Source of the DNA: Patescibacteria group bacterium | GTDB taxonomy: Bacteria > Patescibacteriota > Minisyncoccia > RBG-13-40-8-A | Assembly (NCBI GenBank): GCA_043807255.1 | Contig: JAZDGD010000001.1 | Coordinates: 8,464 to 72,463 of the forward strand | Length of the DNA: 64,000 bases | Direction: 5' to 3' | Shown: piece after piece, positions 1 to 64,000 of the stretch | Layout of the letters: every line of letters starts with the position of its first letter | How positions within the stretch are numbered: position 1 is the stretch's first letter | Notes under the pieces: model-generated | The model's input: only the letters and a program-made list of their open reading frames with translations | What the model was told of the DNA's origin: nothing | The model's database searches: none | Program-made: the position numbers and the translations under genes

Positions 1-14
1 AATCAAAGAATAAT

Positions 15-734
15 ATGGAAGTTATAAATATCGACATTATTAACAATTCGGTTTTGAAACTTTTGTACGAACATCGTTATATTTTCGCTTTTTTGGGAGC
101 ATTGTTTGAGGGAACGTTTATCATGATTTTAAGCGGGGTTTTATTAAGGTTTGGTTACTTTAATTTTTTTGATTTAATCGTGGTATTAATTGTTGGTTAT
201 TTTTTGAATGGTTTACTTTGGTTTGTGCTTGGGAGAATTGCCGGGCATACAATTGTTGATAAGTGGATAAAACATTTTAAAACAGGGAAGAGGTTTGCAG
301 ACAAGATAGAAGGATATTTTAAGGAGCACAGTTATAGGACAATTTTCTTAACCAGAATTACTTATGGGATTAGTATGTTTAGTTTTATGATTGCTGGGAG
401 TTTAAAAATGAATTGGAAAAAATTTATAACCATAAGTTTATTGGCAACGGTTGGTTGGGTGTTGTTGGTGGGTGGCATTGGTTATGGTTTTGGTGCAAGC
501 ATACAATCATTGAGTAGCGTGACCAAGGGCGTAACAATTGGCATTTCTTTAACCATAATAGCGGTTATGATTTTATTTGCCCTATCAATTGTTTATTGGT
601 TAAGATATTTTGCGCGAACGAAGTTTGTGCAAGAATTAGAAAATCATGATTCAATAATTTTAAGTAAAATTGGTGAAACAATTAGAAAATCGTTTCATCA
701 CAAAAAAAATGATAAAGAAACTTTCGATAAATAA
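15..734 (+). CDS. DedA/SNARE-associated (TVP38) family membrane protein
   Basis: Multi-TM protein matching the conserved DedA core (FLGALFEGTFIMILSG...GYFLNG...RFGY). Confidence 0.55.
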   Translation: MEVINIDIINNSVLKLLYEHRYIFAFLGALFEGTFIMILSGVLLRFGYFNFFDLIVVLIVGYFLNGLLWFVLGRIAGHTIVDKWIKHFKTGKRFADKIEGYFKEHSYRTIFLTRITYGISMFSFMIAGSLKMNWKKFITISLLATVGWVLLVGGIGYGFGASIQSLSSVTKGVTIGISLTIIAVMILFALSIVYWLRYFARTKFVQELENHDSIILSKIGETIRKSFHHKKNDKETFDK

Positions 735-1329
735 AATAGTTTTCTTTTTAATTAAAGCAGATTTTTTCTTTTTTTCAGCATTGGGTTTGGTCGCACCAAT
801 TTTTGCGGTCTTTTTAACGGAAAAATTAAAAGATGGAAGCATTGAAGTTGCTGGTTTTGCAGTGGCAATTTATTGGATTACAAAGTCAATTTTTGAAATT
901 CCTATAGCAAAATTTTTAGACAAGAGAAGGGGAGAGAAAGATGATTTATTGTTTTTGGTCGCAGGGTATTTTGTGGTGGGATTGATTCATTTTGGATATA
1001 CTCAAGCAACTTTGTCTTGGCATATTTATATATTGGAGGCATTATATGGTATTGCTATGGCGATTGCTATGCCTGGTTGGTCGGCAATGTTTACCAGGCA
1101 CATTGACAAGGGCAAGGAGGGCTTTGAGTGGAGCATAGAACATGTTGCTTATAGTATCGGAGTGGGAATTGCGGGTGCATTAAGCGGAATTTTGGTTGCA
1201 AGATATGGATTTAATGTTGTGTTTATAATTGCCGGAGTCGTAGCAATTATTGGTTCACTAATTCCATTATTTGTTTACAAAGACGTTAATATTGGCGGAG
1301 ATAATAAAATAAGATTTTTAAAACCATGA
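670..1329 (+). CDS. 6-TM MFS-like half-transporter membrane protein
   Basis: Hydrophobic helices with an MFS-like pattern; the six-frame ORF overlaps the upstream gene, so the real start is probably near 706. Confidence 0.35.
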   Translation: MVKQLENRFITKKMIKKLSINKIVFFLIKADFFFFSALGLVAPIFAVFLTEKLKDGSIEVAGFAVAIYWITKSIFEIPIAKFLDKRRGEKDDLLFLVAGYFVVGLIHFGYTQATLSWHIYILEALYGIAMAIAMPGWSAMFTRHIDKGKEGFEWSIEHVAYSIGVGIAGALSGILVARYGFNVVFIIAGVVAIIGSLIPLFVYKDVNIGGDNKIRFLKP

Positions 1330-1523
1330 TTACAAAAGAAATGAAAATAGAGGAGGTATTACAAAAATATCCAGAAACAATGGAAATTTTTATGAAATAC
1401 GGATTTCATTGTTTGGGTTGTGCGTCAGCAAGTTTTGAAAACGTTGAAGATGGTGCGACCGTTCATGGAATTGATATTGATAAATTTATTGAGGAATTAA
1501 ACGCAACAATAGAAAAGAAATAA
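1326..1523 (+). CDS. DUF1858 redox-disulfide small protein (hybrid-cluster-associated type)
   Basis: 65 aa with a CLGC motif and the typical DUF1858 layout (ETMEIFMKYGFHCLGC...TVHGID). Confidence 0.5.
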   Translation: MITKEMKIEEVLQKYPETMEIFMKYGFHCLGCASASFENVEDGATVHGIDIDKFIEELNATIEKK

Positions 1524-1529
1524 AATAAA

Positions 1530-2111
1530 TTGTATAAATTGTATTTTTTGTCAGATATGGTATCATATAATTATATGAATATATCAATACCAAAATTAAA
1601 AGCAATTCTATTATATTTTAGTAATTTTACTGAAAGAAAATTTTTAGGAAAAGTGAAGTTAATGAAATTATTTTACTTCTTGGACTTTATGCACGTAAAA
1701 AAATATGGATCACCAGTTACATATGATAATTATGTGAACCTAGAGCACGGTCCAATACCCTCTTCTATTAAAAATTTAGTAGATACCGCAGATGATGATA
1801 TTGATAATTCTATTTTGGCTGATACAATATCGTTCGAAAAGATGGATGGCGAGGGAATTCATAGAATTATTCCGAAGAGAAAATTTACAGAACAGGACAA
1901 AGAATATTTTTCTACAACAGAATTTGATATTTTAACGGAGGTCTGTAAAAAATTCGGGGATAAAAATACCAAATATATAGAAGAAGCTTCTCATAATGAA
2001 TCTCCGTGGAAAGAAACTAAATTTCTAGGGCTGATCCCGTACGCATTAGCTGCCAATGATCCAGATTGCATAGCAAGAAAAGAGGAGATAGAAATGATAG
2101 TAAATCTATAA
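1530..2111 (+). CDS. Panacea (DUF4065) domain protein, SocA/PanA antitoxin-like
   Basis: Panacea core motif KLMKLFYFLDF...YGSPVTYDNYVNLEHGPIPS. Confidence 0.6.
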   Translation: MYKLYFLSDMVSYNYMNISIPKLKAILLYFSNFTERKFLGKVKLMKLFYFLDFMHVKKYGSPVTYDNYVNLEHGPIPSSIKNLVDTADDDIDNSILADTISFEKMDGEGIHRIIPKRKFTEQDKEYFSTTEFDILTEVCKKFGDKNTKYIEEASHNESPWKETKFLGLIPYALAANDPDCIARKEEIEMIVNL

Positions 2112-2114
2112 ATT

Positions 2115-2507
2115 ATGAAGTCGTCAGAATTTGGAGATATTTTTGAATACGAACAAAGAGACTGGATTTTCCTTGCAAAAATTGGAGACATTATGAGTGC
2201 GTGTCGAATATTGGACACAGAGGAAACAAGGAAAATTAATAGTCTCTATGAGTATCGGAGCAAAAGGAACGAAAATTGTATAAACCAAAGTATTTTTTGT
2301 TTTGTGGTATTACAAACAGAAGGGTTTAAAGGTAGAATGGCCCATTTTGCAAAATCTGAATTGGGCGACGTAAAATCTATTTTGTACAAAACAGAAGTGA
2401 AGTTGGATAAAGAGGATTTAATAAAAATTAAAAAAGAAATAGAGAATTTAAATAGTTCTGTGTCTGGCGGGTTGAGAAAAATTATAAAGAATATAGAGAT
2501 AAAATAA
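2115..2507 (+). CDS. Hypothetical 130-aa protein; candidate toxin partner of the upstream Panacea gene
   Basis: Starts 4 nt after the Panacea ORF on the same strand; I recognise no domain. Confidence 0.3.
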   Translation: MKSSEFGDIFEYEQRDWIFLAKIGDIMSACRILDTEETRKINSLYEYRSKRNENCINQSIFCFVVLQTEGFKGRMAHFAKSELGDVKSILYKTEVKLDKEDLIKIKKEIENLNSSVSGGLRKIIKNIEIK

Positions 2508-2565
2508 AATCATTATTTATTATTAAAATCGCCAAATAGGCGGTTTTTTGATATAATAAATCTGT

Positions 2566-4311
2566 ATGACCAATCAGGAGATTTCGCATATTTTAAATAA
2601 TATCGCCGAATATTTAGCGATGGATGATGTCCCATTTAAGCCGCGTGCTTACGAAAAAGCAGCAGTTAGTATTGAAGCACTCGACGAGAGTGTTTTTGAC
2701 ATTTATAAAACTGGCGGGATAAAAGCATTAGAAAATATATCATCTATTGGCAAAGGAATTGCCTTCAAGATTGAAGAATATATTAAAACAGGGAAAATAA
2801 AAGAATATGAACAATTAAAAAAGAAGGTGCCAGTTGATTTAGAAGCATTAACGGCAATTGAGGGGATTGGACCAAAAAGTATTTTAAAATTATATAAAGA
2901 ATTGGGGGTTAAAAATGTTAAAGACCTAGAAATGGCTGCTAAAAATAAAAAAATTAGAAATATTGAAGGATTCGGGCAAAAAACCGAAGACAATATTTTA
3001 ATGTCGATTCAATTTTTGAAAAATTCTGATGGCAGATTTCCTCTGGGATATGTTTTGAATGATTTAAGAAACATTGAGCAAAAAATTAAAAGAATAAAGG
3101 GAGTTAAAAAAACATTATTAAGCGGGTCTGTGCGTAGAATGAAAGAAGATATTGGTGATGCCGATATTCTAGTAGCAGTTGATAACAAAGAAGACACAAA
3201 AGACATTGTAAGCTATTTTATTAATATGCCGGAAGTAGCGCATATTTTTAGCCACGGAGACACCAAGTCATCCGTAAAATTAAAAAATCACATTAATTTT
3301 GATATGCGAGTTGTTGAGGAAAAGAGTTTCGGCGCTGCTTCGCAGTATTTTACGGGAAGCAAGGATCATAATATTGCACTAAGGAAAATTGCGATTAAAA
3401 AAGGATTAAAATTGAATGAATACGGGATTTTTCGAATTAAAAGTCAAAAGTCAAAAATTAAAAGTTTGGCGGAAACAGAAGAAGGGGTTTATAAAAAATT
3501 AGGACTACAATGGATTCCGCCAGAGATGAGAGAAAATAAAGGCGAGATCGAACTTGCTCAGAAGAATAAACTTCCCAATTTAATAAAATACAACGACCTT
3601 AAAGGCGATTTGCAGATGCATTCAACCTGGTCAGATGGATTAAATACAATTGAAGAGATGGCAAATAAAGCAATGGATATGGGATTAGAATATATTGCAA
3701 TTACTGACCATGTTCGGGGCATGTTTGGCAATAAATTAAACGAAAAAGGATTAAGTAAGCAATGGGAAGAAATAGATGAGATAAATCAAAAATTAAAAGT
3801 CAAAAATCAAAAATTCAAAATACTGAAGGGGTGTGAGGTTGATATAATGAATGATGGGAGTTTGTATATGAAAGATGAAATTTTAGAGAAATTTGATATT
3901 GTTGGCGCAGCAATTCATTCTAATTTTAAAATGTCTAAAGAAAAAATGACCGAAAGAATTGTTCGGGCGATGAGAAATCCTAATGTTGATATAATTTTTC
4001 ATCCCACTGGTCGGCTTATTGGTGCGAGAGCTCCGTTTGAAGTTGACATTGAAAAAATTATTCAAGTCGCCAAGGAGACAAATACGATTCTGGAAATCAA
4101 TTCTTATTTTAATCGTTTAGATTTAAAAGACGAATATGTGCGTATGGCAAAAAACGCAGGAGTAAAAATTTCCATTGATTCTGATGCACACAGTATTTCG
4201 CATTTTCAATATTTAGAATTAGGCATCGCCCAAGCCCGCAGGGGGTGGTTAGAAAGAAAAGACGTCATCAACGTTTGGCCACTAGATAAAATGTTAAAAA
4301 TGCTAAAATGA
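2566..4311 (+). CDS. polX: DNA polymerase X family protein with a C-terminal PHP phosphoesterase domain
   Basis: N-terminal HhH/Pol-beta-like region, nucleotidyltransferase motif (GSVRRMKEDIGDADIL) and a PHP histidine motif (MHSTWSDG...ITDH). It carries two in-frame copies of the 30-nt heptamer repeat. Confidence 0.8.
   Translation: MTNQEISHILNNIAEYLAMDDVPFKPRAYEKAAVSIEALDESVFDIYKTGGIKALENISSIGKGIAFKIEEYIKTGKIKEYEQLKKKVPVDLEALTAIEGIGPKSILKLYKELGVKNVKDLEMAAKNKKIRNIEGFGQKTEDNILMSIQFLKNSDGRFPLGYVLNDLRNIEQKIKRIKGVKKTLLSGSVRRMKEDIGDADILVAVDNKEDTKDIVSYFINMPEVAHIFSHGDTKSSVKLKNHINFDMRVVEEKSFGAASQYFTGSKDHNIALRKIAIKKGLKLNEYGIFRIKSQKSKIKSLAETEEGVYKKLGLQWIPPEMRENKGEIELAQKNKLPNLIKYNDLKGDLQMHSTWSDGLNTIEEMANKAMDMGLEYIAITDHVRGMFGNKLNEKGLSKQWEEIDEINQKLKVKNQKFKILKGCEVDIMNDGSLYMKDEILEKFDIVGAAIHSNFKMSKEKMTERIVRAMRNPNVDIIFHPTGRLIGARAPFEVDIEKIIQVAKETNTILEINSYFNRLDLKDEYVRMAKNAGVKISIDSDAHSISHFQYLELGIAQARRGWLERKDVINVWPLDKMLKMLK
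3436..3465 (+). repeat. 30-nt AAAAGTC heptamer mini-repeat (attaaaagtcaaaagtcaaaaattaaaagt), in frame in polX
   Basis: Identical 30-mer at 30385-30414 (leuS). Variants at 3792-3821 (polX), about 14945-14974 (ileS) and 35959-35990 (pth, minus strand); degenerate relatives at 10361-10380 (argS) and 48742-48760 (nrdG). Confidence 0.8.
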
Positions 4312-4730
4312 ATAAATTTTTGAAATTTTGGTTGCCAGTTGTGGTTTGGGCGGGGTTGATATTTGTTTTATCCTCAATCCCAAGTCTAAAAACAAATCTG
4401 GAACAAGATTTTTTGTTAAGAAAGATTGCACATATTGTTGAATTCGGCATTTTAACCTTCTTATTATATAGGGCTATATCCGCCCAGGGCCTGCCTGCCG
4501 GCAAGGCAGGCGGATCGCCCTGCAGGGCAATCATCTATTCTTTTATTTTTGCATTATTTTACGCCTTTTCCGACGAACTACATCAATATTATGTTCCGGG
4601 TAGGCATTGTAGCTTAAAAGATGTTGGAATTGATAGTGTCGGTATTCTTATTTTTTCATTGGCGTGTTATTATAAAAATAGAAAGGCGCCGTTCCCCGTA
4701 GGGAACAGCGCCAGTAGGTCAGGCTATTAG
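4308..4730 (+). CDS. VanZ-like family membrane protein
   Basis: VanZ-like motif SDELHQYYVPGRHCSLKDVGIDSVG. A GC-rich palindromic insert lies in frame at 4489-4511. Confidence 0.5.
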   Translation: MNKFLKFWLPVVVWAGLIFVLSSIPSLKTNLEQDFLLRKIAHIVEFGILTFLLYRAISAQGLPAGKAGGSPCRAIIYSFIFALFYAFSDELHQYYVPGRHCSLKDVGIDSVGILIFSLACYYKNRKAPFPVGNSASRSGY

Positions 4731-4737
4731 TTCAAGC

Positions 4738-5727
4738 TTAGAACAGCTTGAAATTCAGACCGGCCGAAATGCCGGGGGCAAACCCGACTTGGCCCTGAAT
4801 GAACAATTCGGCGAAGTTCATCTCAACGCCGACACGGAAGATATTAACGAACCCGAAACTCGTCGCGCGAATCTCGAATTCGTTCTTGTCGTAGAACGAA
4901 TCGTACGAGCCGTAATAGGAATCGTGGAACCAGTTTTCCTGGTATCCCACGCCGGAATAGGTGGTACCCAAGAACAAGGCCCTGATTCCGGCGGACGCAT
5001 GTAAGATCGCGTTGCCGACGTTGGTCTTGTACGACATGTCGAACCCGGCAGAGAATTCGGAGTGAGACATCTTACGGATATTGGCCTGTTCGGCGTAATA
5101 TCCGTAAGACATCCACCCGAATCCCTCGGTACGGTAGTTGTGGATATTGGAATCCACGGACGACTCGTCCTGCCAGAGATATCTGGCGGTCAGGTTAGTG
5201 AAGAAATGTTCATTGTTGAACGGAATTGTCCATTCAATCTCTCCACCGAAGATCAGCCCGAGTTCGGACTTGTTCTTGAACGGCGTGAAATCGTGTTGCC
5301 GTTCGAACTGTCCGTCCCAACCGTCGTATTTCTCGACGGTCTCGATGGTGCCCCGATAGTAGTCGTAGGCGAGGTTGCCCGTGCCCACGATGCCGGAGAT
5401 CCGGAAGTTCTTGGAGACGAACGAGACTTCGCAGTAGATCCGCGAAACCTGTTCTTCTCCGTCGAGTTCCGAAAGCTTGGTAACCGTGTGCCGGTCATAG
5501 CGTCGGACATCAACTATTTTGGTGTCGTCTCCGAATCCTTTGTACGAGAGATCCTCTCGCACGATGCTGATCTGGAATCCCTTGACCCAGCTGGCCTTCT
5601 CTTCGAACGACATCGCCGAGGCCGAGGAGAGGAGCAATACCACCATCGCCAACAAGACATAAAACTTTTTCACTAGAACCTCCTTAAAAGATTGTGGACT
5701 AAGTCCAGTATATACATTATAGCACAT
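4738..5727 (-). CDS. Secreted beta-rich protein ending in Phe (outer-membrane beta-barrel-like), in a GC-rich island
   Basis: Signal peptide, G/Y/F/W-rich alternating pattern and a terminal ...NFKLF. Local GC is much higher than the flanks. Confidence 0.45.
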   Translation of the reverse strand: MCYNVYTGLSPQSFKEVLVKKFYVLLAMVVLLLSSASAMSFEEKASWVKGFQISIVREDLSYKGFGDDTKIVDVRRYDRHTVTKLSELDGEEQVSRIYCEVSFVSKNFRISGIVGTGNLAYDYYRGTIETVEKYDGWDGQFERQHDFTPFKNKSELGLIFGGEIEWTIPFNNEHFFTNLTARYLWQDESSVDSNIHNYRTEGFGWMSYGYYAEQANIRKMSHSEFSAGFDMSYKTNVGNAILHASAGIRALFLGTTYSGVGYQENWFHDSYYGSYDSFYDKNEFEIRATSFGFVNIFRVGVEMNFAELFIQGQVGFAPGISAGLNFKLF

Positions 5728-5796
5728 ACAAAGAATTTGTCAACTAAAAAAGTCGAGATTTGGATTAATTGGAATAATTAAAATAATTAGAAATTT

Positions 5797-7233
5797 ATGA
5801 ATAATGATTTAATTAATTACATAAAACAATGTCGCGAACAAAAGATTTCTGATGGGCAAATCAGAACCGCTCTTTTAGGTGCGGGGTGGAAGGTAGAAGA
5901 TATAAATGAAGGATTTAATTCATTTAATGGCATAAACGTCCCTGCGCCGAGTGCTTCCAATAGTGTTGGCGGCAAATTGGCATCAGCGCCACAAATTTTA
6001 AAAGAGGCGTGGGGAATTTATAAAAAAAGATTTTTGGTTTTTGTCCTTTTAACAATAATCCCGCTGATTTTAACCACCATATTGATTGCCGTGGTTGGTG
6101 GTGTGGGCTTGTTGGGATTGGCTCTTATTTTTACTGGTCTTGCTGTTTGGAAAATTATATCATTTGCTTTAATAGCAATTTTGTTGTTCTTTTTGTTTAC
6201 AGCTACTCACGTATGGGGACAGGCATCATTAATTTATGCGATTAATGAAAATGAGTCTGGGTTAAAATTTATAGAAGCAATTAAAAAGGGTTGGCATAAA
6301 ATATTCCCTTATTGGATAGTTTCGGCATTGATTGGTGTTATTGTTATGTGTGGGTCGATGCTTTTTCTTGTTCCGGGAATTCTTTTTATGGTTTGGTTTT
6401 CTCTCGCCTTTTTTGTTTTGACAGTTGAAGACACGAAGGGCATGAGCGCTCTTTATAAGAGCAGGGAATATGTTCGAAACCATTGGTGGGCGGTACTGTG
6501 GAGGTTGATTTTTATGTGTCTAATTTCTGTGGTTATTTCTCAAATTTTTAGTTGGATATTTAAATTGATAAATGTCGGCTGGATAGAAATGATCGGTACT
6601 TTATTGGTTTCGTGCGTTCTGCTTCCGCTAATGTTGGTTTATAATTTCTTAACTTATAAAAAATTAAAAGAGTTGAAAGGAGATTTTGTTTTTGTCCCAG
6701 ACAAAAGTACTAGGACTGGCGTAAGAATCGTGGTGATTATAGTGATCACGCTCTTAGTCCTTGGTATTGTCGCAAACTTTCTTTTGGCCGGATTTTTGAT
6801 AAAACGGAATTCTTCAAATAATAACTTACAAAATCCTCAATCTAATGATCCACGAAGAAATCAATCGGTTAGTTACGAAATTGGATCAAGAGACGCCAGA
6901 AGAAGAAGTGATATTATTCTAACGGTTTTCGCGCTTCAAATGTATTACGACGATAATGGTAGTTATCCGAAAACTAACGGATGTAATGTTGATAGCTGGA
7001 GTTTAATGATGAGCACATTGCAAGATAAGAAGATTCTGTCGAATGTTCCGACCGATCCATTAAATTCTGGAGATTACACGTATAAATATAGTAGTGACGG
7101 CAAAGACTATATTTTAAGCGCCTATTTTGAGGATTCTACTAATCATTATTTAGGTACGGACGTTGATGGTGTTATTATGGGTTGTGATTGTGGTGATTCA
7201 CATTATTGTCTTGATTCAGATACTCGTTATTAA
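5797..7233 (+). CDS. Membrane protein with a conserved cytoplasmic N-domain, a multi-TM core and a C-terminal type-II-secretion pseudopilin (GspG)-like domain
   Basis: The C-terminal RRRSDIILTVFALQMYYDDNGSYP resembles the GspG globular domain. The N-terminal about 40 aa are paralogous to the protein at 41523. Confidence 0.45.
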   Translation: MNNDLINYIKQCREQKISDGQIRTALLGAGWKVEDINEGFNSFNGINVPAPSASNSVGGKLASAPQILKEAWGIYKKRFLVFVLLTIIPLILTTILIAVVGGVGLLGLALIFTGLAVWKIISFALIAILLFFLFTATHVWGQASLIYAINENESGLKFIEAIKKGWHKIFPYWIVSALIGVIVMCGSMLFLVPGILFMVWFSLAFFVLTVEDTKGMSALYKSREYVRNHWWAVLWRLIFMCLISVVISQIFSWIFKLINVGWIEMIGTLLVSCVLLPLMLVYNFLTYKKLKELKGDFVFVPDKSTRTGVRIVVIIVITLLVLGIVANFLLAGFLIKRNSSNNNLQNPQSNDPRRNQSVSYEIGSRDARRRSDIILTVFALQMYYDDNGSYPKTNGCNVDSWSLMMSTLQDKKILSNVPTDPLNSGDYTYKYSSDGKDYILSAYFEDSTNHYLGTDVDGVIMGCDCGDSHYCLDSDTRY

Positions 7234-7264
7234 TCAATAAAAAGGTCGGTAATTATAAAATAGA

Positions 7265-7342
7265 AGCAGATAATCGCAGATTAAGACGCAGATAAACGCA
7301 GATCAGCGTAAATCGGCGCTTAGATCCGCGTAGATCTGCATA
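7265..7342 (+). repeat. Intergenic mini-array of degenerate CGCAGAT(A)A(A) decamers
   Basis: agcagataatcgcagattaagacgcagataaacgcagatcagcgtaaatcggcgcttagatccgcgtagatctgc. Related tandem units occur in frame in tatD (26225-26275) and leuS (29299-29338). Confidence 0.7.
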
Positions 7343-7349
7343 TAATTGT

Positions 7350-7721
7350 ATGTTTTATTCATTTTTTGGTTTAGGATTTGTGGCGGGATTTTTGATTATC
7401 GTAGGCATTCTTTTTCTACTAGTGAATTTGGGAATAATCAGTGCTGCGGTTTGGGCGTGGTGGCCAATACTGTTGATTGTTATTGGAATTTATATTTTAA
7501 CTTTAAAAAAGAGAAGAAAGAAAATTGCTGTGCACAATATTTTCTCAAAACTTGCTTCTAACGATAAAATTCAATCGAAACTTAATAAAATTATTGAAAC
7601 CGTTGATCAGGTGGTTGAGAAAAAAATAGATGAATGGCACGACGAAGCAATGAGCGAAAAGGGGGAAGAGGAAATAAGAACAAATGAAACCCATCACACA
7701 AAATCGAAGGTCCAGTTATGA
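7350..7721 (+). CDS. Small 2-TM membrane protein with a charged C-terminus
   Basis: ORF with two hydrophobic helices followed by KKRRKK. Confidence 0.3.
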   Translation: MFYSFFGLGFVAGFLIIVGILFLLVNLGIISAAVWAWWPILLIVIGIYILTLKKRRKKIAVHNIFSKLASNDKIQSKLNKIIETVDQVVEKKIDEWHDEAMSEKGEEEIRTNETHHTKSKVQL

Positions 7722-8133
7722 TTATGAAATATTAGAAACCTACGAGGCTGGTTTAGTGCTTTTTGGTTTTGAGGTGAAAGCAATAAAAACCGGCCATGTT
7801 AGTTTAACTGGCTCATTTGTTACAACCAAAGGCGGAGAGCTTTTTTTGACCAACGCCCTGGTCCCGCCCTATCAACCCAAAAACACTCCCATTGACTACG
7901 ACCAATCACGGCCAAGAAAGCTTCTATTAAATAGGTCCGAAATTAGTTCGTTGATTGGTAAATTAAAAGCCAAAGGGTTGACATTGGTACCAATTCGGTT
8001 ATATACTAAGAAGAACAGAATAAAGCTTGAATTCGGCATAGCCAAAGGAAGAAAGAAGGCCGACAAGCGAGAAGTAATAAAGAAGAGAGAATTTGGCAGA
8101 GAAAAAGAAAGAATTATTAAGGGGGGAATCTAA
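7684..8133 (+). CDS. smpB: SsrA-binding protein SmpB
   Basis: Conserved SmpB motifs (DYEILETYEAGLVL, RPRKLLLNRSEI, TLVPIRLY, KGRKKADKRE). Confidence 0.85.
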   Translation: MKPITQNRRSSYDYEILETYEAGLVLFGFEVKAIKTGHVSLTGSFVTTKGGELFLTNALVPPYQPKNTPIDYDQSRPRKLLLNRSEISSLIGKLKAKGLTLVPIRLYTKKNRIKLEFGIAKGRKKADKREVIKKREFGREKERIIKGGI

Positions 8134-8134
8134 A

Positions 8135-8404
8135 ATGTTTTATCTTTATATTCTGTATAGCGAAAAAGATAAGAGATTATATGTTGGGCAAACAAATAAT
8201 TTAAAAAATCGATTAAATCGTCATAACCTAGGATTGGTCTTGGCGACCAAGGGCAGAAGACCATTGTGCTTGATTCACGAAGAAGAATATCAAACCAGAA
8301 GAGAGGCAGTTAAAAGAGAATATTTTTTAAAGAGTTTGTGGGGTGCGAGAGAAAAGAAAAAGATTTTAGAAACGTATTTAAATGAAGTAAGGGCTAAACC
8401 CTAG
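8135..8404 (+). CDS. GIY-YIG nuclease superfamily protein (UPF0213-like)
   Basis: The motif YLYILYS...LYVGQTNNLKNRLNRHN is the GIY-YIG core. Confidence 0.7.
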   Translation: MFYLYILYSEKDKRLYVGQTNNLKNRLNRHNLGLVLATKGRRPLCLIHEEEYQTRREAVKREYFLKSLWGAREKKKILETYLNEVRAKP

Positions 8405-8467
8405 ATTCGCCAAGGGCGAATCGGGTCGCCCCGAACATAACTGATTTTAAAATCAGTTATGTTCTAG
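8405..8467 (+). terminator. Two tandem GC hairpins (gattcgccaagggcgaatc, and the perfect palindrome gaacataactgattttaaaatcagttatgttc)
   Basis: Inverted repeats read directly from the sequence. They lie between the GIY-YIG gene and the tmRNA 5' end. Confidence 0.45.
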
Positions 8468-8821
8468 GGGGGCGCTAGGTTTCGATCGAAGATCTTTTTA
8501 AAATATGCAAGTCGAGGATTCTAGTATCTCGTTAAAATCTAGAAAAAATAAACGCAAATACAAATTTTGCTTTTGCTACAGCTTAATTTAAGTTGAAGCC
8601 ACTTTGATGGAGATTCTCAATAGGCTATTAAAGTGTTATAGTGTCGAAAGACACTTGAGATAGATATTATGATGCCCAAGTCGTAATATCGAAAATAATT
8701 GGGTAGGATTATTCAAATTTTTGTTTGTTTATGATTTGAATGATTACAACAAACAAACTAAACTTGTAGAATTGTTTTAAAAAAACTTTGACACAGGAGT
8801 TCGATTCTCCTCACCTCCACC
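8468..8821 (+). ncRNA. ssrA: tmRNA (SsrA), with predicted tag peptide ANTNFAFATA
   Basis: The 5' end GGGGGCG pairs with the 3' CACCTCC, including a G3:U70 pair. There is a 3' T-arm GGAGTTCGATTCTCC followed by ACC. The tag ORF GCAAATACAAATTTTGCTTTTGCTACAGCTTAA at 8554-8586 is collinear with the E. coli GCAAACGACGAAAACTACGCTTTAGCAGCTTAA. It lies downstream of smpB. Confidence 0.75.
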
Positions 8822-8912
8822 CTAAACAAAAATTACTTTGTAATTTTTGTCGGGTGCCCGATCATTAAAAATGATTTAGGGCATTCCAAAAGATAAATTA
8901 ACAAAAACATAA

Positions 8913-9548
8913 ATGTTTCAAAAAAAACCATTTTTTAAACCAGCATTTAAGCCAGCGTTTAGACCGACGGGAAGTCGACCATACAATCGATTTGATAATC
9001 GGTTTGTAAAACCGAACAAAGACAGGATTAACGAACAAATAAAATCATTGGAAGTTCGTGTAATCGATGAAAAGGGGGCCAATTTAGGAGTTTTAAACAC
9101 ACAAGAGGCGTTGAAAATGGCCAAGGACAGAGGATTTGATTTAGTGGAAATTACAGAAAATGTCCAACCACCAATTTGTAAAATCATTGATTACGGAAAA
9201 TATAAATACATACAAGAGAAGAAAGACAGAAAACAACAATCAAGTCATAAAAAAATAGAAACAAAGGGCATTAGAATTAGTCTGACCATATCTCCTCATG
9301 ATTTGGGGATTAGGGCCAATCAGATAGAGAAATTTTTTAAAGAAGGTCACAAGGTTAGAGTCGAAATGAAGTTAAAGGGAAGGGAAAAAGCACATTTTGA
9401 CTTAGCAAAAGAAAAATTAGAATTATTTATAAGTACAATTCCGAAAGGCGCGAAGAAAGAAGAGGAGATTAAGCGTAGCCCGCAAGGATTGGCAGTAACT
9501 ATATGTCAGGCAAAACAAGAGGATCGGTCACAAAACGATTCAAAATAA
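8913..9548 (+). CDS. infC: Translation initiation factor IF-3
   Basis: Conserved IF-3 N- and C-domains (RVIDEKGANLGV, CKIIDYGKYKY, HDLGIR). The real start is probably downstream of the six-frame ATG. Confidence 0.8.
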   Translation: MFQKKPFFKPAFKPAFRPTGSRPYNRFDNRFVKPNKDRINEQIKSLEVRVIDEKGANLGVLNTQEALKMAKDRGFDLVEITENVQPPICKIIDYGKYKYIQEKKDRKQQSSHKKIETKGIRISLTISPHDLGIRANQIEKFFKEGHKVRVEMKLKGREKAHFDLAKEKLELFISTIPKGAKKEEEIKRSPQGLAVTICQAKQEDRSQNDSK

Positions 9549-9700
9549 CAAAAAACAAGAAAATCATTCATCGGGCGCCAGGCCAGAATCATTTGAATTC
9601 AAAAGAGGCTGGCGATGAAAAGCGAGCAAAAAGACATTCCAAAACAGTTGAGACCAAAACCAATATGGTTAGGAATATTATTGAATTTACTAATAGGTAA
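9503..9700 (+). CDS. rpmI: 50S ribosomal protein L35
   Basis: Matches the L35 pattern (KRFKIT...KRHSK). Confidence 0.7.
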   Translation: MSGKTRGSVTKRFKITKNKKIIHRAPGQNHLNSKEAGDEKRAKRHSKTVETKTNMVRNIIEFTNR

Positions 9701-9730
9701 ATAGGTAAACCCCGCCTTGGCGGGGTAAAT
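9701..9730 (+). terminator. Hairpin ccccgccttggcgggg after rpmI
   Basis: GC stem-loop downstream of the stop codon. Confidence 0.4.
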
Positions 9731-9736
9731 AGAACA

Positions 9737-10084
9737 ATGACAAGAGTTAAAAGAGGCGTTCAAAAACGCGCCAGAAAGAAAAAAATAATCAAATTAGCCA
9801 AAGGTTTTAAATGGAGACGAAAAACCAATTATCGGGCAGCAAAAGATGCATTAAAACATGCCTGGACTTATGCTTATCGCGATAGAAGAAACAAGAAAAG
9901 AAGTTTTAGAAATCTTTGGAATATTAAGATTAATGCAATTTGCAGAGAGAATGGAATTTCTTATAGTAGGTTTATTAATGCAATAAAAAAAGCTAATATA
10001 GAAATTGATAGAAAGATTCTATCGCAGTTGGCTGAAAATTATCCCGAAACATTTAAGAAGATTCTTGAAGACATCAAAAAATAA
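9737..10084 (+). CDS. rplT: 50S ribosomal protein L20
   Basis: [16 protein letters not shown]...AKGF is the canonical L20 N-terminus. Confidence 0.9.
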
Positions 10085-10161
10085 TATAGATATTATTGGG
10101 GGGCCGGCTGATAAGCTTAGGCCCTCTTTTAAATTAAGTCGAATTAAGTTAAGATTAAAAT

Positions 10162-11919
10162 ATGACAATTCGTGAGGAAATCAAATCCGCCGTCGCTAAA
10201 GCTGTGGCGGACAAGGGAGATTCAATCGAATTTACGGTTGAAGTGCCGGAAAATGCAAATTATGGCGATTATGCCACTAATGTGGCTTTGATTTTAGTCC
10301 CTCGATATGACTCGGGACAATCTCCAATGGAGATTGCGAATGAAATTATTTCAAAATTAGAAATTCAAAATTCAAAATTCATCGACAAAGTCGAGGTGGT
10401 CAATGGTTTCATAAATTTTTATCTAAAACCAGAATTTATTCAAGGCCAAGTTAAAGAAATCCTAAAGCAAAACAAAAAATACGGTAGCAATAAAATTGGT
10501 AAGGGCAAAACAGTTATAATAGATTATTCTTCACCGAATATTGCGAAAAAAATGCATGTTGGGCACTTAAGATCGACGATTATCGGCGCTGCGATTTACA
10601 ACGTTTATAAATTTTTAGGATATAAAGTTGTCGGTGATAATCATTTGGGAGACTGGGGAAAACAATTTGGAATAATGCTTGCCGGAATAAGTAAGTATAA
10701 ATATGATCCCAAAAAAATGAACACCCAGGACATGCTAGATGTTTATGTTAAATTTAATAATGAAATGAAGAATGATTTAACCCTTGATGAGTGGGCTAGA
10801 AATGAATTTAAAGATCTTGAAAATAATTTTAGAGAATATAATAATCACTCCAGAAAGGAAAAATATAATACAGAAAATATCAAAACATGGGAAACGTTAA
10901 GAGAAAAGTCGCTCGAAGAGTTTGAGAAAATCTACAATATGTTGGGCATTAAATTTGACGAGTATAACGGAGAAAGTCATTATGAGTCCGTTTTTGGTGA
11001 GGTGGTTAAAGATTGCGAGACGTTAAATTTGGACGGAAAAGATGAAAAATATTTTTTAAGCAATGGGGCCTATTTAATTAATTTAGACGAATTTGGTCTC
11101 GATCCACTTTTAATTAAAAAATCTGATGGGGCGACACTTTATGCCACTAGAGAGCTCGCGACAATAAAGGAAAGGGCCAAAGATAGTCCAGAAAAAATAA
11201 TTTATGTTGTTGGCAATGAACAATCTTTGCATTTCCAGCAATCATTTCAAGCAGCAGAATTATTAAATTATATTTCTAAAGACAAACTCATTCATGTTAA
11301 GTTTGGCCTTATCTTAGATGAGAATCATAAAAAATTAGCCACTAGAACCGGAAGGTTTATCGGTGCGGAAGACCTAATTAACCAAATAATTGAATTGGCA
11401 GAAAAAATCATAAAAGAAAAAAATCCTTCTTTGTCGGAGAAGGAAAGAAAAAATGTTGCAAAAGCCGTAGGTATTGGTGCATTGAAGTATAACGATTTAT
11501 ATCAAAATCGACAAAGTGATATTGTTTTTAATTGGAATAGAATGTTAAGTTTTGATGGGAATTCTGCTCCATATATACTATATACATATGTGAGATTGCA
11601 AAGCATTTTGGGAAAGACTAAATTTGCGGGAAGTTTTAAGTCCGAATTTCTAAAAGAAAACGAAGAATTAAACGTTATAAAAGAACTAATTAAATTCCCT
11701 GATGTGGTCGAAGATTCAGCGGAAAGCTTTCAAATGAATAATTTAGCTAATTATCTTTACGACTTGGCGAGTTTGGCTAATAATTTTTATGAGAAATTTA
11801 ATATATTAAAGGTAGATCATGATACTCGGGGAGCCAGATTGGCCCTGATTAAAGCCGTTACCATTGTCTTAAAAAACGGGTTAAATCTACTAGGTATAAA
11901 TACCATCGAAAAGATGTAA
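10162..11919 (+). CDS. argS: Arginine--tRNA ligase
   Basis: Class I HIGH motif (SSPNIAKKMHVGHLRS) and ArgRS anticodon-binding C-terminus ending in M. Confidence 0.9.
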   Translation: MTIREEIKSAVAKAVADKGDSIEFTVEVPENANYGDYATNVALILVPRYDSGQSPMEIANEIISKLEIQNSKFIDKVEVVNGFINFYLKPEFIQGQVKEILKQNKKYGSNKIGKGKTVIIDYSSPNIAKKMHVGHLRSTIIGAAIYNVYKFLGYKVVGDNHLGDWGKQFGIMLAGISKYKYDPKKMNTQDMLDVYVKFNNEMKNDLTLDEWARNEFKDLENNFREYNNHSRKEKYNTENIKTWETLREKSLEEFEKIYNMLGIKFDEYNGESHYESVFGEVVKDCETLNLDGKDEKYFLSNGAYLINLDEFGLDPLLIKKSDGATLYATRELATIKERAKDSPEKIIYVVGNEQSLHFQQSFQAAELLNYISKDKLIHVKFGLILDENHKKLATRTGRFIGAEDLINQIIELAEKIIKEKNPSLSEKERKNVAKAVGIGALKYNDLYQNRQSDIVFNWNRMLSFDGNSAPYILYTYVRLQSILGKTKFAGSFKSEFLKENEELNVIKELIKFPDVVEDSAESFQMNNLANYLYDLASLANNFYEKFNILKVDHDTRGARLALIKAVTIVLKNGLNLLGINTIEKM

Positions 11920-11922
11920 TTT

Positions 11923-12492
11923 ATGAAATTTAATAATCAATATTATATTCTTCGTCATGGAAAAGCAGTTTCTAACGAACAGAGAATTGTTAGTTCCCAT
12001 CCAGAGAAATTTGAAAATTCTTTAACCGACGAAGGCAGGGAGCAAATTAAAAATGTGGTTGTTGAAATCGAAAAATTAAACATCGATTTAATTTTTGCTT
12101 CCGATTTATTGCGCACAAAACAAACCGCAGAAATTATTGCTGATACGTTAAAATTGGAAATAATTTTTGATAAAAGATTGCGAGAAATAGATATGGGAAT
12201 TTTTAACGGGGGACCAGAAGACGCATGGAATGAATTTTATGAATGCGAGGCCCAACGATTTGTTAAGAAACCAAAAGATGGCGGAGAAAATTATCGCGAA
12301 GTCAAAGAGCGAGCCAAAGACTTTATTGGAGACATAGACAAAAAATATAAAGGTAAGAACATTTTAATTGTGAGTCATGGTTGCGTTTTGTTTAGTATGC
12401 AAGTTATTGTCGGTGGGCAAACAGAAGAGCAGGAGATGTCTTGTAGAAATAATTTGGTTATGAAAAATGGAGAATTAAAAAAGCTAAATTAA
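11923..12492 (+). CDS. Histidine phosphatase (phosphoglycerate mutase-like) family protein
   Basis: RHG catalytic motif (YILRHGKAVSN) and the downstream conserved H. Confidence 0.6.
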   Translation: MKFNNQYYILRHGKAVSNEQRIVSSHPEKFENSLTDEGREQIKNVVVEIEKLNIDLIFASDLLRTKQTAEIIADTLKLEIIFDKRLREIDMGIFNGGPEDAWNEFYECEAQRFVKKPKDGGENYREVKERAKDFIGDIDKKYKGKNILIVSHGCVLFSMQVIVGGQTEEQEMSCRNNLVMKNGELKKLN

Positions 12493-12493
12493 T

Positions 12494-15280
12494 ATGGAAA
12501 AAATTTCAGACATAGAAAAGAAAATATTAGAATTTTGGAAAGAGAACAAAATTTTTAAAAAATCCCTCGAGAAGAAAGGTAAAAATTTTGTATTTTACGA
12601 AGGACCGCCAACTGCCAATGGCAAGCCGGGAATTCATCATGTTGAGGCTCGAGCATTCAAGGATGCAATTCCACGATATAAAACCATGCGGGGCTATCAC
12701 GTAGAAAGGAAGGCTGGCTGGGATACTCAAGGGTTACCAGTTGAACTGGAAGTAGAAAAAGAATTGGGCTTTAAAAACAAGAAAGATATTGAAAATTATG
12801 GCATAGCGAAATTCAATCAAAAATGCAAAGAAAGTGTCTGGAAATATAAAGAAGAATGGGAAAAAATGACAGAAAGAATGGGTTATTGGGTGGACATGGA
12901 AGATCCATATATAACTTATGACAATAATTACATAGAATCTCTTTGGTGGATTATTAAACAAATTTACGATAAAGGATTGGTTTATAAGGGATATAAGGTT
13001 GTTCCACAATGTCCGCGTTGTGGTACGGCTTTATCGTCTCACGAAGTAGCACAAGGATATAAAAATGTGCAGGAAGAATCGGTATATATAAAATTTAAAG
13101 TAAAAGGAAAAGATAACGAATATATTTTGGCCTGGACAACAACTCCATGGACTTTGCCGGGTAATATTGCTTTGGCTATTGGAGAAAAAATCGAATATGT
13201 AAAAATAAAACAAAATAATGAATTTTATTATTTGGCCAAAAATTTATTGGACAAGATCAATGGCGGATATGAAACGATTGAAGAATTAAAAGGCACAAAG
13301 ATGATTGGATGGGAATATGAACCGTTATTTAATGGCGTAATTAAGGGCAATGAAAAAAATACCGAGAATGCATTTAAAATTTACCCCGCAAATTTTGTTT
13401 CCACAGAAGATGGGACAGGCATTGTACATACCGCGGTTATGTATGGGGTAGAAGATTATGAATTGGGCGAAAAAATTGGACTGCCTAAAGTACACACAGT
13501 TAATCTTGATGGAACTTTTAATGAATTAGTTCCGCAATGGAAAGGAAAGTTTGTTAAAGACGCAGAAAAAGAAATTATCGAGGACTTAAAACAAAGAAAT
13601 GTTTTATATAAAACCGAGGCCCATAATCATGATTATCCATTTTGTTGGCGATGTGATTCCCCATTGATTTATTACGCGCGAGATTCTTGGTATTTTGAAA
13701 TGAGCAAATTAAGAGAAAAATTAATTAAAAATAACGAGAAAATTAATTGGATTCCTGAACATGTCAAAGAGGGAAGGTTCGGAGAGTGGTTGAAAGAAGT
13801 AAAAGATTGGGCAATTTCCCGGGAAAGATATTGGGGCACGCCAATACCAATATGGATTTGTGAAAAATGCAACGAAATGAAGGTTATTGGATCGTGCCAA
13901 GAATTGGGTGTTGATGAAAAATTTGATTTACATAAACCATTTATTGACGAAATAAAATTTAAATGTCCTTCGACAAGCTCAGGGCAGGTTTGTGGTGGAG
14001 AAATGAAACGAACTCCAGAAGTAATGGACTCTTGGTTCGATTCAGGAGCGATGCCTTTCGCCCAACATCATTATCCATTCGAAAATAAAAATTTAATTGA
14101 TAAGGGGGAACAATTTCCAGCAGACTTTATTTCCGAAGCCGTTGATCAAACCCGTGGTTGGTTTTATACATTGTTGGCGGTATCTACAATGTTAGGCAAA
14201 GAATCTCCCTATAAAAATGTTATTTGCCTTGGTCATATTTTAGATAAAGATGGACAAAAAATGTCTAAGCACATCGGCAATGTTGTCGATCCGATATTAA
14301 TGATTGAAAAATATGGGGCAGACGTTGTTCGTTGGTATATATATAACGTTAATCAGCCGGGTGAGCCGAAAAGATTTAGTGAAGAAGGATTAAAAGAATC
14401 AGGAAGCATGTTTAATACTTTATTGAATGTGCTGAGTTTTTATAAAATATTTGCCGAAGGAACCGAAATGAAAGACTTAAACGAAAACAAAGACCCAGTA
14501 AACGTTTTGGACAAATGGATCGGTTCCAAATTATCATTATTAATAAAAAACGTTGAGGAACATTTAAATGATTATGATATTTTTAGTGCCACAAGAAAAA
14601 TTCAGAGTTTTATTGAAGATCTTTCTGTTTGGTACGTGCGAAGGTCGCGCGATAGATTTAAAAATGGAGGGGAAGATAAATTGTACGCATTAAAAACCTT
14701 GCGTTATGTTTTGTTCCGCTTATCAGAATTAATGGCTCCATTTACTCCATTTATGGCAGAGCATATATATAAGGAAGTGGGCGGAGGCAGGGAAAGCGTG
14801 CATTTGGAGGATTGGCCGGAAGTAGACAAGAAATTAATCGACGAAAAGCTGGAAGAGCAAATGCAACAGGTGCGAGAAATTTGTAGCATGGGTTTGCAAA
14901 AAAGAGCAGAAGCCGGAATTAAAGTAAGACAACCACTGGCCAAATTAAAAATTAAAAGTCAAAAGTTAAAAGTTGAGCTACTTGATTTAATACGGGACGA
15001 AATTAACGTAAAAGAGGTGGTCATGGACGACAATCTAAAAGAAGGGGTGGTACTTGATACCACTATCACCGAAGAACTCAAGGCAGAGGGCGCTGTGAGG
15101 GATTTTGTGCGCACTATCCAATCAAAACGCAAAGAAATGGGGTTAACTCCGAAAGACAAGATTCGAGTGTATTATTCTGACAACAAGGAAATCGTCGAAA
15201 AGTATGCCGATCAAATCAAAAAGCAAGTAATTGCAGAAGAAATTGTCTTCGGCGATGAATTTAAAATAGAGAAGACATGA
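12494..15280 (+). CDS. ileS: Isoleucine--tRNA ligase
   Basis: HIGH (PPTANGKPGIHHV) and KMSKS (KMSKHIGN) motifs, editing domain and zinc-binding C-terminus. An in-frame heptamer-repeat variant lies at about 14945-14974. Confidence 0.95.
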   Translation: MEKISDIEKKILEFWKENKIFKKSLEKKGKNFVFYEGPPTANGKPGIHHVEARAFKDAIPRYKTMRGYHVERKAGWDTQGLPVELEVEKELGFKNKKDIENYGIAKFNQKCKESVWKYKEEWEKMTERMGYWVDMEDPYITYDNNYIESLWWIIKQIYDKGLVYKGYKVVPQCPRCGTALSSHEVAQGYKNVQEESVYIKFKVKGKDNEYILAWTTTPWTLPGNIALAIGEKIEYVKIKQNNEFYYLAKNLLDKINGGYETIEELKGTKMIGWEYEPLFNGVIKGNEKNTENAFKIYPANFVSTEDGTGIVHTAVMYGVEDYELGEKIGLPKVHTVNLDGTFNELVPQWKGKFVKDAEKEIIEDLKQRNVLYKTEAHNHDYPFCWRCDSPLIYYARDSWYFEMSKLREKLIKNNEKINWIPEHVKEGRFGEWLKEVKDWAISRERYWGTPIPIWICEKCNEMKVIGSCQELGVDEKFDLHKPFIDEIKFKCPSTSSGQVCGGEMKRTPEVMDSWFDSGAMPFAQHHYPFENKNLIDKGEQFPADFISEAVDQTRGWFYTLLAVSTMLGKESPYKNVICLGHILDKDGQKMSKHIGNVVDPILMIEKYGADVVRWYIYNVNQPGEPKRFSEEGLKESGSMFNTLLNVLSFYKIFAEGTEMKDLNENKDPVNVLDKWIGSKLSLLIKNVEEHLNDYDIFSATRKIQSFIEDLSVWYVRRSRDRFKNGGEDKLYALKTLRYVLFRLSELMAPFTPFMAEHIYKEVGGGRESVHLEDWPEVDKKLIDEKLEEQMQQVREICSMGLQKRAEAGIKVRQPLAKLKIKSQKLKVELLDLIRDEINVKEVVMDDNLKEGVVLDTTITEELKAEGAVRDFVRTIQSKRKEMGLTPKDKIRVYYSDNKEIVEKYADQIKKQVIAEEIVFGDEFKIEKT

Positions 15281-15756
15281 TTAAAACTGAGGCAATAATA
15301 CTCAAAACAACCGACCAGAATGAAACTGGCCGGGTTTTGACTGTTTATTGCGACAAATTGGGAAAGATTAATATTCAGGCGAAGGGCGTGAAAAAGGTGG
15401 AGAGTAAATTGCGCGGACATATTGAAGCAATTTCGTATGTGCAATTCATTCTTGTTGAGGGCAAGAACTCTTTAATTCTAAAAGATGCTTTTTTGTTGAA
15501 TCAATTTTTGAATATTAAAAAAGATTTAGAAAAGATAAAAATCGCCAAACAAATAGCTAATTTAATTGACGAGGCAATGGTTGGGCAGGAGAGAGATGAG
15601 GATGTATGGTTTTTAATTTTAAAAACCATACAGGCGATTGACAGAAGCGACGCTTCTGTCAATTTGGCCGGCATTACAATGACCTTTGAAAAAAAACTGA
15701 TAAATCTTTTAGGTTACGACTCCGAGCACATGCGAGAAATAGAAAATTTGTATTAA
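15277..15756 (+). CDS. recO: RecO-like DNA repair protein (short form)
   Basis: The N-terminal OB-fold pattern (EAIILKTTDQNETGRVLTVYCDKLGKINIQAKGVKK) resembles RecO; it is shorter than typical. Confidence 0.4.
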   Translation: MIKTEAIILKTTDQNETGRVLTVYCDKLGKINIQAKGVKKVESKLRGHIEAISYVQFILVEGKNSLILKDAFLLNQFLNIKKDLEKIKIAKQIANLIDEAMVGQERDEDVWFLILKTIQAIDRSDASVNLAGITMTFEKKLINLLGYDSEHMREIENLY

Positions 15757-15775
15757 AAGTGATATAATTAGAAAT

Positions 15776-17614
15776 ATGGAAGATAATTTTCAATTTAAAC
15801 AAACCAATACACAAATTAATCCCGCGTTTCAACCAGGGACAAAACAGAAGGGCGAAGGATTAAAAAGATTTTTTAACAAGAGGAATTTGCCTAAAACCTC
15901 GGCAATTATTATTGTTGTTGGAATTTTAATTATTATTGGCGCAATTCTTTGGGGCAGAAGCTCTTTTGTTAATTCAAGGGTTGAACTAAAAATCCAAACT
16001 TCGGAAAATATTTCTTCGGGGGAGGAAACAATTATTACAATTAATTATGCCAACAACAATAGGGTTAATTTAAATGATGCACGCTTAATTGTTTCTTATC
16101 CACAGGGAACATTTTCTTCAGACGGGAAAGAAATATATCAGGATTCAAAAACCTTAGGCATAATTGCCAAAAAAACACAAAGTGAAGAAACTTTTAAGGT
16201 GAGATTTTTGGGCGAAAAGGGTAGCACAAAAAATATTACTGCGAAATTAGAATATAAACCAGCAAATATTAATTCTCGATTTGAAGCCGAAGCTTCATCA
16301 AAAATAGAAATTAACACTGTTTCAATCGGGATTCATGTTGAGGGGTCAGAAAAATCAGTTGCCGGACAAGAAGTCAGTTATGCCATAGAATATGAAAACA
16401 GAACAGAAGAAACGGTTAATAATTTGGTTATCAAATTAGAATATCCTGATGACTTTAGCTTTAAAACATCTGATCTTGCGCCAAAATCAAAAGATGAAAC
16501 CAGCACATGGGAAGTAGGATCTCTGAATCCGGGAGAGAAAAAAACGATTAATTTAAGTGGGTCGTTAAATGGTCAAGAAATGGAAAATAAGATTTTAAGG
16601 GCAACAATTGGTCAGATGAAAGATGGAAATTTCTTGAAATATAGTTTATCGGATTTTGTAACCCAAATTTCGCCAGCACCAATTGTTCTGTTGGCCAGCG
16701 TTGGGGGGACAGAAAGCGATTGCAAGGTTGATGTTGGGCAGGAGTTAAAATATACGGTTAGTTTTAAAAATAATACCGACATTGCCTTGAGAGAATTAAT
16801 TTTAAAAGTGTATTTGCAAGACGGGGTTTTTGACTTTAGAGAAATAGATTTAGGCGGTAAGGGATTTTTTGATAGCAGGACAAACACGATCACCTGGAGC
16901 GGAGCAGATATTTTGGAATTAAGTTTATTAGATACCAGCCAATCGGGAGAGGTGAAGTTCTTTGTAAAGGTTAAAAATGAATTACCAATTTATAGTTTTA
17001 ATGACAAAAATTTTAAAGCGGGCATAGTTGCTGAAATCCAGACATTAACTGTTCCAGCAAAGTTCGCAGGCACAGAATTAAAATTTGAGAAAGAATTAAG
17101 TTGTAAGATAAATACTCAATTATTTTTAAATACCAAGGGCTACTATTATGAACCGTCACAGGGAATTTATAATACTGGCCCAATTCCACCAAAGGTTAAC
17201 GAACTTACAAATTATACAATCCATTGGCAAATAATTAATGTTTCTAATGATTTGGAAAATGTTATTGTGAAGTCGGTTTTGCCACAGGGCATTAATTATA
17301 TGAATTATTACATCAACAAGTTGAATAAGGGACAGTTTTCATATAATGACCGAACCAAAGAAATAATTTGGAATATTGGCAAGGTACCAGCGGGAACAGG
17401 AAAAACTCTGCCGTTGTATGAACTAATTTTTCAAGTTGGCATAACGCCGTCCATAAATCAAGTTGGTGATTCGCCGATATTAATTAATCAGTCACAAATC
17501 GAAGGCAAGGATATGTTTACGGGAAATAATTTAAATTTAACAAGTCCACCCGTAGATACGTCTGTTCCCGACGACACAAGAATGACTAATTATGGCAAAC
17601 AAGTAGTTGAGTAA
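15776..17614 (+). CDS. Membrane-anchored extracellular protein with repeated beta-domain (DUF11-like) segments
   Basis: N-terminal TM followed by repeated roughly 100-aa segments. No catalytic motif is recognised. Confidence 0.35.
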   Translation: MEDNFQFKQTNTQINPAFQPGTKQKGEGLKRFFNKRNLPKTSAIIIVVGILIIIGAILWGRSSFVNSRVELKIQTSENISSGEETIITINYANNNRVNLNDARLIVSYPQGTFSSDGKEIYQDSKTLGIIAKKTQSEETFKVRFLGEKGSTKNITAKLEYKPANINSRFEAEASSKIEINTVSIGIHVEGSEKSVAGQEVSYAIEYENRTEETVNNLVIKLEYPDDFSFKTSDLAPKSKDETSTWEVGSLNPGEKKTINLSGSLNGQEMENKILRATIGQMKDGNFLKYSLSDFVTQISPAPIVLLASVGGTESDCKVDVGQELKYTVSFKNNTDIALRELILKVYLQDGVFDFREIDLGGKGFFDSRTNTITWSGADILELSLLDTSQSGEVKFFVKVKNELPIYSFNDKNFKAGIVAEIQTLTVPAKFAGTELKFEKELSCKINTQLFLNTKGYYYEPSQGIYNTGPIPPKVNELTNYTIHWQIINVSNDLENVIVKSVLPQGINYMNYYINKLNKGQFSYNDRTKEIIWNIGKVPAGTGKTLPLYELIFQVGITPSINQVGDSPILINQSQIEGKDMFTGNNLNLTSPPVDTSVPDDTRMTNYGKQVVE

Positions 17615-17626
17615 CACAATATAAAT

Positions 17627-18943
17627 ATGAAAACAGAAAATTTAATGGAGAAAATTGTTAGTTTATGTAAAAGACGAGGATTTATTTATCCTGGTTCCGA
17701 AATTTATGGTGGGTTTCAGGGTTTTTATGATTTTGGGCCATTGGGCGTAGAAATGAAAAACAATTTGAAACAATTATGGTGGAAGTGGATGACCAAAGAG
17801 CACGACAATATTGTGGGAATTGACGGAGCGATTATTACCAATCCCAGGGTTTGGGAGGCGTCTGGTCATGTGAAAAACTTTGTTGACCCGCTTTCAGAAT
17901 GTAAAAAATGTCATCATCGATTCAAAGATGATGATTTGAATAGTAGAAAATGTCCAGATTGTGACGGAGAATTAACCGAACCAAAACAATTTAATATTTT
18001 AGTTCCAACGCAATTAGGCGTAATTGAAGGAGAGAAAACCAATGCTTATTTGCGCGGAGAAGCGTGTCAAACAATTTATCTTGATTACAAAAATGTTTTG
18101 AATACAACGCGCTTAAAAATTCCTTTTGGGATTTGCCAAATTGGAAAAGCGTTTAGGAACGAAGTAACGCCGGGAAATTTTTTATTTCGACAGCGTGAAT
18201 TCGAACAGTGGGATTTGCAATGGTTCTGCCGTCCATCAGAAATGGAGAAATGGTTTGAGTTTTGGAAAGAGCAAAGAATGAATTGGTATAAAAGTATTTT
18301 CACTAATCCCAAAAATCTTGGATTTTATAAACACGAAAAATTAGCACATTATGCCAAAATGGCATTCGATATTACTTATGAAAATTCTCCATGCGAAATC
18401 AAGGAGATGGAAGGAATTCATTGGCGCGGGGATTGGGATTTATCTGGGCACGCAAAATTTTCTGGACAAGATTTAAGTTATACTGATCCCGAAACAAATG
18501 AAAAATTTATTCCACAAATCGTAGAAACTTCTGGCGGGGTTGATCGGGCGTTCTTGTTTTTGTTAATTGATGCTTATACCGAAGACAAGGACCCCGCAGC
18601 AGACGGGGCAGGGAGGGTTGTTTTAAGATTGCATCCCAAAATCGCACCATATCAAGTTGCAGTTTTTCCGTTATTAAAAAATAAACCAGAATTAATTGAA
18701 AAGGCAAAAGGAATTTACGAAAATCTACGAAAAGAGTTTAACACTGCATGGGATGACAGAGGAAATATTGGTAAAAGATATTTTGCCCAAGACGAAATTG
18801 GTACGCCGTTTTGTGTAACGATCGATTTCGACACACTAGAAAAGGATATTGTTACAGTCAGAGACAGAGACAGCATGAAACAGGAAAGTGTGGGCGTTGC
18901 AGGGCTCAAGGATTATCTCAACGATAAATTAAACAAAAAATAG
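17627..18943 (+). CDS. glyQS: Glycine--tRNA ligase (dimeric class II type)
   Basis: N-terminal RGFIYPGSEIYGGFQGFYDFGPLG and class II motifs. Confidence 0.85.
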   Translation: MKTENLMEKIVSLCKRRGFIYPGSEIYGGFQGFYDFGPLGVEMKNNLKQLWWKWMTKEHDNIVGIDGAIITNPRVWEASGHVKNFVDPLSECKKCHHRFKDDDLNSRKCPDCDGELTEPKQFNILVPTQLGVIEGEKTNAYLRGEACQTIYLDYKNVLNTTRLKIPFGICQIGKAFRNEVTPGNFLFRQREFEQWDLQWFCRPSEMEKWFEFWKEQRMNWYKSIFTNPKNLGFYKHEKLAHYAKMAFDITYENSPCEIKEMEGIHWRGDWDLSGHAKFSGQDLSYTDPETNEKFIPQIVETSGGVDRAFLFLLIDAYTEDKDPAADGAGRVVLRLHPKIAPYQVAVFPLLKNKPELIEKAKGIYENLRKEFNTAWDDRGNIGKRYFAQDEIGTPFCVTIDFDTLEKDIVTVRDRDSMKQESVGVAGLKDYLNDKLNKK

Positions 18944-18957
18944 GTATTCATTAATAT

Positions 18958-18993
18958 GTACGGAGAACTGTTCTCCGTACATCTCCGTACATA
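18958..18993. repeat. REP family 1 palindrome TGTACGGAGAACTGTTCTCCGTACA (plus an extra half-site)
   Basis: Inverted repeat read directly; further copies at 19212-19236 (degenerate, inside the CDS) and 19720-19744. Confidence 0.8.
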
Positions 18994-19024
18994 TCTCATT
19001 GTAAATTTGCTATAATCAATTTAT

Positions 19025-19714
19025 ATGGCAATTAAAAGACCACAATTAATTAATAATGAAATTTACCACATCATTATTAGGGGCGTAGGTGACACGAAAA
19101 TTTTTAAAGAGCAAAACGATTATTATCGTATGATTTTTTCTCTTTACGAATTTAATAATTATAGACCAGTAGAAATTAGGACTCGACGACAAAAAAGAAA
19201 AACAGAGAAGATGTACGGAGAACTGTTCTCCGGCACATTCTCTGACGACAGGGACTTGCTGGTAGAGATTTTAGCATTTTGTTTTATGCCGAACCATGTA
19301 CATTTATTGTTGAGGCAAATTAAAAACAACGGCATTACAAAATTTATGAGGAAGCTTGGGGCTGGATATGGAGGTTATTTTAATAGAAGACACGATCGTA
19401 AAGGACATTTATTCCAAAACAGATTTCAAGCAGTTCACATAAACACAGATGATCAATTGCAAACGGTTTTTGTTTACATTCATTCTAATCCAATATCATT
19501 GGTCGAGCCAAAATGGAAAGAGGTGGGCGTAAAAAATACAAATAAAGCGATTAAATTTATAGAAAATTATAAATGGTCTAGTTATCTGGACTATATAGAT
19601 AAAAAGAATTTTCCATCCATAACTAATAGAAAATTTTTAGGAGACGTAATTGGTAAAAACGAAAAGTGTAAAAAGTTTGTTAATGATTGGATAAAGTATA
19701 AAAATGAATTATAA
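19025..19714 (+). mobile_element. REP-associated tyrosine transposase (RAYT / IS200-like TnpA), copy 1
   Basis: HxH motif (FCFMPNHVHLLL) and a catalytic Tyr region, flanked on both sides by REP family 1 palindromes. Confidence 0.75.
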
Positions 19715-19719
19715 ATAGA

Positions 19720-19744
19720 TGTACGGAGAACAGTTCTCCGTACA
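19720..19744. repeat. REP family 1 palindrome, 3' flanking copy
   Basis: TGTACGGAGAACAGTTCTCCGTACA read directly from the sequence. Confidence 0.8.
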
Positions 19745-19755
19745 CCTATATTAAT

Positions 19756-21033
19756 ATGAGCAAATTGTATCAAAAGTTTACATTTAAAAATGGTCTAAGG
19801 TTGGTCACTGTTCCAATGAAAAACACTCAAGCAGTGACTGTTTTAGTTTTAGTTGGAACTGGTTCAAAATATGAAACAAAAGGAATTAATGGCATTTCCC
19901 ATTTTTTGGAACATATGCTTTTTAAGGGAACGAAAAAGAGGCCGACATCACTGGACGTGTCTCTGGTTCTTGATAAAATAGGAGGGGAAAATAATGCCTT
20001 TACCGACAGAGAACAAACCGGTTACTATGCCAAGGTCGACGCAAAACATTTAGACACAGCCATCGATTGGATTTCTGATATTTTTCTAAATTCAAAATTT
20101 GATTCAAGGGAAATCGAAAAAGAAAAAGGTGTGATTATTGAAGAAATTAATATGTACCTAGACGAACCGCGTAGATATGTAGGCACATTGTGGAATAAGT
20201 TGTTATATGGTGATCAACCAGCTGGGTGGGACATTGCCGGAACGGAAGAAACGATAAAAAATATAAAAAGAAACGATTTTATAAATTATTTAAAGAATCA
20301 TTATTCTGCGTCAAATACGGTTATGGTTGTTGCGGGGAAAATAGACAATCTTAATAAATTAAAAAAAGATATTGAAAATAGATTTAAAACGACAAACCAC
20401 AAAAAATCACAAGATAGACTAGGAGTCGTTTTTTCGCAAAACAAACCTCAGAAATTAATTCATTTTAAAAAAACCGATCAAGCCCATTTATGTTTGGGCG
20501 TTCGTTCTTACAATATTTTTCATAAAGATATATATGTGTTGAACGTTTTGACTAGTATTCTGAGCGGAGGATTTAGTTCGAGAATGCTCATAGAGATTCG
20601 AGAAAAGCGAGGATTAGCATATTATGTTGGGACGTCTAATTATTCCAATTTAGATAATGGGTGCCTTGTAACACGCGCCGGAGTAAATAACTCTAAAGCA
20701 GATGAGGCGACAATAGAAATTTTAAAACAATATAAATTAATTAAAAACAAGAAAGTATCTGCACAAGAACTAAGAAAGGCCAAGGACTATATTAAGGGGA
20801 GGGCTATTTTGGGCATGGAATCGTCTGACGATTGGGCATCTTTTTATGGTGATCAAGAATTATTCGAAAATAAGATTTTGACCTTAGAAGAAAAACTTGC
20901 TAAAATAGAAGCAGTGACAGCCGAAGACGTACAAAGAGTGGCAAAAGACATTTTTAAACCAGAAAAATTAAATTTAGCATTAATCGGTCCATTTAAGAAC
21001 AAGAAGAGATTTCAAAACTTATTGGATCTATAA
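19756..21033 (+). CDS. M16 family (insulinase-like) zinc peptidase
   Basis: Inverted zinc motif HFLEHMLFKGT. Confidence 0.8.
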   Translation: MSKLYQKFTFKNGLRLVTVPMKNTQAVTVLVLVGTGSKYETKGINGISHFLEHMLFKGTKKRPTSLDVSLVLDKIGGENNAFTDREQTGYYAKVDAKHLDTAIDWISDIFLNSKFDSREIEKEKGVIIEEINMYLDEPRRYVGTLWNKLLYGDQPAGWDIAGTEETIKNIKRNDFINYLKNHYSASNTVMVVAGKIDNLNKLKKDIENRFKTTNHKKSQDRLGVVFSQNKPQKLIHFKKTDQAHLCLGVRSYNIFHKDIYVLNVLTSILSGGFSSRMLIEIREKRGLAYYVGTSNYSNLDNGCLVTRAGVNNSKADEATIEILKQYKLIKNKKVSAQELRKAKDYIKGRAILGMESSDDWASFYGDQELFENKILTLEEKLAKIEAVTAEDVQRVAKDIFKPEKLNLALIGPFKNKKRFQNLLDL

Positions 21034-21035
21034 GC

Positions 21036-22076
21036 ATGCAAGAAACAAAAACAATTAATATTTCTACGAATACAATAATTAGAGTTATTTTAATAATTCT
21101 CGGTTTGGGATTTCTTTATCTTATTAAGAACGTTATTGTTCTATTTATTTTTGCCTTAATTATTGCTTCGGCAATAGCTCCAGCCATTAATTTTTTCGAA
21201 AAAATTAAAATACCTCGAGTAATCGGGGCGTTAATTGTTTATATTTTGGTTATTGGTGCAATTGCGCTTTTGGCTTCTCTGATTGTTCCAACGATTGCAA
21301 GAAACGTTAAGGATTTAGCAACCAACCTGCCATCTTATATTGAGTCGTTGTCAGAAAAATTTCAATCATTCGAAAAAGCATCATCGAAATATGGGATGAT
21401 TATCGACAGGATGCAGGAGTATTTGAGTAATATTGGTGAAACGTTAAAATCGTTAAGCGCAAATATCTTCTCAACGGCAGTCAGTTTCTTCGGTGGAATA
21501 TTCTCATTCTTTTTGGTTATAGTGATGTCTTTTTATATTTCAGTTCAAAAGAAGGGGGTGCAGAGGGTTTTGACTGCAATTATGCCCATACATTATCGTG
21601 ATTATGTTTTGGATCTTTGGGAAAGGGCACAAAAAAAACTGGGCAGATGGCTCCAGGGTCAATTATTTCTTGCTTTGGTTGTTGGGGTGTTGGTTTATAT
21701 TGGGCTTTCTCTTTTGGGCGTTAAATATGCCTTGATTTTAGGGATAATTTCAGGAGTTTTAGAATTGTTCCCATACATCGGTCCTGTTCTTGCGGGCATT
21801 CCGGGCGTGATTTTGGGGTTATTGCAGGCGCCGATTCTTGGTTTATGGGTCTTGATTTTGTATTTAGTTGTTCAGCAGGTGGAGGCTTATTTAATTGCGC
21901 CACTTGTGATGGGCAAGGTTGTTGGCTTAAATCCGATTGTAATTATTTTAGCATTATTGATTGGTGGAAAATTGGGAGGAATATTGGGCATGGTTTTGGC
22001 TGTTCCCTTGGCAGCAGTTTTCGCAGAATTGTTGAGAGATATGCTTAAAAAACGAAAAGAAGCAGAAGCGCAATAG
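21036..22076 (+). CDS. AI-2E family transporter (UPF0118/PerM-like)
   Basis: 8-TM architecture and the conserved C-terminal region typical of AI-2E proteins. Confidence 0.6.
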   Translation: MQETKTINISTNTIIRVILIILGLGFLYLIKNVIVLFIFALIIASAIAPAINFFEKIKIPRVIGALIVYILVIGAIALLASLIVPTIARNVKDLATNLPSYIESLSEKFQSFEKASSKYGMIIDRMQEYLSNIGETLKSLSANIFSTAVSFFGGIFSFFLVIVMSFYISVQKKGVQRVLTAIMPIHYRDYVLDLWERAQKKLGRWLQGQLFLALVVGVLVYIGLSLLGVKYALILGIISGVLELFPYIGPVLAGIPGVILGLLQAPILGLWVLILYLVVQQVEAYLIAPLVMGKVVGLNPIVIILALLIGGKLGGILGMVLAVPLAAVFAELLRDMLKKRKEAEAQ

Positions 22077-22521
22077 CGATAACGATGATTTGGGTAAATA
22101 ATTCAAGGAAGGTAGGCCTACCTTCCTTTTGTGATTTATAGTTTATTTTATTGTTAAAGTCTCTATATTTGGAAAATATTTTATTATTAAAAATCATTGA
22201 CAGCCCCCAAATAAAATCAGGCAAAACAGAGAAAAATATTCCAACAACAACCAACATTATTTGTCTAAAATCTAACTGATGATTAAAAACACAAACAAAG
22301 AAAACAATTAGCCCTGCAATCACATCAATTGATGTTTTAAGGATAATTTTAATTTTTTTATTCTTTTTAAAATCGACAGCATCTTGATAGGTTAAATAAT
22401 CCCAGTGTGGAATTTGATCTAATATAAAATGAAAAATAATCGCTAACAATGCGACTAATCCAAAACTATCTATTTTTGAACCGATTACTGCGCCGACTAT
22501 AATATGTGGTAATAAAACCAT
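22045..22521 (-). CDS. Membrane protein, possibly a DUF457/YdjM-like membrane-bound hydrolase
   Basis: Hydrophobic, with an HxxxD..H pattern. It overlaps the 3' end of the convergent gene; the perfect palindrome ggaaggtaggcctaccttcc lies at 22107-22126. Confidence 0.3.
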   Translation of the reverse strand: MVLLPHIIVGAVIGSKIDSFGLVALLAIIFHFILDQIPHWDYLTYQDAVDFKKNKKIKIILKTSIDVIAGLIVFFVCVFNHQLDFRQIMLVVVGIFFSVLPDFIWGLSMIFNNKIFSKYRDFNNKINYKSQKEGRPTFLELFTQIIVIAIALLLLFVF

Positions 22522-22568
22522 AGTATTTCAATATTAACAAATATTTAATTCACTGTTAAGCTTAAGAC

Positions 22569-23237
22569 ATGGGGAAGCTATACATCGTTGCAACACCAAT
22601 AGGAAATTTAGGAGACATAACCTTAAGGGCATTAGAGGTTCTAAAAAGCGTTGATTTGGTTTTGTGCGAAGACACAAGGGTTGCACAAAAATTATTAAAT
22701 CATTTTGAAATCAAAAAACCATTACAAAGTTATCATCAACATAGCGATTCTAGAAAAACAGATTATATTGTAGGAATTTTGGGAGAAGGCAAGGATGTTG
22801 CGTTGATTTCTGATTCTGGTACGCCGGGAATATCTGATCCGGGCAACGAATTAGTTGCAATAATTAATAATCAATTATCACTAATTAATATTATTCCAAT
22901 CCCCGGGCCAAGCGCGATGACTGCGATTGCGAGTGTCGCTGGAATTCCAATGGATAAATTTGTATTTATGGGATTTCCTCCACACAAAAAAGGCAGGCAA
23001 ACAATGTTTAGAGAAATTTCTGAATCAAAATATCCGGTGATAATTTACGAATCAGTGCATAGAATAATTAAAACCCTAAAAGAATTGCAAGTATTTAATG
23101 ATTTTGATATAGTGGTAGGACGAGAATTAACCAAGAAATTTGAAACAATCTACCGTGGTAAAATTTCCGAAGTCATTCCCCAAATCGAACCACGAGGAGA
23201 GTTTGTAGTAATAATTTGCCCAAACCATGAAAAATAA
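22569..23237 (+). CDS. rsmI: 16S rRNA (cytidine1402-2'-O)-methyltransferase
   Basis: GKLYIVATPIGNLGDITLRA...CEDTR is the RsmI N-terminal motif. Confidence 0.85.
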   Translation: MGKLYIVATPIGNLGDITLRALEVLKSVDLVLCEDTRVAQKLLNHFEIKKPLQSYHQHSDSRKTDYIVGILGEGKDVALISDSGTPGISDPGNELVAIINNQLSLINIIPIPGPSAMTAIASVAGIPMDKFVFMGFPPHKKGRQTMFREISESKYPVIIYESVHRIIKTLKELQVFNDFDIVVGRELTKKFETIYRGKISEVIPQIEPRGEFVVIICPNHEK

Positions 23238-24738
23238 ATTTTATATCACAACTACATTGCCATACGTAAATGCCGCACCACACGTGGGGCATGCATTAGA
23301 AATTGTGCAAGCAGATGTTATCGCTCGATATCGTGCCTTACAGGGCGACGAGGTGTTTTTTAATACTGGGACAGATGAACATGGACTTAAAATTTATCAA
23401 AAAGCATTAGAAGAAAAAAAGGATCCACAAGCATACTGCAATGAATATGCGGCAAAATTTGATTTATTGAAAGAAAAATTAAATTTATCTTACAATAATT
23501 TTATTCGCACAACCGACAAACATCACATCGAAGCATGCCAGGAATTTTGGAAACGATGCGAAAAAAATGGAGATATCTATAAAAAGAACTACAAAACCAA
23601 ATATTGTGTTGGTTGCGAATTAGAAAAAACCGATTCCGAATTAGTTGATGGCAAGTGCTCAAATCATCCCAATTATAAATTAGAAATTATTGATGAAGAA
23701 AATTATTTTTTTAGATTTTCAAAATACCAACAACCACTGTTAGATCTTTATGATAAAAATAAAAATTTTGTGATTCCTACTCATCGTCAAAAAGAAATTT
23801 ATAATTTTGTAAAAAATGGTTTACAGGATTTTAGCATTTCGCGACTTAAAACAAAAATGCCATGGGGTGTGCCAGTACCAGGGGACAGTGATCATATAAT
23901 GTATGTTTGGTTTGATGCTTTGATTAATTATATTTCTTGTTTGGGGTGGCCCTTCGACTACGCTCAGGGCAAGCCCGAAAATAAAAATAAGTTTAAGGAA
24001 TTTTGGGGCACAGACAAAAAACCAAACGCAATTCAGGTTGCCGGCAAGGATAATTTAAGACAACAAACTGCAATGTGGCAAGCAATGCTTTTATCGGCAA
24101 AGCTTCCATTGTCAAAACAAGTATTTATTCATGGCTTTATCAATTTGGAAGGGCAAAAAGTGAGTAAGTCGTCAGGCATAACTTTGCCCAGCCCAATTGA
24201 ATTAGTTGATAAATACGGTATCGATGCCGTTAGATATTATTTATTGCGAGGGATTCCGTCTTATGAAGATGGCGATTTTTCTATTCAAAGATTTGAAGAA
24301 TTGTATAATGCTGACTTGGCAAACGGACTTGGAAACTTGGTTGCGAGAGTTCTGGGACTAATAGAGAAAAATAATTTATTTAATGAGACCTCAAAAGATA
24401 AGGCCGACATTCGATACCAAACCAATGTAAATAATTTAAAAAAAGCAGTTGACGATTGTATTAATAAATTTGAATTTACGGAATTTTTGGAAGCTGTCTG
24501 GGCGGGGATTAGGGTGTTGGGAGATAAATATATCGACGATAAGAAGCCGTGGGAATTAATAAAAAACAATAAAAACGAAACAAAACAAGTCTTATCCAAT
24601 CTTCTGTATCTTATTTCCGAAATTGCTGACTTGATTGCACCGTTTTTGCCAGAAACTAGCGAAAAAATAAAAAATCAATTAAAAACAGGGAAATCGGAAA
24701 TATTGTTTCCGAGACTTGTCCCACCACTGCGGGGTTGA
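23227..24738 (+). CDS. metG: Methionine--tRNA ligase
   Basis: HIGH-type motif (NAAPHVGHAL), zinc knuckle (CVGCELEK...C) and KMSKS (KVSKSSG). Confidence 0.9.
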   Translation: MKNKFYITTTLPYVNAAPHVGHALEIVQADVIARYRALQGDEVFFNTGTDEHGLKIYQKALEEKKDPQAYCNEYAAKFDLLKEKLNLSYNNFIRTTDKHHIEACQEFWKRCEKNGDIYKKNYKTKYCVGCELEKTDSELVDGKCSNHPNYKLEIIDEENYFFRFSKYQQPLLDLYDKNKNFVIPTHRQKEIYNFVKNGLQDFSISRLKTKMPWGVPVPGDSDHIMYVWFDALINYISCLGWPFDYAQGKPENKNKFKEFWGTDKKPNAIQVAGKDNLRQQTAMWQAMLLSAKLPLSKQVFIHGFINLEGQKVSKSSGITLPSPIELVDKYGIDAVRYYLLRGIPSYEDGDFSIQRFEELYNADLANGLGNLVARVLGLIEKNNLFNETSKDKADIRYQTNVNNLKKAVDDCINKFEFTEFLEAVWAGIRVLGDKYIDDKKPWELIKNNKNETKQVLSNLLYLISEIADLIAPFLPETSEKIKNQLKTGKSEILFPRLVPPLRG

Positions 24739-24815
24739 CCAATCAACATTAATGGCGTATAGTTGAATCAGTTCCTTTGTGGAGCTGATTTTAAATTAAA
24801 GAAAGAGAGGATACT

Positions 24816-25832
24816 ATGAGAAAGTCAGTTTGTGTGGTTCTTTTCATTGTTTTGGTTGTTTTCTCGTTGCCTTTTTCGGTTTTTGCCCAGAGGGTCGAAC
24901 CCAATAAAGTCGTACCCAAGAAAGTCGTCAGGATCAATTCTGCTCCGCTTAAAATTGGCGGGGTTCACAATGAACAAGAATTGATGGATTTGCTTAATTC
25001 TGAGCAAGAGGCTATCGCTGTTGTTTTTGGTCACAACGATACATTGATCAAGATTTTTATTCAGCATCTGTCTGGAGACATAGAGATCGAGTCTCGATGG
25101 TTTAAAAAGGGTGACAGATTTTTATCCAATATTTATCGTTATAATGGTAAAATTTTTAACGTGGGAGAATGGGAATGGGCAGGCGAAAAGCCGTTTGATG
25201 CATTTGTATTTCCCATCGAACAAGACCTAGGAGACATTATAAGGCAATATTGGGTTGTGGTTATTAAAGATTGTGCAAATATTGTTCTATGGGAAATTGT
25301 CGATCTTCCTATTCCGATCGAGAAGGTTGAAGAAAGGCAAGTCATTCCGCAAAGGGAAGAAAGAGAAATTCTCGAATTTCCGTCCAGGTTGTCGCTTAAA
25401 AACGACACCAAACAGCCAGCTCAAATAGATTTCTTTGCTGGAGCTGGAGTTGGCGGGTTTTATTCCTGTTTTATGGAGTATGGAACCATAGAGTGGGGAG
25501 TGGAACGTCAAATCTCTGGCCCGGTTAGCGTATTAGCATCCATTGGTGTTGGTGTGCCCGTCGGTCAGAATAAACGCGGTTGGTACACTGTACCAATGGT
25601 AAACCTCGATTTGGTTGGAACATTATTTGAACCAGTTTATCTGGGGGCAGGAATCGGATTTTCCGGTAAAATGAAAGAGGGACAAGAGTCCCAATTGGAA
25701 TTTGGTCCAACCGTCGGGTTTCGCGTGGGAGGTGTGGATTTCTCATTTAGGGGGAGAGTTCCTTTTAAAGGAGACCCAAGGGGGGTAAAGGGGAACTACA
25801 AAATTCTCCTTGGGATGAAAATATTTTTTTGA
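24816..25832 (+). CDS. Secreted beta-rich protein ending in Phe (outer-membrane beta-barrel-like), GC-richer than its flanks
   Basis: Signal peptide MRKSVCVVLFIVLVVFSLPFSVFA and a G/F/V-rich C-terminal half ending ...GMKIFF. Confidence 0.4.
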   Translation: MRKSVCVVLFIVLVVFSLPFSVFAQRVEPNKVVPKKVVRINSAPLKIGGVHNEQELMDLLNSEQEAIAVVFGHNDTLIKIFIQHLSGDIEIESRWFKKGDRFLSNIYRYNGKIFNVGEWEWAGEKPFDAFVFPIEQDLGDIIRQYWVVVIKDCANIVLWEIVDLPIPIEKVEERQVIPQREEREILEFPSRLSLKNDTKQPAQIDFFAGAGVGGFYSCFMEYGTIEWGVERQISGPVSVLASIGVGVPVGQNKRGWYTVPMVNLDLVGTLFEPVYLGAGIGFSGKMKEGQESQLEFGPTVGFRVGGVDFSFRGRVPFKGDPRGVKGNYKILLGMKIFF

Positions 25833-25852
25833 ACATTTTAGAAAGCAAGACG

Positions 25853-25890
25853 AAGGGGGTCCGATGGTCATCGGACCCCCTTTTTTATTT
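25853..25890 (+). terminator. Rho-independent terminator (gggggtccgatggtcatcggaccccc followed by a T-run)
   Basis: Perfect 10-bp GC stem followed by TTTTTTATT. Confidence 0.7.
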
Positions 25891-25916
25891 CTTTAAATAG
25901 TGATATATTCTAAAAT

Positions 25917-26744
25917 ATGTTAATCGATACACACGCGCATCTAAATTTTAAAGATTTTGATGATGATCGAGAAGAAATTATCAAACAATGTCAGAAGAAC
26001 GACATCGTCGTTCTTAATATTGGCGTAAATTATACTACCTCCAAAGAGGTGATTGAGCTTGCGGAAAAATATAATAATTGTTGGGCGACAGTCGCTGTTC
26101 ATCCACACGATATTGCCGAATCGCGCGACGGGGTTGGTTTTGATTATAATAAATTTTTGGAGCTTGCTAAACATTCTCGCGTTGTAGGAATTGGTGAGTG
26201 TGGTTTGGATTATCAACTCATAGAGGCAGATAAACGCAGACTTGGAACGCAGATCGACGCAGAAAAAGCGCAAAAACAACAACAAGAAATTTTTATACAA
26301 CATTTAAAATTAGCACAAGAAGTAGATAAGCCAATAATCATTCATTCCCGTAGATTGTTCCCAGAAATTTTAGAAATCATTAAAACATTTCAAGCATCAA
26401 GCATCAAGCATTTAAATGGTGTCCTGCATTGCTATATGGGTCGCTGGTCTTACGCTGAAGAATATTTGAAATTAGGGTTTTATTTGAGTTTTACGGGACT
26501 GATAACTTATGCGCGAGATTATGATAAAGTTATTAAAAATTGCCCATTGGATAGAATTTTAATTGAAACCGATTCGCCATACTTAACGCCGGATCCTTTG
26601 CGAAAAAAGGACGAAATTGTCAGAAATACACCGCTGAATGTTGAATTAGTCGCTCGAAAAATCGCCGAAATAAAAGGAATTAGTTTTGAAGAAGTTGCAG
26701 AACAAACAACCAAAAACGCACAAAAGTTATTTAAAATACAATAA
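25917..26744 (+). CDS. tatD: TatD family Mg-dependent DNase/hydrolase
   Basis: IDTHAHL, GEcGLDY and HSR motifs. It carries an in-frame CGCAGATAAA repeat insert at 26225-26275. Confidence 0.85.
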   Translation: MLIDTHAHLNFKDFDDDREEIIKQCQKNDIVVLNIGVNYTTSKEVIELAEKYNNCWATVAVHPHDIAESRDGVGFDYNKFLELAKHSRVVGIGECGLDYQLIEADKRRLGTQIDAEKAQKQQQEIFIQHLKLAQEVDKPIIIHSRRLFPEILEIIKTFQASSIKHLNGVLHCYMGRWSYAEEYLKLGFYLSFTGLITYARDYDKVIKNCPLDRILIETDSPYLTPDPLRKKDEIVRNTPLNVELVARKIAEIKGISFEEVAEQTTKNAQKLFKIQ

Positions 26745-26745
26745 T

Positions 26746-27085
26746 CCTTGATTTTTTTAAAATAACAGATTATAATGATTTCGCAGGTAGCAGGCATAAG
26801 TTCGTTCCTTTTCTCGACGGCGGAACACCTCATTGGTACCCAATGAGTCTAACGGCGAAAGCCAGGTACTGTCCTTATCGGGCGAAAGCCCGAAATAGGA
26901 ACATTGCGTGGATCAAGCCGATTCTCGGCTTGGTCTGCCAGATCGGGGGTTCGCGGGAGATACATTGAGCGTCAAGGGACACCCTCTCTCTCCCTCTCCA
27001 CAACGCCCAGCCATGAATGCCTGTGTCAACACCTGTGGCCCTTGCCCAAACAAGGGCCATCTTTTTTAAGTAAATCAACCAAAAA
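26746..27085 (+). ncRNA. Candidate retron msr/msd non-coding RNA (GC-rich, hairpin-dense)
   Basis: About 340 nt, far GC-richer than the genome. It contains multiple hairpins, including two GAAA tetraloops, ctcattggtacccaatgag and aagccgattctcggctt. A candidate a1 (ccttgatttttttaaaa) and a2 (ttttttaagtaaatcaacc) inverted pair lies at the ends. It sits directly upstream of a retron-type RT with an SD (aaaggag) between them. Confidence 0.5.
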
Positions 27086-27096
27086 GGAGAAATGGG

Positions 27097-28143
27097 TTGA
27101 AAAAATATACCGTTCCGAGGATATTAGGAGAATCAGTTCTTTTTATGTTAATCAGAAGGTACGGTAATTGTAAGACGCAAGAGACAATTACGGCAGAGGT
27201 ATTATCAAAATTAATTTCTTGTCCGCCCTACACGACCAGCAGAAGCCTTATTAATGGTAAGGTTCGCGAATTAAGTATTCCAAGCAGAGAACTTAAAATG
27301 GTTTTAAGGGTAATTCTAAAAAATATTTTTGATTATTTTGGTGTGTCGGGCTTTGCTCACGGCGGAGTGTGTGAAAAATCTATCGTTACGAATGCCGAAA
27401 TACATCTTGGGGCAAAGTCTATCTTCAAAATTGATTTTAGACATTATTATCCATCGATTACTCAAAAAATGGTCGTGGATTGCCTCTCTCGATTGTTAGA
27501 AAAAAACGTTGGATGTATTGCTACTTTAGAAAATTGCGGCATGTCTTCTTTTCGAGAGGCAAGAGGATTGGCGGGAATTATTGGTCGTTTAGCTACACAC
27601 AAAGGAGTGTTGCCTCAAGGGGCACCAACTAGTTCGTGTTTACAAAACCTGATTTTTAGAGATCTAGATGAAAAGATCTCCAAAGTAGCCGAAAAATATT
27701 TTCTTCGTTACACTCGCTTTGTGGATGACCTAACTTTTTCTAGTGCCTGGCCAGAGATATCACAGTCAGCGTTAAATGAAATAATGGCACTGATTAAAAA
27801 CGAAGTTGGTGAATTTCTTAAATTGAATCGTAAGAAAATTCACTACAGAAAAGGGAAAAGAGAGGTACACAAAATCACAGGCGTAACAATTGTTCCTGGA
27901 CTAGACAATATTTCAAAAACATCTTTAACGCGAAGGCAGATAGAGCGATACAGAAGCGTATTGCATTTAGCTAGTTTGGGTCGCGTAAGCACGGATCAGG
28001 CATGGGGTGTAATCGCGTTTGTAAGAATGGTTTGTGGGGAAGGAATTCCCAATAGACTGAGAAAACCGTTTACACAATTTTTAACAAATTGCTATCCTGA
28101 TTCGTGGGACAGGAGGATTGAACCCTATAAGAATTGGTTGTAG
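27097..28143 (+). CDS. Retron-type reverse transcriptase (TTG start)
   Basis: RT motifs are collinear with retron RTs: NAxxH (VTNAEIHLG), KIDFRHYYPSI, LPQGAPTSSCLQNLIF, RYTRFVDDLTFSS (FVDD in the YADD position) and a VTG-like KITGVTIV. Confidence 0.8.
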   Translation: MKKYTVPRILGESVLFMLIRRYGNCKTQETITAEVLSKLISCPPYTTSRSLINGKVRELSIPSRELKMVLRVILKNIFDYFGVSGFAHGGVCEKSIVTNAEIHLGAKSIFKIDFRHYYPSITQKMVVDCLSRLLEKNVGCIATLENCGMSSFREARGLAGIIGRLATHKGVLPQGAPTSSCLQNLIFRDLDEKISKVAEKYFLRYTRFVDDLTFSSAWPEISQSALNEIMALIKNEVGEFLKLNRKKIHYRKGKREVHKITGVTIVPGLDNISKTSLTRRQIERYRSVLHLASLGRVSTDQAWGVIAFVRMVCGEGIPNRLRKPFTQFLTNCYPDSWDRRIEPYKNWL

Positions 28144-28215
28144 CAGGCATTGGTTGCAAAACCGATGCCTTTTTTATTTGAAATTTATCTGTAAATTTGA
28201 TAAGATAAAGATAAT

Positions 28216-30651
28216 ATGGATTATAATCCTCAAGAAATTGAAAAAAAGTGGCAGGAAAAATGGGAAAAACTTGGTCTATATAAAGCCGAAGATTTTTCTA
28301 AAAAGCTAAAACAATATATTTTGGTTGAATTTCCATATCCCTCCGGAGATGGTCTTCATGTTGGTCACGCTCGCAGCTATTCTGCGCTTGATGCTATGGC
28401 ACGCAAAAAGAGAATGCAGGGGTATAATGTTTTATTTCCAATTGGCTATGATGCGTTTGGACTTCCTACTGAAAATTATGCAATTAAGACTGGTATTCAC
28501 CCAATCGAGGTAACTAAAAAAAATACAGCGATTTTTAGAGAACAGTTGAAAAGTTTAGGATTATCGTTTGACTGGTCTCGAGAGATAAATACTACCGATC
28601 CCAAATATTATAAATGGACACAGTGGATATTTTTACAATTTTTTAAAAAAGGATTAGCTTATCAATCAGAAATGCCAATAAACTGGTGTCCGAAATGTAA
28701 AACAGGGTTAGCCAACGAAGAAGTTGTAAATGGAAAGTGTGAACGTTGTGGCACGCAAACCGAAAAAAGAAATAAAAAACAATGGTTATTAAAAATTACT
28801 GATTATGCGGATCGATTGATTGATGACTTAAAATTGGTTAATTATCCAGACAGAATTAAAAACCAACAGATTAATTGGATTGGAAGATCCGGTGGAACAA
28901 ATATAAAATTTAAAATCGGAGACAACGAATTAGAAGCATTTACAACAAGAATAGACACAATTTTTGGTGTAACCGCACTTGTATTAGCTCCCGAACATGA
29001 ACTAATTAATCAGCTGAAAAATAAAATCGAAAACCTAAACGAAGTCCAGGAATATATTAATCAGGCAAAGAAAAAATCGGAAATTGAGCGCATGGATTTT
29101 GCGAAAGAAAAAACGGGCGTTGAATTGAAAGGAGTTTATGCAATCAATCCATTAAATAATGAAAAAATTGCAATTTGGATCGGAGATTATGTAATTGCCA
29201 CTTATGGCGGGGGAGCAGTAATGTTTGTGCCCGCACACGATGAACGTGATTATGAGTTTGCAACGCGTCACAACATTCCCATTCGGGAAGTGGTGACGCC
29301 GCAGATAAGCGCAGATTTAGACGCAGATAAACGCAGAGATGGGGCGTTTACGAGCTATGGTTATTTAATTAATTCAGGAGAATTTAATGGATTGGACTCG
29401 GAAAAAGCAATAAAAGAAATTACAAAATTATTGGAAAAGAAAAAATTGGGTAAAAAAACGATTAATTATCATTTGCGAGATTGGGTGTTTACGCGTCAAC
29501 ATTATTGGGGTGAGCCAATACCAATTATTCATTGCGAAAAGTGTGGGGTAGTGCCAGTTGATGAAAAGGACCTACCAGTAGAACTCCCTTATGTTGAAAA
29601 ATATGAACCAACCGACAGCGGAGAATCACCATTATCAGTAATTGATGAATGGGTAAATGTAAAATGTCCTAAATGCGGAGGAAAGGCAAAAAGAGAAACT
29701 GACACAATGCCAAATTGGGCTGGTTCTAATTGGTATTTTCTTAGATATTGCGATCCGAAAAATGATAAAGAATTTGCAGATATGAAGAAATTAAAATACT
29801 GGATGCCCGTAGACCTATATAACGGTGGGATGGAACATGTAACCCTTCATTTGTTATATTCAAGATTTGTTTATAAATTTTTATATGATATTGGCGTTGT
29901 GCCAACTCTTGAGCCATATCAAAGACGATGTGCCCATGGCATGGTCTTGGGGTCTGATGGCAAGAAAATGAGTAAGTCTTTGGGCAATGTTATCAATCCG
30001 GACGAAGTCGTAAAAAAATATGGCGCAGACACGGTTCGTTTGTATGAAATGTTTATGGGACCGTATGAAGATGAAATTTCTTGGAGCACGGAAAGCCTAG
30101 AAGGTTGTGCAAGGTTCTTAAGAAGAATTTGGAATCTATTTAGTAATGATGAAAAGTTTGCCAAAGAAACCTCAAAAGATTTAATTCAAAAATTGCATTA
30201 CACGATAAAAAAGGTTAGTGACGATCTAGACAATATGAAATTTAACACCGCAATTTCAAGCATGATGGAATTTGTAAACGCATGGAGTGGAGAGAGGCAA
30301 GTTTTATCGAAAGCTGATGCAGAAAATTTCCTGAAAATTCTATCGCCGTTTGCACCACATATCACTGAAGAATTATATTCTAAAATTAAAAGTCAAAAGT
30401 CAAAAATTAAAAGTATTTTTGACGAACAATGGCCAGAATATGATGAAGAGTTAATCAAAAAAGACAAAATCGATTTGGTGATTCAAATCAATGGCAAAGT
30501 TAGAGATAAAATCGAAGTAAAAGCAGACATTTCCGAAAAAGAGGCAAAAGAACTAGTTTTATCGAACGAAAAAATAAAAACCTGGCTAAATAACCAAGAA
30601 CCGAAGAAAATAATTTTTGTAAAAAATAAATTAATTAACATCGTAATTTAA
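28216..30651 (+). CDS. leuS: Leucine--tRNA ligase
   Basis: HIGH-type motif (PYPSGDGLHVGHA), CP1 editing domain and KMSKS (KMSKSLGN). In-frame repeat inserts lie at 29299-29338 and 30385-30414. Confidence 0.95.
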   Translation: MDYNPQEIEKKWQEKWEKLGLYKAEDFSKKLKQYILVEFPYPSGDGLHVGHARSYSALDAMARKKRMQGYNVLFPIGYDAFGLPTENYAIKTGIHPIEVTKKNTAIFREQLKSLGLSFDWSREINTTDPKYYKWTQWIFLQFFKKGLAYQSEMPINWCPKCKTGLANEEVVNGKCERCGTQTEKRNKKQWLLKITDYADRLIDDLKLVNYPDRIKNQQINWIGRSGGTNIKFKIGDNELEAFTTRIDTIFGVTALVLAPEHELINQLKNKIENLNEVQEYINQAKKKSEIERMDFAKEKTGVELKGVYAINPLNNEKIAIWIGDYVIATYGGGAVMFVPAHDERDYEFATRHNIPIREVVTPQISADLDADKRRDGAFTSYGYLINSGEFNGLDSEKAIKEITKLLEKKKLGKKTINYHLRDWVFTRQHYWGEPIPIIHCEKCGVVPVDEKDLPVELPYVEKYEPTDSGESPLSVIDEWVNVKCPKCGGKAKRETDTMPNWAGSNWYFLRYCDPKNDKEFADMKKLKYWMPVDLYNGGMEHVTLHLLYSRFVYKFLYDIGVVPTLEPYQRRCAHGMVLGSDGKKMSKSLGNVINPDEVVKKYGADTVRLYEMFMGPYEDEISWSTESLEGCARFLRRIWNLFSNDEKFAKETSKDLIQKLHYTIKKVSDDLDNMKFNTAISSMMEFVNAWSGERQVLSKADAENFLKILSPFAPHITEELYSKIKSQKSKIKSIFDEQWPEYDEELIKKDKIDLVIQINGKVRDKIEVKADISEKEAKELVLSNEKIKTWLNNQEPKKIIFVKNKLINIVI

Positions 30652-30777
30652 AGCTCGAATTATTTATATAAAAGACACGTGTTGATTTTTTTAATAAAAA
30701 AATCACACTCTATCTCGGTCCGATGGCGATCGGACCTGCGATGCGGACTTTTATATAAACAATTCTCGCCAAGATTT
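30652..30777 (+). promoter_or_regulatory. Conserved roughly 125-nt leader element, copy A (upstream of purN)
   Basis: Near-identical to 39270-39404 apart from a central hairpin whose two arms are both replaced while staying complementary (ggtccgatggcgatcggacc versus agccgactgctgtcggct). It also contains an AT hairpin (gtgttgatttttttaataaaaaaatcacac). Confidence 0.5.
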
Positions 30778-31383
30778 ATGAAAAATATAGCGGTACTGGT
30801 GTCTGGTAATGGGACGAATTTACAAGCGATAATTGATAATGTAAAAGACGGGAAAATAAACGGCAAAATTGTTGCTGTGATTTCGAATAAAGCCGATGCT
30901 TATGGATTAGAAAGAGCAAGGCAAGCAGGAATTCCGGAATATTTTATTGATCACAAAGGAATTACGCGAGAAGAGCATGAACAAAAAATAATTGATATTT
31001 TAGAAAAAAATAATGTTGATTTAGTTGTTTTGGCCGGATATATGCGCGTTGTAACTTCGTTGTTTGTGAATAAATATAAACACAGATTAATTAATATCCA
31101 TCCCGCACTTTTGCCTGCATTTCCTGGAACCGACGGCTATGGTGATACATTTAATTATGGTTGTAAGGTTGGCGGATGCACAGTACATTTTGTTGACGAA
31201 GGAGTTGATACTGGTCCGATAATTATTCAAAGAGTTAACGAAATCAAAGAAGACGATACGTTAGAAAGTTTTAAACAGCGTGGATTAGAAATCGAACATC
31301 AAGCACTCCCCGAGGCAGTAAAACTTTTTTGTGAGGACAGATTAAAGATCGAGGGAAGAAAAGTGAAAATCTTACGAGGCTAA
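30778..31383 (+). CDS. purN: Phosphoribosylglycinamide formyltransferase (formyl transferase family)
   Basis: NIAVLVSGNGTNLQAI, the INIHPALLPAFPG motif and a catalytic HxxD region. Confidence 0.75.
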   Translation: MKNIAVLVSGNGTNLQAIIDNVKDGKINGKIVAVISNKADAYGLERARQAGIPEYFIDHKGITREEHEQKIIDILEKNNVDLVVLAGYMRVVTSLFVNKYKHRLINIHPALLPAFPGTDGYGDTFNYGCKVGGCTVHFVDEGVDTGPIIIQRVNEIKEDDTLESFKQRGLEIEHQALPEAVKLFCEDRLKIEGRKVKILRG

Positions 31384-31395
31384 GCCTCGTAAGAT
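31369..31395. repeat. Palindrome ATCTTACGAGGCTAAGCCTCGTAAGAT overlapping the purN stop codon (TAA in the loop)
   Basis: Perfect inverted repeat; an identical copy at 31976-32002 overlaps the udg stop. Confidence 0.8.
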
Positions 31396-31408
31396 TTTAG
31401 AAAATTCT

Positions 31409-31990
31409 ATGACAAAAAAAGAACAATTAGAACAACTAAATAAAAAAATGTTAGTTTGTTCAAAATGTGTTCTGCGAAAAACGTGTCGGACGGTGGTTCC
31501 GGGGGAGGGCAATGCCGATACGGAAATTATGTTTATTGGCGAAGGGCCTGGGAAAAAAGAGGACGAACTTGGTCGTCCTTTTGTTGGTTCTGCGGGGAAA
31601 TTTTTAGATGAAATGTTTGCGGCGATAAAAACTAAAAGAGAAGATATTTATATTGCCAATGTTGTAAAGTGTCGTCCGCCGGCAAATCGTGATCCATTAC
31701 CAAAAGAAGCGATTGCTTGTTGGCCATGGTTAGAACAACAAGTTAAAATCATCAATCCTAAATTAATTGTTTTATTAGGCAGACATTCAATGGAAAAATT
31801 TTTGCCGGGACAAAAAATTTCTCAAATTCATGGAAAAGCGTTGCGTAAAGACATGCCCGGTTTTGGACCAATGGTTTTTTATGTTCTCTATCATCCCGCT
31901 GCCGCACTCTATAATGGCAGTATGCGTGGAACATTAATCGAAGATTTCAAGAAGATTCCAAAAGTTTTAAGGGCAATCTTACGAGGCTAA
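31409..31990 (+). CDS. Uracil-DNA glycosylase, family 4
   Basis: GEGPG...GRPFVGSAGKFLD and Cys cluster (CSKCVLRKTC) typical of family 4 UDG. Confidence 0.8.
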   Translation: MTKKEQLEQLNKKMLVCSKCVLRKTCRTVVPGEGNADTEIMFIGEGPGKKEDELGRPFVGSAGKFLDEMFAAIKTKREDIYIANVVKCRPPANRDPLPKEAIACWPWLEQQVKIINPKLIVLLGRHSMEKFLPGQKISQIHGKALRKDMPGFGPMVFYVLYHPAAALYNGSMRGTLIEDFKKIPKVLRAILRG

Positions 31991-32028
31991 GCCTCGTAAG
32001 ATATTCGGTCCTTCAAGGACCGAATATT
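31976..32028. repeat. Palindrome family 3 copy fused to a REP family 2 copy (AATATTCGGTCCTTCAAGGACCGAATATT)
   Basis: Both palindromes read directly from the sequence, overlapping the udg stop codon and extending just beyond it. Confidence 0.8.
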
Positions 32029-32046
32029 AAAAAAGAATAAAAAATA

Positions 32047-32070
32047 GGGAGCGTTCGACAGAACGCTCCC
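32047..32070 (-). terminator. Rho-independent terminator for the minus-strand gene (gggagcgttcgacagaacgctccc, with a T-run on the minus strand)
   Basis: Perfect 10-bp stem located 11 nt after the stop of the gene at 32081. Confidence 0.6.
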
Positions 32071-32080
32071 AGCGATAATT

Positions 32081-32347
32081 TTAGTGAGAACCCCACCATC
32101 TGTCTCTGGCGTCTTTGTTGTTTCCTCTCAGTTTTTTATAATCGGACCAAAGCTGAATTAATTCCGGATATTTTTTGTTAATTTCGTCGTTATCAAGGAT
32201 TTTGCTGATTTTGTCTGTGGTTTTGATTATTTCATCCGCCCGTTGCAATATCTTACACGTTAGATCGCCTTGCACACAGTCGCATTGGCACACCCATACA
32301 TGGCCATGCACCACTCGCAATAATGTACATTTGTCACAATAACGCAT
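32081..32347 (-). CDS. Cys/His-rich small protein (putative zinc-binding), hypothetical
   Basis: 88-aa ORF with an N-terminal CxxC...HxH...CxCxC cluster and its own terminator. Confidence 0.35.
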   Translation of the reverse strand: MRYCDKCTLLRVVHGHVWVCQCDCVQGDLTCKILQRADEIIKTTDKISKILDNDEINKKYPELIQLWSDYKKLRGNNKDARDRWWGSH

Positions 32348-32462
32348 TCTCCACCTCCTTAATGTGTTTCTCGTTATTTAACGAGACTGAAAGAACAATT
32401 ATAGATTAACAGACAAGGAAAATCTTGTCAATCAAAATTTGAAGTGCATACGATCCTCTTTG

Positions 32463-32546
32463 TGCCCGGGGAGGGAGTCGAACCCTCATGACCTTGCGAT
32501 CACACGATTTTGAGTCGTGCGCGTCTGCCAATTCCGCCACCTGGGC
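32463..32546 (-). tRNA. tRNA-Leu (anticodon CAA)
   Basis: 84-nt cloverleaf whose D-arm (GGCGGAATTGGCAGACGC) is nearly identical to E. coli tRNA-Leu. Anticodon loop CUCAAAA, long variable arm, T-arm GAGGGTTCGACTCCCTC; one A:C mismatch in the acceptor stem. Confidence 0.85.
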
Positions 32547-32597
32547 ATGCTTGCCCCGCATTTGTGCGGGGGTTTATATCCAAATTACCACAAAATT

Positions 32598-34787
32598 TTA
32601 GGAATTACAATCTCTGTTACTACATTTTTTGCCGGTTTTTGTTTCGACCATAAAAAATCCACAGTTCGGACACTTTTGGTAGGTGCCCGCCTCTTCGGCG
32701 GGTAAAGGTTTACCCCAAAACGCAAAATCACATTTCGGATATTCGGTGCATCCATAAAACATTCCTTTCCTACTGCGCTTCATTGTTATCTTTCCGGTTT
32801 TACATTTTGGGCAATTTAAATTTAAATCTTTTTGTGCTTCTTTCTTGATGTATTTACATTTGGGATATGCCGAACAACCCTTGAATGAGCCATATCGTCC
32901 TTGTCGCATAACCAAGCTTGCACCACAATCAGGACATTTTTCTTCTAGCATCACGGGTTTTTCTCTGACTATCTCATTGCCTTCGCTGTCCAATTTTTTA
33001 GTGTTTTTACATTTCGGATAATTTGAACAAGCTAAAAACTTTCCATATCTTCCAACTTTTATTATCATTGCTGAACCACATTTTTCGCATACCTGGTCTG
33101 TTTTTGTTTCGGTAATATTTTTTTTGACTAATTCTTTTTCTTTGGCTACGATATTTTTGCCAAAAGGACCATAGAATTTTTTTAATGTTTCTCGCCATTT
33201 TTGTTCTCCTTCGGCAATTTTATCTAAATCGTTTTCCATTTTGGCAGTAAAATCAAAATCGACAATATTGAAAAAATGTTCCATTAATAAATCATTAACA
33301 ATAAAAGCAATTTCGCTTGGCTTAAGACGCTTATTCTCTGTTCTTTCGGCATAACCGCGATCGATGACCGTGGAAATGGTTGGCGCATAGGTTGATGGGC
33401 GACCAATTCCTTTTTCCTCTAAGATTTTAACGATAGTTGCGTCAGAATAACGAGCGGGGGGTTGAGTAAATTTTTGTAATGGATTTATTTTAATGCAATC
33501 AATGTTTTCTTTTTTTTCTATTTTTGGTAAAATTTCTTCTTTAGTAGAAGAGGGGTAGAATTTTAAAAAGCCGTCAAATTTTATAATTTGACCATTTATT
33601 TTAAAAGTATATTTATCGTCTTTAGTGTTAACATCAACTGAAGTAGCGTCAAATTTTGCTGGACTCATTTGACTTGCAACTGCCCTTTGCCAAATTAATT
33701 GATAAAGCCTAAATTGACTCCTGTTGGGGTCATTTTTTAATTGTTCGGGAGTTTTGCTTGTATCCGTTGGTCGAATCGCTTCGTGTGCTTCTTGTGCTCC
33801 TTTGCTTTTGGTTTTAAAATTTCTGGTTTCTGAATAATTATTTCCTAAAGTATTTTTGATATAATTTTCTGTTTCGCCAATAAATTTTTGTGATAAATTT
33901 AAAGAATCAGTTCTCATGTAGGTGATAAATCCCATTTCATATAATTTTTGAGCGGTCATCATTGTTTGTTTTGCAGAAAATCCTAAACGTCTATTTGCTT
34001 CTTGTTGTAGGGTAGATGTGGTGAACGGTGGCAGGGGATTACGGCTAACTTCTTTTTTGATTATTTCGGCAACATAATAATTTTCTTTAGACAATATTTC
34101 TAAAAGTTTATCGGCTTCTTTTTGTGACTTAATTTCTATTTTGTCTATTGTTTTGCCGTCTATTTTTTGTAGTTTAGCAGAAAATTCTTCGTTCCTTGGC
34201 GTTTTAAAATCTCCCAGTATTTCCCAATATTCTTCAATTTTAAAACCCTGAATCTCCCTTTCTTTCTCCACGATAAGGCGGACAACAATGGACTGAACTC
34301 TGCCGGCGGAAAGTCCCATGGCTACCTTTTTCCACAATAACGGAGAAAGCTTATAACCTACCAATCGATCCAAAATTCTTCGCGCTTGTTGAGCATCTAC
34401 CAAATTTAAATCAATTTTGCGTGGATTTTTTAATGCTTCTTCAATTGCGTGTTTAGTGATTTCATGAAAAACAATTCTCTTGGGATTTTTTAATTTTAAT
34501 GCCTCGGCTAGATGCCAGGCGATGGCTTCTCCTTCGCGGTCCTCGTCAGTTGCCAAGATAACTTCGTCTGATTTCTTAACTTTTTCCTTTAATATGGCAA
34601 TGTTTTTTTTCGCCTTGGGTATAATTACATATTTTGGTTCAAAATCGTTTTCAATATCAATCGCTAGTTCCTTTTGTGGCAAATCCCTTACGTGGCCAAA
34701 AGATGATTGAATGTCAAAATTAGATCCCAGAAACCCTTGGAGTGTCTTGGCTTTTGTCGGTGACTCTACGATAATTAATGTTTTCAT
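32598..34787 (-). CDS. topA: DNA topoisomerase I
   Basis: TOPRIM N-terminus (LIIVESPTKAKT), catalytic Tyr region and C-terminal zinc ribbons. Confidence 0.95.
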   Translation of the reverse strand: MKTLIIVESPTKAKTLQGFLGSNFDIQSSFGHVRDLPQKELAIDIENDFEPKYVIIPKAKKNIAILKEKVKKSDEVILATDEDREGEAIAWHLAEALKLKNPKRIVFHEITKHAIEEALKNPRKIDLNLVDAQQARRILDRLVGYKLSPLLWKKVAMGLSAGRVQSIVVRLIVEKEREIQGFKIEEYWEILGDFKTPRNEEFSAKLQKIDGKTIDKIEIKSQKEADKLLEILSKENYYVAEIIKKEVSRNPLPPFTTSTLQQEANRRLGFSAKQTMMTAQKLYEMGFITYMRTDSLNLSQKFIGETENYIKNTLGNNYSETRNFKTKSKGAQEAHEAIRPTDTSKTPEQLKNDPNRSQFRLYQLIWQRAVASQMSPAKFDATSVDVNTKDDKYTFKINGQIIKFDGFLKFYPSSTKEEILPKIEKKENIDCIKINPLQKFTQPPARYSDATIVKILEEKGIGRPSTYAPTISTVIDRGYAERTENKRLKPSEIAFIVNDLLMEHFFNIVDFDFTAKMENDLDKIAEGEQKWRETLKKFYGPFGKNIVAKEKELVKKNITETKTDQVCEKCGSAMIIKVGRYGKFLACSNYPKCKNTKKLDSEGNEIVREKPVMLEEKCPDCGASLVMRQGRYGSFKGCSAYPKCKYIKKEAQKDLNLNCPKCKTGKITMKRSRKGMFYGCTEYPKCDFAFWGKPLPAEEAGTYQKCPNCGFFMVETKTGKKCSNRDCNS

Positions 34788-34799
34788 GCTTACTGATAC

Positions 34800-35672
34800 T
34801 TATTTTAGAATATAATTATTTTTGCCTAAATTTCTTATTGCATTTTCCATCTCTAAAATTGTTAATGTTGAATTTACAATAGAAGTTGGTAGCTTGCTAA
34901 GTTTTATGACCTCATCAATGTGTGTTGGTTGCAAAGAAAGAAGTGATAAAATAATTTCTTCTTCTTTGTTTTCTGGCTTGGCTTTGATTTTTGGCGTTTC
35001 TGAAAGTAAATGTGATAAATTTAATTCTTCTAAAACGTCTTCAATGCAAGTAACCAATTTTGCTCCCTGTTTAATTAGCTTGTGTGTGCCTTGTGAATTT
35101 TGATCATAGACATTTCCTGGCACTGCAAACACTTCTTTGTTTTGTTCAAGTGCTAAATTTGCCGTGATCAATGCTCCACTTTTTTCTGGTGCCTCAATAA
35201 CTATTACTCCCAAGCATAATCCACTAACAATTCTATTCCTTTCGGGAAAAGTATAAATTGCACCAATTGTTCCTTCGGGATATTCAGTGATTACTGCGCC
35301 ATTTTGAGCAATTTCTTCGCTTAATGCATAATTTTGTGATGGAGAAAAACTCCCTTGATCCATTCCGCTACCCAATACTGCGATTGTTCTTCCTCCGGCC
35401 TCAAGCGCTGCCTTGTGTGCAAATGTATCAATGCCTCGAGCCAAACCGCTAACAATTGTAATTCCAAGTTTAGCTAATTTTGAAGACAAGTCAAGCGCGA
35501 CTTGTTTCCCGTATGCAGAATATTTGCGCGTTCCGACGATTGCAATCGCAACTTTGTCCTGGTTTTTGATCTCTCCCTTAATAAATAATTGTTTGGGAGG
35601 ATTGTGTATCTCCTTTAAGGAAGGGGGATATTCTTTATCATTAATTGTGATTTTTCTTGAAGTACTTGACAT
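34800..35672 (-). CDS. dprA: DNA processing protein DprA (Smf)
   Basis: Rossmann-like DprA core (IAIVGTRKYSAYGKQVA...IVSGLARGID...AVLGSGMD). Confidence 0.85.
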   Translation of the reverse strand: MSSTSRKITINDKEYPPSLKEIHNPPKQLFIKGEIKNQDKVAIAIVGTRKYSAYGKQVALDLSSKLAKLGITIVSGLARGIDTFAHKAALEAGGRTIAVLGSGMDQGSFSPSQNYALSEEIAQNGAVITEYPEGTIGAIYTFPERNRIVSGLCLGVIVIEAPEKSGALITANLALEQNKEVFAVPGNVYDQNSQGTHKLIKQGAKLVTCIEDVLEELNLSHLLSETPKIKAKPENKEEEIILSLLSLQPTHIDEVIKLSKLPTSIVNSTLTILEMENAIRNLGKNNYILK

Positions 35673-35852
35673 AAAATTGACCGTATGCTATACTTAGTGC
35701 ATAATAAGATATTCGTGTTTCTGGTCCTGCCTGATGAGTGACGAGAACCAATCTACCCTCCTTGATTTGGTTGTTAGTCAAAAAGCGTTTAGGGTCTCTT
35801 GCTTTTGTGAGAGAATCTAAACCACTCGCGGGTAGGACCAGGGACAAGAGAT

Positions 35853-36374
35853 CTAAGAAAGCGGTATGGAAATCATTCCAACTGCTTTTTTAATTATCTC
35901 AGGTAGCTTTTCTTCTTCGGTCTTTGAAAAGTTCTTTAAAACAAAATCCGTCGTATTAACTTTTAATTTTTGACTTTGGACTTTTAATTCGGGCTGGATT
36001 CCTATACGAATTCGGGTGAAATTCTGGGTACCTAATTCATTGATAATCGATTGTACTCCCTTGTGTCCCGCGGATGAAGAATCCTTACTTACGCGAACAT
36101 CCCCAAACAACAAATCGATATCATCGTGAATGACAATTAAATTAGATACAGGAATTTTTTCATAATCAAGATATTCTTTTACTGCTCTGCCGGAGTCATT
36201 CATAAAATTATCGGGCTTCAAAAATATGATATTTTTATCCCGAGCGTTTATTCCGAGCAAAGTCGAGGAAGAGTCGAGGGACTCTAATCCATCAATAACT
36301 CTAAATCCGACATTGTGTCGGGTTTTTTCGTATTTTTTTCCAGGGTTGCCAAGTCCCGCAATTAAAGTTTTCAT
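35853..36374 (-). CDS. pth: Peptidyl-tRNA hydrolase
   Basis: LIAGLGNPGKKYEKTRHNVGF, the canonical Pth N-terminus. A heptamer-repeat copy lies in frame at 35959-35990. Confidence 0.9.
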   Translation of the reverse strand: MKTLIAGLGNPGKKYEKTRHNVGFRVIDGLESLDSSSTLLGINARDKNIIFLKPDNFMNDSGRAVKEYLDYEKIPVSNLIVIHDDIDLLFGDVRVSKDSSSAGHKGVQSIINELGTQNFTRIRIGIQPELKVQSQKLKVNTTDFVLKNFSKTEEEKLPEIIKKAVGMISIPLS

Positions 36375-37375
36375 AAATTGATTAATAAGTTATTAATATA
36401 ATTTTTTATTTCTTGATAATTCTCTATTCCATTTTTGGGAATTACAACTGAAGCAATTTCTCCACTTAAATTTTTTGTATCAGAGATTACTAATGGGGGA
36501 GCAATGGTATTGAATTGAATTTTGCTCAAATCGGTCTTCTTTATTAATTTTAGAACATATTTAATGTCAATCAAACCGATATTTGTTTCTGCATTCTGTT
36601 TGAGATCGTTCCAAAGTCCCAAAATCGTGGGAAAGTTCCAAAGAACATTTAATTTCAATGCCTTGTCTTTTATCGCAGAAATAACTTGTTGTTGATGTTC
36701 TATTCTAGAAAAATCTCCATTGACTTGATTTCTAGTGCGAATGTATTTTAAAGCGGTCTCTCCGTTTAAATGCTGAACACCTTTTTGTAAAGAAAACGTC
36801 TCATAAGAATTATATTCTGCGGGGAATTTGGGGTCATAGATATCTTCTTCTATCTCGACATCAATTCCGTCTAATTTGTCAATTATTTGTTTTACGCCAC
36901 TTAAATCCAAAACCAAATAATAATTAATATCTAAATCGGTAATTTCTTTAATTTTTGTTTTAATTATTTCAATCCCGCCATATTTATATAAAGCATTGAT
37001 TTTTGTATAATAATTTTTTTCTGGATATTTAACCAATAAGTCGCGAGGAATAGATATGGCAATCGGATTCTCTCCTTTGGGCGAACTATTGATAATTAAA
37101 ATTGTGTCTGTTAGTTGTGGCGCAGAATTGCCTTCGCCGGGAATTCCTAAGAATAAAAAATTAATCCTGTCTTTTTTGAGTTGGCTCAATGTTGTTTGAT
37201 CGATCTTGCCAAAATCAGTAATCTGTGCAAAATTATTATTATTAATAACGATTTCTTTTTTAAAAGAAATTTTAAAAGTTGATTTTATTACGATTATGAT
37301 TGAACAAATTAAAAGAACAATAGTTATGCTTAAAATACATAATTTTTTGATTTCTTTTTTAGGGTTTTTGTTCAT
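36371..37375 (-). CDS. LytR-CpsA-Psr (LCP) family cell-envelope phosphotransferase
   Basis: N-terminal TM and LCP motifs (NFLFLGIPGEG...TDTILIIN...SIPRDL). Confidence 0.75.
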   Translation of the reverse strand: MNKNPKKEIKKLCILSITIVLLICSIIIVIKSTFKISFKKEIVINNNNFAQITDFGKIDQTTLSQLKKDRINFLFLGIPGEGNSAPQLTDTILIINSSPKGENPIAISIPRDLLVKYPEKNYYTKINALYKYGGIEIIKTKIKEITDLDINYYLVLDLSGVKQIIDKLDGIDVEIEEDIYDPKFPAEYNSYETFSLQKGVQHLNGETALKYIRTRNQVNGDFSRIEHQQQVISAIKDKALKLNVLWNFPTILGLWNDLKQNAETNIGLIDIKYVLKLIKKTDLSKIQFNTIAPPLVISDTKNLSGEIASVVIPKNGIENYQEIKNYINNLLINL

Positions 37376-37505
37376 TAATTATATTATAACACATAAGAAA
37401 TTCGGAAAATATAATCGGGCTCATAATTAACTGCGCTTAATTTTTGTAGATATTCTTTACATTGCTATTGACAAGATATTTTACAAGAACTATACTTATA
37501 AGCAT

Positions 37506-38282
37506 ATGCTTTCAAAATTTATTCAACAATTACGTCAGAAAAATAATTTAACCCAAGAATATTTGGCGTCTAAGTTAAACATGTCTCGTCCCACATACGC
37601 CCAAATAGAACAAGGAGAGAGAGAGTTAAATATTTCAGAAGCAAACAAATTGTCTGAAGTTTTTAATGTTTCACGGGAGAATTTATTAAATGAAATAGAT
37701 TCTAGTATTATGATAGATGTTCAAAATGATAAGGCCTTAAGCACAAAAGAGAAGATGGGGATTAGAATCAATGTTCCTCAAAAAAATATTAAGAAGTTTA
37801 AAGAAATATTCTTGTACGTTTTGTCGAAGATTGGTAGCAAGCTTAATGTCGGCGAAAGTGTTTTAAACAAACTTTTTTACTTTATCGATTTTGATTATTA
37901 TGAAAAATATGAGGAACAAATAATCGGGGCCACTTATATAAAAAATCATTATGGGCCAACTCCGTGCGAATTCAAAAAAATCATAGAAGAAATGAAGAAA
38001 AGTAATGAAATCGAAGAGGTAAAAAGTAAATATTTTCAATTTGATCAGAAGAAGTTTTTACCATTAAGGAAGCCGAACCTTGATATTTTGACCGCCAGAG
38101 AAACGGAGCATATTGATGATGTTTTAAGTCGTCTTTCTGATAAAAGTGCCAATGAAATCAAAGAATATTCACATGGCGATATGCCATTTTTGGTGCATAG
38201 GGACGGAGAAAAAATAAACTACGAAAGCGTTTTTTATCGTGATGAAAAGTATTCGGTAAGAACATATGACGATGAGCTTTGA
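37506..38282 (+). CDS. HTH-XRE + Panacea (DUF4065) domain fusion, antitoxin-like
   Basis: N-terminal XRE HTH (LTQEYLASKLNMSRPTYAQIEQGER) followed by a Panacea core (LNKLFYFIDFDYYEKY...GATYIKNHYGPTP). Confidence 0.65.
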   Translation: MLSKFIQQLRQKNNLTQEYLASKLNMSRPTYAQIEQGERELNISEANKLSEVFNVSRENLLNEIDSSIMIDVQNDKALSTKEKMGIRINVPQKNIKKFKEIFLYVLSKIGSKLNVGESVLNKLFYFIDFDYYEKYEEQIIGATYIKNHYGPTPCEFKKIIEEMKKSNEIEEVKSKYFQFDQKKFLPLRKPNLDILTARETEHIDDVLSRLSDKSANEIKEYSHGDMPFLVHRDGEKINYESVFYRDEKYSVRTYDDEL

Positions 38283-38607
38283 TGAATTACCAGAATTTCT
38301 AAAAGAATTTAAGCATTATATCAAGAAATATAAATCACTGAGTGCCGATTTGTTAGAGTTTCAGAAAATTTTGTTAGTACGACCATTGGGCAACGGAAAA
38401 CATTTTAATGTTATTACAATTTTTGATAACGTAAAAATAGTGAAGGCAAGACTATTTTGTCGTTATTTGAAAGGGGCCTCTAATCTTAGAGTAATTTATG
38501 CTTATTGCGAAGATAGTCAAAAAATAGAATTTATAGAAATTTATTTTAAAGGAGAAAAAGAGAACGAAGACAAAGAAAGAATAAAAAATTATTTAAAAAA
38601 TTTATAA
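38266..38607 (+). CDS. RelE/ParE-superfamily-like toxin candidate
   Basis: 113 aa, overlapping the upstream stop by 17 nt. The C-terminal pattern RVIYAYCEDSQKIEFIEIYFKGEKEN resembles the RelE/ParE beta-strand core. Confidence 0.4.
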   Translation: MTMSFDELPEFLKEFKHYIKKYKSLSADLLEFQKILLVRPLGNGKHFNVITIFDNVKIVKARLFCRYLKGASNLRVIYAYCEDSQKIEFIEIYFKGEKENEDKERIKNYLKNL

Positions 38608-38696
38608 TTTCTATTTAATTATTCGTATGTCCGACGAAATCGGATGTTTTTTGTTTTAATTTGCATTTTTATAAAAAACCTTTATAATAGAGCTAT

Positions 38697-39266
38697 ATGA
38701 TGGAAGAGAATAAACCAAAAATCTCTGGTTTTAAGTACGGGTTAGATTTCGTTTGGGAAATCTTAAAAATTGTTGTAATCTCTTTGGCAATCATTGTGCC
38801 GATTAGATATTTTTTAATTCAACCGTTTTTTGTTAAGGGTGCGTCAATGGAGCCGAATTATTTAGATGGTGATTATTTAATTATTGATGAAATTAGTTAT
38901 AGGTTTGAAACGCCAAAAAGAGGAGAGGTAATTATTTTTAGATATCCTTTGGACCCAACACAGTTTTTTATAAAAAGAGTTATTGGCTTGCCAGGAGAAA
39001 CCGTTAAGGTTGAAAATGGGAAGGTAATCATTGAAGAGCAGTCTGGTAATTCATTTATTTTAGATGAATCAAAATATTTAGATGGAGTTAATACCGCCGG
39101 CAACATTGAAACAACGCTTGAGAATAACGAATATTTTGTTTTAGGGGATAATCGTAATGCGAGTTCGGATTCGCGAAGATGGGGCGAGGTTGATAAGAAA
39201 CTTATTATTGGTCGTGCTTGGTTACGTGCTTGGCCATTTAATCGTTTAGGGGCATTGTTAAAATAA
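38697..39266 (+). CDS. lepB: Signal peptidase I
   Basis: GASMEPN (catalytic Ser), KRVIGLPGE and GDNRNASSDSR boxes. Confidence 0.85.
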   Translation: MMEENKPKISGFKYGLDFVWEILKIVVISLAIIVPIRYFLIQPFFVKGASMEPNYLDGDYLIIDEISYRFETPKRGEVIIFRYPLDPTQFFIKRVIGLPGETVKVENGKVIIEEQSGNSFILDESKYLDGVNTAGNIETTLENNEYFVLGDNRNASSDSRRWGEVDKKLIIGRAWLRAWPFNRLGALLK

Positions 39267-39269
39267 TTA

Positions 39270-39404
39270 ATTGCTCGAATTTTTTATATAAAAGACACGT
39301 GTTGATTTTTTTAATAAAAAAATCACACTCTATCTCAGCCGACTGCTGTCGGCTTCCGATGCGGACTTTTATACAAATAATTCTCGCTAGGAAATAAAAG
39401 AATT
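39270..39404 (+). promoter_or_regulatory. Conserved roughly 125-nt leader element, copy B (upstream of hisS)
   Basis: See copy A. Outside the central hairpin it is near-identical to copy A. Confidence 0.5.
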
Positions 39405-40736
39405 ATGAAACAAGAAAAAAAGAAAAGAGGAAGGCCTTCAAAGCCAAGAAAACCAAAAATTTCTAAAATCAAAATTCAAGCACCAAAAGGGGTGCATGAT
39501 ATTTTGCCAGAAGAACAAAAGTACTGGGAAAAACTTTATGCCGTGATTGCACAAGTTTTGCCAGGATATGGATTTAAAAGAATTGATGTTCCAGTTTTTG
39601 AGGATGCGCGTCTTTATTTGCGCGGCACTGGGGCAAGCACAGACATTGTGCAAAAAGAGATGTACACTTTTAAAAAGGGCGATGCGGAGCTTTTCGCATT
39701 GCGTCCAGAATTTACTCCGGGGATTGTTCGTGCTTATATTGAACACGGAATGAAAAATTTACCACAACCAGTAAAACTTTATACAACTGGACAATTATTC
39801 AGACATGATAAACCACAGGCAGGCAGATTTAGACAATTTAATCAAATTGACTGGGAGATTATTGGTGACCAAGGAGCAGTAAGCGATGTGCAGGTTATTC
39901 AAACATTTACAAGCATTTTAAAGAAACTTAATCTAAAGAAATATACATTATATATTAATAGTATTGGTTGTTCGATTTGTGTTCCTAAATACAAAAAAGC
40001 GTTAATTGGTTATTATCGACAACGCTTAAATAATGTTTGCCCGGATTGTCACCGCAGGTTCAAAGAAAACCCATTAAGATTATTGGATTGTAAAAATGAG
40101 AAATGTCAGAAAACATCTCTAAAGTCACCACAGATATTAGATTTTCTTTGTGACGAATGCCATAAACATTTTAAAGAAGTTTTAGAATTTCTTGATGAAT
40201 TAGAAATTCCTTATCAATTAAATCCTCAATTGGTCAGAGGCCTTGATTATTATACAAAAACAGTTTTCGAATTTTATGAAGATACCAAAGAGACCTCATC
40301 CCAGGGAGCATTGATGGGTGGGGGCAGATATGACAATCTTGTAGAAATGTTTAAAGGCAGATCAACGCCAGGAGTTGGTGCGGCAGCGGGAATGGAACGA
40401 CTTATAAATGTAATAAAAAAACAGGACGTTAAATTGATAGAAAAAGAAAAATCAAAAGTGTTTCTTATTCAACTGGGAGACATGGGCAGGAAGAAGTGTT
40501 TAAAATTATTCGAAGAGTTTCATTCCAAGGGCATAAAAATTGGCGAAGCATTTTCAAAAGAGAGCATTAAGTCACAGCTAAAGGTCGCAGACAAAGAGGG
40601 CGCGGAATGGGCATTGATTATGGGTCAGAGAGAAGCACTCGAAGACACCATAATTATCAAAGATATGAAAACAGGCGCTCAAGAAACAATAAGATTAGAT
40701 AGAATAATTAACGAGGTTAAAAAAAGAATAGGGTAA
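39405..40736 (+). CDS. hisS: Histidine--tRNA ligase
   Basis: Class II motifs (RPEFTPG, GGGRYDNL). It has a Lys/Arg-rich N-terminal extension and an internal Cys4 insertion. Confidence 0.9.
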   Translation: MKQEKKKRGRPSKPRKPKISKIKIQAPKGVHDILPEEQKYWEKLYAVIAQVLPGYGFKRIDVPVFEDARLYLRGTGASTDIVQKEMYTFKKGDAELFALRPEFTPGIVRAYIEHGMKNLPQPVKLYTTGQLFRHDKPQAGRFRQFNQIDWEIIGDQGAVSDVQVIQTFTSILKKLNLKKYTLYINSIGCSICVPKYKKALIGYYRQRLNNVCPDCHRRFKENPLRLLDCKNEKCQKTSLKSPQILDFLCDECHKHFKEVLEFLDELEIPYQLNPQLVRGLDYYTKTVFEFYEDTKETSSQGALMGGGRYDNLVEMFKGRSTPGVGAAAGMERLINVIKKQDVKLIEKEKSKVFLIQLGDMGRKKCLKLFEEFHSKGIKIGEAFSKESIKSQLKVADKEGAEWALIMGQREALEDTIIIKDMKTGAQETIRLDRIINEVKKRIG

Positions 40737-40743
40737 AATCAAT

Positions 40744-40956
40744 ATGCAAGTTACAAAAAAACCAAGAGAAAATGTATCTTCTTTAATGAGACGTTTTTCG
40801 CAAAAGGTAAGAGAAAGTGGGATTTTAATGGAAGCAAAAAAGTCACAATTTCGTACAAAACCACAAAGCAGAATTATACGCAGAAAAGGTGCCTTAGAGA
40901 GGGTCTCAATTAGAAAAGCGAAGATGCGTTTAAGAAAATTTGGAAAAATTAAATAA
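40744..40956 (+). CDS. rpsU: 30S ribosomal protein S21
   Basis: 70-aa basic protein matching the S21 pattern (PRENVSSLMRRFSQKVRESGIL...RKAKMRLRK). Confidence 0.85.
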   Translation: MQVTKKPRENVSSLMRRFSQKVRESGILMEAKKSQFRTKPQSRIIRRKGALERVSIRKAKMRLRKFGKIK

Positions 40957-41012
40957 TTAAATATTATTCGTAGATTCGTATATCAATTCGTAGATTCGAA
41001 TAATACATTCAT

Positions 41013-41501
41013 ATGTTACGAGAAAAAATTAATAGCGATATTAAACAAGCAATGATTGCGAAGCAAGAATTGTTGCTTTTAGTTTTAAGGGGAGTCAATG
41101 CTTCAATTAAAAACAAAGAAATTGAAAAAAGGACGAAGCTCGTCAAGACTGAAAAAGATTTAACAAAATTAGAGGGATTGTGTAAGTTAAATGACGAAGA
41201 AATAATTGACGTTATTTCTGGCGAAGCAAAAAAAAGAAAAGATTCAATTTTTGAATTTGGAAAAGGAAATAGACAGGACTTGGTAGATAAAGAACAAAAA
41301 GAATTGGAAATTTTAAAACAATATTTACCAGAACAAATGTCAGAAGATGCAATAAGAGAAATTGTGAAAAAGGCAGTCGAAGAAACTGGCGCAGTTGGAC
41401 CGAAAGATACCGGGAAGGTAATGTCCAAAATTATGCCACAAGTCAAAGGCAAAGCCGATGGCTCGATGGTCAGTAAGATCGTTGGAGAATTGTTAAAATA
41501 A
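41013..41501 (+). CDS. GatB/YqeY domain protein
   Basis: YqeY-like C-terminal motif (AVGPKDTGKVMSKIMPQVKGKADGSMVSKIV). Confidence 0.75.
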   Translation: MLREKINSDIKQAMIAKQELLLLVLRGVNASIKNKEIEKRTKLVKTEKDLTKLEGLCKLNDEEIIDVISGEAKKRKDSIFEFGKGNRQDLVDKEQKELEILKQYLPEQMSEDAIREIVKKAVEETGAVGPKDTGKVMSKIMPQVKGKADGSMVSKIVGELLK

Positions 41502-41522
41502 TTTAATAATTAATTTAATAAT

Positions 41523-43100
41523 ATGAATCAAGAATTACAAGATTACATTAAAAAGGCCCGAGTGGCAGGGATGAATGACGGGCAAATAAAGCAAGAACTA
41601 TTAAAAGTGGGATGGCAAGAACAAGATATTAATCAAGAGTTTAGCGGTGTGTCTGCCTCTCTTCCTGCACCGATATCGAATTCTATTCCGCAAGAAACAA
41701 TCGAACGAGAAGATTTTTCTAAATATGTTAAACCGGAAAAGAACAATAAATCTAAAATTTTAATTTCAATTATTGTTTTGGCATTGATTGCAGTCGGGGT
41801 GTTGGGTTACATGTTTTTAATTAAGCCAGCAATCTCTAAAAATGCTGGTTCGTGGGAAACATATGAGGACGATCTGTATGGGATTCAATTTAAATACCCA
41901 GAAGCTTTGAAGTTGGTAAAAGATACTGGAGTTTCAAAAGAATTTTTTGGAGGTGGGAATGCGGTATTGCGAACCGAAACCTTTTTGAATTTAGGGGAAT
42001 ATAAATCGGAGGATCCTTTAAATAGCTCACAAACAGTAGATATAAATGTTTATAGAAACGCAGAAGTGGATGAAATTCCATTTTTGGGAGATTGTACAAA
42101 TATGGATAAAATAAGCGAAAATGATATTTCTTTCGGTAATAAAACCGCAAAAGAAATGGTTTGTGGTTTTCAAATTGATAAATATCCGGACATTTATAAA
42201 GATTACAAGGGTCCAAAAGTTATAAGAGAATATATTGTTAAAAATGCAGATTTTAGTTATTTTATAAAAACTTTTGTTTGTGACGGAGAAAGTAAAAGCG
42301 ACGACTGTAATAAATTTATTTCAAACTTTAAATTTGTTGAGTCAAAAATAAATTTAATGGCTTTCGGGAAAATTTATAAACAAAATTCAGATTGGTACCT
42401 GAGCCATATGAAGCCAGGGGTGGGATACGGCGGATTTTTTAGTTACACCAAAGAAGAAATTAAATTAGACATAGATAATGCTATTTGTGGAGAGACAAAA
42501 GATACAAATCAATTAGACTTTGACCCAACAAAAATCGAATCTATCTCATACAAGGATTGCAAAGAATACCTTGCGGGTAATGCACCAGATGAAGCAGGCA
42601 TAGAGGGAACATTAAATGGAAACGAAATAATTGTTAAACGAATAATACTTAAATCAAGCCAAGAAATTTTAAATAATTCAGGAGATCAGCCAAATCAGGA
42701 TGCAAACAAGAACTTAACAAAAAATTGTGGCTTGATCGAAAATATGAGGGCAATTGTTGATACGGATGATCCTTACTTAAATACAGAGTTTAATGATGGT
42801 TTTAAGTGTATGCAGGGGGCGCTTTTGAATGATTGTCAAATGGCTAGTTTGGATACGGCGAGTACGATGGATGGAGATGTTATTAAAATGTTTTATAAAA
42901 TTCGAGGCAAGGAAAAAGAAAGTTGTTTAATCTCCGTTGAAATTCCGGGCATGAAACCTAGTATTTGTAGGATCCCATTAAATAAAATACCAGAGTTCAA
43001 AGCAGAGAATGATAAAAATGAGCACAGTGACGCAAGTTTGTTTAATTTCGTGGTTGACGGGGCCATGAAAGATGATCCAAGGGTTATTTGTGAAGATTAA
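41523..43100 (+). CDS. Membrane-anchored extracellular Cys-rich protein; N-domain paralogous to the protein at 5797
   Basis: Shared N-terminal motif (YIKxxRxxGxxDGQIxxxLLxxGWxxxDINxxF), a single TM and a large Cys-containing ectodomain. Confidence 0.4.
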   Translation: MNQELQDYIKKARVAGMNDGQIKQELLKVGWQEQDINQEFSGVSASLPAPISNSIPQETIEREDFSKYVKPEKNNKSKILISIIVLALIAVGVLGYMFLIKPAISKNAGSWETYEDDLYGIQFKYPEALKLVKDTGVSKEFFGGGNAVLRTETFLNLGEYKSEDPLNSSQTVDINVYRNAEVDEIPFLGDCTNMDKISENDISFGNKTAKEMVCGFQIDKYPDIYKDYKGPKVIREYIVKNADFSYFIKTFVCDGESKSDDCNKFISNFKFVESKINLMAFGKIYKQNSDWYLSHMKPGVGYGGFFSYTKEEIKLDIDNAICGETKDTNQLDFDPTKIESISYKDCKEYLAGNAPDEAGIEGTLNGNEIIVKRIILKSSQEILNNSGDQPNQDANKNLTKNCGLIENMRAIVDTDDPYLNTEFNDGFKCMQGALLNDCQMASLDTASTMDGDVIKMFYKIRGKEKESCLISVEIPGMKPSICRIPLNKIPEFKAENDKNEHSDASLFNFVVDGAMKDDPRVICED

Positions 43101-43280
43101 AAATCGTTGGAGAATTATTAAAATAAATTATGAAAATATGAACAACGAAATAAATATTTTTACGAAAAAATTGCCAGGATGGATATTTGTCGTGGCAATG
43201 TTTTTCGCAGCAGTCGCGGTTGTTTTAATCGCGCAAGGCGCTTTTTTAATAATTGATGACATGAGCAGAATATAATAGTA

Positions 43281-43673
43281 ATGAAAGTCGAGATAAATAA
43301 ATTAGTTTCCGATAAGATTGATTTGAAATTTTTAGAGAAATTTGCACAAAAAGTGCTAAAATTAATGAAGTTGAACGTCGTTAATTTGAGTATCGCGATT
43401 GTTGATGACGCAAAAATGAAGGCGTTAAATAAGAAGTATCGCAAAAAAAATAAAACAACGGACGTATTGTCGTTCGATTATGGGGAAATAATTATTTGTT
43501 TAAATCAGGCCAAGAGACAAGCAAAAAAAGAAAAACATTCCTTAGAACAAGAATTAGAAATGTTGTTACTTCATGGTATACTGCATTTAGCGGGGTACGA
43601 TGACCAAACAAAAAAAGATTATAATAAGATGATAATTAGGCAAGGGGGAATATGGCGAGAAATCAAATTATAG
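43281..43673 (+). CDS. ybeY: Endoribonuclease YbeY (rRNA maturation factor)
   Basis: HGILHLAGYDDQ zinc-binding motif. Confidence 0.8.
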   Translation: MKVEINKLVSDKIDLKFLEKFAQKVLKLMKLNVVNLSIAIVDDAKMKALNKKYRKKNKTTDVLSFDYGEIIICLNQAKRQAKKEKHSLEQELEMLLLHGILHLAGYDDQTKKDYNKMIIRQGGIWREIKL

Positions 43674-44911
43674 TTGGGTTAGATGTTGGCACGAGCAAGG
43701 TTAGGACCGTGGTGGCATCAATTAAAACCAAAGAGGAGGCAAAGCCAAGAATTATTGGTATTGGCGAGAGCAATTCTTTTGGTATGCGCAAAGGTATGGT
43801 CGTGGATATTGAAGAAATGACCAAAAGTATTAAAAAATCAATTGAACAAGCCGAGAGAATGATTGGCGATCCGATTGACAAGGTCTACGTAGCAGTTGGC
43901 GGGAGCCATATTAAGGCCAGAAGCAGTAAGGGAGTCGCAGCTGTTTCGCGAGCAGATAATAATGAATTTACTGATGGCGATATGAATCGCGCAATTACCA
44001 ATGCTTCTGCTGTTTCTCTGGGGCCGAATAAAGAAATTTTAGACATTATTTCACAAGAATTTAATATTGATGGTCAGGGAGGAATTCAAGATCCAAGAGG
44101 AATGAGTGGTGTGCGACTCGAGGTAGACACACTAATTATTGAAGGACAGGCACAATATTTGAAAAATTTAAGAAAGTGTTTAACTTTAAATAGAATTGAA
44201 CCAGAGGCGTTAATTTTAGATGTTTTGGCCGCGTCTGACGCGGTGCTTTCAAAAAAACAAAAAGAATTAGGAGTATTGGTTTTAGATTTAGGCGCGGGCA
44301 CAACTGGCATGGCAGTGTATGAAGAAGGTAAGTTGTTAGATGTACAAATTTTGCCAATTGGTTCTAGCCACATTACGTACGATATAGCAATTGGCTTAAA
44401 AACCAGTCCCGATGTTGCGGAAAAAATTAAAATTGCTTATGGTACCTGTTTGCCAGAAGAAATTGGCAAAAAAGATATTATTGATTTATCAAAAATAGAT
44501 GAGAACGAAGAAGGGGTTGCGAGTCGAAAAGAAATGTCACGGATTATTGAGGCGAGAATTGATGAGATTTTTGAATTAGCAAACAGAGAATTAAAAAGAA
44601 TTAACAGAGAAAGAAAATTGCCCTCGGGAGTTATTTTGGTTGGCGGTGGTTCGAAAATTTCAGGCATTATTGATTTAGCAAAAGACAAATTGAAATTAAA
44701 TGTTCAGATTGGATATCCGCAAGAAATTGATGGTTTAGTTGATAAGGTTGATGATCCATGCTTTGCGACGGCGGTGGGGTTAATTCACAAAGCAATGGAA
44801 TTACAAGACAGGGGGGAGAATATGAGAATTCCGTTTATTGGAAACTTGAATCATAAAAGCAAGGGCTTGTTAGATAGAATTAAGAAGTTGTTTAGACCCT
44901 TTATTCCCTAG
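43652..44911 (+). CDS. ftsA: Cell division protein FtsA
   Basis: Actin-like fold motifs (IVGLDVGTSKVR, VLDLGAGTT, ILVGGGS). Confidence 0.9.
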   Translation: MARNQIIVGLDVGTSKVRTVVASIKTKEEAKPRIIGIGESNSFGMRKGMVVDIEEMTKSIKKSIEQAERMIGDPIDKVYVAVGGSHIKARSSKGVAAVSRADNNEFTDGDMNRAITNASAVSLGPNKEILDIISQEFNIDGQGGIQDPRGMSGVRLEVDTLIIEGQAQYLKNLRKCLTLNRIEPEALILDVLAASDAVLSKKQKELGVLVLDLGAGTTGMAVYEEGKLLDVQILPIGSSHITYDIAIGLKTSPDVAEKIKIAYGTCLPEEIGKKDIIDLSKIDENEEGVASRKEMSRIIEARIDEIFELANRELKRINRERKLPSGVILVGGGSKISGIIDLAKDKLKLNVQIGYPQEIDGLVDKVDDPCFATAVGLIHKAMELQDRGENMRIPFIGNLNHKSKGLLDRIKKLFRPFIP

Positions 44912-44969
44912 CCCTTGATTATTTTTTTGATTTGATATAGTATGGAATTCTAGTAAAATACTACAAAAC

Positions 44970-46121
44970 ATGCCCCAAATCAAACCAGAAATTGAAACAT
45001 TTGCCCGCATTAAAGTTGTGGGAGTTGGCGGAAGTGGTTGTAACGCCATTAGTCGTATGATGTCCTGTGGAATCAAGGGCGTTGATTTTGTTGCCATTAA
45101 TACTGATGTTCAGGCATTACACAACAATAAGGCGCAACACAAAATTCATATTGGAAAAGTTTTGACGCGAGGTATGGGTGCGGGCATGAATCCAGAAATT
45201 GGCAGAAGAGCAGCTGAAGAAAATAAAGAAGAAATTCAACAAGCACTTCGTGGTTCAGATATGGTTTTTGTAACATGTGGTTTGGGTGGTGGCACAGGTT
45301 CGGGTGCTTCGTCTGTTGTGGCAGAACTTGCCAGAGAAACAGGAGCATTAACCGTGGCCGTTGTTACCAAGCCTTTTTCTTTTGAAGGCACACAAAGAAT
45401 GAGAATCGCCGAAGAGGCATTGACGGACTTAAAGCAGAAAGTAGATACAATAATTGTAATTCCTAATGATCGACTTTTAAATATTATCGATAAGAAGATT
45501 TCTCTTTTAAATGCATTTGGAATCGTTGATGATGTTTTGCGTCAAGCAGTTCAAGGAATTTCTGATTTAATTATTTATCCAGGTATTGTCAATTTGGATT
45601 TTGCAGACATTAAAACAATAATGGAAAACTCTGGTCCAGCAATCATGGGCATAGGACGAGCTACGGGAGAAGACAGGGCGATTGAAGCAGCAAAAGCAGC
45701 AATCAGTTCTCCGTTATTAGAATTTTCAATTGAAGGCGCAAAAGGGGTTTTATTTAATGTTACTGGTGGTTCTGATTTAGGAATGATTGAAGTTGCCGAA
45801 GCGGCGAAAGTAATTACCGAATCAGCGGATAAAGATGCAAAAGTTATTTTCGGCGCAGTTATCGATGAAAAAATTAAAAAGGGCGAAATAAAAATCACAG
45901 TTATTGCAACTGGGTTTAACCACAATGGTTCGAGTCATTCTAATCAAATGTCGATAACTTCAGAAATGAATGCGCCAATTAATGTTGAGGTTGAAAAAAG
46001 AAGAATAATTAGCAAAGAAATTATTAAAGAAGAAAATACAAAAACAGGATACAAGAGTCCATTGGCCGATGACAGCGGTGACGAATGGGACATTCCTACA
46101 TTTTTAAGAAAAAAGAAATAA
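44970..46121 (+). CDS. ftsZ: Cell division protein FtsZ
   Basis: Tubulin signature GGGTGSG and IKVVGVGGSGCNA. Confidence 0.95.
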   Translation: MPQIKPEIETFARIKVVGVGGSGCNAISRMMSCGIKGVDFVAINTDVQALHNNKAQHKIHIGKVLTRGMGAGMNPEIGRRAAEENKEEIQQALRGSDMVFVTCGLGGGTGSGASSVVAELARETGALTVAVVTKPFSFEGTQRMRIAEEALTDLKQKVDTIIVIPNDRLLNIIDKKISLLNAFGIVDDVLRQAVQGISDLIIYPGIVNLDFADIKTIMENSGPAIMGIGRATGEDRAIEAAKAAISSPLLEFSIEGAKGVLFNVTGGSDLGMIEVAEAAKVITESADKDAKVIFGAVIDEKIKKGEIKITVIATGFNHNGSSHSNQMSITSEMNAPINVEVEKRRIISKEIIKEENTKTGYKSPLADDSGDEWDIPTFLRKKK

Positions 46122-46205
46122 AAAATTTGTTTTATTAGATCAAAAATTTCGCCCCTTGCGCGAAATTTTTTAATAGTTTAAAATTAAGTATCGGGTTTCA
46201 ATTTT

Positions 46206-48305
46206 ATGAAAAATAAATTTACACAACTAAAAAAAAGAGACGGACGGATTGTTGATTTTGATCAGGACAAGGTTACCGAAGCAATTTTTAAAGCGCTAAC
46301 AGCTACCAATGAGGGAGGGCGAGGTATCGCCAAAAAACTCTCCAATAAAGTGGTAGTTTTTTTAAATAAACGATTTAAAAAAGATCACATTCCTGCGGTT
46401 GAAGAGATTCAGGATTTAGTTGAAGAGGTTTTAATTCTTGCTGATTATGCAGAAACTGCACGTTCTTTTATTCTTTATCGCGAACAAAGAAGAAAGATTA
46501 GAGAAATCGAAAAAGCAACCCAAGAGAGCGTGGATATGGTGAGCAGTTATATTGAAGAACTTGATTGGCAGGTGCATGAAAATAGTAATATGAATTATTC
46601 TCTACAGGGACTTCATGATTATACTTCAAGTTCGATTACAAAAATTTATTGGTTGAATAAAGTTTATCCACAAGAAATACGAGAAGCAGTACAATCGGGC
46701 GATTTTCATATTCACGATTTAGGATATTTGGCTCCTTATTGTTGTGGTTGGGATTTAACAGATTTATTAATTAAGGGATTCAAGGGTGTTGCGGGCAAAA
46801 TAGAGACCAAACCAGCAAAACATTTTCGTACCGCCTTAAATCATATTGTGAATTTTTTCTATACATTACAGGGCGAAACGGCAGGAGCAGAAGCGTTTTC
46901 TAATTTCGATACATTATTAGCGCCATTCATTCGGTATGATGATTTAGATTATTTGCAGGTAAAACAATGTTTGCAAGAATTTTTATTCGGTTGCAATGTG
47001 CCAACTCGCGTTGGATTTCAAACCCCATTTACAAATATAACTATGGATTTGGTCGTGCCAGAAAATTTAAAAAACAATCCAGTAATTATTGGTGGCAAGG
47101 CACAGAAAGAATCTTATAAGGAATTTCAGAAAGAAATGGATATGTTGAATAGGGCATTTGCAGAATTAATGGCAGAAGGAGATGCAACCGGAAGAGTGTT
47201 CACTTTTCCCATCCCAACATATAATATTACCAAGAATTTTCAATGGGACAATCCGGTTTTAGATTCGGTTTGGGAAATGACAGCAAAATATGGTATTCCA
47301 TATTTTGCTAATTTTATCAATAGTGAAATGAGCCCTGAAGATGCGCGATCAATGTGTTGTCGCTTGCGACTTGATAACAGAGAATTATATAAAAGAGGAG
47401 GAGGGTTGTTTGGTGCGGCACCTTTGACTGGTTCTGTGGGCGTAGTTACAATTAATATGCCAAGAATTGGATACCTTTCAAAATCAAAAGAAGAATTTTT
47501 AAATCGCTTGAAACAATTAATGGATTTGGCAAAAGATTCTTTGGAAATAAAAAGAAAAACCATAGAAACATTTACGGAAAAAGGATTGTATCCTTATGCA
47601 AAATATTATTTAGAGGGCGTGAAAAAAATGCGTGGAAGTTATTGGGGAAATCATTTTTCAACAATCGGATTGATTGGCATGAACGAGGCATTGCTTAATT
47701 TTATGAAAAAAGACATTACTAGTTCTGAGGGCAGAAAATTTGCAATTGAAGTTCTAGAATTTATGCGCGAGAGAATGAAAATATACCAAGAGGCAACTGA
47801 CAATATGTACAATCTCGAAGCGTCGCCAGGAGAGGGAACCGCATATAGATTAGCGAAAATGGACAGAAAGCAATATCCGAACATTATCACTGCGGGTAAT
47901 GGCGAACCATATTATACTAATTCCACACAACTTCCAGTTGATCACACCGACGATTTATTTGAAGCAATAAAAATGCAAGACGATTTACAAATTAAATATA
48001 CTGGCGGAACAGTGTTTCATGGATTTATTGGTGAAAAAATTTCCGATAATGAAACAGTAAAAAGTTTAATTAAAAAAGTATTTACAAAATTTCATTTACC
48101 ATATTTTACAATTACTCCCACATTTAGTATCTGTCCAACACACGGATATATCTCGGGGGAACATTTTACTTGTCCCAAATGTACAATTGAACAGCCGTGT
48201 GAGGTTTATTCTCGCATTGTGGGCTATATTAGACCGGTACAGCAGTGGAACAAGGGTAAACAGCAAGAGTTCAGAGAGAGAAAGAAATTTGAAATAAAAA
48301 TTTAA
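46206..48305 (+). CDS. nrdD: Anaerobic ribonucleoside-triphosphate reductase (class III)
   Basis: N-terminal ATP-cone; the C-terminal glycyl-radical motif RIVGYIRPV...WNKGK and a CxxC zinc ribbon. Confidence 0.9.
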   Translation: MKNKFTQLKKRDGRIVDFDQDKVTEAIFKALTATNEGGRGIAKKLSNKVVVFLNKRFKKDHIPAVEEIQDLVEEVLILADYAETARSFILYREQRRKIREIEKATQESVDMVSSYIEELDWQVHENSNMNYSLQGLHDYTSSSITKIYWLNKVYPQEIREAVQSGDFHIHDLGYLAPYCCGWDLTDLLIKGFKGVAGKIETKPAKHFRTALNHIVNFFYTLQGETAGAEAFSNFDTLLAPFIRYDDLDYLQVKQCLQEFLFGCNVPTRVGFQTPFTNITMDLVVPENLKNNPVIIGGKAQKESYKEFQKEMDMLNRAFAELMAEGDATGRVFTFPIPTYNITKNFQWDNPVLDSVWEMTAKYGIPYFANFINSEMSPEDARSMCCRLRLDNRELYKRGGGLFGAAPLTGSVGVVTINMPRIGYLSKSKEEFLNRLKQLMDLAKDSLEIKRKTIETFTEKGLYPYAKYYLEGVKKMRGSYWGNHFSTIGLIGMNEALLNFMKKDITSSEGRKFAIEVLEFMRERMKIYQEATDNMYNLEASPGEGTAYRLAKMDRKQYPNIITAGNGEPYYTNSTQLPVDHTDDLFEAIKMQDDLQIKYTGGTVFHGFIGEKISDNETVKSLIKKVFTKFHLPYFTITPTFSICPTHGYISGEHFTCPKCTIEQPCEVYSRIVGYIRPVQQWNKGKQQEFRERKKFEIKI

Positions 48306-48309
48306 ATAT

Positions 48310-49071
48310 ATGAAGATTGGGGGTTTGCAAAAATTAACTCTCGTTGATTATCCAAACAAAATTGCAGCAACAGTATTTTTAACTGGCTGCAATTTTAAAT
48401 GTGGCTTTTGTCATAATCCTAGTCTTGTAGACGTAAAACGGAGGACAGACCTCCGTAATTACGGAGGTCTGTCCTCCGTAGAATTCTTTGATTTTTTAAA
48501 ATCAAAACAAGGATTGATTGATGGAATTTGTGTTACTGGCGGAGAACCAACCATAAATTCTAATTTAGTTGAATTCATCAAAAGAATAAAAGAATTAAAT
48601 TTTTCAATTAAACTAGATACCAACGGGAGCAACCCTGAAATGTTACAGGAGTTAATCAAACAAAAATTATTAGACTTTATTGCCATGGACATCAAGACAT
48701 CTGTGGATGTTAAAAATCCAAAATCCCATGCCTACCGGCAGGCAGGCAAAATCCAAAATTCAAAATACGACAAAGCGACGGGAACGAACGTAAATATCGA
48801 AAACATAATGAAAAGTGTAGAAATAATAAAAAATTCTAAAATAGATTATGAATTTAGAACAACGGTTGTGCCAGGCATAGTTAATAGGGAAGATATTGAA
48901 AGAATTGGTAAATGGTTAAAGGGCGTAAAAAAATTCTCCTTACAGCAATTTAGAAATCAAAAGGTTTTAAACAAAGAATTTGAAAAAGTTATACCATACC
49001 GGGACGATACATTAAAAGAGTTTAAAAAAATATTAGAAAAATATATTAAAAACGTGGAACTAAGAATTTGA
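48310..49071 (+). CDS. nrdG: Anaerobic RNR activating protein (radical SAM)
   Basis: CNFKCGFCHN radical-SAM cluster motif. It contains an in-frame perfect 41-nt palindrome. Confidence 0.85.
   Translation: MKIGGLQKLTLVDYPNKIAATVFLTGCNFKCGFCHNPSLVDVKRRTDLRNYGGLSSVEFFDFLKSKQGLIDGICVTGGEPTINSNLVEFIKRIKELNFSIKLDTNGSNPEMLQELIKQKLLDFIAMDIKTSVDVKNPKSHAYRQAGKIQNSKYDKATGTNVNIENIMKSVEIIKNSKIDYEFRTTVVPGIVNREDIERIGKWLKGVKKFSLQQFRNQKVLNKEFEKVIPYRDDTLKEFKKILEKYIKNVELRI
48439..48479. repeat. Perfect palindrome cggaggacagacctccgtaattacggaggtctgtcctccg inside the nrdG CDS
   Basis: Read directly from the sequence. It encodes RRTDLRNYGGLSS in frame. Confidence 0.85.
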
Positions 49072-49115
49072 CTTTATTTAAAAAAAGAGTATATTGATGA
49101 ATAGGGAGGAACGAC

Positions 49116-49298
49116 ATGAAAAAAGAAAGTTGGATTTGTCCTTTTTGTGGCCAAGCGAACCGGAGAAACAAAACCAAGTGTGAGTTTTGCAAGCAGAAAA
49201 AGCCAGCGTATCAACTTCCTTCGGACGCAGGGGGCAAGGAAGAAAGTGCATTCGGCAAGACGTACTATGGGTTGACCGGGATCTTTGCGGGGGAATAA
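49116..49298 (+). CDS. Small zinc-ribbon protein (RanBP2-like CxxC...CxxC)
   Basis: WICPFCGQANRRNKTKCEFC; followed by a terminator hairpin gcgggggaataacccccgc plus a T-run at 49290-49320. Confidence 0.4.
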   Translation: MKKESWICPFCGQANRRNKTKCEFCKQKKPAYQLPSDAGGKEESAFGKTYYGLTGIFAGE

Positions 49299-49330
49299 CC
49301 CCCGCTTTTATTTTATGATAAAATTAACTT

Positions 49331-50740
49331 ATGAAGATATCAAACATTTTTTTGATTATCTGCCTGATATTTATTATTGTTGTATTTTTTGTGTCTCCGG
49401 AAATGTTAGAAAAAAATATCCCTCAATTCCTGCCGGACGAGGGAATGCTTGCCCCGCAAAATGCGGGGTTTGTTGGGAAAATTATTAAAGAGCCGACTAT
49501 CAAAAGTAACAGTATTCAGTTAACAGTTAAAACCGAATTTGGGAAAATTTTAATTACCATCCCGAATTATCCGGAATATTTTTATGGAGACATCTTAAAA
49601 ATTAATGGCAAAATACAATTCCCGGTTATTTTTGTCCTAAAGTCGCCAGAGGCGACTCGGACCCCGACCGCCGAAGGCGGTCTAGGGGACGAATTTAATT
49701 ACAAAAACTACTTAGCCAAAGATAAAATTTATTATGTTAGTTATTATCCGAAAATAGAAATTTTAGACAGAGGTCAGGGCAATAAGATTTTTTCTGGAAT
49801 TTTAAAATTTAAAAATAATCTTACGAAAAAAGTAGAAACTTTAATGCCGTTTCCAGAAGTTTCAATTTTGGAGGGAATTATTTTGGGTAATAAACAAATA
49901 TTTTCAGAACAAATTAAAAACAATTTAAGTATCACCGGCACAAGTCACATTACGGCAATTTCAGGAATGAACATCGTAATTATTTCTGAAATTTTAATGA
50001 TTGTTTTGATTGGATTGGGATTGTGGCGGAAACAAGCGTTTTATTTTGTTTTAGTTTTAATTTTTCTTTTTATTCTAATGGTTGGTGCGCCCGCTTCAGC
50101 TGTACGTGCGGGGATTATGGGTATGATTTTTCTTTATGCAAAAAAAGTTGGCCGCTTGAGCGGTGCAATGCGAATTATGATTTTTGCGGGCGCAATCATG
50201 CTCGCGTTTAATCCGTTGTTATTAAGATACGACGTTGGGTTTCAATTGTCTTTTATCGCTGTAATTGGCTTGATTTACATCAAGCCAATTTTTGATGGGT
50301 GGTGGGGGAAATTATTGAAAAGAGAATATATTGGTTCTATTTTAGAGATTATTGATACGACGATTGCTGCACAAATATCGGTTTTGGGTATTTTGGTTTA
50401 TAATTTTGGAAAAATTTCTTTTATTTCGCCAATTACCAATATTTTAATTGTGCCATTTATAACCCTGCTTACAATTATTGGGATGATTTTTGTTGGGGGA
50501 GTGATGGTGTCTGGTTTTTTGGGAAAAATTTTACTTTGGCCGGCATATCTAGGTTCGGCCTATGTTCTACGAATAATTGATTGGTTTGCCAAAATTTCAT
50601 GGGCATCAAAAGAAATTTCAGGCGTGCATTGGCTTTGGGTTGTTGGATATTATGTTGTATTGGTTGGATTAATTGTTTTATATAATTATTATCAAAAGAA
50701 GAAATATTCGGTCCTTGAAGGACCGAATATTATGGGTTAA
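49331..50740 (+). CDS. comEC: ComEC/Rec2 competence-channel domain protein
   Basis: Competence domain motif (ITGTSHITAISGMNIVII) in a multi-TM protein. The C-terminus (YSVLEGPNI) is encoded by a REP family 2 copy. Confidence 0.75.
   Translation: MKISNIFLIICLIFIIVVFFVSPEMLEKNIPQFLPDEGMLAPQNAGFVGKIIKEPTIKSNSIQLTVKTEFGKILITIPNYPEYFYGDILKINGKIQFPVIFVLKSPEATRTPTAEGGLGDEFNYKNYLAKDKIYYVSYYPKIEILDRGQGNKIFSGILKFKNNLTKKVETLMPFPEVSILEGIILGNKQIFSEQIKNNLSITGTSHITAISGMNIVIISEILMIVLIGLGLWRKQAFYFVLVLIFLFILMVGAPASAVRAGIMGMIFLYAKKVGRLSGAMRIMIFAGAIMLAFNPLLLRYDVGFQLSFIAVIGLIYIKPIFDGWWGKLLKREYIGSILEIIDTTIAAQISVLGILVYNFGKISFISPITNILIVPFITLLTIIGMIFVGGVMVSGFLGKILLWPAYLGSAYVLRIIDWFAKISWASKEISGVHWLWVVGYYVVLVGLIVLYNYYQKKKYSVLEGPNIMG
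50703..50731. repeat. REP family 2 palindrome (AATATTCGGTCCTTGAAGGACCGAATATT)
   Basis: Read directly; other copies at 50896-50923 (inside the RAYT CDS), 51401-51429 and 32001-32028. Confidence 0.85.
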
Positions 50741-50750
50741 AATAAAATAT

Positions 50751-51401
50751 ATGGCAGAAATTTATCATATTTTAAATAGGTCAATAGATAAAAAGAAAAT
50801 ATTTTTAAATGACAAAGATTATTTTAGATTTGTCCACGATTTATTTGAATTTAACGACGAAAGCCTAGCAAGTAAATATTCGGTCCTTGAAGGACCGAAT
50901 ATTAGAAAGCCAAGAAAATTGCTGGTAAATATTCATGCGTTTTGTCTGATGCCGAATCATTATCACTTATTGATAAGTGAAATAAGAGAAGGTGGGATTT
51001 CAAAATTTATGCAAAAACTTGGCGCTGGCTATGTTAGATATTTTAACGCCAGATACAAGCGCAAAGGAACCATCTTCGAGAGTCGTTATAAATCAATTTT
51101 AATCAGTAACTCTAATCATTTTCTCAATCTTCCGTATTATATTCATCTAAATCCGCTAGATCTTAAGTTCCCAGAATGGAGGGAGAGAAAAATAAAAGAT
51201 TACAACAAGGCAACAGAATATTTAGACAAGTATAGATGGTCTAGCCATATGGACTATTCAAATATTAAGAATTTTCCGTCAGTTACAGACCGAAAATTAT
51301 TATTAGATATATTTGGCGGAGAAGAGAAGTATAAACAAAGCATAAATAGATGGTTAAAAGAAATGGAAATAGGCGACATGGGGGAATTGATATTAGAATA
51401 A
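50751..51401 (+). mobile_element. REP-associated tyrosine transposase (RAYT / IS200-like TnpA), copy 2
   Basis: HxH motif (FCLMPNHYHLLI) and a Tyr region (YKRKGTIFESRY). It is about 50% identical to copy 1 and flanked by REP family 2 palindromes. Confidence 0.75.
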
Positions 51402-51429
51402 ATATTCGGTCCTCGAAGGACCGAATATT
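51401..51429. repeat. REP family 2 palindrome (AATATTCGGTCCTCGAAGGACCGAATATT)
   Basis: Read directly; it overlaps the RAYT stop codon. Confidence 0.85.
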
Positions 51430-51435
51430 TATTTA

Positions 51436-52329
51436 TTGTTGAATAAAAAAAGCCCGTGGCGAAACAAATTTATCACAATGATTAGAAAATATCAAGGGAA
51501 AATTTTATTAAGCCTATTGACGATTACGATAATCGTTTGGATTTTTGTATTTCAAGAGTCAATTCCGAATAAGTTTTTGGAGATTGATTTTTTGGATGTC
51601 GGACAGGGCGATGCAATTTTTATTGAAACATTAAACAAAAAACAAATGTTAATCGACGGCGGACCGAATTTAAGCGTTTTAGAAAAATTGGGCGAAGTTA
51701 TGCCGTTTTATGATCGATATATTGATGTTGTTTTGTTAACCCACCCCGAACAGGATCATATGAATGGTTTAATTGAGGTTCTAAAGAGATATAATGTTGG
51801 AGTTATTGTATTTAATGGGATTATCAGAGACACGGCACAATATCATGAATTTGTAAATTTAATTGGAAACAAAAAAACTCCAATCTATATTGCACAAGCC
51901 GGTGAAAAGATTGATTTTGGCAACGGTATCAATTTAGATATTTTGTATCCATTTGAAAGCATGGAAAACAAAAAATTGTCTGATTCGAATAATTATTCGG
52001 TTGTTGGGAAATTAATCTACAAGAATTTTAGCGTACTATTTACGGGCGATATAGAAAAGAGCACTGAAAATAAATTAATTAAAGCAAAAGTTGATTTAAG
52101 TGCTGATATTATAAAAATTGCACATCATGGTAGTAAAACCTCGACCAGTGACGCATTTTTGAACGCAGTAAATGCAATAATGGCGATAATTGAGGTCGGA
52201 AAAGATAATTCTTATGGCCATCCGCACCCAGACGTTATGAGCCGACTGAAGAATTTAATTGTTTTACAAACTAGCAACGAAGGCACTATACAAATTCTAA
52301 CCGACGGAGAAAAGATTATTAAAAAATAA
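51436..52329 (+). CDS. Metallo-beta-lactamase fold protein (ComEC C-terminal-domain-like), separate ORF
   Basis: N-terminal TM, then MBL motifs (DVGQGDAIFIE, THPEQDHMNGL, AHHGSKTS). Confidence 0.7.
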   Translation: MLNKKSPWRNKFITMIRKYQGKILLSLLTITIIVWIFVFQESIPNKFLEIDFLDVGQGDAIFIETLNKKQMLIDGGPNLSVLEKLGEVMPFYDRYIDVVLLTHPEQDHMNGLIEVLKRYNVGVIVFNGIIRDTAQYHEFVNLIGNKKTPIYIAQAGEKIDFGNGINLDILYPFESMENKKLSDSNNYSVVGKLIYKNFSVLFTGDIEKSTENKLIKAKVDLSADIIKIAHHGSKTSTSDAFLNAVNAIMAIIEVGKDNSYGHPHPDVMSRLKNLIVLQTSNEGTIQILTDGEKIIKK

Positions 52330-52355
52330 GTGAAATTGTGATAGAATAGAGGTAT

Positions 52356-52751
52356 ATGAAAAACTACGAATGGTATCAGCAATTAATTAGGCCGTCGTGG
52401 GCTCCGCCTTCGTGGCTTTTTGGTCCGGTTTGGACGGTTTTGTATGCTTTGATTGCAATTTCGTTTGGCAAGGTTTTTATGATGGCATTTCAAAAGAAAA
52501 TTAGTTTTATTGTTGTGCTACCATTTATTTTAAATCTCATTTTTAATTTTGCGTTTACGCCGATCCAGTTCGGCTTACAAAACAATATTTTAGCAGCAAT
52601 TGATATCTTGTTGGTGCTTGGTACATTAATCTGGGCAATGATCGCGATTTTCCCACACATGAAATGGGTTGCATATATTAACATTCCATATCTTTTGTGG
52701 GTTTGTTTCGCAACAGTGTTGCAATTAACGGTAACATTCTTAAATAGGTAA
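52356..52751 (+). CDS. tspO: TspO/MBR family tryptophan-rich membrane protein
   Basis: WYQQLIRPSWAPPSWLFGPVWTVLY signature. Confidence 0.75.
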   Translation: MKNYEWYQQLIRPSWAPPSWLFGPVWTVLYALIAISFGKVFMMAFQKKISFIVVLPFILNLIFNFAFTPIQFGLQNNILAAIDILLVLGTLIWAMIAIFPHMKWVAYINIPYLLWVCFATVLQLTVTFLNR

Positions 52752-52760
52752 AAATAGAAC

Positions 52761-53159
52761 ATGTTTAAAGATTTATTGGAAAAATTAAAAAAACTAAATT
52801 TGCCGAAAGGTAAATTTGCGATATTTGGAAGCGGACCAATGATAGTAAGGGGACTGAAGGAATCGGGAAACATAGATCTTGTTGTAACGCGAGATGTTTT
52901 TGAGGAATTTAGAGATAAAGAAGGATGGAGTGCAAAACTTGAAACTTGCGATGGACTGCAAAATGGTGATATTGAAATGTATTATGAGTGGGGACCGGGC
53001 GAATGGGATGTTGAAAAATTAATAAACGAAGCGGAAATAATAGATGGTTTGTCATTTGCAAGAATGGAAGAGGTTTTAAGGTGGAAGAAAGTATATAATA
53101 GAGAAAAGGATCAAAAGGACATAGAATTAATTGAGAAATATTTAGAAAATAAAAAATAA
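52761..53159 (+). CDS. Minimal nucleotidyltransferase (MNT)-fold protein, hypothetical
   Basis: GSGxx...SDIDL-like motif (FGSGPMIVRGLKESGNIDLVV). Confidence 0.3.
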   Translation: MFKDLLEKLKKLNLPKGKFAIFGSGPMIVRGLKESGNIDLVVTRDVFEEFRDKEGWSAKLETCDGLQNGDIEMYYEWGPGEWDVEKLINEAEIIDGLSFARMEEVLRWKKVYNREKDQKDIELIEKYLENKK

Positions 53160-53161
53160 AA

Positions 53162-53196
53162 TAAAAAAGACAATCCGAAAAGATTGTTTTTTTTAT
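53162..53196 (+). terminator. Rho-independent terminator (gacaatccgaaaagattgtc followed by a T-run)
   Basis: Stem-loop followed by TTTTTTTT. Confidence 0.6.
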
Positions 53197-53232
53197 TGGG
53201 CAAGCCGTCGCCAAGGCTATGGCATTGCGAGG

Positions 53233-53303
53233 TCGGGCTGCCGAGAATCGAACTCGGGCCACACCCACCCCATGGGCGCGTACTGCCACTATACTACAGC
53301 CCG
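53233..53303 (-). tRNA. tRNA-Pro (anticodon GGG)
   Basis: Acceptor CGGGCTG/CAGCCCG, anticodon stem CGCCC/GGGTG, loop AUGGGGU (GGG with G37) and T-arm CCGAGTTCGATTCTCGG. Confidence 0.8.
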
Positions 53304-53313
53304 TAATTGGGGC

Positions 53314-53502
53314 TTATTTCTTTTTTCCAATTTGCTTAATACACTTTACACAAGCTTTAATTCTTTGACCATTAGCCAAAGTTGTCCATTGTAAATTTGG
53401 ATATCTTCTTGATTTGCAAGTAGGATTATATTTGCTGCGTAGCTTTTTTCGTGTTACGCTCATTATAGATGTTTTCCCGCAAAGGGAACATATTCTTGAC
53501 AT
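53314..53502 (-). CDS. rpmB: 50S ribosomal protein L28
   Basis: MSRICSLCGK...RRYPNLQ matches L28. Confidence 0.8.
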   Translation of the reverse strand: MSRICSLCGKTSIMSVTRKKLRSKYNPTCKSRRYPNLQWTTLANGQRIKACVKCIKQIGKKK

Positions 53503-53609
53503 AAAATTATTCCCCGCCCGCAACGCCAAGCGTAGCTTTGGCGGGCAGGTAATTATTCTAATTTCTAATTAACCTAATTAAATTTAACACGGAATTAAAA
53601 ATTTAGCAA

Positions 53610-54203
53610 ATGTCTTCAATTGAAACAAAAATATTCATATATATAATCATAATCTTCTCTGCGATCATTCACGAGTACTGTCATGCTTGGGCTGCTTTTG
53701 CTCAGGGTGATCATACTGCCAAGAACGCAGGGAGATTGACCCTGAACCCAATCCCACATATTGATATTTATGGGACAGTGATTATTCCATTGTTCTTTTT
53801 GTTTTTTGTTGGCGGTTTTCTGGGTTGGGCAAAACCAGTGCCAATCAATCCTTATAACTTTAAAAACCAGAAATGGGGATTAACCTTCGTTTCTTTGGCC
53901 GGGCCAGCTTCTAATTTATTTATCGCTTTGGTTCTGGGATTGTTAATTAGGTTTTCCGTTTTTCCATTTTTGACTATGCCATTTGGATGGATAGCTTACA
54001 TTAATATATTTTTGGCATTGTTCAATTTGATTCCCATGCCACCGCTTGATGGCTCAAAGTTATTAATCAACAAATTTCCCAAATTGGAAGAAAAATTTGG
54101 CAAATCATTTGTTGGGACATTTATTGCTTTAGCGATTGCAATTACAATCTTACCAACCATCGCAAGTTTCATTTTTACAATTTTCGCCGGACATACGATA
54201 TAA
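53610..54203 (+). CDS. Site-2 protease family (M50-like) membrane zinc metalloprotease
   Basis: HEYCHAW (HExxH) at the start of a TM helix, and a downstream LDG motif. Confidence 0.6.
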   Translation: MSSIETKIFIYIIIIFSAIIHEYCHAWAAFAQGDHTAKNAGRLTLNPIPHIDIYGTVIIPLFFLFFVGGFLGWAKPVPINPYNFKNQKWGLTFVSLAGPASNLFIALVLGLLIRFSVFPFLTMPFGWIAYINIFLALFNLIPMPPLDGSKLLINKFPKLEEKFGKSFVGTFIALAIAITILPTIASFIFTIFAGHTI

Positions 54204-54295
54204 GATGGGGATATATTTGACAAGAGATTTTTTTAACGCTATTATTTGAATAACTCAATAATTGAGAGAGTTATTTTTTTATACAGAATTTATTT

Positions 54296-54742
54296 ATGCC
54301 GACAATACATCAATTAATTAAACGACCAAGAAAAGCTTTGAAGTCAAAAACAACAACGCCTGCTTTAAGGCGTGGTTTTAATGTTAAAAAAAATAGACCA
54401 ATAAAAGGTTTTTCTCCATTTAAACGAGGTGTTTGTTTAAAGGTTTTTACAATTACACCCAAAAAACCAAATTCAGCATTGAGAAAAGTTGCCAGGGTTC
54501 GTCTCACCAATCAAATGGAAGTAACGGCATATATCCCAGGCGAAGGTCATAATTTACAGGAACATTCCGTGGTTGTGCTTCGTGGTGGGAGAGTAAAGGA
54601 TTTGCCAGGTGTTAGATATCATATTGTTCGAGGGATATTAGATACCGTTGGAGTTGAGGGTAGAAAACAACAAAGATCAAAATATGGTGCTAAAAAACTC
54701 GCCGCAAGCGCGAAGCGCAAGCAGGCGAGCCCGCCACAATAG
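54296..54742 (+). CDS. rpsL: 30S ribosomal protein S12
   Basis: [12 protein letters not shown]...[15 protein letters not shown]; the C-terminal extension is basic. Confidence 0.9.
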
Positions 54743-54782
54743 TCGCATAGCGACTTTTGGGCGGGGATTCTCCCCAAAATTT

Positions 54783-55256
54783 ATGAGAAGAAAACAAGCG
54801 GCAAAAATTGAATTAAATCCAGATCCAAGATATAACAGTATTTTGGTTTCTAAATTTGTAAACAATTTGATGATTGGAGGGAAGAAATCAACTGCTCAGA
54901 CTATTTTTTATACCGCGATGGATACGGCAGCAAAACAATTAAAAAAGGAAGAAAGCGCTTTAGAAATCTTTGAACAAGCGATTAAAAACACTTCACCGCT
55001 TTTGGAGGTTAAGTCTAAAAGAGTTGGAGGAGCTAATTATCAGGTTCCTTACGAGGTAAAAGGCAAAAGGAAAGAAGCATTATCAATGCGTTGGATTATT
55101 GGTGCGACTCGAAAAAGCAAAGGCAAACCAACCGCGGAAAAATTAGCCAAAGAACTAATGGATGCTTATAATAATACTGGCGAGGCAGTTAAAAAGAAAG
55201 AAGAAACACATCGTGTAGCGGAAGCAAACAGAGCTTTTGCACATTTTGCATGGTAA
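54783..55256 (+). CDS. rpsG: 30S ribosomal protein S7
   Basis: [19 protein letters not shown]...[11 protein letters not shown] is the S7 N-terminus. Confidence 0.9.
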
Positions 55257-55260
55257 ATAT

Positions 55261-57366
55261 ATGAGAGATTATCCTTTAGAAAAAGTTAGGAATTTTGGAA
55301 TCATTGCGCATATTGATGCTGGTAAAACCACCACGTCAGAAAGAGTTTTATATTACACGGGGATGATTCATAAAATAGGTGAAGTTCATGAGGGCGAAAC
55401 AACCACCGATTGGATGGAACAAGAAAGAGAGCGTGGCATTACAATTACGGCCGCAGCAATCACTTGTTTTTGGAACCCAACATATATGCCAGCCTCTGAT
55501 ATTTCAAGAAAGGTTCGTTTTAATATTATTGATACTCCGGGACATATTGATTTTACAGCCGAAGTTAAAAGATCGCTCCATGTTTTAGATGGGGCGGTTG
55601 TTGTTTTCGACGGAGTTGCAGGAGTAGAACCACAATCAGAAACAAATTGGCGTTATGCTGACGAAGAAAATGTTCCCAGATTATGCTTCATTAATAAATT
55701 AGATAGAATGGGGGCATCTTTTGAAAAATCTTATCAATCAATCTTAGATCGTTTAGATAAAAATGCAGTAAGGGTGCAAATCCCTATTGGCCTAGAAGAA
55801 AATCATGTGGGAGTTATAGATTTACTCAAGATGAAGGCATTTTATTTTGAAGGAGATAAGGGAGAGCAAGTGATTGAAGCAGAAATCCCTGCAGAATATT
55901 TAGAAGATGCTAAAAAATACCGAGGAGAATTAATTGAAAAAATTGTTGCTGAAGACGAAGCACTAATGAGCCAGTATTTAGACGGCAAAGAAATTACAGT
56001 CGACGAATTAAAAGTTGTTTTACGCAAAGCAGTAATTGCTAATAAAATTTTTCCAGTTTTTGCTGGGTCAGCATTGAAAAATAAAGGAGTACAATTAATC
56101 TTAGATGCGGTTGTTGATTATTTACCAAGTCCGTTAGATATCCCGCCAGTCAAAGGAATTGATCCAAAAACAGGAGAGGAAATAGTAAGACACGCATCAG
56201 ACGAAGAACCATTTTCTGCATTAGCATTTAAATTGCAAAGCGATCCATTTGTTGGTCAGCTTACCTTCTTTAGAGTTTATTCCGGAACAGTTTCGGCTGG
56301 ATCATATATTTATAATTCCACGCTTGATAAAAAAGAAAGACTAGGAAGAATTGTACGTTTACAAGCAGACAAAAGAGAAGAAGTGGAAACAGTTTATTCC
56401 GGAGAAATTGCAGCTGCCGTGGGATTAAAAGACGTTAAAACCAGTCATACGTTTTGTGATGAGAACAAGCCAATCGTGCTTGAAATAATTAAGTTTATGG
56501 AGCCAGTTATTGCGATGAGTATTGAGCCGAAAACCAAAGCAGATCAAGAAAGAATGGGTATGGCATTAAAACGTCTAACTGACGAAGATCCGACATTTAA
56601 AATTAAAACCGACGAAGAGACAGGTCAAACAATTATTTGGGGCATGGGCGAATTACATTTAGAAATTATTGTTGATAGAATGAAGCGAGAATTTAAAGTT
56701 GAGGTGAATGTTGGTAGACCACAAGTTGCCTATAAAGAAACAATTAAGAAAACTGCAGAAGCACAAGGAAAATATATCCGACAATCGGGTGGTCGTGGAC
56801 AATATGGCGATGTTTGGATAAAAATTGAACCACTTGAAAGGGGAAAGGGGTTTGAATTTATTGACGCAATTAAGGGGGGGGCTATTCCAGCAGAATACAT
56901 CCCAGCAATTAAGAAAGGAATTAAGGAAGCAATGGATAGGGGTGTTTTAGCCGGGTATCCTTTTGTTGATGCACAAGTAACATTGTTCGATGGGTCTTTT
57001 CATGAAGTCGATTCTTCTGAGGCGTCGTTTAAGATGGCTGGTTCGTTTGCTTTACAGGAAGCAGCCAAAAGGGCAGATTTAATTTTGCTTGAACCGATTA
57101 TGCAACTTGAGGTAGTTATTCCTATAGAATTTTTAGGCGACGTTACAGGAGATTTAAATAGTAAAAGAGCGAGAATAGAAAAAATCGATGATCGTTTAAG
57201 CGCGAAGATTATCGGTGCAAAGGTTCCTTTGTCTGAGATGTTTGGTTATGCAACCAGAATTAGATCGATGACTCAAGGGAGGGGAACGTTCACAATGGAA
57301 TTTTCTAATTACGAAGAAGTTCCTAAAAATGTGGCGTTAACCATAATAGAGGGCAGGCAGAGGTAA
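55261..57366 (+). CDS. fusA: Elongation factor G
   Basis: G-domain motifs ([18 protein letters not shown]) and EF-G domains IV/V. Confidence 0.95.
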
Positions 57367-57441
57367 GGAGACTTGACTGATTATTAATAATCAGTTAAAC
57401 TGTAAAATAAATAAATAAATAATTAAGTAAACAAAAATAAT

Positions 57442-58638
57442 ATGGCAGGGAAATTTGAAAGAACAAAACCGCATGTTAATGTGGGAACAATTGGTCACAT
57501 TGATCATGGCAAAACCACTTTAACTGCAGCTATTTTAAGGCAATTAGGGCTTAAGGGATTTGTTGCGTCTAAAAAAGGAGTTAATGAAATTGATGCCGCC
57601 CCAGAAGAAAGGGAGCGTGGTATTACAATTGCATTAGCACACGTTGAATATGAAACAGAAAAAAGACATTACGCACATATTGATTGTCCGGGTCATACTG
57701 CTTATATTAAGAATATGATCACCGGCGCAGCTCAAATGGATGGCGCAATTTTGGTCGTATCAGCAGCTGATGGTCCTATGCCCCAGACCCGAGAACATAT
57801 ACTTTTGGCTAATCAAGTTGGAGTGCCAAATATTATTGTTTTCTTGAATAAAATTGATCAGGTTGATGATCCAGAACTTATTGATTTAGTTGAAGCAGAA
57901 GTTAGAGAGCTTTTAACAAAATATAATTATCCAGGAGACAAAATTCCATTTATTAAGGGTTCAGCATTAAAGGCCTTAGAGTCAAATGATCCTAATTCAG
58001 AAGACGCAAAATGTATTTTTGAACTTGCAAAGGCCTTAGACGAATATATTCCAGAACCAAAAAGAGAAACCGATAAACCATTCTTAATGCCAATTGAAGA
58101 TATTTTCTCAATTGAAGGCCGTGGAACAGTTGTTACGGGAAAAATTGAAAGAGGTACGGTTAAGGTTAATGATGAAATTGAGGTTGTTGGCATAAGACCA
58201 ACCCAGAAAACAGTTGTAACTGGAATCGAAATGTTTAATAAATCACTCGACTTTGGTCAAGCTGGCGACAATGCCGGTATTCTTTTAAGAGGATTAAAGA
58301 AGGAAGATGTTGAAAGAGGTCAAGTTATTGCAAAACCAGGATCAGTTACTCCTCATAGTGAATTTGAAGCCGAGGTATATATATTATCTAAAGAAGAAGG
58401 TGGTAGACACACTCCATTTTTGAAGGGATATAAACCTCAGTTTTATATTAGAACAACTGACGTTACCGGAGATGTAGTCTCTTTGGCTGATGGAGTTGAA
58501 ATGATTATGCCAGGAGATAATGCAAAAATTACAGTTAAATTGATTGCCCCAGTTGCGTTAGAAGAAAAGCAAAAATTTGCCATTAGAGAAGGTGGAAAAA
58601 CAGTGGGAGCGGGATTTGTCACTAAGATCATTAAATAG
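57442..58638 (+). CDS. tuf: Elongation factor Tu
   Basis: [18 protein letters not shown] and NKID motifs. Confidence 0.95.
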
Positions 58639-58655
58639 TTGAGTAAGTTATAGCT

Positions 58656-59000
58656 ATGGCAGTCAAAAAGAAGGAAAGCGTGGCTCAAGAAGAAGTTAAA
58701 CAACGCCTTAGGATTAAAATTAAAGCATTTGATCATAAGATTGTTGACCAATCAGCAAAACAGATTATTGAGACCGCCGAGAGATATGGTGCCGAGGTAG
58801 TTGGTCCAATACCATTGCCAACCCATATTCAAAAATATACAGTTAATCGTTCGACCTTTGTGCATAAAAACGCAAGGGAGCAGTTTGAAATGAGAACTCA
58901 CAAACGGGTAATTGATATATTTAATCCTGCACCGAAAATCATTGATGCATTGATGAATTTGAATTTGCCAGCCGGAGTCGACATTGAGATTAAGATGTAG
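58656..59000 (+). CDS. rpsJ: 30S ribosomal protein S10
   Basis: [16 protein letters not shown]...GPIPLPT matches S10. Confidence 0.9.
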
Positions 59001-59101
59001 AATGTACAAATTGTTATGGATTTGTATTTACAATATAACTAGTTAAAAAGTATAATTATCCGCGTAAAAAATACCGGACAATCGGTATTTTTTATTAAAA
59101 A

Positions 59102-59707
59102 TTGATTAAGATTATGAAGTTCATTACTGGAAAAAAAGTCGGAATGACACAAATATATGACAAAGACGGGAATGTAACGCCAGTTACAGTTATTGAAGCT
59201 GGTCCTTGTTTTGTTACTCAAATTAAAACTAAAGAGAAAGATGGATACGAAGCAATTCAAATTGGTTTTGAGGCATTAAAAGCAAAAAAAGTCAAAAAAC
59301 CACAAAAAGGAAAAGAATATCGATTTTTAACTGAATTCTGCGGAACAATTGAAGAATATAAGGCCGGAGACAAGATTGACGTTTCTAAGTTTATAGAAGG
59401 AGATAAAGTGAAAATTGCAGGAATCTCTAAGGGGCGAGGTTTTCAAGGCGTAGTTAAGAGACATGGGTTTAAAGGTGCTCCAGCATCACATGGTCATCCA
59501 CACGATCAAAGAAAGCCTGGTTCAATTGGTTGCAGTTTCCCCGAAAGAGTTATTAAAGGGATGAGAATGGCAGGACACATGGGCGTGGCCAGGAGTACAA
59601 TTAAAAATTTAAAAGTTGTTGTTGTTGATTTGGAAAATAATTTATTAGCTTTGTCTGGAGCAGTGCCGGGTCCAAACAATGGGTTGATTGAGATACAAAC
59701 AATTTAA
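59102..59707 (+). CDS. rplC: 50S ribosomal protein L3
   Basis: [27 protein letters not shown]; matches L3. Confidence 0.9.
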
Positions 59708-59709
59708 AT

Positions 59710-60351
59710 ATGACTAAGACAGATTTATATAATTTGGAAGGAGAAAAAACTGGAACAGTTGAATTGCCAGAAAATATTTTTAATATTGAAATTAATGATG
59801 ATGTAATTTATCAGGTTGTTAATGTGCAGATGGCGAATAGTCGTCAAAATTTAGCACATACCAAAAACAGAGGAGACGTGCGAGGTGGTGGTAAAAAGCC
59901 GTGGAGACAAAAAGGAACTGGTCGCGCAAGACATGGTTCAACCAGATCTCCGTTATGGAGAGGCGGTGGTGTTACTTTTGGGCCAAGAAATGATGAAAAT
60001 TTTTCAAGGAAAATTAATAAGAAAATAAAACAAAAGGCATTATTTATGGTTTTATCCTCAAAATTACGGGACAAAGAGTTAGTCGTTGTCGATGACCTTA
60101 AAATAAATGAACCAAAAACAAAATCAATGTCCATTGTTTTAAAAAAGATTTTTAAAGATAAAAAGAAAATTAGTGTTTTGGTAACAGTATCGAAAAATAA
60201 AGAGAACGTAAGCATTGCAATGAGAAATATTCCCGATTCGAAAACGATTTTTGCTGACAGTTTGAATGTTTTAGAGTTGTTATCATTTAAATATTTATTA
60301 TTAGATAAGGAGGCGATTGGTGTAATTGAAAAAACATATGGCAATATTTAA
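59710..60351 (+). CDS. rplD: 50S ribosomal protein L4
   Basis: L4 pattern (GGGKKPWRQKGTGRARHGSTRSPLWRGGG). Confidence 0.9.
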   Translation: MTKTDLYNLEGEKTGTVELPENIFNIEINDDVIYQVVNVQMANSRQNLAHTKNRGDVRGGGKKPWRQKGTGRARHGSTRSPLWRGGGVTFGPRNDENFSRKINKKIKQKALFMVLSSKLRDKELVVVDDLKINEPKTKSMSIVLKKIFKDKKKISVLVTVSKNKENVSIAMRNIPDSKTIFADSLNVLELLSFKYLLLDKEAIGVIEKTYGNI

Positions 60352-60745
60352 TATTTTTAAAAAGTCCCGACCGCAGTCGGGATCCTCGACACCAATGGTG
60401 TCGGGAAAGCCAGTCATTGATAGCGGGAAATCCATCAAAAAAGCCCCAACCAAAAGGAAGGAGATTGCAATTGCCGAGCTTTTAAAGGAACCCCACATTA
60501 GTGAAAAGGCAACAATATTATCAGAGAATGGTAAATATGTTTTTAGGGTTTATGCCGATGCCAATAAGTCGGAAATAAAAAAAGCCGTTGCCGGTCTTTA
60601 TGGCGTAGCAGTTAAAGATATTAATATTATTAACATTAAACCAAAGGTTAGGATAATGAGAGGAATGAAGGGCGAAAAATCGGGCTATAAAAAAGCGATT
60701 GTTACCCTAGAAAAGGGACATAAAATTGAAATTTTGCCTCATTAA
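60338..60745 (+). CDS. rplW: 50S ribosomal protein L23 (with N-terminal extension)
   Basis: Conserved L23 core from [13 protein letters not shown]. The extension contains GC-rich hairpins. Confidence 0.8.
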
Positions 60746-60768
60746 AAAGTCTAACTTCTCTATCGATT

Positions 60769-61611
60769 ATGAAACATTTTAATCCAACAAGTCCAGGTAC
60801 CAGAGGAAGAATTGGTATCGAATACAAAAAATTACTATCCGGGGATAAACCTAAAAAATCTCTACTTTTGTCATTTAAAGAACAAGCGGGGAGAAATAGA
60901 AAAGGCAGAATTACAGTTAGACATCAGGGTGGTGGACATAAAAAATTATTTAGAGTAATCGATTTTAAAAGAGAGAAGTTTAACATTCCAGCAAAAGTTA
61001 AAACAATAGAATATGACCCAAACAGATCGGTGTTTATTGCCCTGATTTGTTATGCAGACGGAGAACAAAGATATATTTTATTGCCCCAAGATTTAAAGAT
61101 TGGAGACGAAATTATTACTTCAGAAAAGACGACATTAAAGCCGGGCAATAGATTGTTATTAAAAAATATTCCCGTAGGAACGTTTGTTCACGATATTGAA
61201 TTAATCCCAGGACAATGCGGAAAAATAGTTCATTCTGCTGGTTCAAGTGCGCAAGTAACCGCTAACGAAGGAAGATATGTTCATTTGACACTTCCCTCCA
61301 CTGAAACAAGAATGATTTTAGCTGATTGCATGGCAACAATTGGAGCATTGAGCAATCCAGAGCATATGTTTGTTAATTTGGGGAAAGCAGGAAGAATGAG
61401 ATGGAAGGGAGTAAGGCCAAGGGTTCGAGGAACCGCAATGAATCCAGTTGATCATCCACACGGTGGAGGAGAGGGTAGATCGCCAATTGGATTGCGCAGG
61501 GGTCCAAAAACGCCTTGGGGCAAACAAGCATTTGGCGTCAAAACAAGGAAAAAGAAAAAATATTCAAATAAATTTATAGTTCAAAGAAGAATACATAAAA
61601 AACGAAAATAA
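60769..61611 (+). CDS. rplB: 50S ribosomal protein L2
   Basis: L2 signature ([13 protein letters not shown]). Confidence 0.95.
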
Positions 61612-61622
61612 AAAATAAAAAC

Positions 61623-61955
61623 ATGCCAAGAAGCTTAAAAAAGGGTCCCTGGGTGGACGAAAAATTAATCGCAAAAGTCAAACTGGCCAAGGGTGGAGAA
61701 AAAAAAGTAATTAAAACATGGGCCAGAGACTGCACAATTACTCCGGAAATGGTTGGGGTTACTTTTGGCGTACACAATGGCAAGGACCATATTGCGGTGT
61801 TTGTTACAGAAGAAATGGTCGGACATAAATTGGGAGAATTCTCTCCAACCAGAAAATTTGTTCGTCATGGAGGAAAAATGCAGAAAGACATTGAAAAGGG
61901 CGCTCCGATTGCTTCTGCTCCAGCTTCAGTCCCAACCGCCAAACCAAGCAAATAA
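61623..61955 (+). CDS. rpsS: 30S ribosomal protein S19
   Basis: [14 protein letters not shown]...[29 protein letters not shown]. Confidence 0.9.
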
Positions 61956-61960
61956 AATAT

Positions 61961-62458
61961 ATGGAAATTAAAGCTAGTTTAAATTATTTAAGAATTGCTC
62001 CAAGAAAAGTTAGATCTGTGATAGATTTAATAAGGGGCAAAGAGATCAAGGAGGCCGAGGCTCAGCTTAAGTTTTTGAGTCGCAGAGCATCGGCCCCAGT
62101 TTATCGACTTTTAAAATCAGCGATTGCTAATGCAAAGAGTAATTTCAATGTTGACAAAGAAAATTTATTCATAAAAGAAATTAAAGTTGATGAAGGAGTA
62201 CCCTTTAAAAGACAGAGGGCAATGTCTCGCGGTAGAGCATTCCCGATCATGAAAAGAACAAGTCACATTATTATATCTTTGGGGGTTAAAGAAGGAGTTA
62301 AGATTGAGAAGAAACAATCCGTAATTAGGGAGACAAAAATAAATACAGAAACAAAAACCTCTTCAAAATCGATTAATAAAAAACCAGTTAAAGAAACAAC
62401 AATAAAACCAAAAAAACAAAACTGGGCTAAAAGAATTTTTAGAAGAAAATCAATTTAA
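61961..62458 (+). CDS. rplV: 50S ribosomal protein L22 (Lys-rich C-terminal extension)
   Basis: L22 core (RIAPRKVRSVIDLIRG...AKSNF). Confidence 0.9.
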   Translation: MEIKASLNYLRIAPRKVRSVIDLIRGKEIKEAEAQLKFLSRRASAPVYRLLKSAIANAKSNFNVDKENLFIKEIKVDEGVPFKRQRAMSRGRAFPIMKRTSHIIISLGVKEGVKIEKKQSVIRETKINTETKTSSKSINKKPVKETTIKPKKQNWAKRIFRRKSI

Positions 62459-62460
62459 TT

Positions 62461-63111
62461 ATGAGCCACAGAGTACATCCAAAAGTTTTTAGAATAAAAG
62501 GCATTGAAGACTGGCAGTCACAATGGTATAGCAAAAAAAACTACAAGAATAATTTGGAGCAGGATATTGCTATCCGTGATTTTGTAAAAAAAGAATTAAA
62601 ATCAGCAGCAATTGATGAGGTTATTATAAAGCGCTCAGCAAACTCAGTGCATATTATTATTAAAGCAGCCAGGCCGGGCATTATTATTGGTCGTGGCGGA
62701 GCGGGAATACAGGAAGTCAAAAAACAAATTATTAGTAAAATTTTTAAAAGCAAAATTAAAGGCATTGACATTAAAATTGATGTAGAAGAAATTAGAAAGG
62801 CTGAAATTCAGGCAAGCATTATCGGCCAAGCGATTGCCGAACAACTGGAGCGCAGAATGCCATTCAGAAGAGTGTTGAAGCAAACCATTGAAAAGGTAAT
62901 ACAAAATTCAGAAGTTAAGGGCGTGAAAATTTTTGTTTCTGGACGTTTGAATGGATCAGAAATGGCACGAGAAGAGTGGCTTAAAAAGGGCAGTTTGCCA
63001 CTTCAAACAATTAGGGCAAATATTAATTATGCCCAGGTTAATGCGCATACAATTTACGGAGTAATCGGAATAAAGGTCTGGATAAACAAAGGGGAAGTTT
63101 TTGATAAATAA
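62461..63111 (+). CDS. rpsC: 30S ribosomal protein S3
   Basis: KH domain ([14 protein letters not shown]) and S3 C-domain. Confidence 0.9.
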
Positions 63112-63113
63112 TT

Positions 63114-63521
63114 ATGCAACCGAAAAAAGTCAAACATCGAAAATGGCATAAAGGCAGAAGAAGGGCCTTGGGACTATCAAAGGGCGGGACGGAATTAAAT
63201 TTCGGAAGTTTTGGCTTAAAGGCAGATGGAACCAAATGGATTACGGCCAAACAAATTGAAGCAGCCAGGCGTGCCATGACTCATCATCTCCAAAAAGGCG
63301 GAAAGCTTTGGATTAAAATTTTTCCAGACAAACCAGTTACCCAAAAAGGACAAGAAGTGCCCATGGGAGGAGGAAAGGGAAGCGTTGAGCATTATGTGGC
63401 GGCCGTAAAACCAGGAAGAATACTTTTTGAAATTGATGGCGTAACCGAGGAAGTTGCCAAAGAAGCAATGAGGCTGGCTTCGCATAAATTACCAATTAAA
63501 ACTAAATTTGTTAAAAGATAA
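63114..63521 (+). CDS. rplP: 50S ribosomal protein L16
   Basis: [15 protein letters not shown] is the L16 N-terminus. Confidence 0.9.
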
Positions 63522-63523
63522 TT

Positions 63524-63727
63524 ATGAAAGTACAAGAGTTAAAACAAAGAACAGAAAAAGAATTACACGATACCTTAATTCATTTAAAAGATTCTCTTAG
63601 AGAATTAAGATTTAATTTGGTTGGTGGAAAAGTGAAGAATATTAATGAAATTCATCGCACCAGACGCGATATCGCAAGAGTATTAACTTTGATTAAACAA
63701 AATGAAAAAGCAAAACGAAACAAATAA
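63524..63727 (+). CDS. rpmC: 50S ribosomal protein L29
   Basis: ELKQRTEKELHDTLIHLKDSLRELRFN. Confidence 0.85.
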   Translation: MKVQELKQRTEKELHDTLIHLKDSLRELRFNLVGGKVKNINEIHRTRRDIARVLTLIKQNEKAKRNK

Positions 63728-63944
63728 ACAAACACTAAAAGGAACAGTAGTTTCAGACAAAATGGATAAAACCATTGTAGTTTTAATTGAAAGAATCAAA
63801 GAACATAAACAATATCGCAAGAGATATAAGGTTTCAAAAAGATATAAAGCACATGACCCGGAGAACAAATATCATCTTGGCGATAAAGTTATAATTAAAG
63901 AATGTAGGCCGATATCAAAAGATAAAAAATGGATAGTGCTATAA
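63702..63944 (+). CDS. rpsQ: 30S ribosomal protein S17
   Basis: GTVVSDKMDKTIVV...KYHLGDKVIIKECRPISKDKKW. Confidence 0.85.
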   Translation: MKKQNETNKQTLKGTVVSDKMDKTIVVLIERIKEHKQYRKRYKVSKRYKAHDPENKYHLGDKVIIKECRPISKDKKWIVL

Positions 63945-63948
63945 TTAT

Positions 63949-64000
63949 ATGATACAAGTTGGAACAAATTTAAAAGTCGCCGATAATACCGGAGCAAAGG
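63949..64000 (+). CDS. rplN: 50S ribosomal protein L14 (5' partial, runs off the window)
   Basis: MIQVGTNLKVADNTGAK is the canonical L14 start. Confidence 0.7.
   Translation, partial: MIQVGTNLKVADNTGAK

Follow-up and report, generated by a model that had tools for sequence, protein, structure and literature searches.

A stand-alone Panacea-domain gene and its conserved downstream partner as a candidate PanA-PanT-type toxin-antitoxin cassette in Patescibacteria

The window analysed here, a stretch of 64,000 nucleotides from a Patescibacteria contig, carries two adjacent genes on its forward strand: panA (1575..2111), coding for a stand-alone Panacea-domain protein of 178 aa with no HTH, and fam130 (2115..2507), coding for a 130-aa protein of an unclassified family and representing the candidate PanT toxin of the pair. 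The panA stop codon (TAA, 2109-2111) is separated from the fam130 ATG at 2115 by a spacer of 3 nt (2112..2114, forward strand) devoid of a Shine-Dalgarno sequence. Both open reading frames (1530-2111 and 2115-2507, forward strand) are present as the initial annotation had described them. In the case of panA the frame itself holds, but position 1530 is only the first TTG, at which the maximal frame opens to give a 193-aa reading. As judged from the sequence, the start is most likely the ATG at 1575 (MNISIPKLK...), because both the NCBI record (P0002, 178 aa, annotated as 'Panacea domain-containing protein') and most of the homologues listed (177-183 aa) begin there. In homologous loci the two genes lie on the same strand with a spacing ranging from -17 to +17 nt, the commonest value being -4, that is, an ATGA overlap (61 loci, a set that includes some duplicate contigs), and their translation is presumably coupled. 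No second copy of fam130 was found elsewhere in the window.

Upstream of panA, a putative promoter can be read directly from the sequence at 1539..1571 (forward strand). Specifically, it is composed of a -35 element TTGTAT (1539-1544), a 16-nt spacer and an extended -10 element TGgTATCAT (1558-1566), the latter overlapped by a perfect TATAAT (1566-1571, forward strand). A consensus scan missed this promoter, whose -35 matches at three of six positions. An mRNA starting from it would be leaderless or nearly so. In many homologous loci TTGACA-like and TATAAT-like hexamers precede the panA ATG within about 10-60 nt, and a recognisable Shine-Dalgarno sequence precedes the gene in a few of them only; most loci thus seem to have their own promoter. 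A 9-nt direct repeat, ATAAATTGT, occupies positions 1525..1544 of the forward strand (2.2 copies, 100% matches, score 40 in Tandem Repeats Finder) and overlaps the -35 element proposed above; it may serve as an operator or have no significance. At the other end of the locus, 18 nt past the fam130 stop codon, a terminator-like hairpin, AAAUCGCC-AAAUA-GGCGGUUU, is followed by a U6 tract (2525..2549, forward strand). This element, not listed by the terminator scan, folds as RNA with -10.6 kcal/mol (z of -2.9 versus shuffles) and marks where the two-gene unit ends. Further on, the PolX gene is preceded by a promoter-like site at 2529-2557.

The assignment of PanA is clear-cut. The Pfam family PF13274 SocA_Panacea matches residues 44-161 of the 193-aa reading with an E-value of 4.9e-20 and a score of 73 bits (gathering cutoff 25.7), and an HTH was not found. 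Accordingly, the initial description of a Panacea core lacking an HTH is borne out, as is the presence of an HTH in the other Panacea copy of the window (37506-38282), which combines HTH_3 and Panacea. A search for PanA homologues retrieved 649 with E<=1e-3. Those listed, 120 in number, share 61-100% identity with the query over 84-95% of its length, and the majority measure 177-183 aa and start with MxI(P/S). In a sample of 22 sequences, 50 invariant columns are spread over the whole length of the protein and reach beyond the Pfam domain into its N-terminal segment and its C-terminal tail.

The product of fam130 has no significant match in Pfam, NCBIfam, PHROGs, PADLOC or PDB sequences, and the earlier observation that the 130-aa frame holds no recognisable domain extends to the first four of these libraries. 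A word-indexed homology search returned fam130 itself only, and its relatives came from exhaustive phmmer, which yielded 230 cluster representatives (50% identity) at E<=1e-3; fam130 is therefore no chance reading frame. The 150 representatives listed range from 85 to 147 aa and mostly measure about 125-135 aa. When the family profile was compared with PDB sequences, the best hit was the mitoribosomal protein mS26 (E 0.59), and a Pfam scan of 141 members revealed no recurrent family and neither PemK nor CcdB at E<=1. Among the members, D8, T68, R74, H77, D101, K106 and E108 stand out as conserved polar residues, all of them present in the copy of the window; in particular, T68, which closes a hydrophobic strand, is found in 136 of 141 members, R74 in 113 and H77 in 100. 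With a median pI of 5.3 the protein is acidic in most loci (45 of 54), a character which is unusual for an RNA-binding toxin. Fam130 is, in short, a genuine conserved protein family.

The association of the two genes was followed in 57 species-representative genomes whose PanA is at least 46% identical to that of the window. A full-length fam130 frame starting within about 35 nt of panA is present in 47 of them; in five the locus is cut by a contig end and in five fam130 is damaged. In other words, every uncut locus with a close PanA homologue has fam130, or a remnant of it, directly downstream. In the opposite direction, the three most divergent fam130 members looked up (25-29% identity) each lie directly after a Panacea gene of 178-190 aa. 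The link to Panacea genes, first suggested by this single locus, is hence seen elsewhere from both sides. The distance matrices of the two proteins are correlated (Mantel r 0.59, p 0.001), in line with their co-inheritance. The neighbours, by contrast with the pair itself, vary from locus to locus (ArgRS/MurC, NUDIX/UvrC-like, L11-L1/TrmB, YchF and BipA, with DUF1858/PolX in the window), and the flanks show no conserved operon of more than three genes; the pair is therefore an autonomous cassette. In IMG/VR viral contigs the cassette was not found, a single 33% relative being the only match, and a phage-borne origin is consequently unsupported.

Since panA and fam130 invariably lie side by side in dozens of related genomes, they most likely represent a new toxin-antitoxin family. 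Specifically, we read the pair at 1575-2507, with a probability of about 0.6 and on the basis of its sequence, as an autonomous PanA-PanT-type toxin-antitoxin cassette with fam130 as the candidate toxin; fam130 would probably constitute a new PanT family within a type of system already known. Indeed, the features by which PanAT pairs were operationally recognised by Kurata et al. (PMC8832971) are found here: a Panacea domain, adjoining genes in 47 genomes, a short operon and reciprocity (3 look-ups). The likeness to PanA-PanT systems extends to a stand-alone Panacea gene placed upstream in a two-gene operon with overlapping or minimally spaced genes and the antitoxin first (943 antitoxin-first pairs versus 325 in Kurata et al., PMC8832971), to an architecture kept over many species while the neighbourhood is not, and to a partner without a database domain, as are the 938 of 1,268 predicted PanTs with no CDD match (Kurata et al. 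2022, PMC8832971). There are also differences. Fam130 is in none of the libraries searched, and PanA is far better conserved than its partner. No antitoxin domain illustrates better than Panacea how a single domain can be paired with dozens of unrelated toxins, and it is known for swapping partners, whereas the PanA clade of the window (at least 46% identity) keeps one family in all loci retrieved.

Two features of fam130 do not fit a textbook toxin, namely its faster evolution relative to PanA and its usually acidic character. Both are compatible with a rather unlikely alternative in which the pair is no toxin-antitoxin system at all and fam130 assists a PanA-centred function without being toxic, whether as accessory subunit, as regulator or as cofactor; likewise improbable are its specific forms, in which fam130 would be a sensor module or a stand-in for the missing HTH in autoregulation. 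That no fam130 residue has an established catalytic role fits such an accessory protein, as does the precedent of ten predicted NetFlax pairs without toxicity in E. coli (Ernits et al., PMC10440598). An acidic protein, however, is a poor candidate for DNA binding, no regulator-like fold was found by Foldseek, and the pair is patchily distributed, varies in its location and is tightly built from two genes, as addiction or defence cassettes are. Moreover, the conserved polar cluster (T68, R74, H77 and D8) is lost in one pseudogene of the family, L047.

Purifying selection acts on both genes, and with unequal strength. In pairs with unsaturated dS, dN/dS is 0.03-0.13 for PanA and 0.08-0.40 for fam130, which evolves about 2-3 times faster; mean pairwise identity is 54% for PanA versus 29% for fam130, PanA being the more similar in 99.9% of pairs. 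The usual type II pattern is the reverse, with the antitoxin less conserved than the toxin. Taken at face value, this would suit an inverted assignment, with the Panacea protein as effector and fam130 as the fast-evolving antitoxin. We regard this inversion as very unlikely, given that the antitoxin role of Panacea proteins is validated (PMC8832971, PMC10440598), that antitoxin-first is the commoner order in the survey cited above, and that five loci have lost fam130 function with PanA intact, a condition that would be deleterious if PanA were the toxin. Specifically, fam130 carries a TAA nonsense codon in L015, a nonsense codon together with loss of D8, R74 and H77 in L047, two frameshifts in L046 and an internal deletion in L016, and is truncated against a tRNA gene in L033, PanA being full length in all five; the converse was seen in none, an asymmetry which is biased because the loci were retrieved through PanA. 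Reassignment of stop codons was considered for the in-frame stops of L015 and L047 and rejected, both being TAA. Decay of fam130 only is the order expected if fam130 is the toxin and lends indirect support to this polarity of the pair, although a merely dispensable fam130 could likewise be lost beside a retained PanA.

A strongly constrained PanA beside a drifting fam130 (54% versus 29% identity, with 50 invariant PanA columns in the 22-sequence sample) would also be accounted for by a SocAB-like, type VI arrangement, in which PanA would do more than sequester fam130, serving as adaptor or sensor and either delivering fam130 to a conserved cellular machine, for instance ClpXP, or answering a conserved trigger. 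The antitoxin of the Caulobacter SocA-SocB system is itself a Panacea-domain protein, as the Pfam name PF13274 SocA_Panacea records, and a sensory role for Panacea has been proposed by Ernits et al. 2023 (PMC10440598). Against this, PanA reaches only 15.2 bits on the NCBIfam SocA equivalog NF047745, whose cutoff is 190, and is not a SocA equivalog; we consider the type VI arrangement unlikely.

Prediction of the structure of the fam130 product gives a further indication of its nature. An AlphaFold2 model built on a 141-sequence alignment reaches a pLDDT of 90 and a pTM of 0.83, as opposed to a pLDDT of 36 from the single sequence, and consists of three strands, a helix, three strands and a C-terminal helix. 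In Foldseek comparisons with the PDB only three matches have a TMq of at least 0.35, all others being at or below 0.25: CptN (4rmo_A, TMq 0.40, TMt 0.35, E 0.41), which is the top neighbour, MazF-mt3 (8zws_C, TMq 0.43, TMt 0.52) and MazF-mt1 (6kyt_A, TMq 0.48, TMt 0.56, E 2.2). In a viral structure library, proteins labelled 'Endoribonuclease' and 'PemK-like' were matched with TMq up to 0.49. As E-values for the model range from 0.2 to 3 and TM is at most 0.56, the predicted fold can be called MazF/CptN-like in a weak sense, the fold of the MazF/PemK/CcdB superfamily being an SH3-like barrel plus a C-terminal helix. Profile comparisons by hhalign gave no corresponding signal: the probability was 0.6% against a 68-sequence MazF/EndoA alignment from viral contigs, below 1% against E. 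coli MazF alone, and 0.5% against CcdB. Remote homology and structure prediction, the route indicated at the outset for the 130-aa frame, therefore provided a confident model with a weak MazF/CptN likeness, and the profile comparisons with MazF, ToxN and CcdB were negative.

Fam130 is similar in size to MazF, PemK, Kid and CcdB; MazF is among its sole full-length structural neighbours, and MazF and CcdB presumably share its order of secondary-structure elements. Three elements picked out by eye are likewise reminiscent of these toxins: the N-terminal strand with GD(V/I)(F/Y), a hydrophobic strand whose last residue is a conserved Thr, and the C-terminal helix with L...DL..I...I. The catalytic residues of MazF are R29, in the beta1-beta2 loop, and T52, at the end of the central strand; T68 at its strand end might correspond to the MazF Thr, and on inspection nothing conserved that would match the Arg-Pro motif of MazF was noticed after beta1. 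Fam130 differs from the toxins of this fold in two additional helices, a long one at 35-50 and a C-terminal one at 118-125, and in its mostly acidic character, the lack of a PemK or CcdB Pfam match, hhalign probabilities below 1% and borderline TM values. More distant PanAs (26-38% identical; L063, L064, L066, L069 and L070) carry a partner of 137-150 aa in the same position, that of L066 being cut by a contig end, and hhalign shows this partner to be MazF-like (P 0.001 over 93 columns). Against these MazF-like partners, fam130 itself gave a probability of 0.2-0.9%, which indicates no profile similarity. A scan of metagenome contigs for further partners of this kind returned one locus, and no homology was found between the partner of the second Panacea gene of the window (38266-38607) and the partner of archaeal PanAs. 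PanTs predicted to be MazF-like by HHpred only, from Pseudomonas moraviensis and Bifidobacterium ruminantium (clusters T5/T6), are validated toxins (PMC8832971). Consequently, of the proposal that the downstream frame is a candidate new toxin domain, conservation and linkage to Panacea stand, and the word 'new' may overstate the case, because the sole full-length structural neighbours are endoribonuclease toxins of the MazF/CptN type, weakly matched, and MazF-like Panacea partners are already known (PMC8832971).

The rank of CptN as the best PDB neighbour raises the question of a type III toxin of the ToxN/CptN kind, controlled by an RNA antitoxin and merely adjacent to panA. By eye, fam130 has a strand that closes with Thr/Ser and leads into basic residues, like the catalytic strand of ToxN, a resemblance that coincides with the best local hhalign alignment at a probability of 0.2%; against ToxN/AbiQ, hhalign gave 0.2% with 26 sequences and 0.1% with four PDB sequences. 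Fam130 is about 40 residues shorter than these toxins and would have a protein antitoxin rather than an RNA-repeat one. Directly upstream of it lies only the panA coding sequence with no tandem repeat array, the only tandem repeats nearby being two short ones of about two copies upstream of panA (1475-1498 and 1525-1544), and positions 1-8000 contain no Rfam match. With the absent repeats and the lack of an Rfam match the RNA-antitoxin reading is effectively refuted and, in view also of the strict linkage with PanA, is extremely improbable.

Under the PanA-PanT reading, the cassette would be transcribed from its own promoter, translated in a coupled manner and closed by its own terminator. PanA would bind and neutralise fam130 directly, by analogy with other stand-alone Panacea proteins, for which direct neutralisation of toxins is documented (PMC10440598), and fam130 would act as a growth-inhibiting effector; we infer toxicity, direct binding, fold class and target alike. 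The likeliest mechanism would be RNA cleavage by a very divergent beta-barrel of the MazF/CcdB/ToxN type, whose active site may be formed by the conserved T68...K72.R74.AH77 hairpin with D8. A rarer possibility would be a CcdB-style poisoning of a protein target.

The cassette is not a new kind of system. A bolder reading, which we find doubtful, is that fam130 embodies a new effector fold or mechanism instead of a degenerate MazF, in a Patescibacteria-specific abortive-infection or addiction module where the unusually conserved PanA would be a sensing hub for some conserved component of the cell or of a phage, to which it binds, and fam130, acidic and fast-evolving, would poison a protein rather than RNA. 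If true, it would provide a natural monogamous counter-example to the 'hyperpromiscuity' of Panacea and a native defence system in Patescibacteria, organisms that carry few known defence systems. In the literature searched, no link between Panacea/DUF4065 and Patescibacteria was found. The published Panacea surveys consulted list RefSeq assemblies; in particular, the Kurata et al. entries covered are RefSeq (GCF) assemblies, among them two from Saccharibacteria with HTH-PanA and cluster T14, and the supplement names neither Patescibacteria nor Parcubacteria (PMC8832971).

The cassette of the window would be among the few addiction or defence candidates so far reported from these reduced genomes. 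Moreover, the combination of a single kept partner family, a constrained PanA and a repeatedly decaying partner makes it a useful test of whether Panacea works as neutraliser, adaptor or sensor. The finding adds a sizeable family, amounting to at least 230 clusters at 50% identity over many Patescibacteria lineages.

Two co-directional ORFs are found at 1530-2111 and 2115-2507 of the window. As the initial annotation had stated, the first encodes a Panacea protein without an HTH: PF13274 is matched at full length (E 4.9e-20, 73 bits versus a cutoff of 25.7) and the Pfam-type domain search detects no HTH, unlike the other Panacea gene of the window (37506-38282), which combines HTH_3 and Panacea. 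The start at 1530 proposed for this gene is probably not the true one, as TTG 1530 is the start of the maximal ORF, whereas the NCBI record of the protein (P0002, 178 aa, annotated as 'Panacea domain-containing protein' of a Patescibacteria group bacterium MAG, on a 79.7-kb contig) and most listed homologues, generally 177-183 aa in size, begin at ATG 1575; for this reason panA is taken here as 1575-2111. PanA has 649 homologues, of which the 120 listed, self-match aside, are 61-74% identical to the window protein. Between the TAA stop of panA and the ATG that opens the 130-aa ORF (2115-2507, same strand) lie 3 nt, without a Shine-Dalgarno sequence.

The product of this second ORF, hereafter fam130, had been described as devoid of recognizable domains and, consistently, none of Pfam, NCBIfam, PHROGs and PADLOC matches it significantly; a word-indexed homology search returns only the protein itself. 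phmmer, run exhaustively against 1.84 billion cluster representatives, retrieves 230 proteins at E<=1e-3, 76 of them at E<=1e-10; the members listed (150) measure 85-147 aa, mostly about 125-135, and include no large fusions. Across 141 aligned sequences, G7 and L66 never vary, F6, D8, F10, Y17, L20, Y28, A30, I32, L33, V64, T68, R74, A76, L97, D101, I109 and L120 are shared by at least 80% of the members, and H77, K106 and E108 by at least 70%; all the conserved polar residues are present in the window's protein. Where dS is unsaturated, dN/dS lies at 0.08-0.40 in fam130 and at 0.03-0.13 in panA, and purifying selection acts on both. Judging from these sequences, the 130-aa ORF is genuine and represents a conserved family of proteins.

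The association with Panacea genes also holds in other genomes. In the first three contig look-ups, covering six loci, an unannotated gene of 126-131 aa lies directly downstream of panA in every case, and the aligned partners are 34-47% identical to the window's fam130. A PanA scan of one genome per GTDB species gave 64 loci, whose six-frame ORFs were searched with HMMs of both families. Among the 57 loci with a PanA at least 46% identical to that of the window, 47 carry a full-length, same-strand fam130 whose start lies no more than about 35 nt away, five run into a contig end (L012, L021, L032, L052, L053) and five have a damaged fam130; no fam130 is found beside the seven distant Panacea genes of the same scan (26-38%; Nitrospirota, Desulfobacterales, archaea and others). 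Reciprocally, the three most divergent fam130 proteins looked up (25-29% identical) are each encoded directly after a Panacea gene of 178-190 aa, and the window holds no second fam130 copy. The spacing ranges from -17 to +17 nt, a 4-nt ATGA overlap being the commonest arrangement (61 loci, some of them duplicate contigs). The distance matrices of the two proteins are correlated (Mantel r 0.59, p 0.001), and PanA and fam130 are co-inherited, with no partner swapping.

The neighbors vary by locus and are common housekeeping genes (ArgRS/MurC, NUDIX/UvrC-like, L11-L1/TrmB, YchF, BipA); in the window they are DUF1858 and a PolX polymerase. Sigma-70-like hexamers (TTGACA-like and TATAAT-like) occur about 10-60 nt upstream of the Panacea start in many loci, and in the window a terminator-like hairpin lies 3' of fam130, with a separate promoter-like site ahead of PolX. 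The hosts are mostly Patescibacteria, among them Saccharimonadales, Minisyncoccia and Woese-, Shapiro-, Roizman-, Giovannoni-, Vogel-, Ryan-, Uhr-, Magasanik-, Falkow-, Doudna-, Peri- and Howlettbacteria, where the pair is widespread but patchy; it is all but missing from the viral contigs of IMG/VR. The linkage, the spacing, the varied neighbors and the scattered hosts therefore indicate an autonomous, patchily distributed two-gene cassette. It also occurs in a cultured Bacteroidota isolate, Parasediminibacterium sp. JCM 36343 (L046:4001-4940), in which PanA is intact and fam130 carries two frameshifts; since the G+C of this cassette resembles that of its flanks, an old transfer out of Patescibacteria is probable. 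One Parcubacteria MAG (JAZDPK01) holds two cassettes on separate contigs, L039 and L051, with listed PanA matches 60% and 53% identical to the window's.

Two further features of the window were observed. Shortly before the start of panA, the putative -35 is overlapped by 2.2 perfect copies of the 9-nt unit ATAAATTGT, directly repeated at 1525-1544, which might be an operator. In addition, a GC-rich island (4600-5800, about 52% G+C versus about 30-37% around it) coincides with a 329-aa minus-strand ORF (4738-5727) without a Pfam match and could be foreign DNA or an assembly chimera.

Kurata et al. define a PanAT pair operationally as a Panacea gene and a partner within 100 nt, conserved in at least two species, not part of a longer operon and passing a reciprocity check (PMC8832971); all five of their criteria describe the panA-fam130 cassette. 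Most of their 88 predicted toxin clusters lack a domain match, and two toxins (PanTs) that are MazF-like only by HHpred were validated (PMC8832971). The entries consulted in their supplement are RefSeq (GCF) assemblies; the supplement names neither Patescibacteria nor Parcubacteria, and the two entries displayed for Saccharibacteria pair an HTH-PanA with cluster T14 (PMC8832971). Direct toxin neutralization by a stand-alone Panacea protein was shown by Ernits et al. (PMC10440598), and a full-text literature search found no paper linking Panacea/DUF4065 with Patescibacteria. As far as sequence analysis goes, the proposal of a candidate PanT, apart from the start at 1530, is largely borne out by conservation and Panacea linkage: fam130 is probably a new family of PanTs, whose PanA partners form a distinct and strongly conserved clade, although it may be remotely related to one of the 88 published clusters. 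The pair would add to a known kind of system rather than define a new one.

The pattern of gene decay bears on which partner would be the toxin. Five loci combine an intact, full-length Panacea gene with a fam130 that is broken: by an in-frame TAA at the position of conserved F63 (L015), by one TAA together with replacement of D8, R74 and H77 (L047), by the two frameshifts in L046, by loss of residues 14-56 and of the C-terminus (L016), or by reduction to 20 codons abutting a tRNA-Arg gene (L033). The opposite state, an intact fam130 with a broken panA, does not occur among the loci retrieved through PanA, an asymmetry that is partly built in because the loci were found that way. Such an order of decay would be expected if fam130 were harmful without its partner and PanA harmless alone. 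In L033 (859-994), the remnant ends exactly at the start of the opposite-strand tRNA-Arg(TCT) gene, which suggests a deletion or rearrangement there.

Concerning the fold, AlphaFold2 with the 141-sequence alignment gives a confident model of pLDDT 90 and pTM 0.83 (without the alignment, pLDDT is 36 and the model unusable), in which three strands at the N-terminus precede a long helix (35-50), then another three strands and, at the C-terminus, two helices. Profile comparisons are negative: the family profile has no match among PDB sequences, no Pfam family recurs among the 141 members, and hhalign against E. coli MazF, 68-sequence MazF/EndoA, ToxN/AbiQ (4 and 26 sequences) and CcdB yields probabilities of at most 1%. 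No Foldseek match reaches E 1e-3, and the only PDB matches over the whole model (TMq at least 0.35) are CptN (E 0.41), MazF-mt3 and MazF-mt1 (TMq 0.48, TMt 0.56), the others being partial (TMq up to 0.25); among the named proteins of a viral structure library, those matched over the full length include an 'Endoribonuclease' and a 'PemK-like protein' (TMq 0.49). The structure-based evidence is suggestive but weak. By eye, fam130 shares with MazF and CcdB, as a resemblance only, the order of secondary structures, a GD(V/I)(F/Y) strand at the N-terminus, a hydrophobic strand with a conserved Thr at its end and a C-terminal L...DL..I...I helix. A MazF/CcdB/ToxN-like fold is a tentative assignment, with a little less than even odds, and RNase activity is more doubtful.

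An independent hint on this fold comes from the distant PanAs (26-38%; Nitrospirota, Desulfobacterales and others), whose partners of 137-150 aa occupy the same downstream position (L063:2034-2453, L064:4604-5017, L069:4534-4986, L070:4561-4980) and have no Pfam match. In hhalign this partner type can be aligned to the MazF family (P 0.001, probability 21%, 93 columns, including GD, basic-residue and TTSQ motifs), and probably corresponds to the PanTs that Kurata et al. found MazF-like by HHpred only. Compared directly with fam130 they score below 1% in hhalign, and a search for more relatives to deepen their profile added one locus.

Some features are unlike those of a textbook toxin. Mean pairwise identity in 54 unique pairs is 54% for PanA and 29% for fam130, PanA being the more conserved in 99.9% of 1,431 comparisons, and fam130 accumulates nonsynonymous changes about 2-3 times faster. 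Together with the 50 invariant PanA columns of a 22-sequence sample, spread over the whole length including the tail beyond the Pfam domain, this stronger conservation would also fit a PanA that serves as an adaptor or sensor attached to a conserved partner. SocA, for example, acts as an adaptor. A sensory role for Panacea was proposed by Ernits et al. (PMC10440598). The median pI is 5.3 for fam130, acidic in 45 of 54 loci (7.65 in the window), and 5.4 for the likewise acidic PanA. CcdB poisons a protein, and the acidity and faster evolution of fam130, beside a conserved PanA, would fit a similar action rather than RNA cleavage. A Patescibacteria-specific module, in which PanA is a conserved sensor and fam130 a new non-RNase effector, appears unlikely.

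Other Panacea genes have different partners. The second Panacea gene of the window (HTH_3 + Panacea, 258 aa; region 37506-38607) shares 17 nt with a 113-aa ORF (38266-38607), which looks like a second PanA-linked unclassified partner in the same genome; this ORF matches neither Pfam, PDB sequences nor the fam130 HMM, and BLASTP detects no similarity between it and the 115-aa partner found with the archaeal PanA of L065. Finally, partners of 114-115 aa (L065:4478-4825, L068:4477-4821) lie downstream of the archaeal Panacea genes of an uncultured archaeon and an Aenigmatarchaeota MAG; they have no significant Pfam match and are by eye only RelE/ParE-like in sequence.

Follow-up and report, generated by a model that had tools for sequence, protein, structure and literature searches.

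A 30-nucleotide repeat in essential genes of a Patescibacteria bacterium as a probable allele of a dispersed heptamer array family

How does one 30-nucleotide sequence come to lie, in frame, in several unrelated essential genes of a single uncultured bacterium? In the window analysed here (the whole stretch of DNA, 64 kb long), the 30-mer ATTAAAAGTCAAAAGTCAAAAATTAAAAGT occurs exactly in polX (3436-3465) and leuS (30385-30414). A copy with one mismatch lies on the minus strand in pth (35959-35988), and copies with three mismatches are present at a second site in polX (3792-3821) and in ileS (14944-14973). This amounts to three copies per 64 kb at ≤1 mismatch and five at ≤3 mismatches, against a chance expectation of 0.00 in 100 dinucleotide-preserving shuffles. 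A fresh search returned the same coordinates and sequences for the copies as the original prediction, and translation agreed with the peptides quoted there.

Heptamer arrays in the window

Pfam searches confirmed the host proteins PolX (HHH_8, DNA_pol_B_thumb and PHP domains), ArgRS, IleRS, LeuRS and Pth, and identified the nrdG-like host as a radical-SAM activase adjoining NrdD. A conserved reverse transcriptase gene adjoins leuS. All seven tracts of the window are contained in genes. The tracts and one neighbouring element are as follows.

3436..3465, plus strand: exact 30-mer at polX site 1, in a thumb-domain loop, read as IKSQKSKIKS in element frame 1
3783..3821, plus strand: array of ~5.3 units at polX site 2, in the PHP domain, read as NQKLKVKNQKFKI in element frame 2; three mismatches from the 30-mer
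10350..10381, plus strand: (TTCAAAA)n array, a different flavour, within the argS N-terminal domain, read as SKLEIQNSKF
14942..14976, plus strand: heptamer array in ileS, read as KLKIKSQKLKV; three mismatches from the 30-mer
30385..30414, plus strand: exact 30-mer in leuS, between the anticodon-binding and C-terminal domains, read as IKSQKSKIKS
35956..35990, minus strand: one-mismatch copy in pth, read as ELKVQSQKLKV in the other frame; inverted repeat I3 (34 nt, 97%)
48746..48768, plus strand: array (CAAAATC/CAAAATT) in the nrdG-like activase gene, read as GKIQNSKY
48730-48746: GC-rich palindromic mini-element adjoining the nrdG array

The element consists of ~4.3 units of the heptanucleotide RTYAAAA and was detected by TRF as a period-7 tandem array; at all seven sites TRF reported period 7, with 3.9-5.3 copies. 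Indeed, 7 is the dominant tandem period of the window (8 tracts, compared with 0.1 in shuffles), exceeding all others from 4 to 15. The imperfect 30-mer, with its units in the order ATT-GTC-GTC-ATT, has the same sequence in polX as in leuS, and the pth copy departs from it at 1 nt. The argS and nrdG tracts, proposed earlier to be degenerate relatives of the 30-mer, do have period 7 and A-richness in common with it, but they belong to a different heptamer flavour (AAATTCA/AAAATCC). Additionally, 20/21 nt of the nrdG tract match the 3' part of polX site 2 (family D19).

We consider it somewhat better than an even bet that the 30-mer is one allele of a family of short tandem heptamer arrays (RTYAAAA, 4-5 units) dispersed in a Patescibacteria clade, arising by slippage and microhomology copying and filtered by reading frame and loop position. 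Assembly artefact, a concern raised in the original prediction, was rejected because independent metagenome assemblies carry the same 29-mer at the same gene sites. Two further candidates were dropped: a CRISPR, as there are no spacers, and a programmed frameshift site, as an in-frame slippery heptamer is absent. At the gathering threshold, Rfam matched only the tmRNA and two tRNAs and none of the array elements.

Reading frames, positions and ancestry of the arrays

Frame 1 of the element is used by polX and leuS, and frame 2 by pth. In other genomes, tsaD-like and archease-like genes use frame 1 of the 29-mer, recR and ileS use frame 2, and the stop codon of valS is the frame-3 TAA of the 29-mer. 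Because one DNA sequence is translated in two frames (as IKSQKSKIKS and as LKVQSQKLKV), the identity resides at the DNA level and not at the protein level. The reverse complement of the element contains stops in all three frames, whereas its two forward TAA triplets occupy one frame, 21 nt apart. Coding copies keep the orientation and the frames that are free of stops, bearing out the earlier proposal that the repeat is retained only where the frame tolerates it. As the 7-nt unit lies in frame within essential genes, each 21 nt runs through all three codon phases. The claim that every copy is a multiple of 3 nt was, in contrast, a consequence of the 30-nt span used; the net length changes are +21, +15, +12, +9 and 0 nt. 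Among 71 heptamer tracts in 314 kb of related DNA, 54% lie within ORFs of at least 100 codons and 46% in the 7.7% of the DNA outside them, where the density per nucleotide is ~11-fold higher.

A surface-loop position had been suggested for every copy. In the structural models examined, this holds for pth, where residues 133-137 are coil with pLDDT <50, and for polX site 1, where residues 291-300 are coil with a mean pLDDT of 55, the lowest block of the model. It does not hold for polX site 2, which is confidently folded as a helix end, turn and strand (pLDDT >95).

Comparison with homologues indicates that the arrays are not ancestral in pth, polX site 1, leuS and argS, and the corresponding solved structures (Mycobacterium Pth, 3AU2, 1H3N) do not have the array segment. 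The pth array is missing in 62 of 120 homologues, to which the protein adds 6/7 residues (net +21 nt; +6 residues relative to Mycobacterium Pth); an empty site in L147 reads CCA ACT CAT GAA GTT AAT. At polX site 1, there are five additional residues relative both to Thermus thermophilus PolX (3AU2) and to the FRGKKQIAGKTEEE state found in most homologues (net +15 nt relative to empty-state homologues), and the homologue alignment gives RGKKQIAG as the ancestral state. LeuRS is longer by five residues than T. thermophilus LeuRS (1H3N) and by four (+12 nt) than the 13-residue spacer of 88/119 representatives, and ArgRS is longer by three (+9 nt) than the array-free orthologue of L153. The earlier claim of non-ancestry does not extend to the two remaining sites of the 30-mer. 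The ileS array brings no change in length relative to homologues, which were recovered as fragments in which the site itself is readable; in the L132 orthologue, the site is occupied by the canonical 29-mer, read in the other frame, and those of L153 and L155 have an AAATTAC/AAATCCA-type array of the same length. At polX site 2, the length equals that of most relatives, exceeding only the shortest of them and 3AU2 by four residues (+12 nt), and a (TTAAAAT)n array just as long lies at this site in the L153 orthologue. In the orthologues, the array residues are either absent or shared together with nucleotide identity, and not, as the original prediction had considered as an alternative, shared as lysine-rich loops without it.

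In a polX tree of 581 residues, array-bearing and ancestral-state sequences are interleaved. The arrays have at least four different right junctions, and the ancestral state, once overwritten, cannot be regained. The interleaving and the several different junctions therefore point to recurrent acquisition. The pth tree, based on ~150 residues, is weak.

Variation and dispersal in related genomes

Across metagenomes, the same 29-mer occurs in at least eight different genes. It is perfectly kept in orthologues of pth (L128, L138/L145), leuS (L133) and polX (L134), with visibly different flanks; in leuS, 34 nt are 100% identical to L133, with differences visible at many aligned positions of the flanks. 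These loci came from an exact 29-mer search, which biases the comparison. With the loci so ascertained, perfect conservation, which neutral junk does not predict, hints at constraint or drive.

At other orthologous sites, the array is of a different heptamer flavour or is missing. A single assembly, that of L147 and L153, contains AAAAGTC-, AAAATCC-, TTAAAAT- and AATTTCC-type arrays, and genome-wide homogenisation is therefore partial at most. Orthologous arrays have a period-7 self-identity of 0.69-0.84 (background mean, 0.28; 99.9th percentile, 0.69), their divergence from each other is at least that of their genes, and parallel changes occur at the same unit position. Since a perfect ancestral array decaying as ~(1-p)^2 fits the observed periodicity values, it is the parallel changes only that speak for concerted evolution.

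Intergenic arrays occur in both orientations, often as inverted pairs at gene ends that fold as hairpins, with stabilities better than those of shuffles (z -4.1 to -5.5). A 21-nt GC-rich palindrome (CCCGCCTACCGGCGAGGCAGG) is cleanly inserted inside heptamer arrays; two genomes carry it, unchanged in sequence, at two different sites. The loops that carry arrays also accept unrelated GC-rich inserts, e.g. LRQGFGGQA and PTGRQA. The empty topA site contains a heptamer-like seed, TTAAAATTAAAAAAT (LKLKN), and L145 has an expanded form of it. Ancestral GAAGTTAAT of pth and CATAAAAGT of leuS match the AAAAGT(T) end of the array, and the CCGAAAT array of L146 runs into ancestral GAAATCGAT. Viral contigs searched for the 29-mer contained no copy and thus gave no sign of a phage vehicle.

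Origin of the arrays and comparison with known repeats

In our preferred reading, replication slippage would create and reshape the arrays, and copies would pass between loci via template switching or short-patch gene conversion, with A-rich microhomology such as AAAAGT priming the copying. Such copying would replace a few ancestral codons and would not insert a fixed unit. Selection would then retain the A-rich orientation, the two stop-free frames and net lengths divisible by three, at positions that the protein tolerates, mostly disordered surface loops. We infer the microhomology-primed step from the junctions of a handful of filled/empty pairs; neither an enzyme nor a direct trace of template switching was seen. 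For the host enzymes, the arrays are probably without function and would be neutral. Of the two origins first proposed, a mobile short repeat agrees with the DNA-level dispersal but not with the overwriting of variable ancestral codons at a net gain of +9 to +21 nt (0 in ileS), which is not what a fixed 30-nt inserted unit would produce; a recombinational hotspot is closer to what the junctions suggest.

A broader version of this reading, which we put forward tentatively, is that Patescibacteria have an ultra-small, transposase-free mobile system in which heptamer arrays, and the 21-nt GC-rich palindromes landing in them, repeatedly alter the same surface loops on essential enzymes. These sequences might move within lineages and from one lineage to another through short-patch conversion, perhaps with natural transformation as the driver, and the conservation of the 29-mer would then reflect drive or a function at the DNA level.

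A true miniature mobile element is the least improbable of the alternatives, though we regard it as unlikely. It would be a fixed 29-30-nt unit or a hairpin-forming inverted pair, served by an enzyme encoded elsewhere as for MITEs and the Rickettsia palindromic elements (RPE), and the coding copies would be those that survived after insertion at random. Identical copies in unrelated genes and several genomes, the hairpins of the intergenic pairs, the clean insertion of the neighbouring palindrome family and the repeated use of the same loops all fit such an element. However, coding copies have neither terminal inverted repeats nor target-site duplications, their net length varies (0, +9, +12, +15, +21 nt) with replacement of ancestral codons, and array length and unit order vary continuously among copies. 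In addition, none of 16 ORFs of the window scanned with Pfam is a transposase. RPE, and in-frame MITEs such as QMITE1 of Coxiella, interrupt unrelated housekeeping genes without loss of the reading frame and in a manner compatible with protein fold and function (PMC10969869, PMC5896051). The arrays resemble these elements in their in-frame presence in unrelated housekeeping genes. RPE, however, are ~150 bp long and palindromic, with a conserved peptide in one frame, whereas the array is a 30-nt direct heptamer repeat read in two frames with variable boundaries. Where MITEs and RPE have terminal inverted repeats or a palindrome in each copy, only intergenic arrays pair, and they do so with a separate inverted array; constant boundaries with target-site duplication give way here to net changes of 0 to +21 nt and overwritten codons.

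Small dispersed repeats (SDR) of 21-27 nt were reportedly described in Nostocaceae by Elhai et al. (2008, Genome Res 18:1484; cited in PMC5861425). Like them, the arrays are dispersed and very small (<30 nt), encode no enzyme and occur in contexts of tandem heptamers and hairpins, and mobility is deduced from filled and empty orthologous sites. The 30-mer, with identical dispersed copies and filled/empty sites, conforms to this pattern, and the 21-nt GC-rich palindrome, the closer analogue, does so most cleanly. The phylum and sequences differ, and insertions here lie mostly in protein-coding genes. According to PMC5861425, no SDR-like repeats were present outside Nostocaceae among the genomes examined there.

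It is improbable that the arrays arose independently in situ, with Lys/Asn/Ile-rich codon proto-repeats of an AT-rich, weakly repairing genome expanding by slippage and resembling each other through convergence. The many flavours and sites, the seeds already present at the empty topA and pth sites and the preference of bacteria for heptamers as the unit of long simple repeats (PMC4692102) agree with this. For the 30-mer family, it is already contradicted, as it does not explain why three unrelated genes of one genome agree in an imperfect unit order at 30/30 and 33/34 nt, in two frames, or why the 29-mer occurs in so many different genes across metagenomes; it is viable for isolated arrays such as that in argS. 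Heptameric simple repeats are over-represented in many bacterial genomes, where the arrays described are intergenic, comprise ~4 imperfect units on both strands and can form stem-loops as inverted pairs (PMC4692102). Our arrays are similar to these and to the short tandemly repeated repetitive (STRR) sequences of cyanobacteria in unit size, number of imperfect units, use of both strands and inverted pairing, and they vary in length and sequence among close relatives as heptameric repeats do (PMC4692102). They differ in lying in frame within essential genes, whereas the known arrays are mainly intergenic, and in having identical copies of a single imperfect array at dispersed loci. In-ORF repeats of Borgs likewise evolve fast, add disordered lysine-rich segments and are biased to A, but their unit lengths are all divisible by three and nearly all are unique within a genome (PMC9879509); here, the unit is 7 nt and one array is common to several loci.

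Known uptake sequences occur at ~1 per kb, and those of Neisseria and Haemophilus form inverted pairs at gene ends. We see little probability in a selected DNA or RNA signal, either an uptake sequence spread by biased uptake and homologous recombination in these presumably competent bacteria or a protein-binding or terminator motif under purifying selection. The perfect 29-mer within differing flanks, the inverted pairs at gene ends, the lineage-specific 'dialects' and the location of dprA next to pth favour such a signal, and tolerated coding frames are a further likeness to the USS/DUS of Pasteurellaceae and Neisseriaceae. The array differs from USS/DUS in being a repetitive motif of 30 nt. 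Against a signal, there are 3-5 copies in the 64-kb window (~1 per 13-21 kb, a density at least ten times lower than that of uptake sequences). The element is missing from the corresponding sites of many close relatives, the loci used to measure conservation had been picked by exact match, array flanks have no extended tract of identity, and an Rfam match is absent. Least probable is selection for a lysine-rich peptide (e.g. for nucleic-acid binding or solubility), with the nucleotide identity as a by-product of codon bias. In its favour, the hosts all act on nucleic acids (PolX, aaRS, Pth, TopA, RecR), the peptides are basic, and AAA, TTA and CAA are near-obligatory under the strong AT bias of the codons. 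The use of two frames argues strongly against it, as the same DNA gives one peptide or another depending on the gene, and in valS a stop codon. In addition, AT bias does not favour the codons GTC and AGT, and the same loops take unrelated GC-rich inserts.

A literature search returned no relevant earlier description of in-frame repeats in Patescibacteria. The comparisons presented here indicate that tiny repeats remodel Patescibacteria core proteins in a way similar to the larger palindromic elements of Rickettsia. If true, the smallest and most streamlined bacterial genomes would owe part of their variation in protein length to such arrays. The affected genes (aaRS, Pth, PolX, TopA, RecR) are usually treated as slowly evolving markers, and array inserts can distort marker alignments and phylogenies of Patescibacteria; they also provide a natural map of insertion-tolerant loops. 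The filled and empty sites, with the nested 21-nt palindromes, offer a tractable system for how sequences too small for an enzyme move, a question dating from the cyanobacterial small dispersed repeats. Beyond this clade, a contig scan with a highly degenerate pattern detected (AATTAAA)n-type arrays in cyanobacteria, Bacteroidota, Planctomycetota and others; such arrays dominated the scan, which yielded one informative locus, L079.

Heptamer arrays in coding sequence

Sequence search of the window recovered both exact copies of the 30-mer that the original prediction had placed in polX and leuS, together with three close copies, and translation confirmed the peptides previously assigned to them. 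None of these matches was expected by chance, as judged from dinucleotide-preserving shuffles.

3436-3465, exact 30-mer ATTAAAAGTCAAAAGTCAAAAATTAAAAGT, polX site 1 (thumb-domain loop)
30385-30414, exact 30-mer ATTAAAAGTCAAAAGTCAAAAATTAAAAGT, leuS
35959-35988, minus strand, 1 mismatch, pth
3792-3821, 3 mismatches, polX site 2 (PHP domain)
14944-14973, 3 mismatches, ileS

Pfam assigned the host genes of the arrays to PolX, ArgRS, IleRS, LeuRS, Pth and a radical-SAM activase adjoining NrdD, in a window of ~35% G+C. The 30-mer comprises ~4.3 heptanucleotide units (ATTAAAA GTCAAAA GTCAAAA ATTAAAA GT). Tandem Repeats Finder called each of the seven sites as period 7, among them argS and nrdG, whose unit sequences (flavours) differ from those of the 30-mer. 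Among tandem periods in the window, 7 also predominates (8 tracts versus 0.1 in shuffles), and its tracts outnumber those of every other period from 4 to 15, multiples of three included. Since a 7-nt unit runs through three codon phases per 21 nt, an array of at least three units can code only where the frame used lacks stop triplets. In the forward direction, the 30-mer stays open in frame 1 (IKSQKSKIKS) and frame 2 (LKVKSQKLK), frame 3 contains two TAA triplets spaced exactly 21 nt apart, and the reverse complement is closed by stops in all three frames; because of this pattern, the A-rich strand is the sense strand in every coding copy.

Length change and turnover at orthologous sites

The view that the arrays are not ancestral held for pth, polX site 1, leuS and argS, which are longer than homologues lacking the array. 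They are not clean insertions, however, as net changes of +21, +15, +12, +9 and 0 nt indicate that ancestral codons were overwritten, and ileS and polX site 2 show no gain over most relatives. For pth, 62 of 120 homologues (50–83% identity) have the short state RIGIKP-SHEIDT-FVL, while in the remainder this loop holds an insert of heptamer, GC-rich or other type; mycobacterial Pth structures have 6 residues fewer at the array site, and 27 nt stand in place of 6 nt of the array-free site in the related locus L147 (CCA ACT CAT GAA GTT AAT). The usual state of polX site 1, found in most homologues and also in T. thermophilus PolX, is F-RG(K/E)K(Q/R)IAG, and the window is 5 aa longer. The leuS spacer from EELW to WP measures 13 aa in 88 of 119 representatives and 17 in the window, and T. 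thermophilus LeuRS has 5 aa fewer at the array site. The argS array adds 3 aa relative to the related contig L153. The ileS segment matches relatives in length and falls 3 aa short of that of IleRS 8C8U, so nothing was inserted there; the length of polX site 2 (3783-3821) matches most relatives.

AlphaFold models of the pth and polX proteins, built from homologue alignments, placed the pth insert in a coil segment that separates strand 120-127 from helix 141-145 (pLDDT <50 at residues 133-137), and polX site 1 in coil that is modelled less confidently than any other part of the protein (mean 55 over residues 291-300). The surface-loop location proposed for every copy thus applies to these real insertions but not to polX site 2, a confidently folded helix end, turn and strand (pLDDT >95).

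In a polX tree (581 aa, array sites masked), array carriers interleave with sequences retaining the complex ancestral RGKKQIAG, and polX site 1 arrays show at least four different right junctions (KS/LAETEE, KS/FENEKD, KS/EEE and KI/NEEKD). As RGKKQIAG could not be regained once overwritten, these data indicate that the loop was struck several times. Syntenic loci of relatives also carry arrays at sites not used in the window, with two in topA of L145, GAAATTC x5 where the leuS editing domain begins in L146 and AATTTCC arrays in leuS of L147. At the sites used in the window, relatives carry equal-length arrays of flavour AAAATCC/AAAATTC (leuS), TTAAAAT (polX site 2) and AAATTAC (ileS). Orthologous arrays have a period-7 self-identity of 0.69–0.84 versus a background mean of 0.28, and are mutually as divergent as their genes or more so. 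On these numbers alone, the periodicity is compatible with simple decay from a perfect ancestral array. At polX site 2, the differences between orthologues are parallel changes at one unit position, a sequence pattern that suggests homogenisation within arrays. The leuS array is identical over 34 nt between the window and L133, with flanks differing at many aligned positions, and L128 and L138/L145 have exactly the pth array of the window. The comparison is biased because these loci were found via the exact 29-mer or an identical peptide. In an unbiased set of polX proteins, close relatives vary ordinarily (IKSQKSKIKS, IKNKKSKIKN, VKGQKSKIKN).

Origin of the arrays

On balance, we favor a dispersed family of heptamer short tandem arrays generated by slippage and inter-locus copying, then filtered. 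Replication slippage would create and reshape the arrays, microhomology-primed template switching or short-patch conversion would copy them between loci, and the copies would be sifted by frame, orientation and structural tolerance. At the junctions, the AAAAGT(T) end of the array coincides with the ancestral sequence of pth (GAAGTTAAT) and of leuS (CATAAAAGT), and a CCGAAAT array of another genome (L146) merges with ancestral GAAATCGAT. A bona fide mini-transposon is unlikely, as boundaries vary. Pure in situ convergence is more doubtful still, given that an imperfect array is identical across unrelated genes, and we accord similarly low probability to an uptake sequence or other DNA signal under selection.

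Frame 1 is used at polX site 1 and in leuS, whereas pth and polX site 2 translate the same nucleotides in frame 2. A metagenome sequence scan found the 29-mer at 24 loci, in frame 1 in leuS and polX orthologues and tsaD-like and archease-like genes, with frame 2 used by pth, ileS and recR. In valS of another Patescibacteria genome (L079/L125, 6541-6616), the frame-3 TAA of the exact 30-mer is the stop codon. Selection on the peptide, very improbable with two frames in use, therefore cannot account for the shared nucleotides. The ValRS of L079/L125 ends in ...EEWPEN, and its 30-mer pairs with an inverted array downstream to form a hairpin.

Small dispersed repeats of Nostocaceae are reportedly 21–27 nt long. 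Such repeats have been described (cited in PMC5861425), and Rickettsia palindromic elements (~150 bp) form in-frame insertions in housekeeping genes (PMC10969869). Heptameric simple repeats are reported to be over-represented in bacteria, and to be intergenic, variable and of ~four units (PMC4692102), whereas the Patescibacteria arrays also lie in frame inside genes. Borg tandem repeats within ORFs all have units divisible by three (PMC9879509), unlike the 7-nt unit here. Our literature search turned up no earlier account of heptamer arrays lying in frame in Patescibacteria genes; the kinds of repeat are already known, and the in-frame heptamer form is new.

Intergenic arrays and other repeats

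Related DNA (314 kb) contains 71 heptamer tracts, 46% of which lie outside ORFs of at least 100 codons (7.7% of the sequence). Intergenic 29-mer copies are followed 15–40 nt further on by an inverted array (fold z-scores −4.1 to −5.5), and we infer that these pairs could act as terminators. A genome-contig scan (L001-L120) found (AATTAAA)n and (AGTTAAA)n arrays in cyanobacteria, Bacteroidota, Planctomycetota, Bacillota and others, often adjoining other heptamer arrays of unlike sequence.

In L153, a 626-kb contig of GCA_965231075.1 whose polX is 81% identical to that of the window at the nucleotide level, polX site 1 reads AAAAGTCAA[CCCGCCTACCGGCGAGGCAGG]AAATTAAAAGT, the window counterpart being AAAAGTCAAAAATTAAAAGT; this is a clean 21-nt insertion within the heptamer array. 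The same 21-mer lies inside a different array, (ACAAGAT)n, and in another frame at polX site 2 of the related locus L154.

L153 10890-10910, 21-nt GC-rich palindromic mini-element CCCGCCTACCGGCGAGGCAGG, polX site 1
L154 1384-1404, 21-nt GC-rich palindromic mini-element CCCGCCTACCGGCGAGGCAGG, polX site 2
Window 48730-48746, variant of the palindrome in nrdG, abutting its heptamer array
Window 4490-4510, variant of the palindrome
Window 7261-7307, 26221-26245 and 29301-29342, decamer-based repeat GCAGATAAAC/GCAGA
Window 48457-48485, 18956-18984, 19211-19239 and 19719-19747, perfect palindrome ATGTACGGAGAACTGTTCTCCGTACAT
Window 32001-32028, 50703-50731, 50875-50903 and 51401-51428, second perfect palindrome family ATATTCGGTCCTTSAAGGACCGAATAT, between genes
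Window 30644-30716 and 39264-39336 (also 30739-30788 and 39357-39406), 73-nt intergenic repeat, 95% identity
Window 27097-28143, ORF with reverse-transcriptase domain RVT_1 (E 9e-13), directly upstream of leuS

The 21-nt palindrome is read in different frames (TRLPARQ, PAYRRGR, HAYRQAG, GLPAGKAG), and its translations (PTGRQ, LPARQ, YRQAG) turn up repeatedly in the hot-spot loops of pth, polX and leuS, as do related GC-rich hairpin inserts. Another 21-nt GC hairpin insert, ACCCCGACGCAAGGTCGGGGC (7-bp stem, GCAAG loop), occupies polX site 1 of locus L155 (~10870-10900) and encodes ETPTQGRG; related peptides KAPQERG and KTPQGRG occur in other homologues.

Palindrome ATGTACGGAGAACTGTTCTCCGTACAT recurs at gene ends, with one diverged copy in frame inside the nrdG-like gene (LRNYGGLSSVE), and ATATTCGGTCCTTSAAGGACCGAATAT is probably a terminator or REP-like element. 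The 73-nt repeat, found downstream of leuS and of ORF 38697-39266, has no match in Rfam and could have arisen by duplication of a promoter, leader or small RNA. The RVT_1 gene adjoins leuS in L145 and L146 as well. The decamer repeat lies between genes, within tatD and within a hypervariable stretch of the leuS editing domain, its translation there being DADKRR; a related peptide, RIKTRINAD, appears in another loop insert of LeuRS (P0447). Many Patescibacteria-like LeuRS representatives (P0361-P0510) measure 1000-1340 aa versus 811 aa in the window, pointing to large extra insertions elsewhere in the protein.

Follow-up and report, generated by a model that had tools for sequence, protein, structure and literature searches.

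The housekeeping genes tatD and leuS of a small candidate-phylum bacterium are separated by an optional cassette of about 1.4 kb that holds only a retron-clade reverse transcriptase (RT) and a structured noncoding RNA (ncRNA), and that is carried by a minority of one Patescibacteria clade. Judged from its sequence, the module appears to be a rare, accessory, stand-alone, retron-like RT-ncRNA system in Patescibacteria. It consists of an RT and an RNA, has no adjoining toxin gene, and its RNA shape is untypical of retrons, so that it represents an unusual, two-part form of an immune element already known from bacteria. The current view of retrons is that of immune systems with three parts, similar to toxin-antitoxin systems, and they are in use as DNA-writing tools. 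Taking the evidence together, we think it probable, though by no means certain, that this is an accessory RT-ncRNA cassette whose RNA is partly copied to single-stranded DNA (ssDNA) and which has a conflict or defence-type role.

The cassette between tatD and leuS

The window, that is, the whole 64-kb stretch of DNA that was analysed, comes from a record named Patescibacteria group bacterium, in agreement with the Patescibacteria-like host proposed in an earlier, sequence-only reading of this DNA. The cassette occupies positions 26745-28215, exactly between tatD and leuS, and contains, in this order, a promoter, an ncRNA of about 280 nt, the retron-clade RT, and a terminator. Its features outside the fine structure of the RNA are as follows.

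26748-26776, + strand: cassette promoter, TTGATT (26748-53), 17-nt spacer and TATAAT (26771-76), 10/12 in a consensus scan
26786-27067, + strand: structured ncRNA of about 280 nt, from GC content, folding z-score, conservation and compensatory changes
27035-27067, + strand: 3' hairpin of the RNA, GGCCCTTG-CCCAAA-CAAGGGCC and a T-run, terminator-like in the window copy
27084-27089, + strand: Shine-Dalgarno sequence AAGGAG of the RT, 8 nt upstream of its TTG, from sequence and homologue alignment
27097-28143, + strand: retron-clade RT of 348 aa, an intact ORF, from HMM, PDB sequence and fold matches
28145-28175, + strand: intrinsic terminator closing the cassette, with an equivalent hairpin and T-run behind every homologous RT
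28178-28215, + strand: promoter-like sequence for leuS, which comes with the cassette and is absent at empty sites

The cassette promoter begins 4 nt past the tatD stop codon and both of its hexamers are kept in homologous loci. The promoter word TTGATTTTTTTAA is also found at 30682 and 39302 of the window. The GC content of the upstream RNA is 52-55% compared to about 32-40% in the surroundings, and the earlier statement that this segment lies far above background was correct. The same reading held that the whole unit is GC-richer than its neighbours, which is not the case, as the GC-rich part is the RNA alone and the RT ORF, at 36-41%, resembles the neighbouring genes. Nor can horizontal acquisition be read from GC content, as had been proposed; the accessory nature of the cassette rests instead on the empty sites described below.

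No conserved effector gene was found near the cassette, as had been noted before: the only constant neighbours are tatD and leuS, both of which are also present in relatives that are without the cassette, and no effector appeared in the annotation of neighbouring genes across the homologous loci. A neighbouring gene for a 338-aa protein had no match in Pfam or PADLOC and is not conserved. TatD was considered as the effector and was rejected, since it has the same position in relatives without the cassette, and its match to the QatD model reflects mere membership of the TatD family. About 75% of retrons have an effector gene or a fused domain (PMC8632793). The absence of an effector stands, but taken by itself it has precedents, because stand-alone (msr-msd)-RT cassettes have already been reported (PMC7736814).

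The reverse transcriptase

The RT belongs to the retron or retron-like clade as judged by HMM searches, by sequence search against solved structures, and by fold. The 348-aa ORF with its TTG start and Shine-Dalgarno sequence is as previously described, and the start position is common to all homologues (TTG in most and ATG in two). The ordered RT motifs that had been named, VTNAEIHLG, KIDFRHYYPSI, LPQGAPTSS, RFVDDLTFSS, and KITGVTIV, are all present and the key residues N99, H103, D113, Q174-G175, F208, D210, D211, T261, and G262 are invariant in the family. The NAxxH signature of region X is found as T98-N99-A-x-x-H103, with the N and the H invariant, and the VTG signature of region Y is found as ITG (I260-T261-G262), a conservative V-to-I change in which T and G are conserved. 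All catalytic and retron-signature residues are retained by this RT, and its dN/dS against the homologous locus L001 is about 0.085.

When the RT was searched against profile models, Pfam RVT_1 matched at 9e-13 and the top 25 PADLOC matches were all retron RT models, with E-values from 6e-44 to 1e-28. The best of these was RT_XIII (6e-44), which was barely ahead of types III-A and II-A, and because several retron types match about equally the RT falls in no defined type. Among the NCBIfam models, NF038233 (retron_St85_RT) matched at 2.8e-46 and 158.1 bits, which is under its curated cutoff of 235, and the rival classes Drt2 and group II reached 3e-10 and 1e-8, respectively. The score for DRT2 was 39.7 bits (NF041746, cutoff 390) and that for group II introns was 34 bits (TIGR04416, cutoff 300). 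Searching the PDB by sequence gave 15 retron RT sequences with E-values from 1e-22 (Ec86 RT) to 1e-4, which ranked above every other RT class, the non-retron matches being GsI-IIC at 6e-3 and Drt2 at 1.5e-2. The AF2 model of the RT had a pLDDT of 92.5, and when it was searched with Foldseek the top 17 matches were retron RTs, with Ec86 as the best solved one at 1e-17. A diversity-generating retroelement (DGR) was rejected as a candidate: the fold search placed the DGR RT 44th, and the 64-kb window has no further copy of the RNA region that could form a template/variable repeat. Rfam searches of the region and of the whole window gave no intron RNA. The placement among retron RTs rather than group II or DGR RTs was therefore upheld, with retron profile models outranking those of Drt2 and group II. 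The protein consists of RT and thumb only, and no endonuclease, integrase, or maturase domain was found by Pfam, in the AF2 model, or in the fold search.

The structured RNA

The ends of the ncRNA were placed from the -10 box on the 5' side and from the hairpin and T-run on the 3' side. Compared to shuffled sequences, the upstream segment had a folding z-score of -5.1 on the + strand and -2.6 on the - strand. The RNA is conserved upstream of the RT in 9/9 loci read, and it is 91% identical to that of L001 whereas the flanking coding DNA is 83% identical, with a dS of 0.83. Purifying selection acts on both the RNA and the RT. No relevant Rfam match was found at E<=1 for the region and for five relatives, or at the gathering score for the whole window; T-box, RNase P, SRP, and 6S RNAs were not among the matches to the RNA. 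The structure was read from a hand-made structural alignment of 44 base pairs and 309 cells, in which 309/309 cells pair and 26/44 pairs have compensatory changes, distributed over six helices, four of which are supported by RNAalifold. Besides the 3' hairpin, the elements of the RNA are as follows.

26790-26797, + strand: 5' strand of the closing helix P1, GCAGGCAT, a1-like arm, invariant in 7 members
26804-26826, + strand: hairpin SL1, GTTCC, 13-nt loop, GGAAC; the stem varies with compensation (GUUUGG/CCAAAC, GCCCC/GGGGC, and others)
26829-26847, + strand: hairpin SL2, CTCATTGG-TAC-CCAATGAG, 8-bp stem (26829-36/26840-47) with compensatory changes at stem positions 2-4
26854-26863, + strand: hairpin SL3, GGC-GAAA-GCC (GGCGAAAGCC), with a conserved AACGG just before it
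26879-26900, + strand: hairpin SL4, CGGGC-GAAA-GCCCG (CGGGCGAAAGCCCG at 26879-92), then a conserved purine tract AAATAGGA
26901-27016, + strand: variable domain, candidate template, from composition, folding and k-mers
27017-27024, + strand: 3' strand of P1, ATGCCTGT, a2-like arm, from the alignment of members

Four msr-like hairpins (SL1-SL4) are conserved and L094 has five. The SL2 stem in L100 is CCUGCCGG/CCGGUGGG, and in SL4 the sequence GGGC..AAGCCC is invariant in the core family and is replaced in L094 by a stem of GGAGCGU/ACGCUCC. A further hairpin is found in the window copy at 26911-21/26925-35. The 3' hairpin is compensated and conserved in all members, with a clear T-run only in the window copy, L001, and L094. 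The hairpins that had been named earlier, among them the 8-bp helix and the two GAAA tetraloops, were all found in their places.

The ends of the RNA turned out differently. The sequence-only reading took ccttgattt and aaatcaacc as the a1/a2 repeats, and these do pair (15 nt, 87%), yet the 5' arm coincides with the -35 box of the conserved promoter, which places it before the start of the transcript, and conservation of the 3' arm extends only to the 88%-identical relative. The real closing helix has the core CAGGCAT/ATGCCTG (26791-97/27017-23) and the conserved form GCAGGCAT/ATGCCTGY, with compensated replacements by UAGGGCC/GGCCCUA in L094 and GGGCC/GGCCC in L100. It is 8-9 bp long in the window copy, which is borderline for the criterion of terminal inverted repeats a1/a2 of >8 bp used in a retron ncRNA census (PMC10849725); L094 has 7 bp here and L100 has 5 bp. 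At its inner end, which in retrons is the place of a priming (branching) G with another G opposite, A faces A in the window copy and in six relatives, and G faces G only in L094 and L100. Folding and comparison give an upstream RNA that accompanies each of the closely homologous RTs in conserved form and has no match among known RNA families, but not the canonical msr/msd that had been implied, since there is no conserved long msd stem-loop, the junction is A/A, and a terminator-like hairpin precedes the RT.

The variable domain

The 3' half of the RNA is fast-evolving, mostly unstructured, and A/C-rich in most relatives. The length of the variable domain is about 105-125 nt, and 216 nt in L094. 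Its folding z-scores in the members were -1.9, +0.2, -0.3, +0.5, -2.6, -3.3, -0.8, and -0.1, and the fold energies were, for example, -12 kcal/mol over 114 nt in L004 and -30 kcal/mol over 216 nt in L094. Folding across the members gave neither a common hairpin nor a long stable msd stem-loop, and no shared k-mer reached the threshold (5-mers in at least 6/7 and 6-mers in at least 5/7 lineages), general C-rich tracts being all that is common to these domains. L004 and L094 have short internal duplications in this domain. A Neo-like stop-free frame, as in DRT2, was looked for on both strands of the P1-enclosed region and of the variable domain and was rejected as it is not conserved; there is no frame that runs open through every member, in L001 all are interrupted, and the domains do not have lengths divisible by 3.

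These properties bear on the possibility that the DNA product is itself the effector, as in DRT2 or DRT9, where repeated copying of the unstructured domain, with P1 joining the template ends or with no stop at all, would give a long or repetitive DNA that acts or encodes, so that an effector gene would not be needed. This would fit a system of two components that is without an effector, a candidate template that is single-stranded and enclosed by a helix, and the short internal duplications, and DRT2 is a precedent for a system of RT and ncRNA only (PMC12483538). We nevertheless consider it unlikely, as the RT is of the retron class and not UG2/UG28, which the Drt2 scores given above make plain, the variable domain has no conserved motif, and a frame that is open throughout is missing.

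It is also conceivable that the RNA is a regulator, an antitoxin, or a sponge and not a template of the RT, with its C-rich tracts pairing with Shine-Dalgarno sequences including that of the RT itself. CUCC/UCCC/CCUC tracts do occur 9-27 nt before the 3' strand of P1 in most members, a conserved AGGAGG-like tract follows SL4, and the RNA has a strong predicted promoter and a terminator-like end of its own. However, an AGGAGG/CCUCC helix (P2) that fits L002, L005, L009, and L010 is not conserved in the window copy or L001, the RT has invariant catalytic residues that are under strong purifying selection, and a closing helix with hairpins just ahead of a retron RT is the arrangement by which retron ncRNAs are operationally called (PMC10849725). 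Such a role for the RNA is very improbable in our judgement.

Occurrence and mobility of the cassette

The RNA was found upstream of the RT in nine loci, eight of them between tatD and leuS and the ninth, L100, in another context. In three relatives with TatD 72-86% identical, the tatD-leuS gap is 7-31 nt and holds neither RNA nor RT. The distant relative L100 has the same cassette elsewhere, flanked by 35-nt direct repeats that are a duplication of the target terminator, and the cassette flanks are mosaic among the loci. This shows that gain, loss, and relocation affect the RNA and the RT together, as a single unit. The RT family is rare, only 9 clusters being found compared to >100 TatD clusters of equal relatedness. 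When metagenomes were scanned with the RNA motif the matches were only beside the RT (3/3), and a covariance model found no copy of the RNA in 1 Mb of sequence with 80 other retron-RT loci in it. Source metagenomes of the loci include SRR11721626, SRR7132115, SRR17165181, and JGI 3300014208. In the GTDB species genomes, a strict scan with the RNA motif gave 0 matches and a protein scan gave no member of the RT family, the best being 33-35% identical; the RT family was also absent from the viral contigs scanned. At L096 (P0123), the nearest outgroup locus, the region upstream is AT-rich and no similar RNA is present. Other relatives of the RT family are stand-alone (P0335, P0336) or are tandem RT-RT and kinase fusions (P0334, P0337).

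Could the RNA be an independent housekeeping RNA or a leuS leader, with the RT an unrelated insertion beside it? The tatD-leuS copies share one ancestry, and co-occurrence at this site could for that reason reflect linkage alone. But relatives without the RT are also without the RNA, with leuS starting as little as 7 nt past tatD, the pair recurs in the different context of L100, and no Rfam family, including T-box, RNase P, SRP, and 6S, matches the RNA. Coincidental adjacency is largely refuted and we give it almost no credence.

The occurrence data also raise the question whether this is mainly a selfish or integrative element, with an RT and an RNA that would promote its spread into gene ends or terminators and not serve the host. 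Precise presence or absence at one junction, the second context in L100 with its 35-nt duplication of the target terminator, and a promoter and terminators within the cassette would agree with this. On the other hand, the endonuclease, integrase, and maturase domains are missing from the RT protein, the tatD-leuS copies showed no conserved target-site duplications and no direct repeats at their flanks, and viral contigs lack the RT family. A 16-nt repeat in the window (26787/28140) was considered as a target duplication and rejected, as it is not shared by L001. Moreover, the cassette is at the same tatD-leuS site in eight lineages with RT identity going down to 38%, roughly in step with tatD, which favours linkage and recombination over repeated insertion. 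A selfish element is, in our view, decidedly unlikely.

A possible mode of action

For the reading that we favour, an accessory cassette in which the RNA is partly copied, we infer cDNA synthesis, the choice of template, and a defence role as follows. One promoter would give both the RNA and the RT mRNA, and the 3' hairpin would act as a partial terminator that leaves the RNA in excess over the RT. By analogy with retron RTs, which bind the msr, the RT would bind the conserved 5' domain (P1 and four hairpins) and would copy a portion of the variable domain, which is P1-proximal, A/C-rich, and largely unstructured, to give a short ssDNA rich in G and T. The ssDNA may remain in the ribonucleoprotein, which may have a conflict or defence-type role, either with no dedicated neighbouring effector or with an effector encoded elsewhere. 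We see a small chance that this is a retron-clade RT working as a true two-component system, in which an unstructured, fast-diversifying A/C-rich region is the template and the G/T-rich DNA is the functional output, as a sensor-effector or as repetitive DNA. If so, the logic of the DNA product as effector, known from DRT2/DRT9, would reach the retron lineage and the ultra-small Patescibacteria.

A compact, partner-free cassette in a streamlined genome is a clean case for what a retron RT and its RNA do alone. The RNA, a new structured family that is absent from Rfam, keeps the retron frame of a closing helix and RT-side hairpins and has a variable single-stranded domain in place of the msd hairpin, which lets one ask how a retron RT chooses and bounds its template. 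If the RT does copy an unstructured and freely variable template, the cassette might be a useful chassis for ssDNA production. The occurrence of the cassette also means that core-gene junctions in Patescibacteria can serve as exchange sites for accessory modules.

Comparison with known systems

Compared to retrons such as Retron-Eco1/Ec86, the cassette has an RT of the same clade, with Ec86 as the best solved match in sequence and in fold, with NAxxH present and with ITG in the place of VTG, and it has a same-strand ncRNA directly upstream with terminal inverted repeats of 8-9 bp and short 5' hairpins. The msr-like hairpins are a feature of the retron kind but number four instead of one to three. 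Unlike in retrons, the long msd stem-loop is missing, the window copy has A opposite A where retrons oppose two G residues, a terminator-like hairpin separates the RNA from the RT, and there is no effector gene or domain. The host also differs, being a Patescibacterium; in Patescibacteria DGR RTs dominate (PMC8632793).

Type XIII retrons are RT clade 10 of Myxobacteria, with partly vertical inheritance (PMC7736814). Their RT_XIII is the best PADLOC model for the RT, and the closest named homologues outside the wider family in a word-based search were Sorangium and Chondromyces RTs of about 480-500 aa. Unlike these, the RT is without the N-terminal extension of about 150 aa, its match covering model positions 154-409 of 469, the neighbouring genes as annotated by Pfam include no SWIM/winged-helix or HEAT/ARM partners, and the score barely exceeds those of types III-A and II-A.

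Within RT clades 2 and 11, cassettes of a stand-alone (msr-msd)-RT kind were noted, and retron ncRNAs of non-canonical form have been described or were anticipated (PMC7736814). Like those cassettes, the one described here has an RT, an ncRNA, and no associated protein, but by their description they have a canonical msr-msd and come from different RT clades and different phyla (Gammaproteobacteria, Actinobacteria). Finally, the cassette resembles DRT2 in its two-component logic, with the ncRNA ahead of the RT, with no gene for an effector, and with structured parts on either side of a single-stranded candidate template region, and it differs from DRT2, with its UG2 RT, in the class of the RT and in having no conserved stop-free frame.

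A reverse transcriptase placed in the retron clade

The RT is encoded by a 348-aa ORF at 27097-28143 on the + strand, with a TTG start and AAGGAG 8 nt before it, and every RT motif quoted in the earlier sequence-only reading was found in this ORF. Across an alignment of its seven closest homologues the invariant residues were N99 and H103 (NAxxH), D113, Q174-G175, F208-x-D210-D211, and T261-G262, the last lying in an ITG and not a VTG motif. RVT_1 was the sole domain recognised by Pfam. The best 25 PADLOC models were all retron RT models, among them RT_XIII (6e-44), III-A (1e-43), and II-A (3e-42). In a search of solved structures the top 15 places went to retron RT sequences, bar one unnamed RNA-directed DNA polymerase fragment; Ec86 matched at 1e-22, followed by Kva2, Ec78, Ec83, Ec67, and Eco8, and other classes at 6e-3 (GsI-IIC) and 1.5e-2 (Drt2). 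In NCBIfam, retron_St85_RT matched at 2.8e-46 with 158 bits, which is below its curated cutoff of 235, and the Drt3a, Drt2, and group II models were more than 30 orders of magnitude worse. An AlphaFold model of the RT (pLDDT 92.5) matched 17 retron RT chains first and then group II, G2L4, DRT9, DRT2, and DGR RTs. Because of these PADLOC, solved-structure, NCBIfam, and fold matches the RT is assigned, as judged from sequence and predicted structure, to the retron clade but to no defined retron type; the claim that it is a retron-type enzyme is thus borne out by profile models, solved structures, and fold.

The RT family has very few members: among 5.8 billion proteins, a word-based search gave seven clusters at 47-100% identity, beyond which identity falls to about 35% and the matches are ordinary retron RTs. 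Two more clusters, at 40% identity, came from a profile search. No member was found in GTDB species-representative genomes or in IMG/VR. When 1.84 billion representatives were searched exhaustively with HMMER, a thin tail of further relatives appeared (E 1e-80 to 1e-50). Some are stand-alone proteins 324-340 aa long, others are tandem RT-RT fusions, and in one 1381-aa protein a Ser/Thr kinase domain is followed by two RT domains; P0334, P0337, P0347, and P0348 are the distant relatives of these fused kinds.

A structured RNA upstream of the RT

Between tatD (25917-26744) and the RT ORF the GC content reaches 52-55%, against about 32-40% in the genome around it. The whole unit had been called GC-rich, which is true of the RNA segment and not of the RT ORF, where GC is only 36-41%. 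This segment folds better than shuffled sequence, with z = -5.1 on the + strand and -2.6 on the - strand, and all the hairpins that had been named there exist. Every locus with a family member has a gap of 300-445 nt before the RT, and these gaps can be aligned to the following shared plan.

Features of the aligned gap in the window
26748-26776, + strand: promoter, TTGATT-17-TATAAT
26790-97 / 27017-24, + strand: closing helix P1, GCAGGCAT/ATGCCTGY
26804-26, + strand: hairpin SL1
26829-47, + strand: hairpin SL2
26854-63, + strand: hairpin SL3
26879-92, + strand: hairpin SL4
between SL4 and the variable domain, + strand: conserved purine tract AAATAGGA
26901-27016, between the purine tract and the P1 3' strand, + strand: variable domain
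27035-27060, after the P1 3' strand, + strand: 3' hairpin, then Shine-Dalgarno and RT start

RNAalifold recovered P1, SL2, SL3, SL4, and part of the 3' hairpin. In a structural alignment of eight sequences, which was made by hand and is for that reason biased towards pairing, all 309 of 309 cells of the 44 pairs were standard pairs and 26 of the 44 had compensatory double changes, as in P1 (CAGGCAU/AUGCCUG versus UAGGGCC/GGCCCUA) and SL4 (CGGGC/GCCCG versus GAGCG/CGCUC). Neither the window copy nor five relatives matched Rfam 15 at E<=1. From these comparisons we conclude that the upstream ncRNA is real and belongs to the RT. The terminal inverted pair that had been read as retron a1/a2 repeats is something else: it consists of the -35 box and a tail that is kept only in an 88%-identical relative.

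The variable domain ranges from about 105 to 216 nt, and in most members it is rich in A/C and poor in U or G. Its folding was mostly no better than that of shuffles (z by member -1.9, +0.2, -0.3, +0.5, -2.6, -3.3, -0.8, -0.1), and no motif common to the variable domains of the members was found. In L094, a relative with the cassette, CCGACCACCACCA occurs twice, exactly, 40 nt apart (6777-6789, 6817-6829), and in another, L004, AAAAATCCCCA occurs twice in exact tandem (5911-5932); local duplication seems to be how the domain grows.

Some other repeats and RNAs were seen. The -35 box and T-tract of the cassette promoter form the 13-mer TTGATTTTTTTAA. Two further copies of it lie at 30682-30694 and 39302-39314, one of them directly after leuS; promoters of this form may be common in the genome. 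A 16-nt direct repeat lies at 26787-26802 and 28140-28155 (GTAGCAGGCATAAGTT / GTAGCAGGCATTGGTT); the terminator 5' arm, directly past the RT stop codon, resembles the P1 5' strand, and a weaker GGCRTT likeness is found past every homologous RT. The likeness may allow the P1 3' strand an alternative partner for long-range pairing. By Rfam, the only other large structured RNA in the window is tmRNA (8468-8822, tag ANTNFAFATA), and RNase P, SRP, and rRNA genes were not found in these 64 kb; tRNA-Leu (32462-32546) and tRNA-Pro (53231-53303) are present.

RNA and RT as one accessory cassette

The gene order metG, variable slot, tatD, RNA, RT, leuS was found in 8/8 lineages at this site. The cassette forms a single transcription unit: its promoter is conserved, and a terminator follows the RT. 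The hairpin between RNA and RT is conserved and is terminator-like in 3/8 tatD-leuS members. More than 100 TatD clusters are 59-86% identical to the TatD of the window, against 9 clusters for the RT family. In three cassette-free relatives examined on long contigs (L097, L098, and L099, with TatD 86%, 79%, and 72% identical in pairwise alignments) only 7-31 nt separate tatD from leuS, and RNA and RT are both absent. A strict RNA-motif scan of JGI metagenomes gave three loci, each with the RT. A covariance model of the 5' domain, searched against 1 Mb that took in 80 other retron-RT loci as well as the three empty-site loci, hit the window, which is part of the training set, and L094, and no others.

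P0335 is a more distant relative (E 5e-74) whose upstream gene is not tatD. In its locus, L100, TTGACT-17-TATAAT is followed by P1 and hairpins, one of them an SL2 in which changes compensate each other; then come an unstructured domain, a 3' hairpin of 12 bp, a Shine-Dalgarno, and a TTG start. Since the same plan stands here in a different context, RNA and RT move as a pair. That their adjacency is coincidental is refuted by the empty sites and by L100. The whole cassette of L100 is bracketed by 35-nt direct repeats of a terminator hairpin (AATCGCCAAGGAGGCGATTTTTTG; 198-232 and 1605-1639; 89% identical, 24 nt exact), which look like a target duplication. A self-spreading cassette was considered, but endonuclease and integrase are both absent and the cassette keeps to one site.

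Between the window and L001, a relative with the cassette, the RT dN/dS is about 0.085 (0.071/0.833), and the RNA region is 91% identical compared to about 83% for nearby coding DNA. RT and TatD are 87% and 88% identical but LeuS only 63%, whereas LeuS of the cassette-free L097 is 85% identical to that of the window; the drop is restricted to leuS, and the cassette flanks are, by these identities, mosaic. RT identities (38-87%) roughly track TatD relationships. The picture is of a long stay at one junction with losses and recombinational exchange; it fits no recent arrival from outside, nor plain vertical inheritance. The earlier argument from GC for horizontal acquisition was wrong, as the RNA alone is GC-rich.

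The aminoacyl-tRNA synthetase genes leuS (28216-30651) and metG (23227-24738) are mosaic among the close relatives (L001, L002, L004, L094, L097-L099). LeuS has two allele groups, with identities of about 58-63% between them and 75-85% within; MetG likewise has two (about 41-50% and 65-85%). The grouping of one gene does not match that of the other, nor does either follow TatD relationships.

Neighbours and a possible role

In line with the earlier claim, no effector was found among the neighbours; the conserved ones, housekeeping genes, keep their position where the cassette is absent. A 338-aa ORF in the metG-tatD slot (24816-25832) had no Pfam or PADLOC match; in relatives it is replaced by unrelated ORFs, none of them Pfam-annotated. 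The slot holds an apparently unrelated 263-aa ORF in L002 and two small ORFs in L094, and is empty in L004 and L099; it may be a second variable site adjoining the cassette.

We think it somewhat probable that the RT recognises P1 and SL1-SL4 and copies some of the P1-adjacent single-stranded domain into G/T-rich DNA, and that the RNP has a conflict-type role, the latter because the cassette is rare, optional, and exchangeable. A DRT2/DRT9-like mode, in which the product itself is the effector, was weighed against this, but the RT class differs and a conserved open frame is lacking. A mainly regulatory ncRNA was also considered.

Comparison with retrons

The cassette shares with retrons the RT clade, the signature motifs, an upstream ncRNA on the same strand, terminal inverted repeats of 8-9 bp, and short hairpins adjoining the RT, and these features are the operational criteria of a retron census (PMC10849725). 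It differs in lacking the long, stable msd stem-loop that the literature ascribes to every canonical msr-msd transcript (PMC7736814, PMC8632793), and the canonical msr/msd architecture implied earlier is not borne out, the variable domain folding mostly like shuffles. The opposing-G junction of retrons is also missing in the window copy, where A faces A, but is present in L094 and L100. No effector was found either; about one quarter of retrons have no predicted partner, stand-alone cassettes have been noted, and ncRNAs 'with unusual structures' are allowed for in the same work (PMC8632793, PMC7736814). The sequence observation is sound, and the retron reading stands for the enzyme class and the RNA-RT link but falls for the RNA ends, the GC argument, and the canonical msr/msd. 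Taken together, this is a rare retron-like cassette in which an RT and an ncRNA stand alone; the RNA belongs to a new family, and any product is putative.
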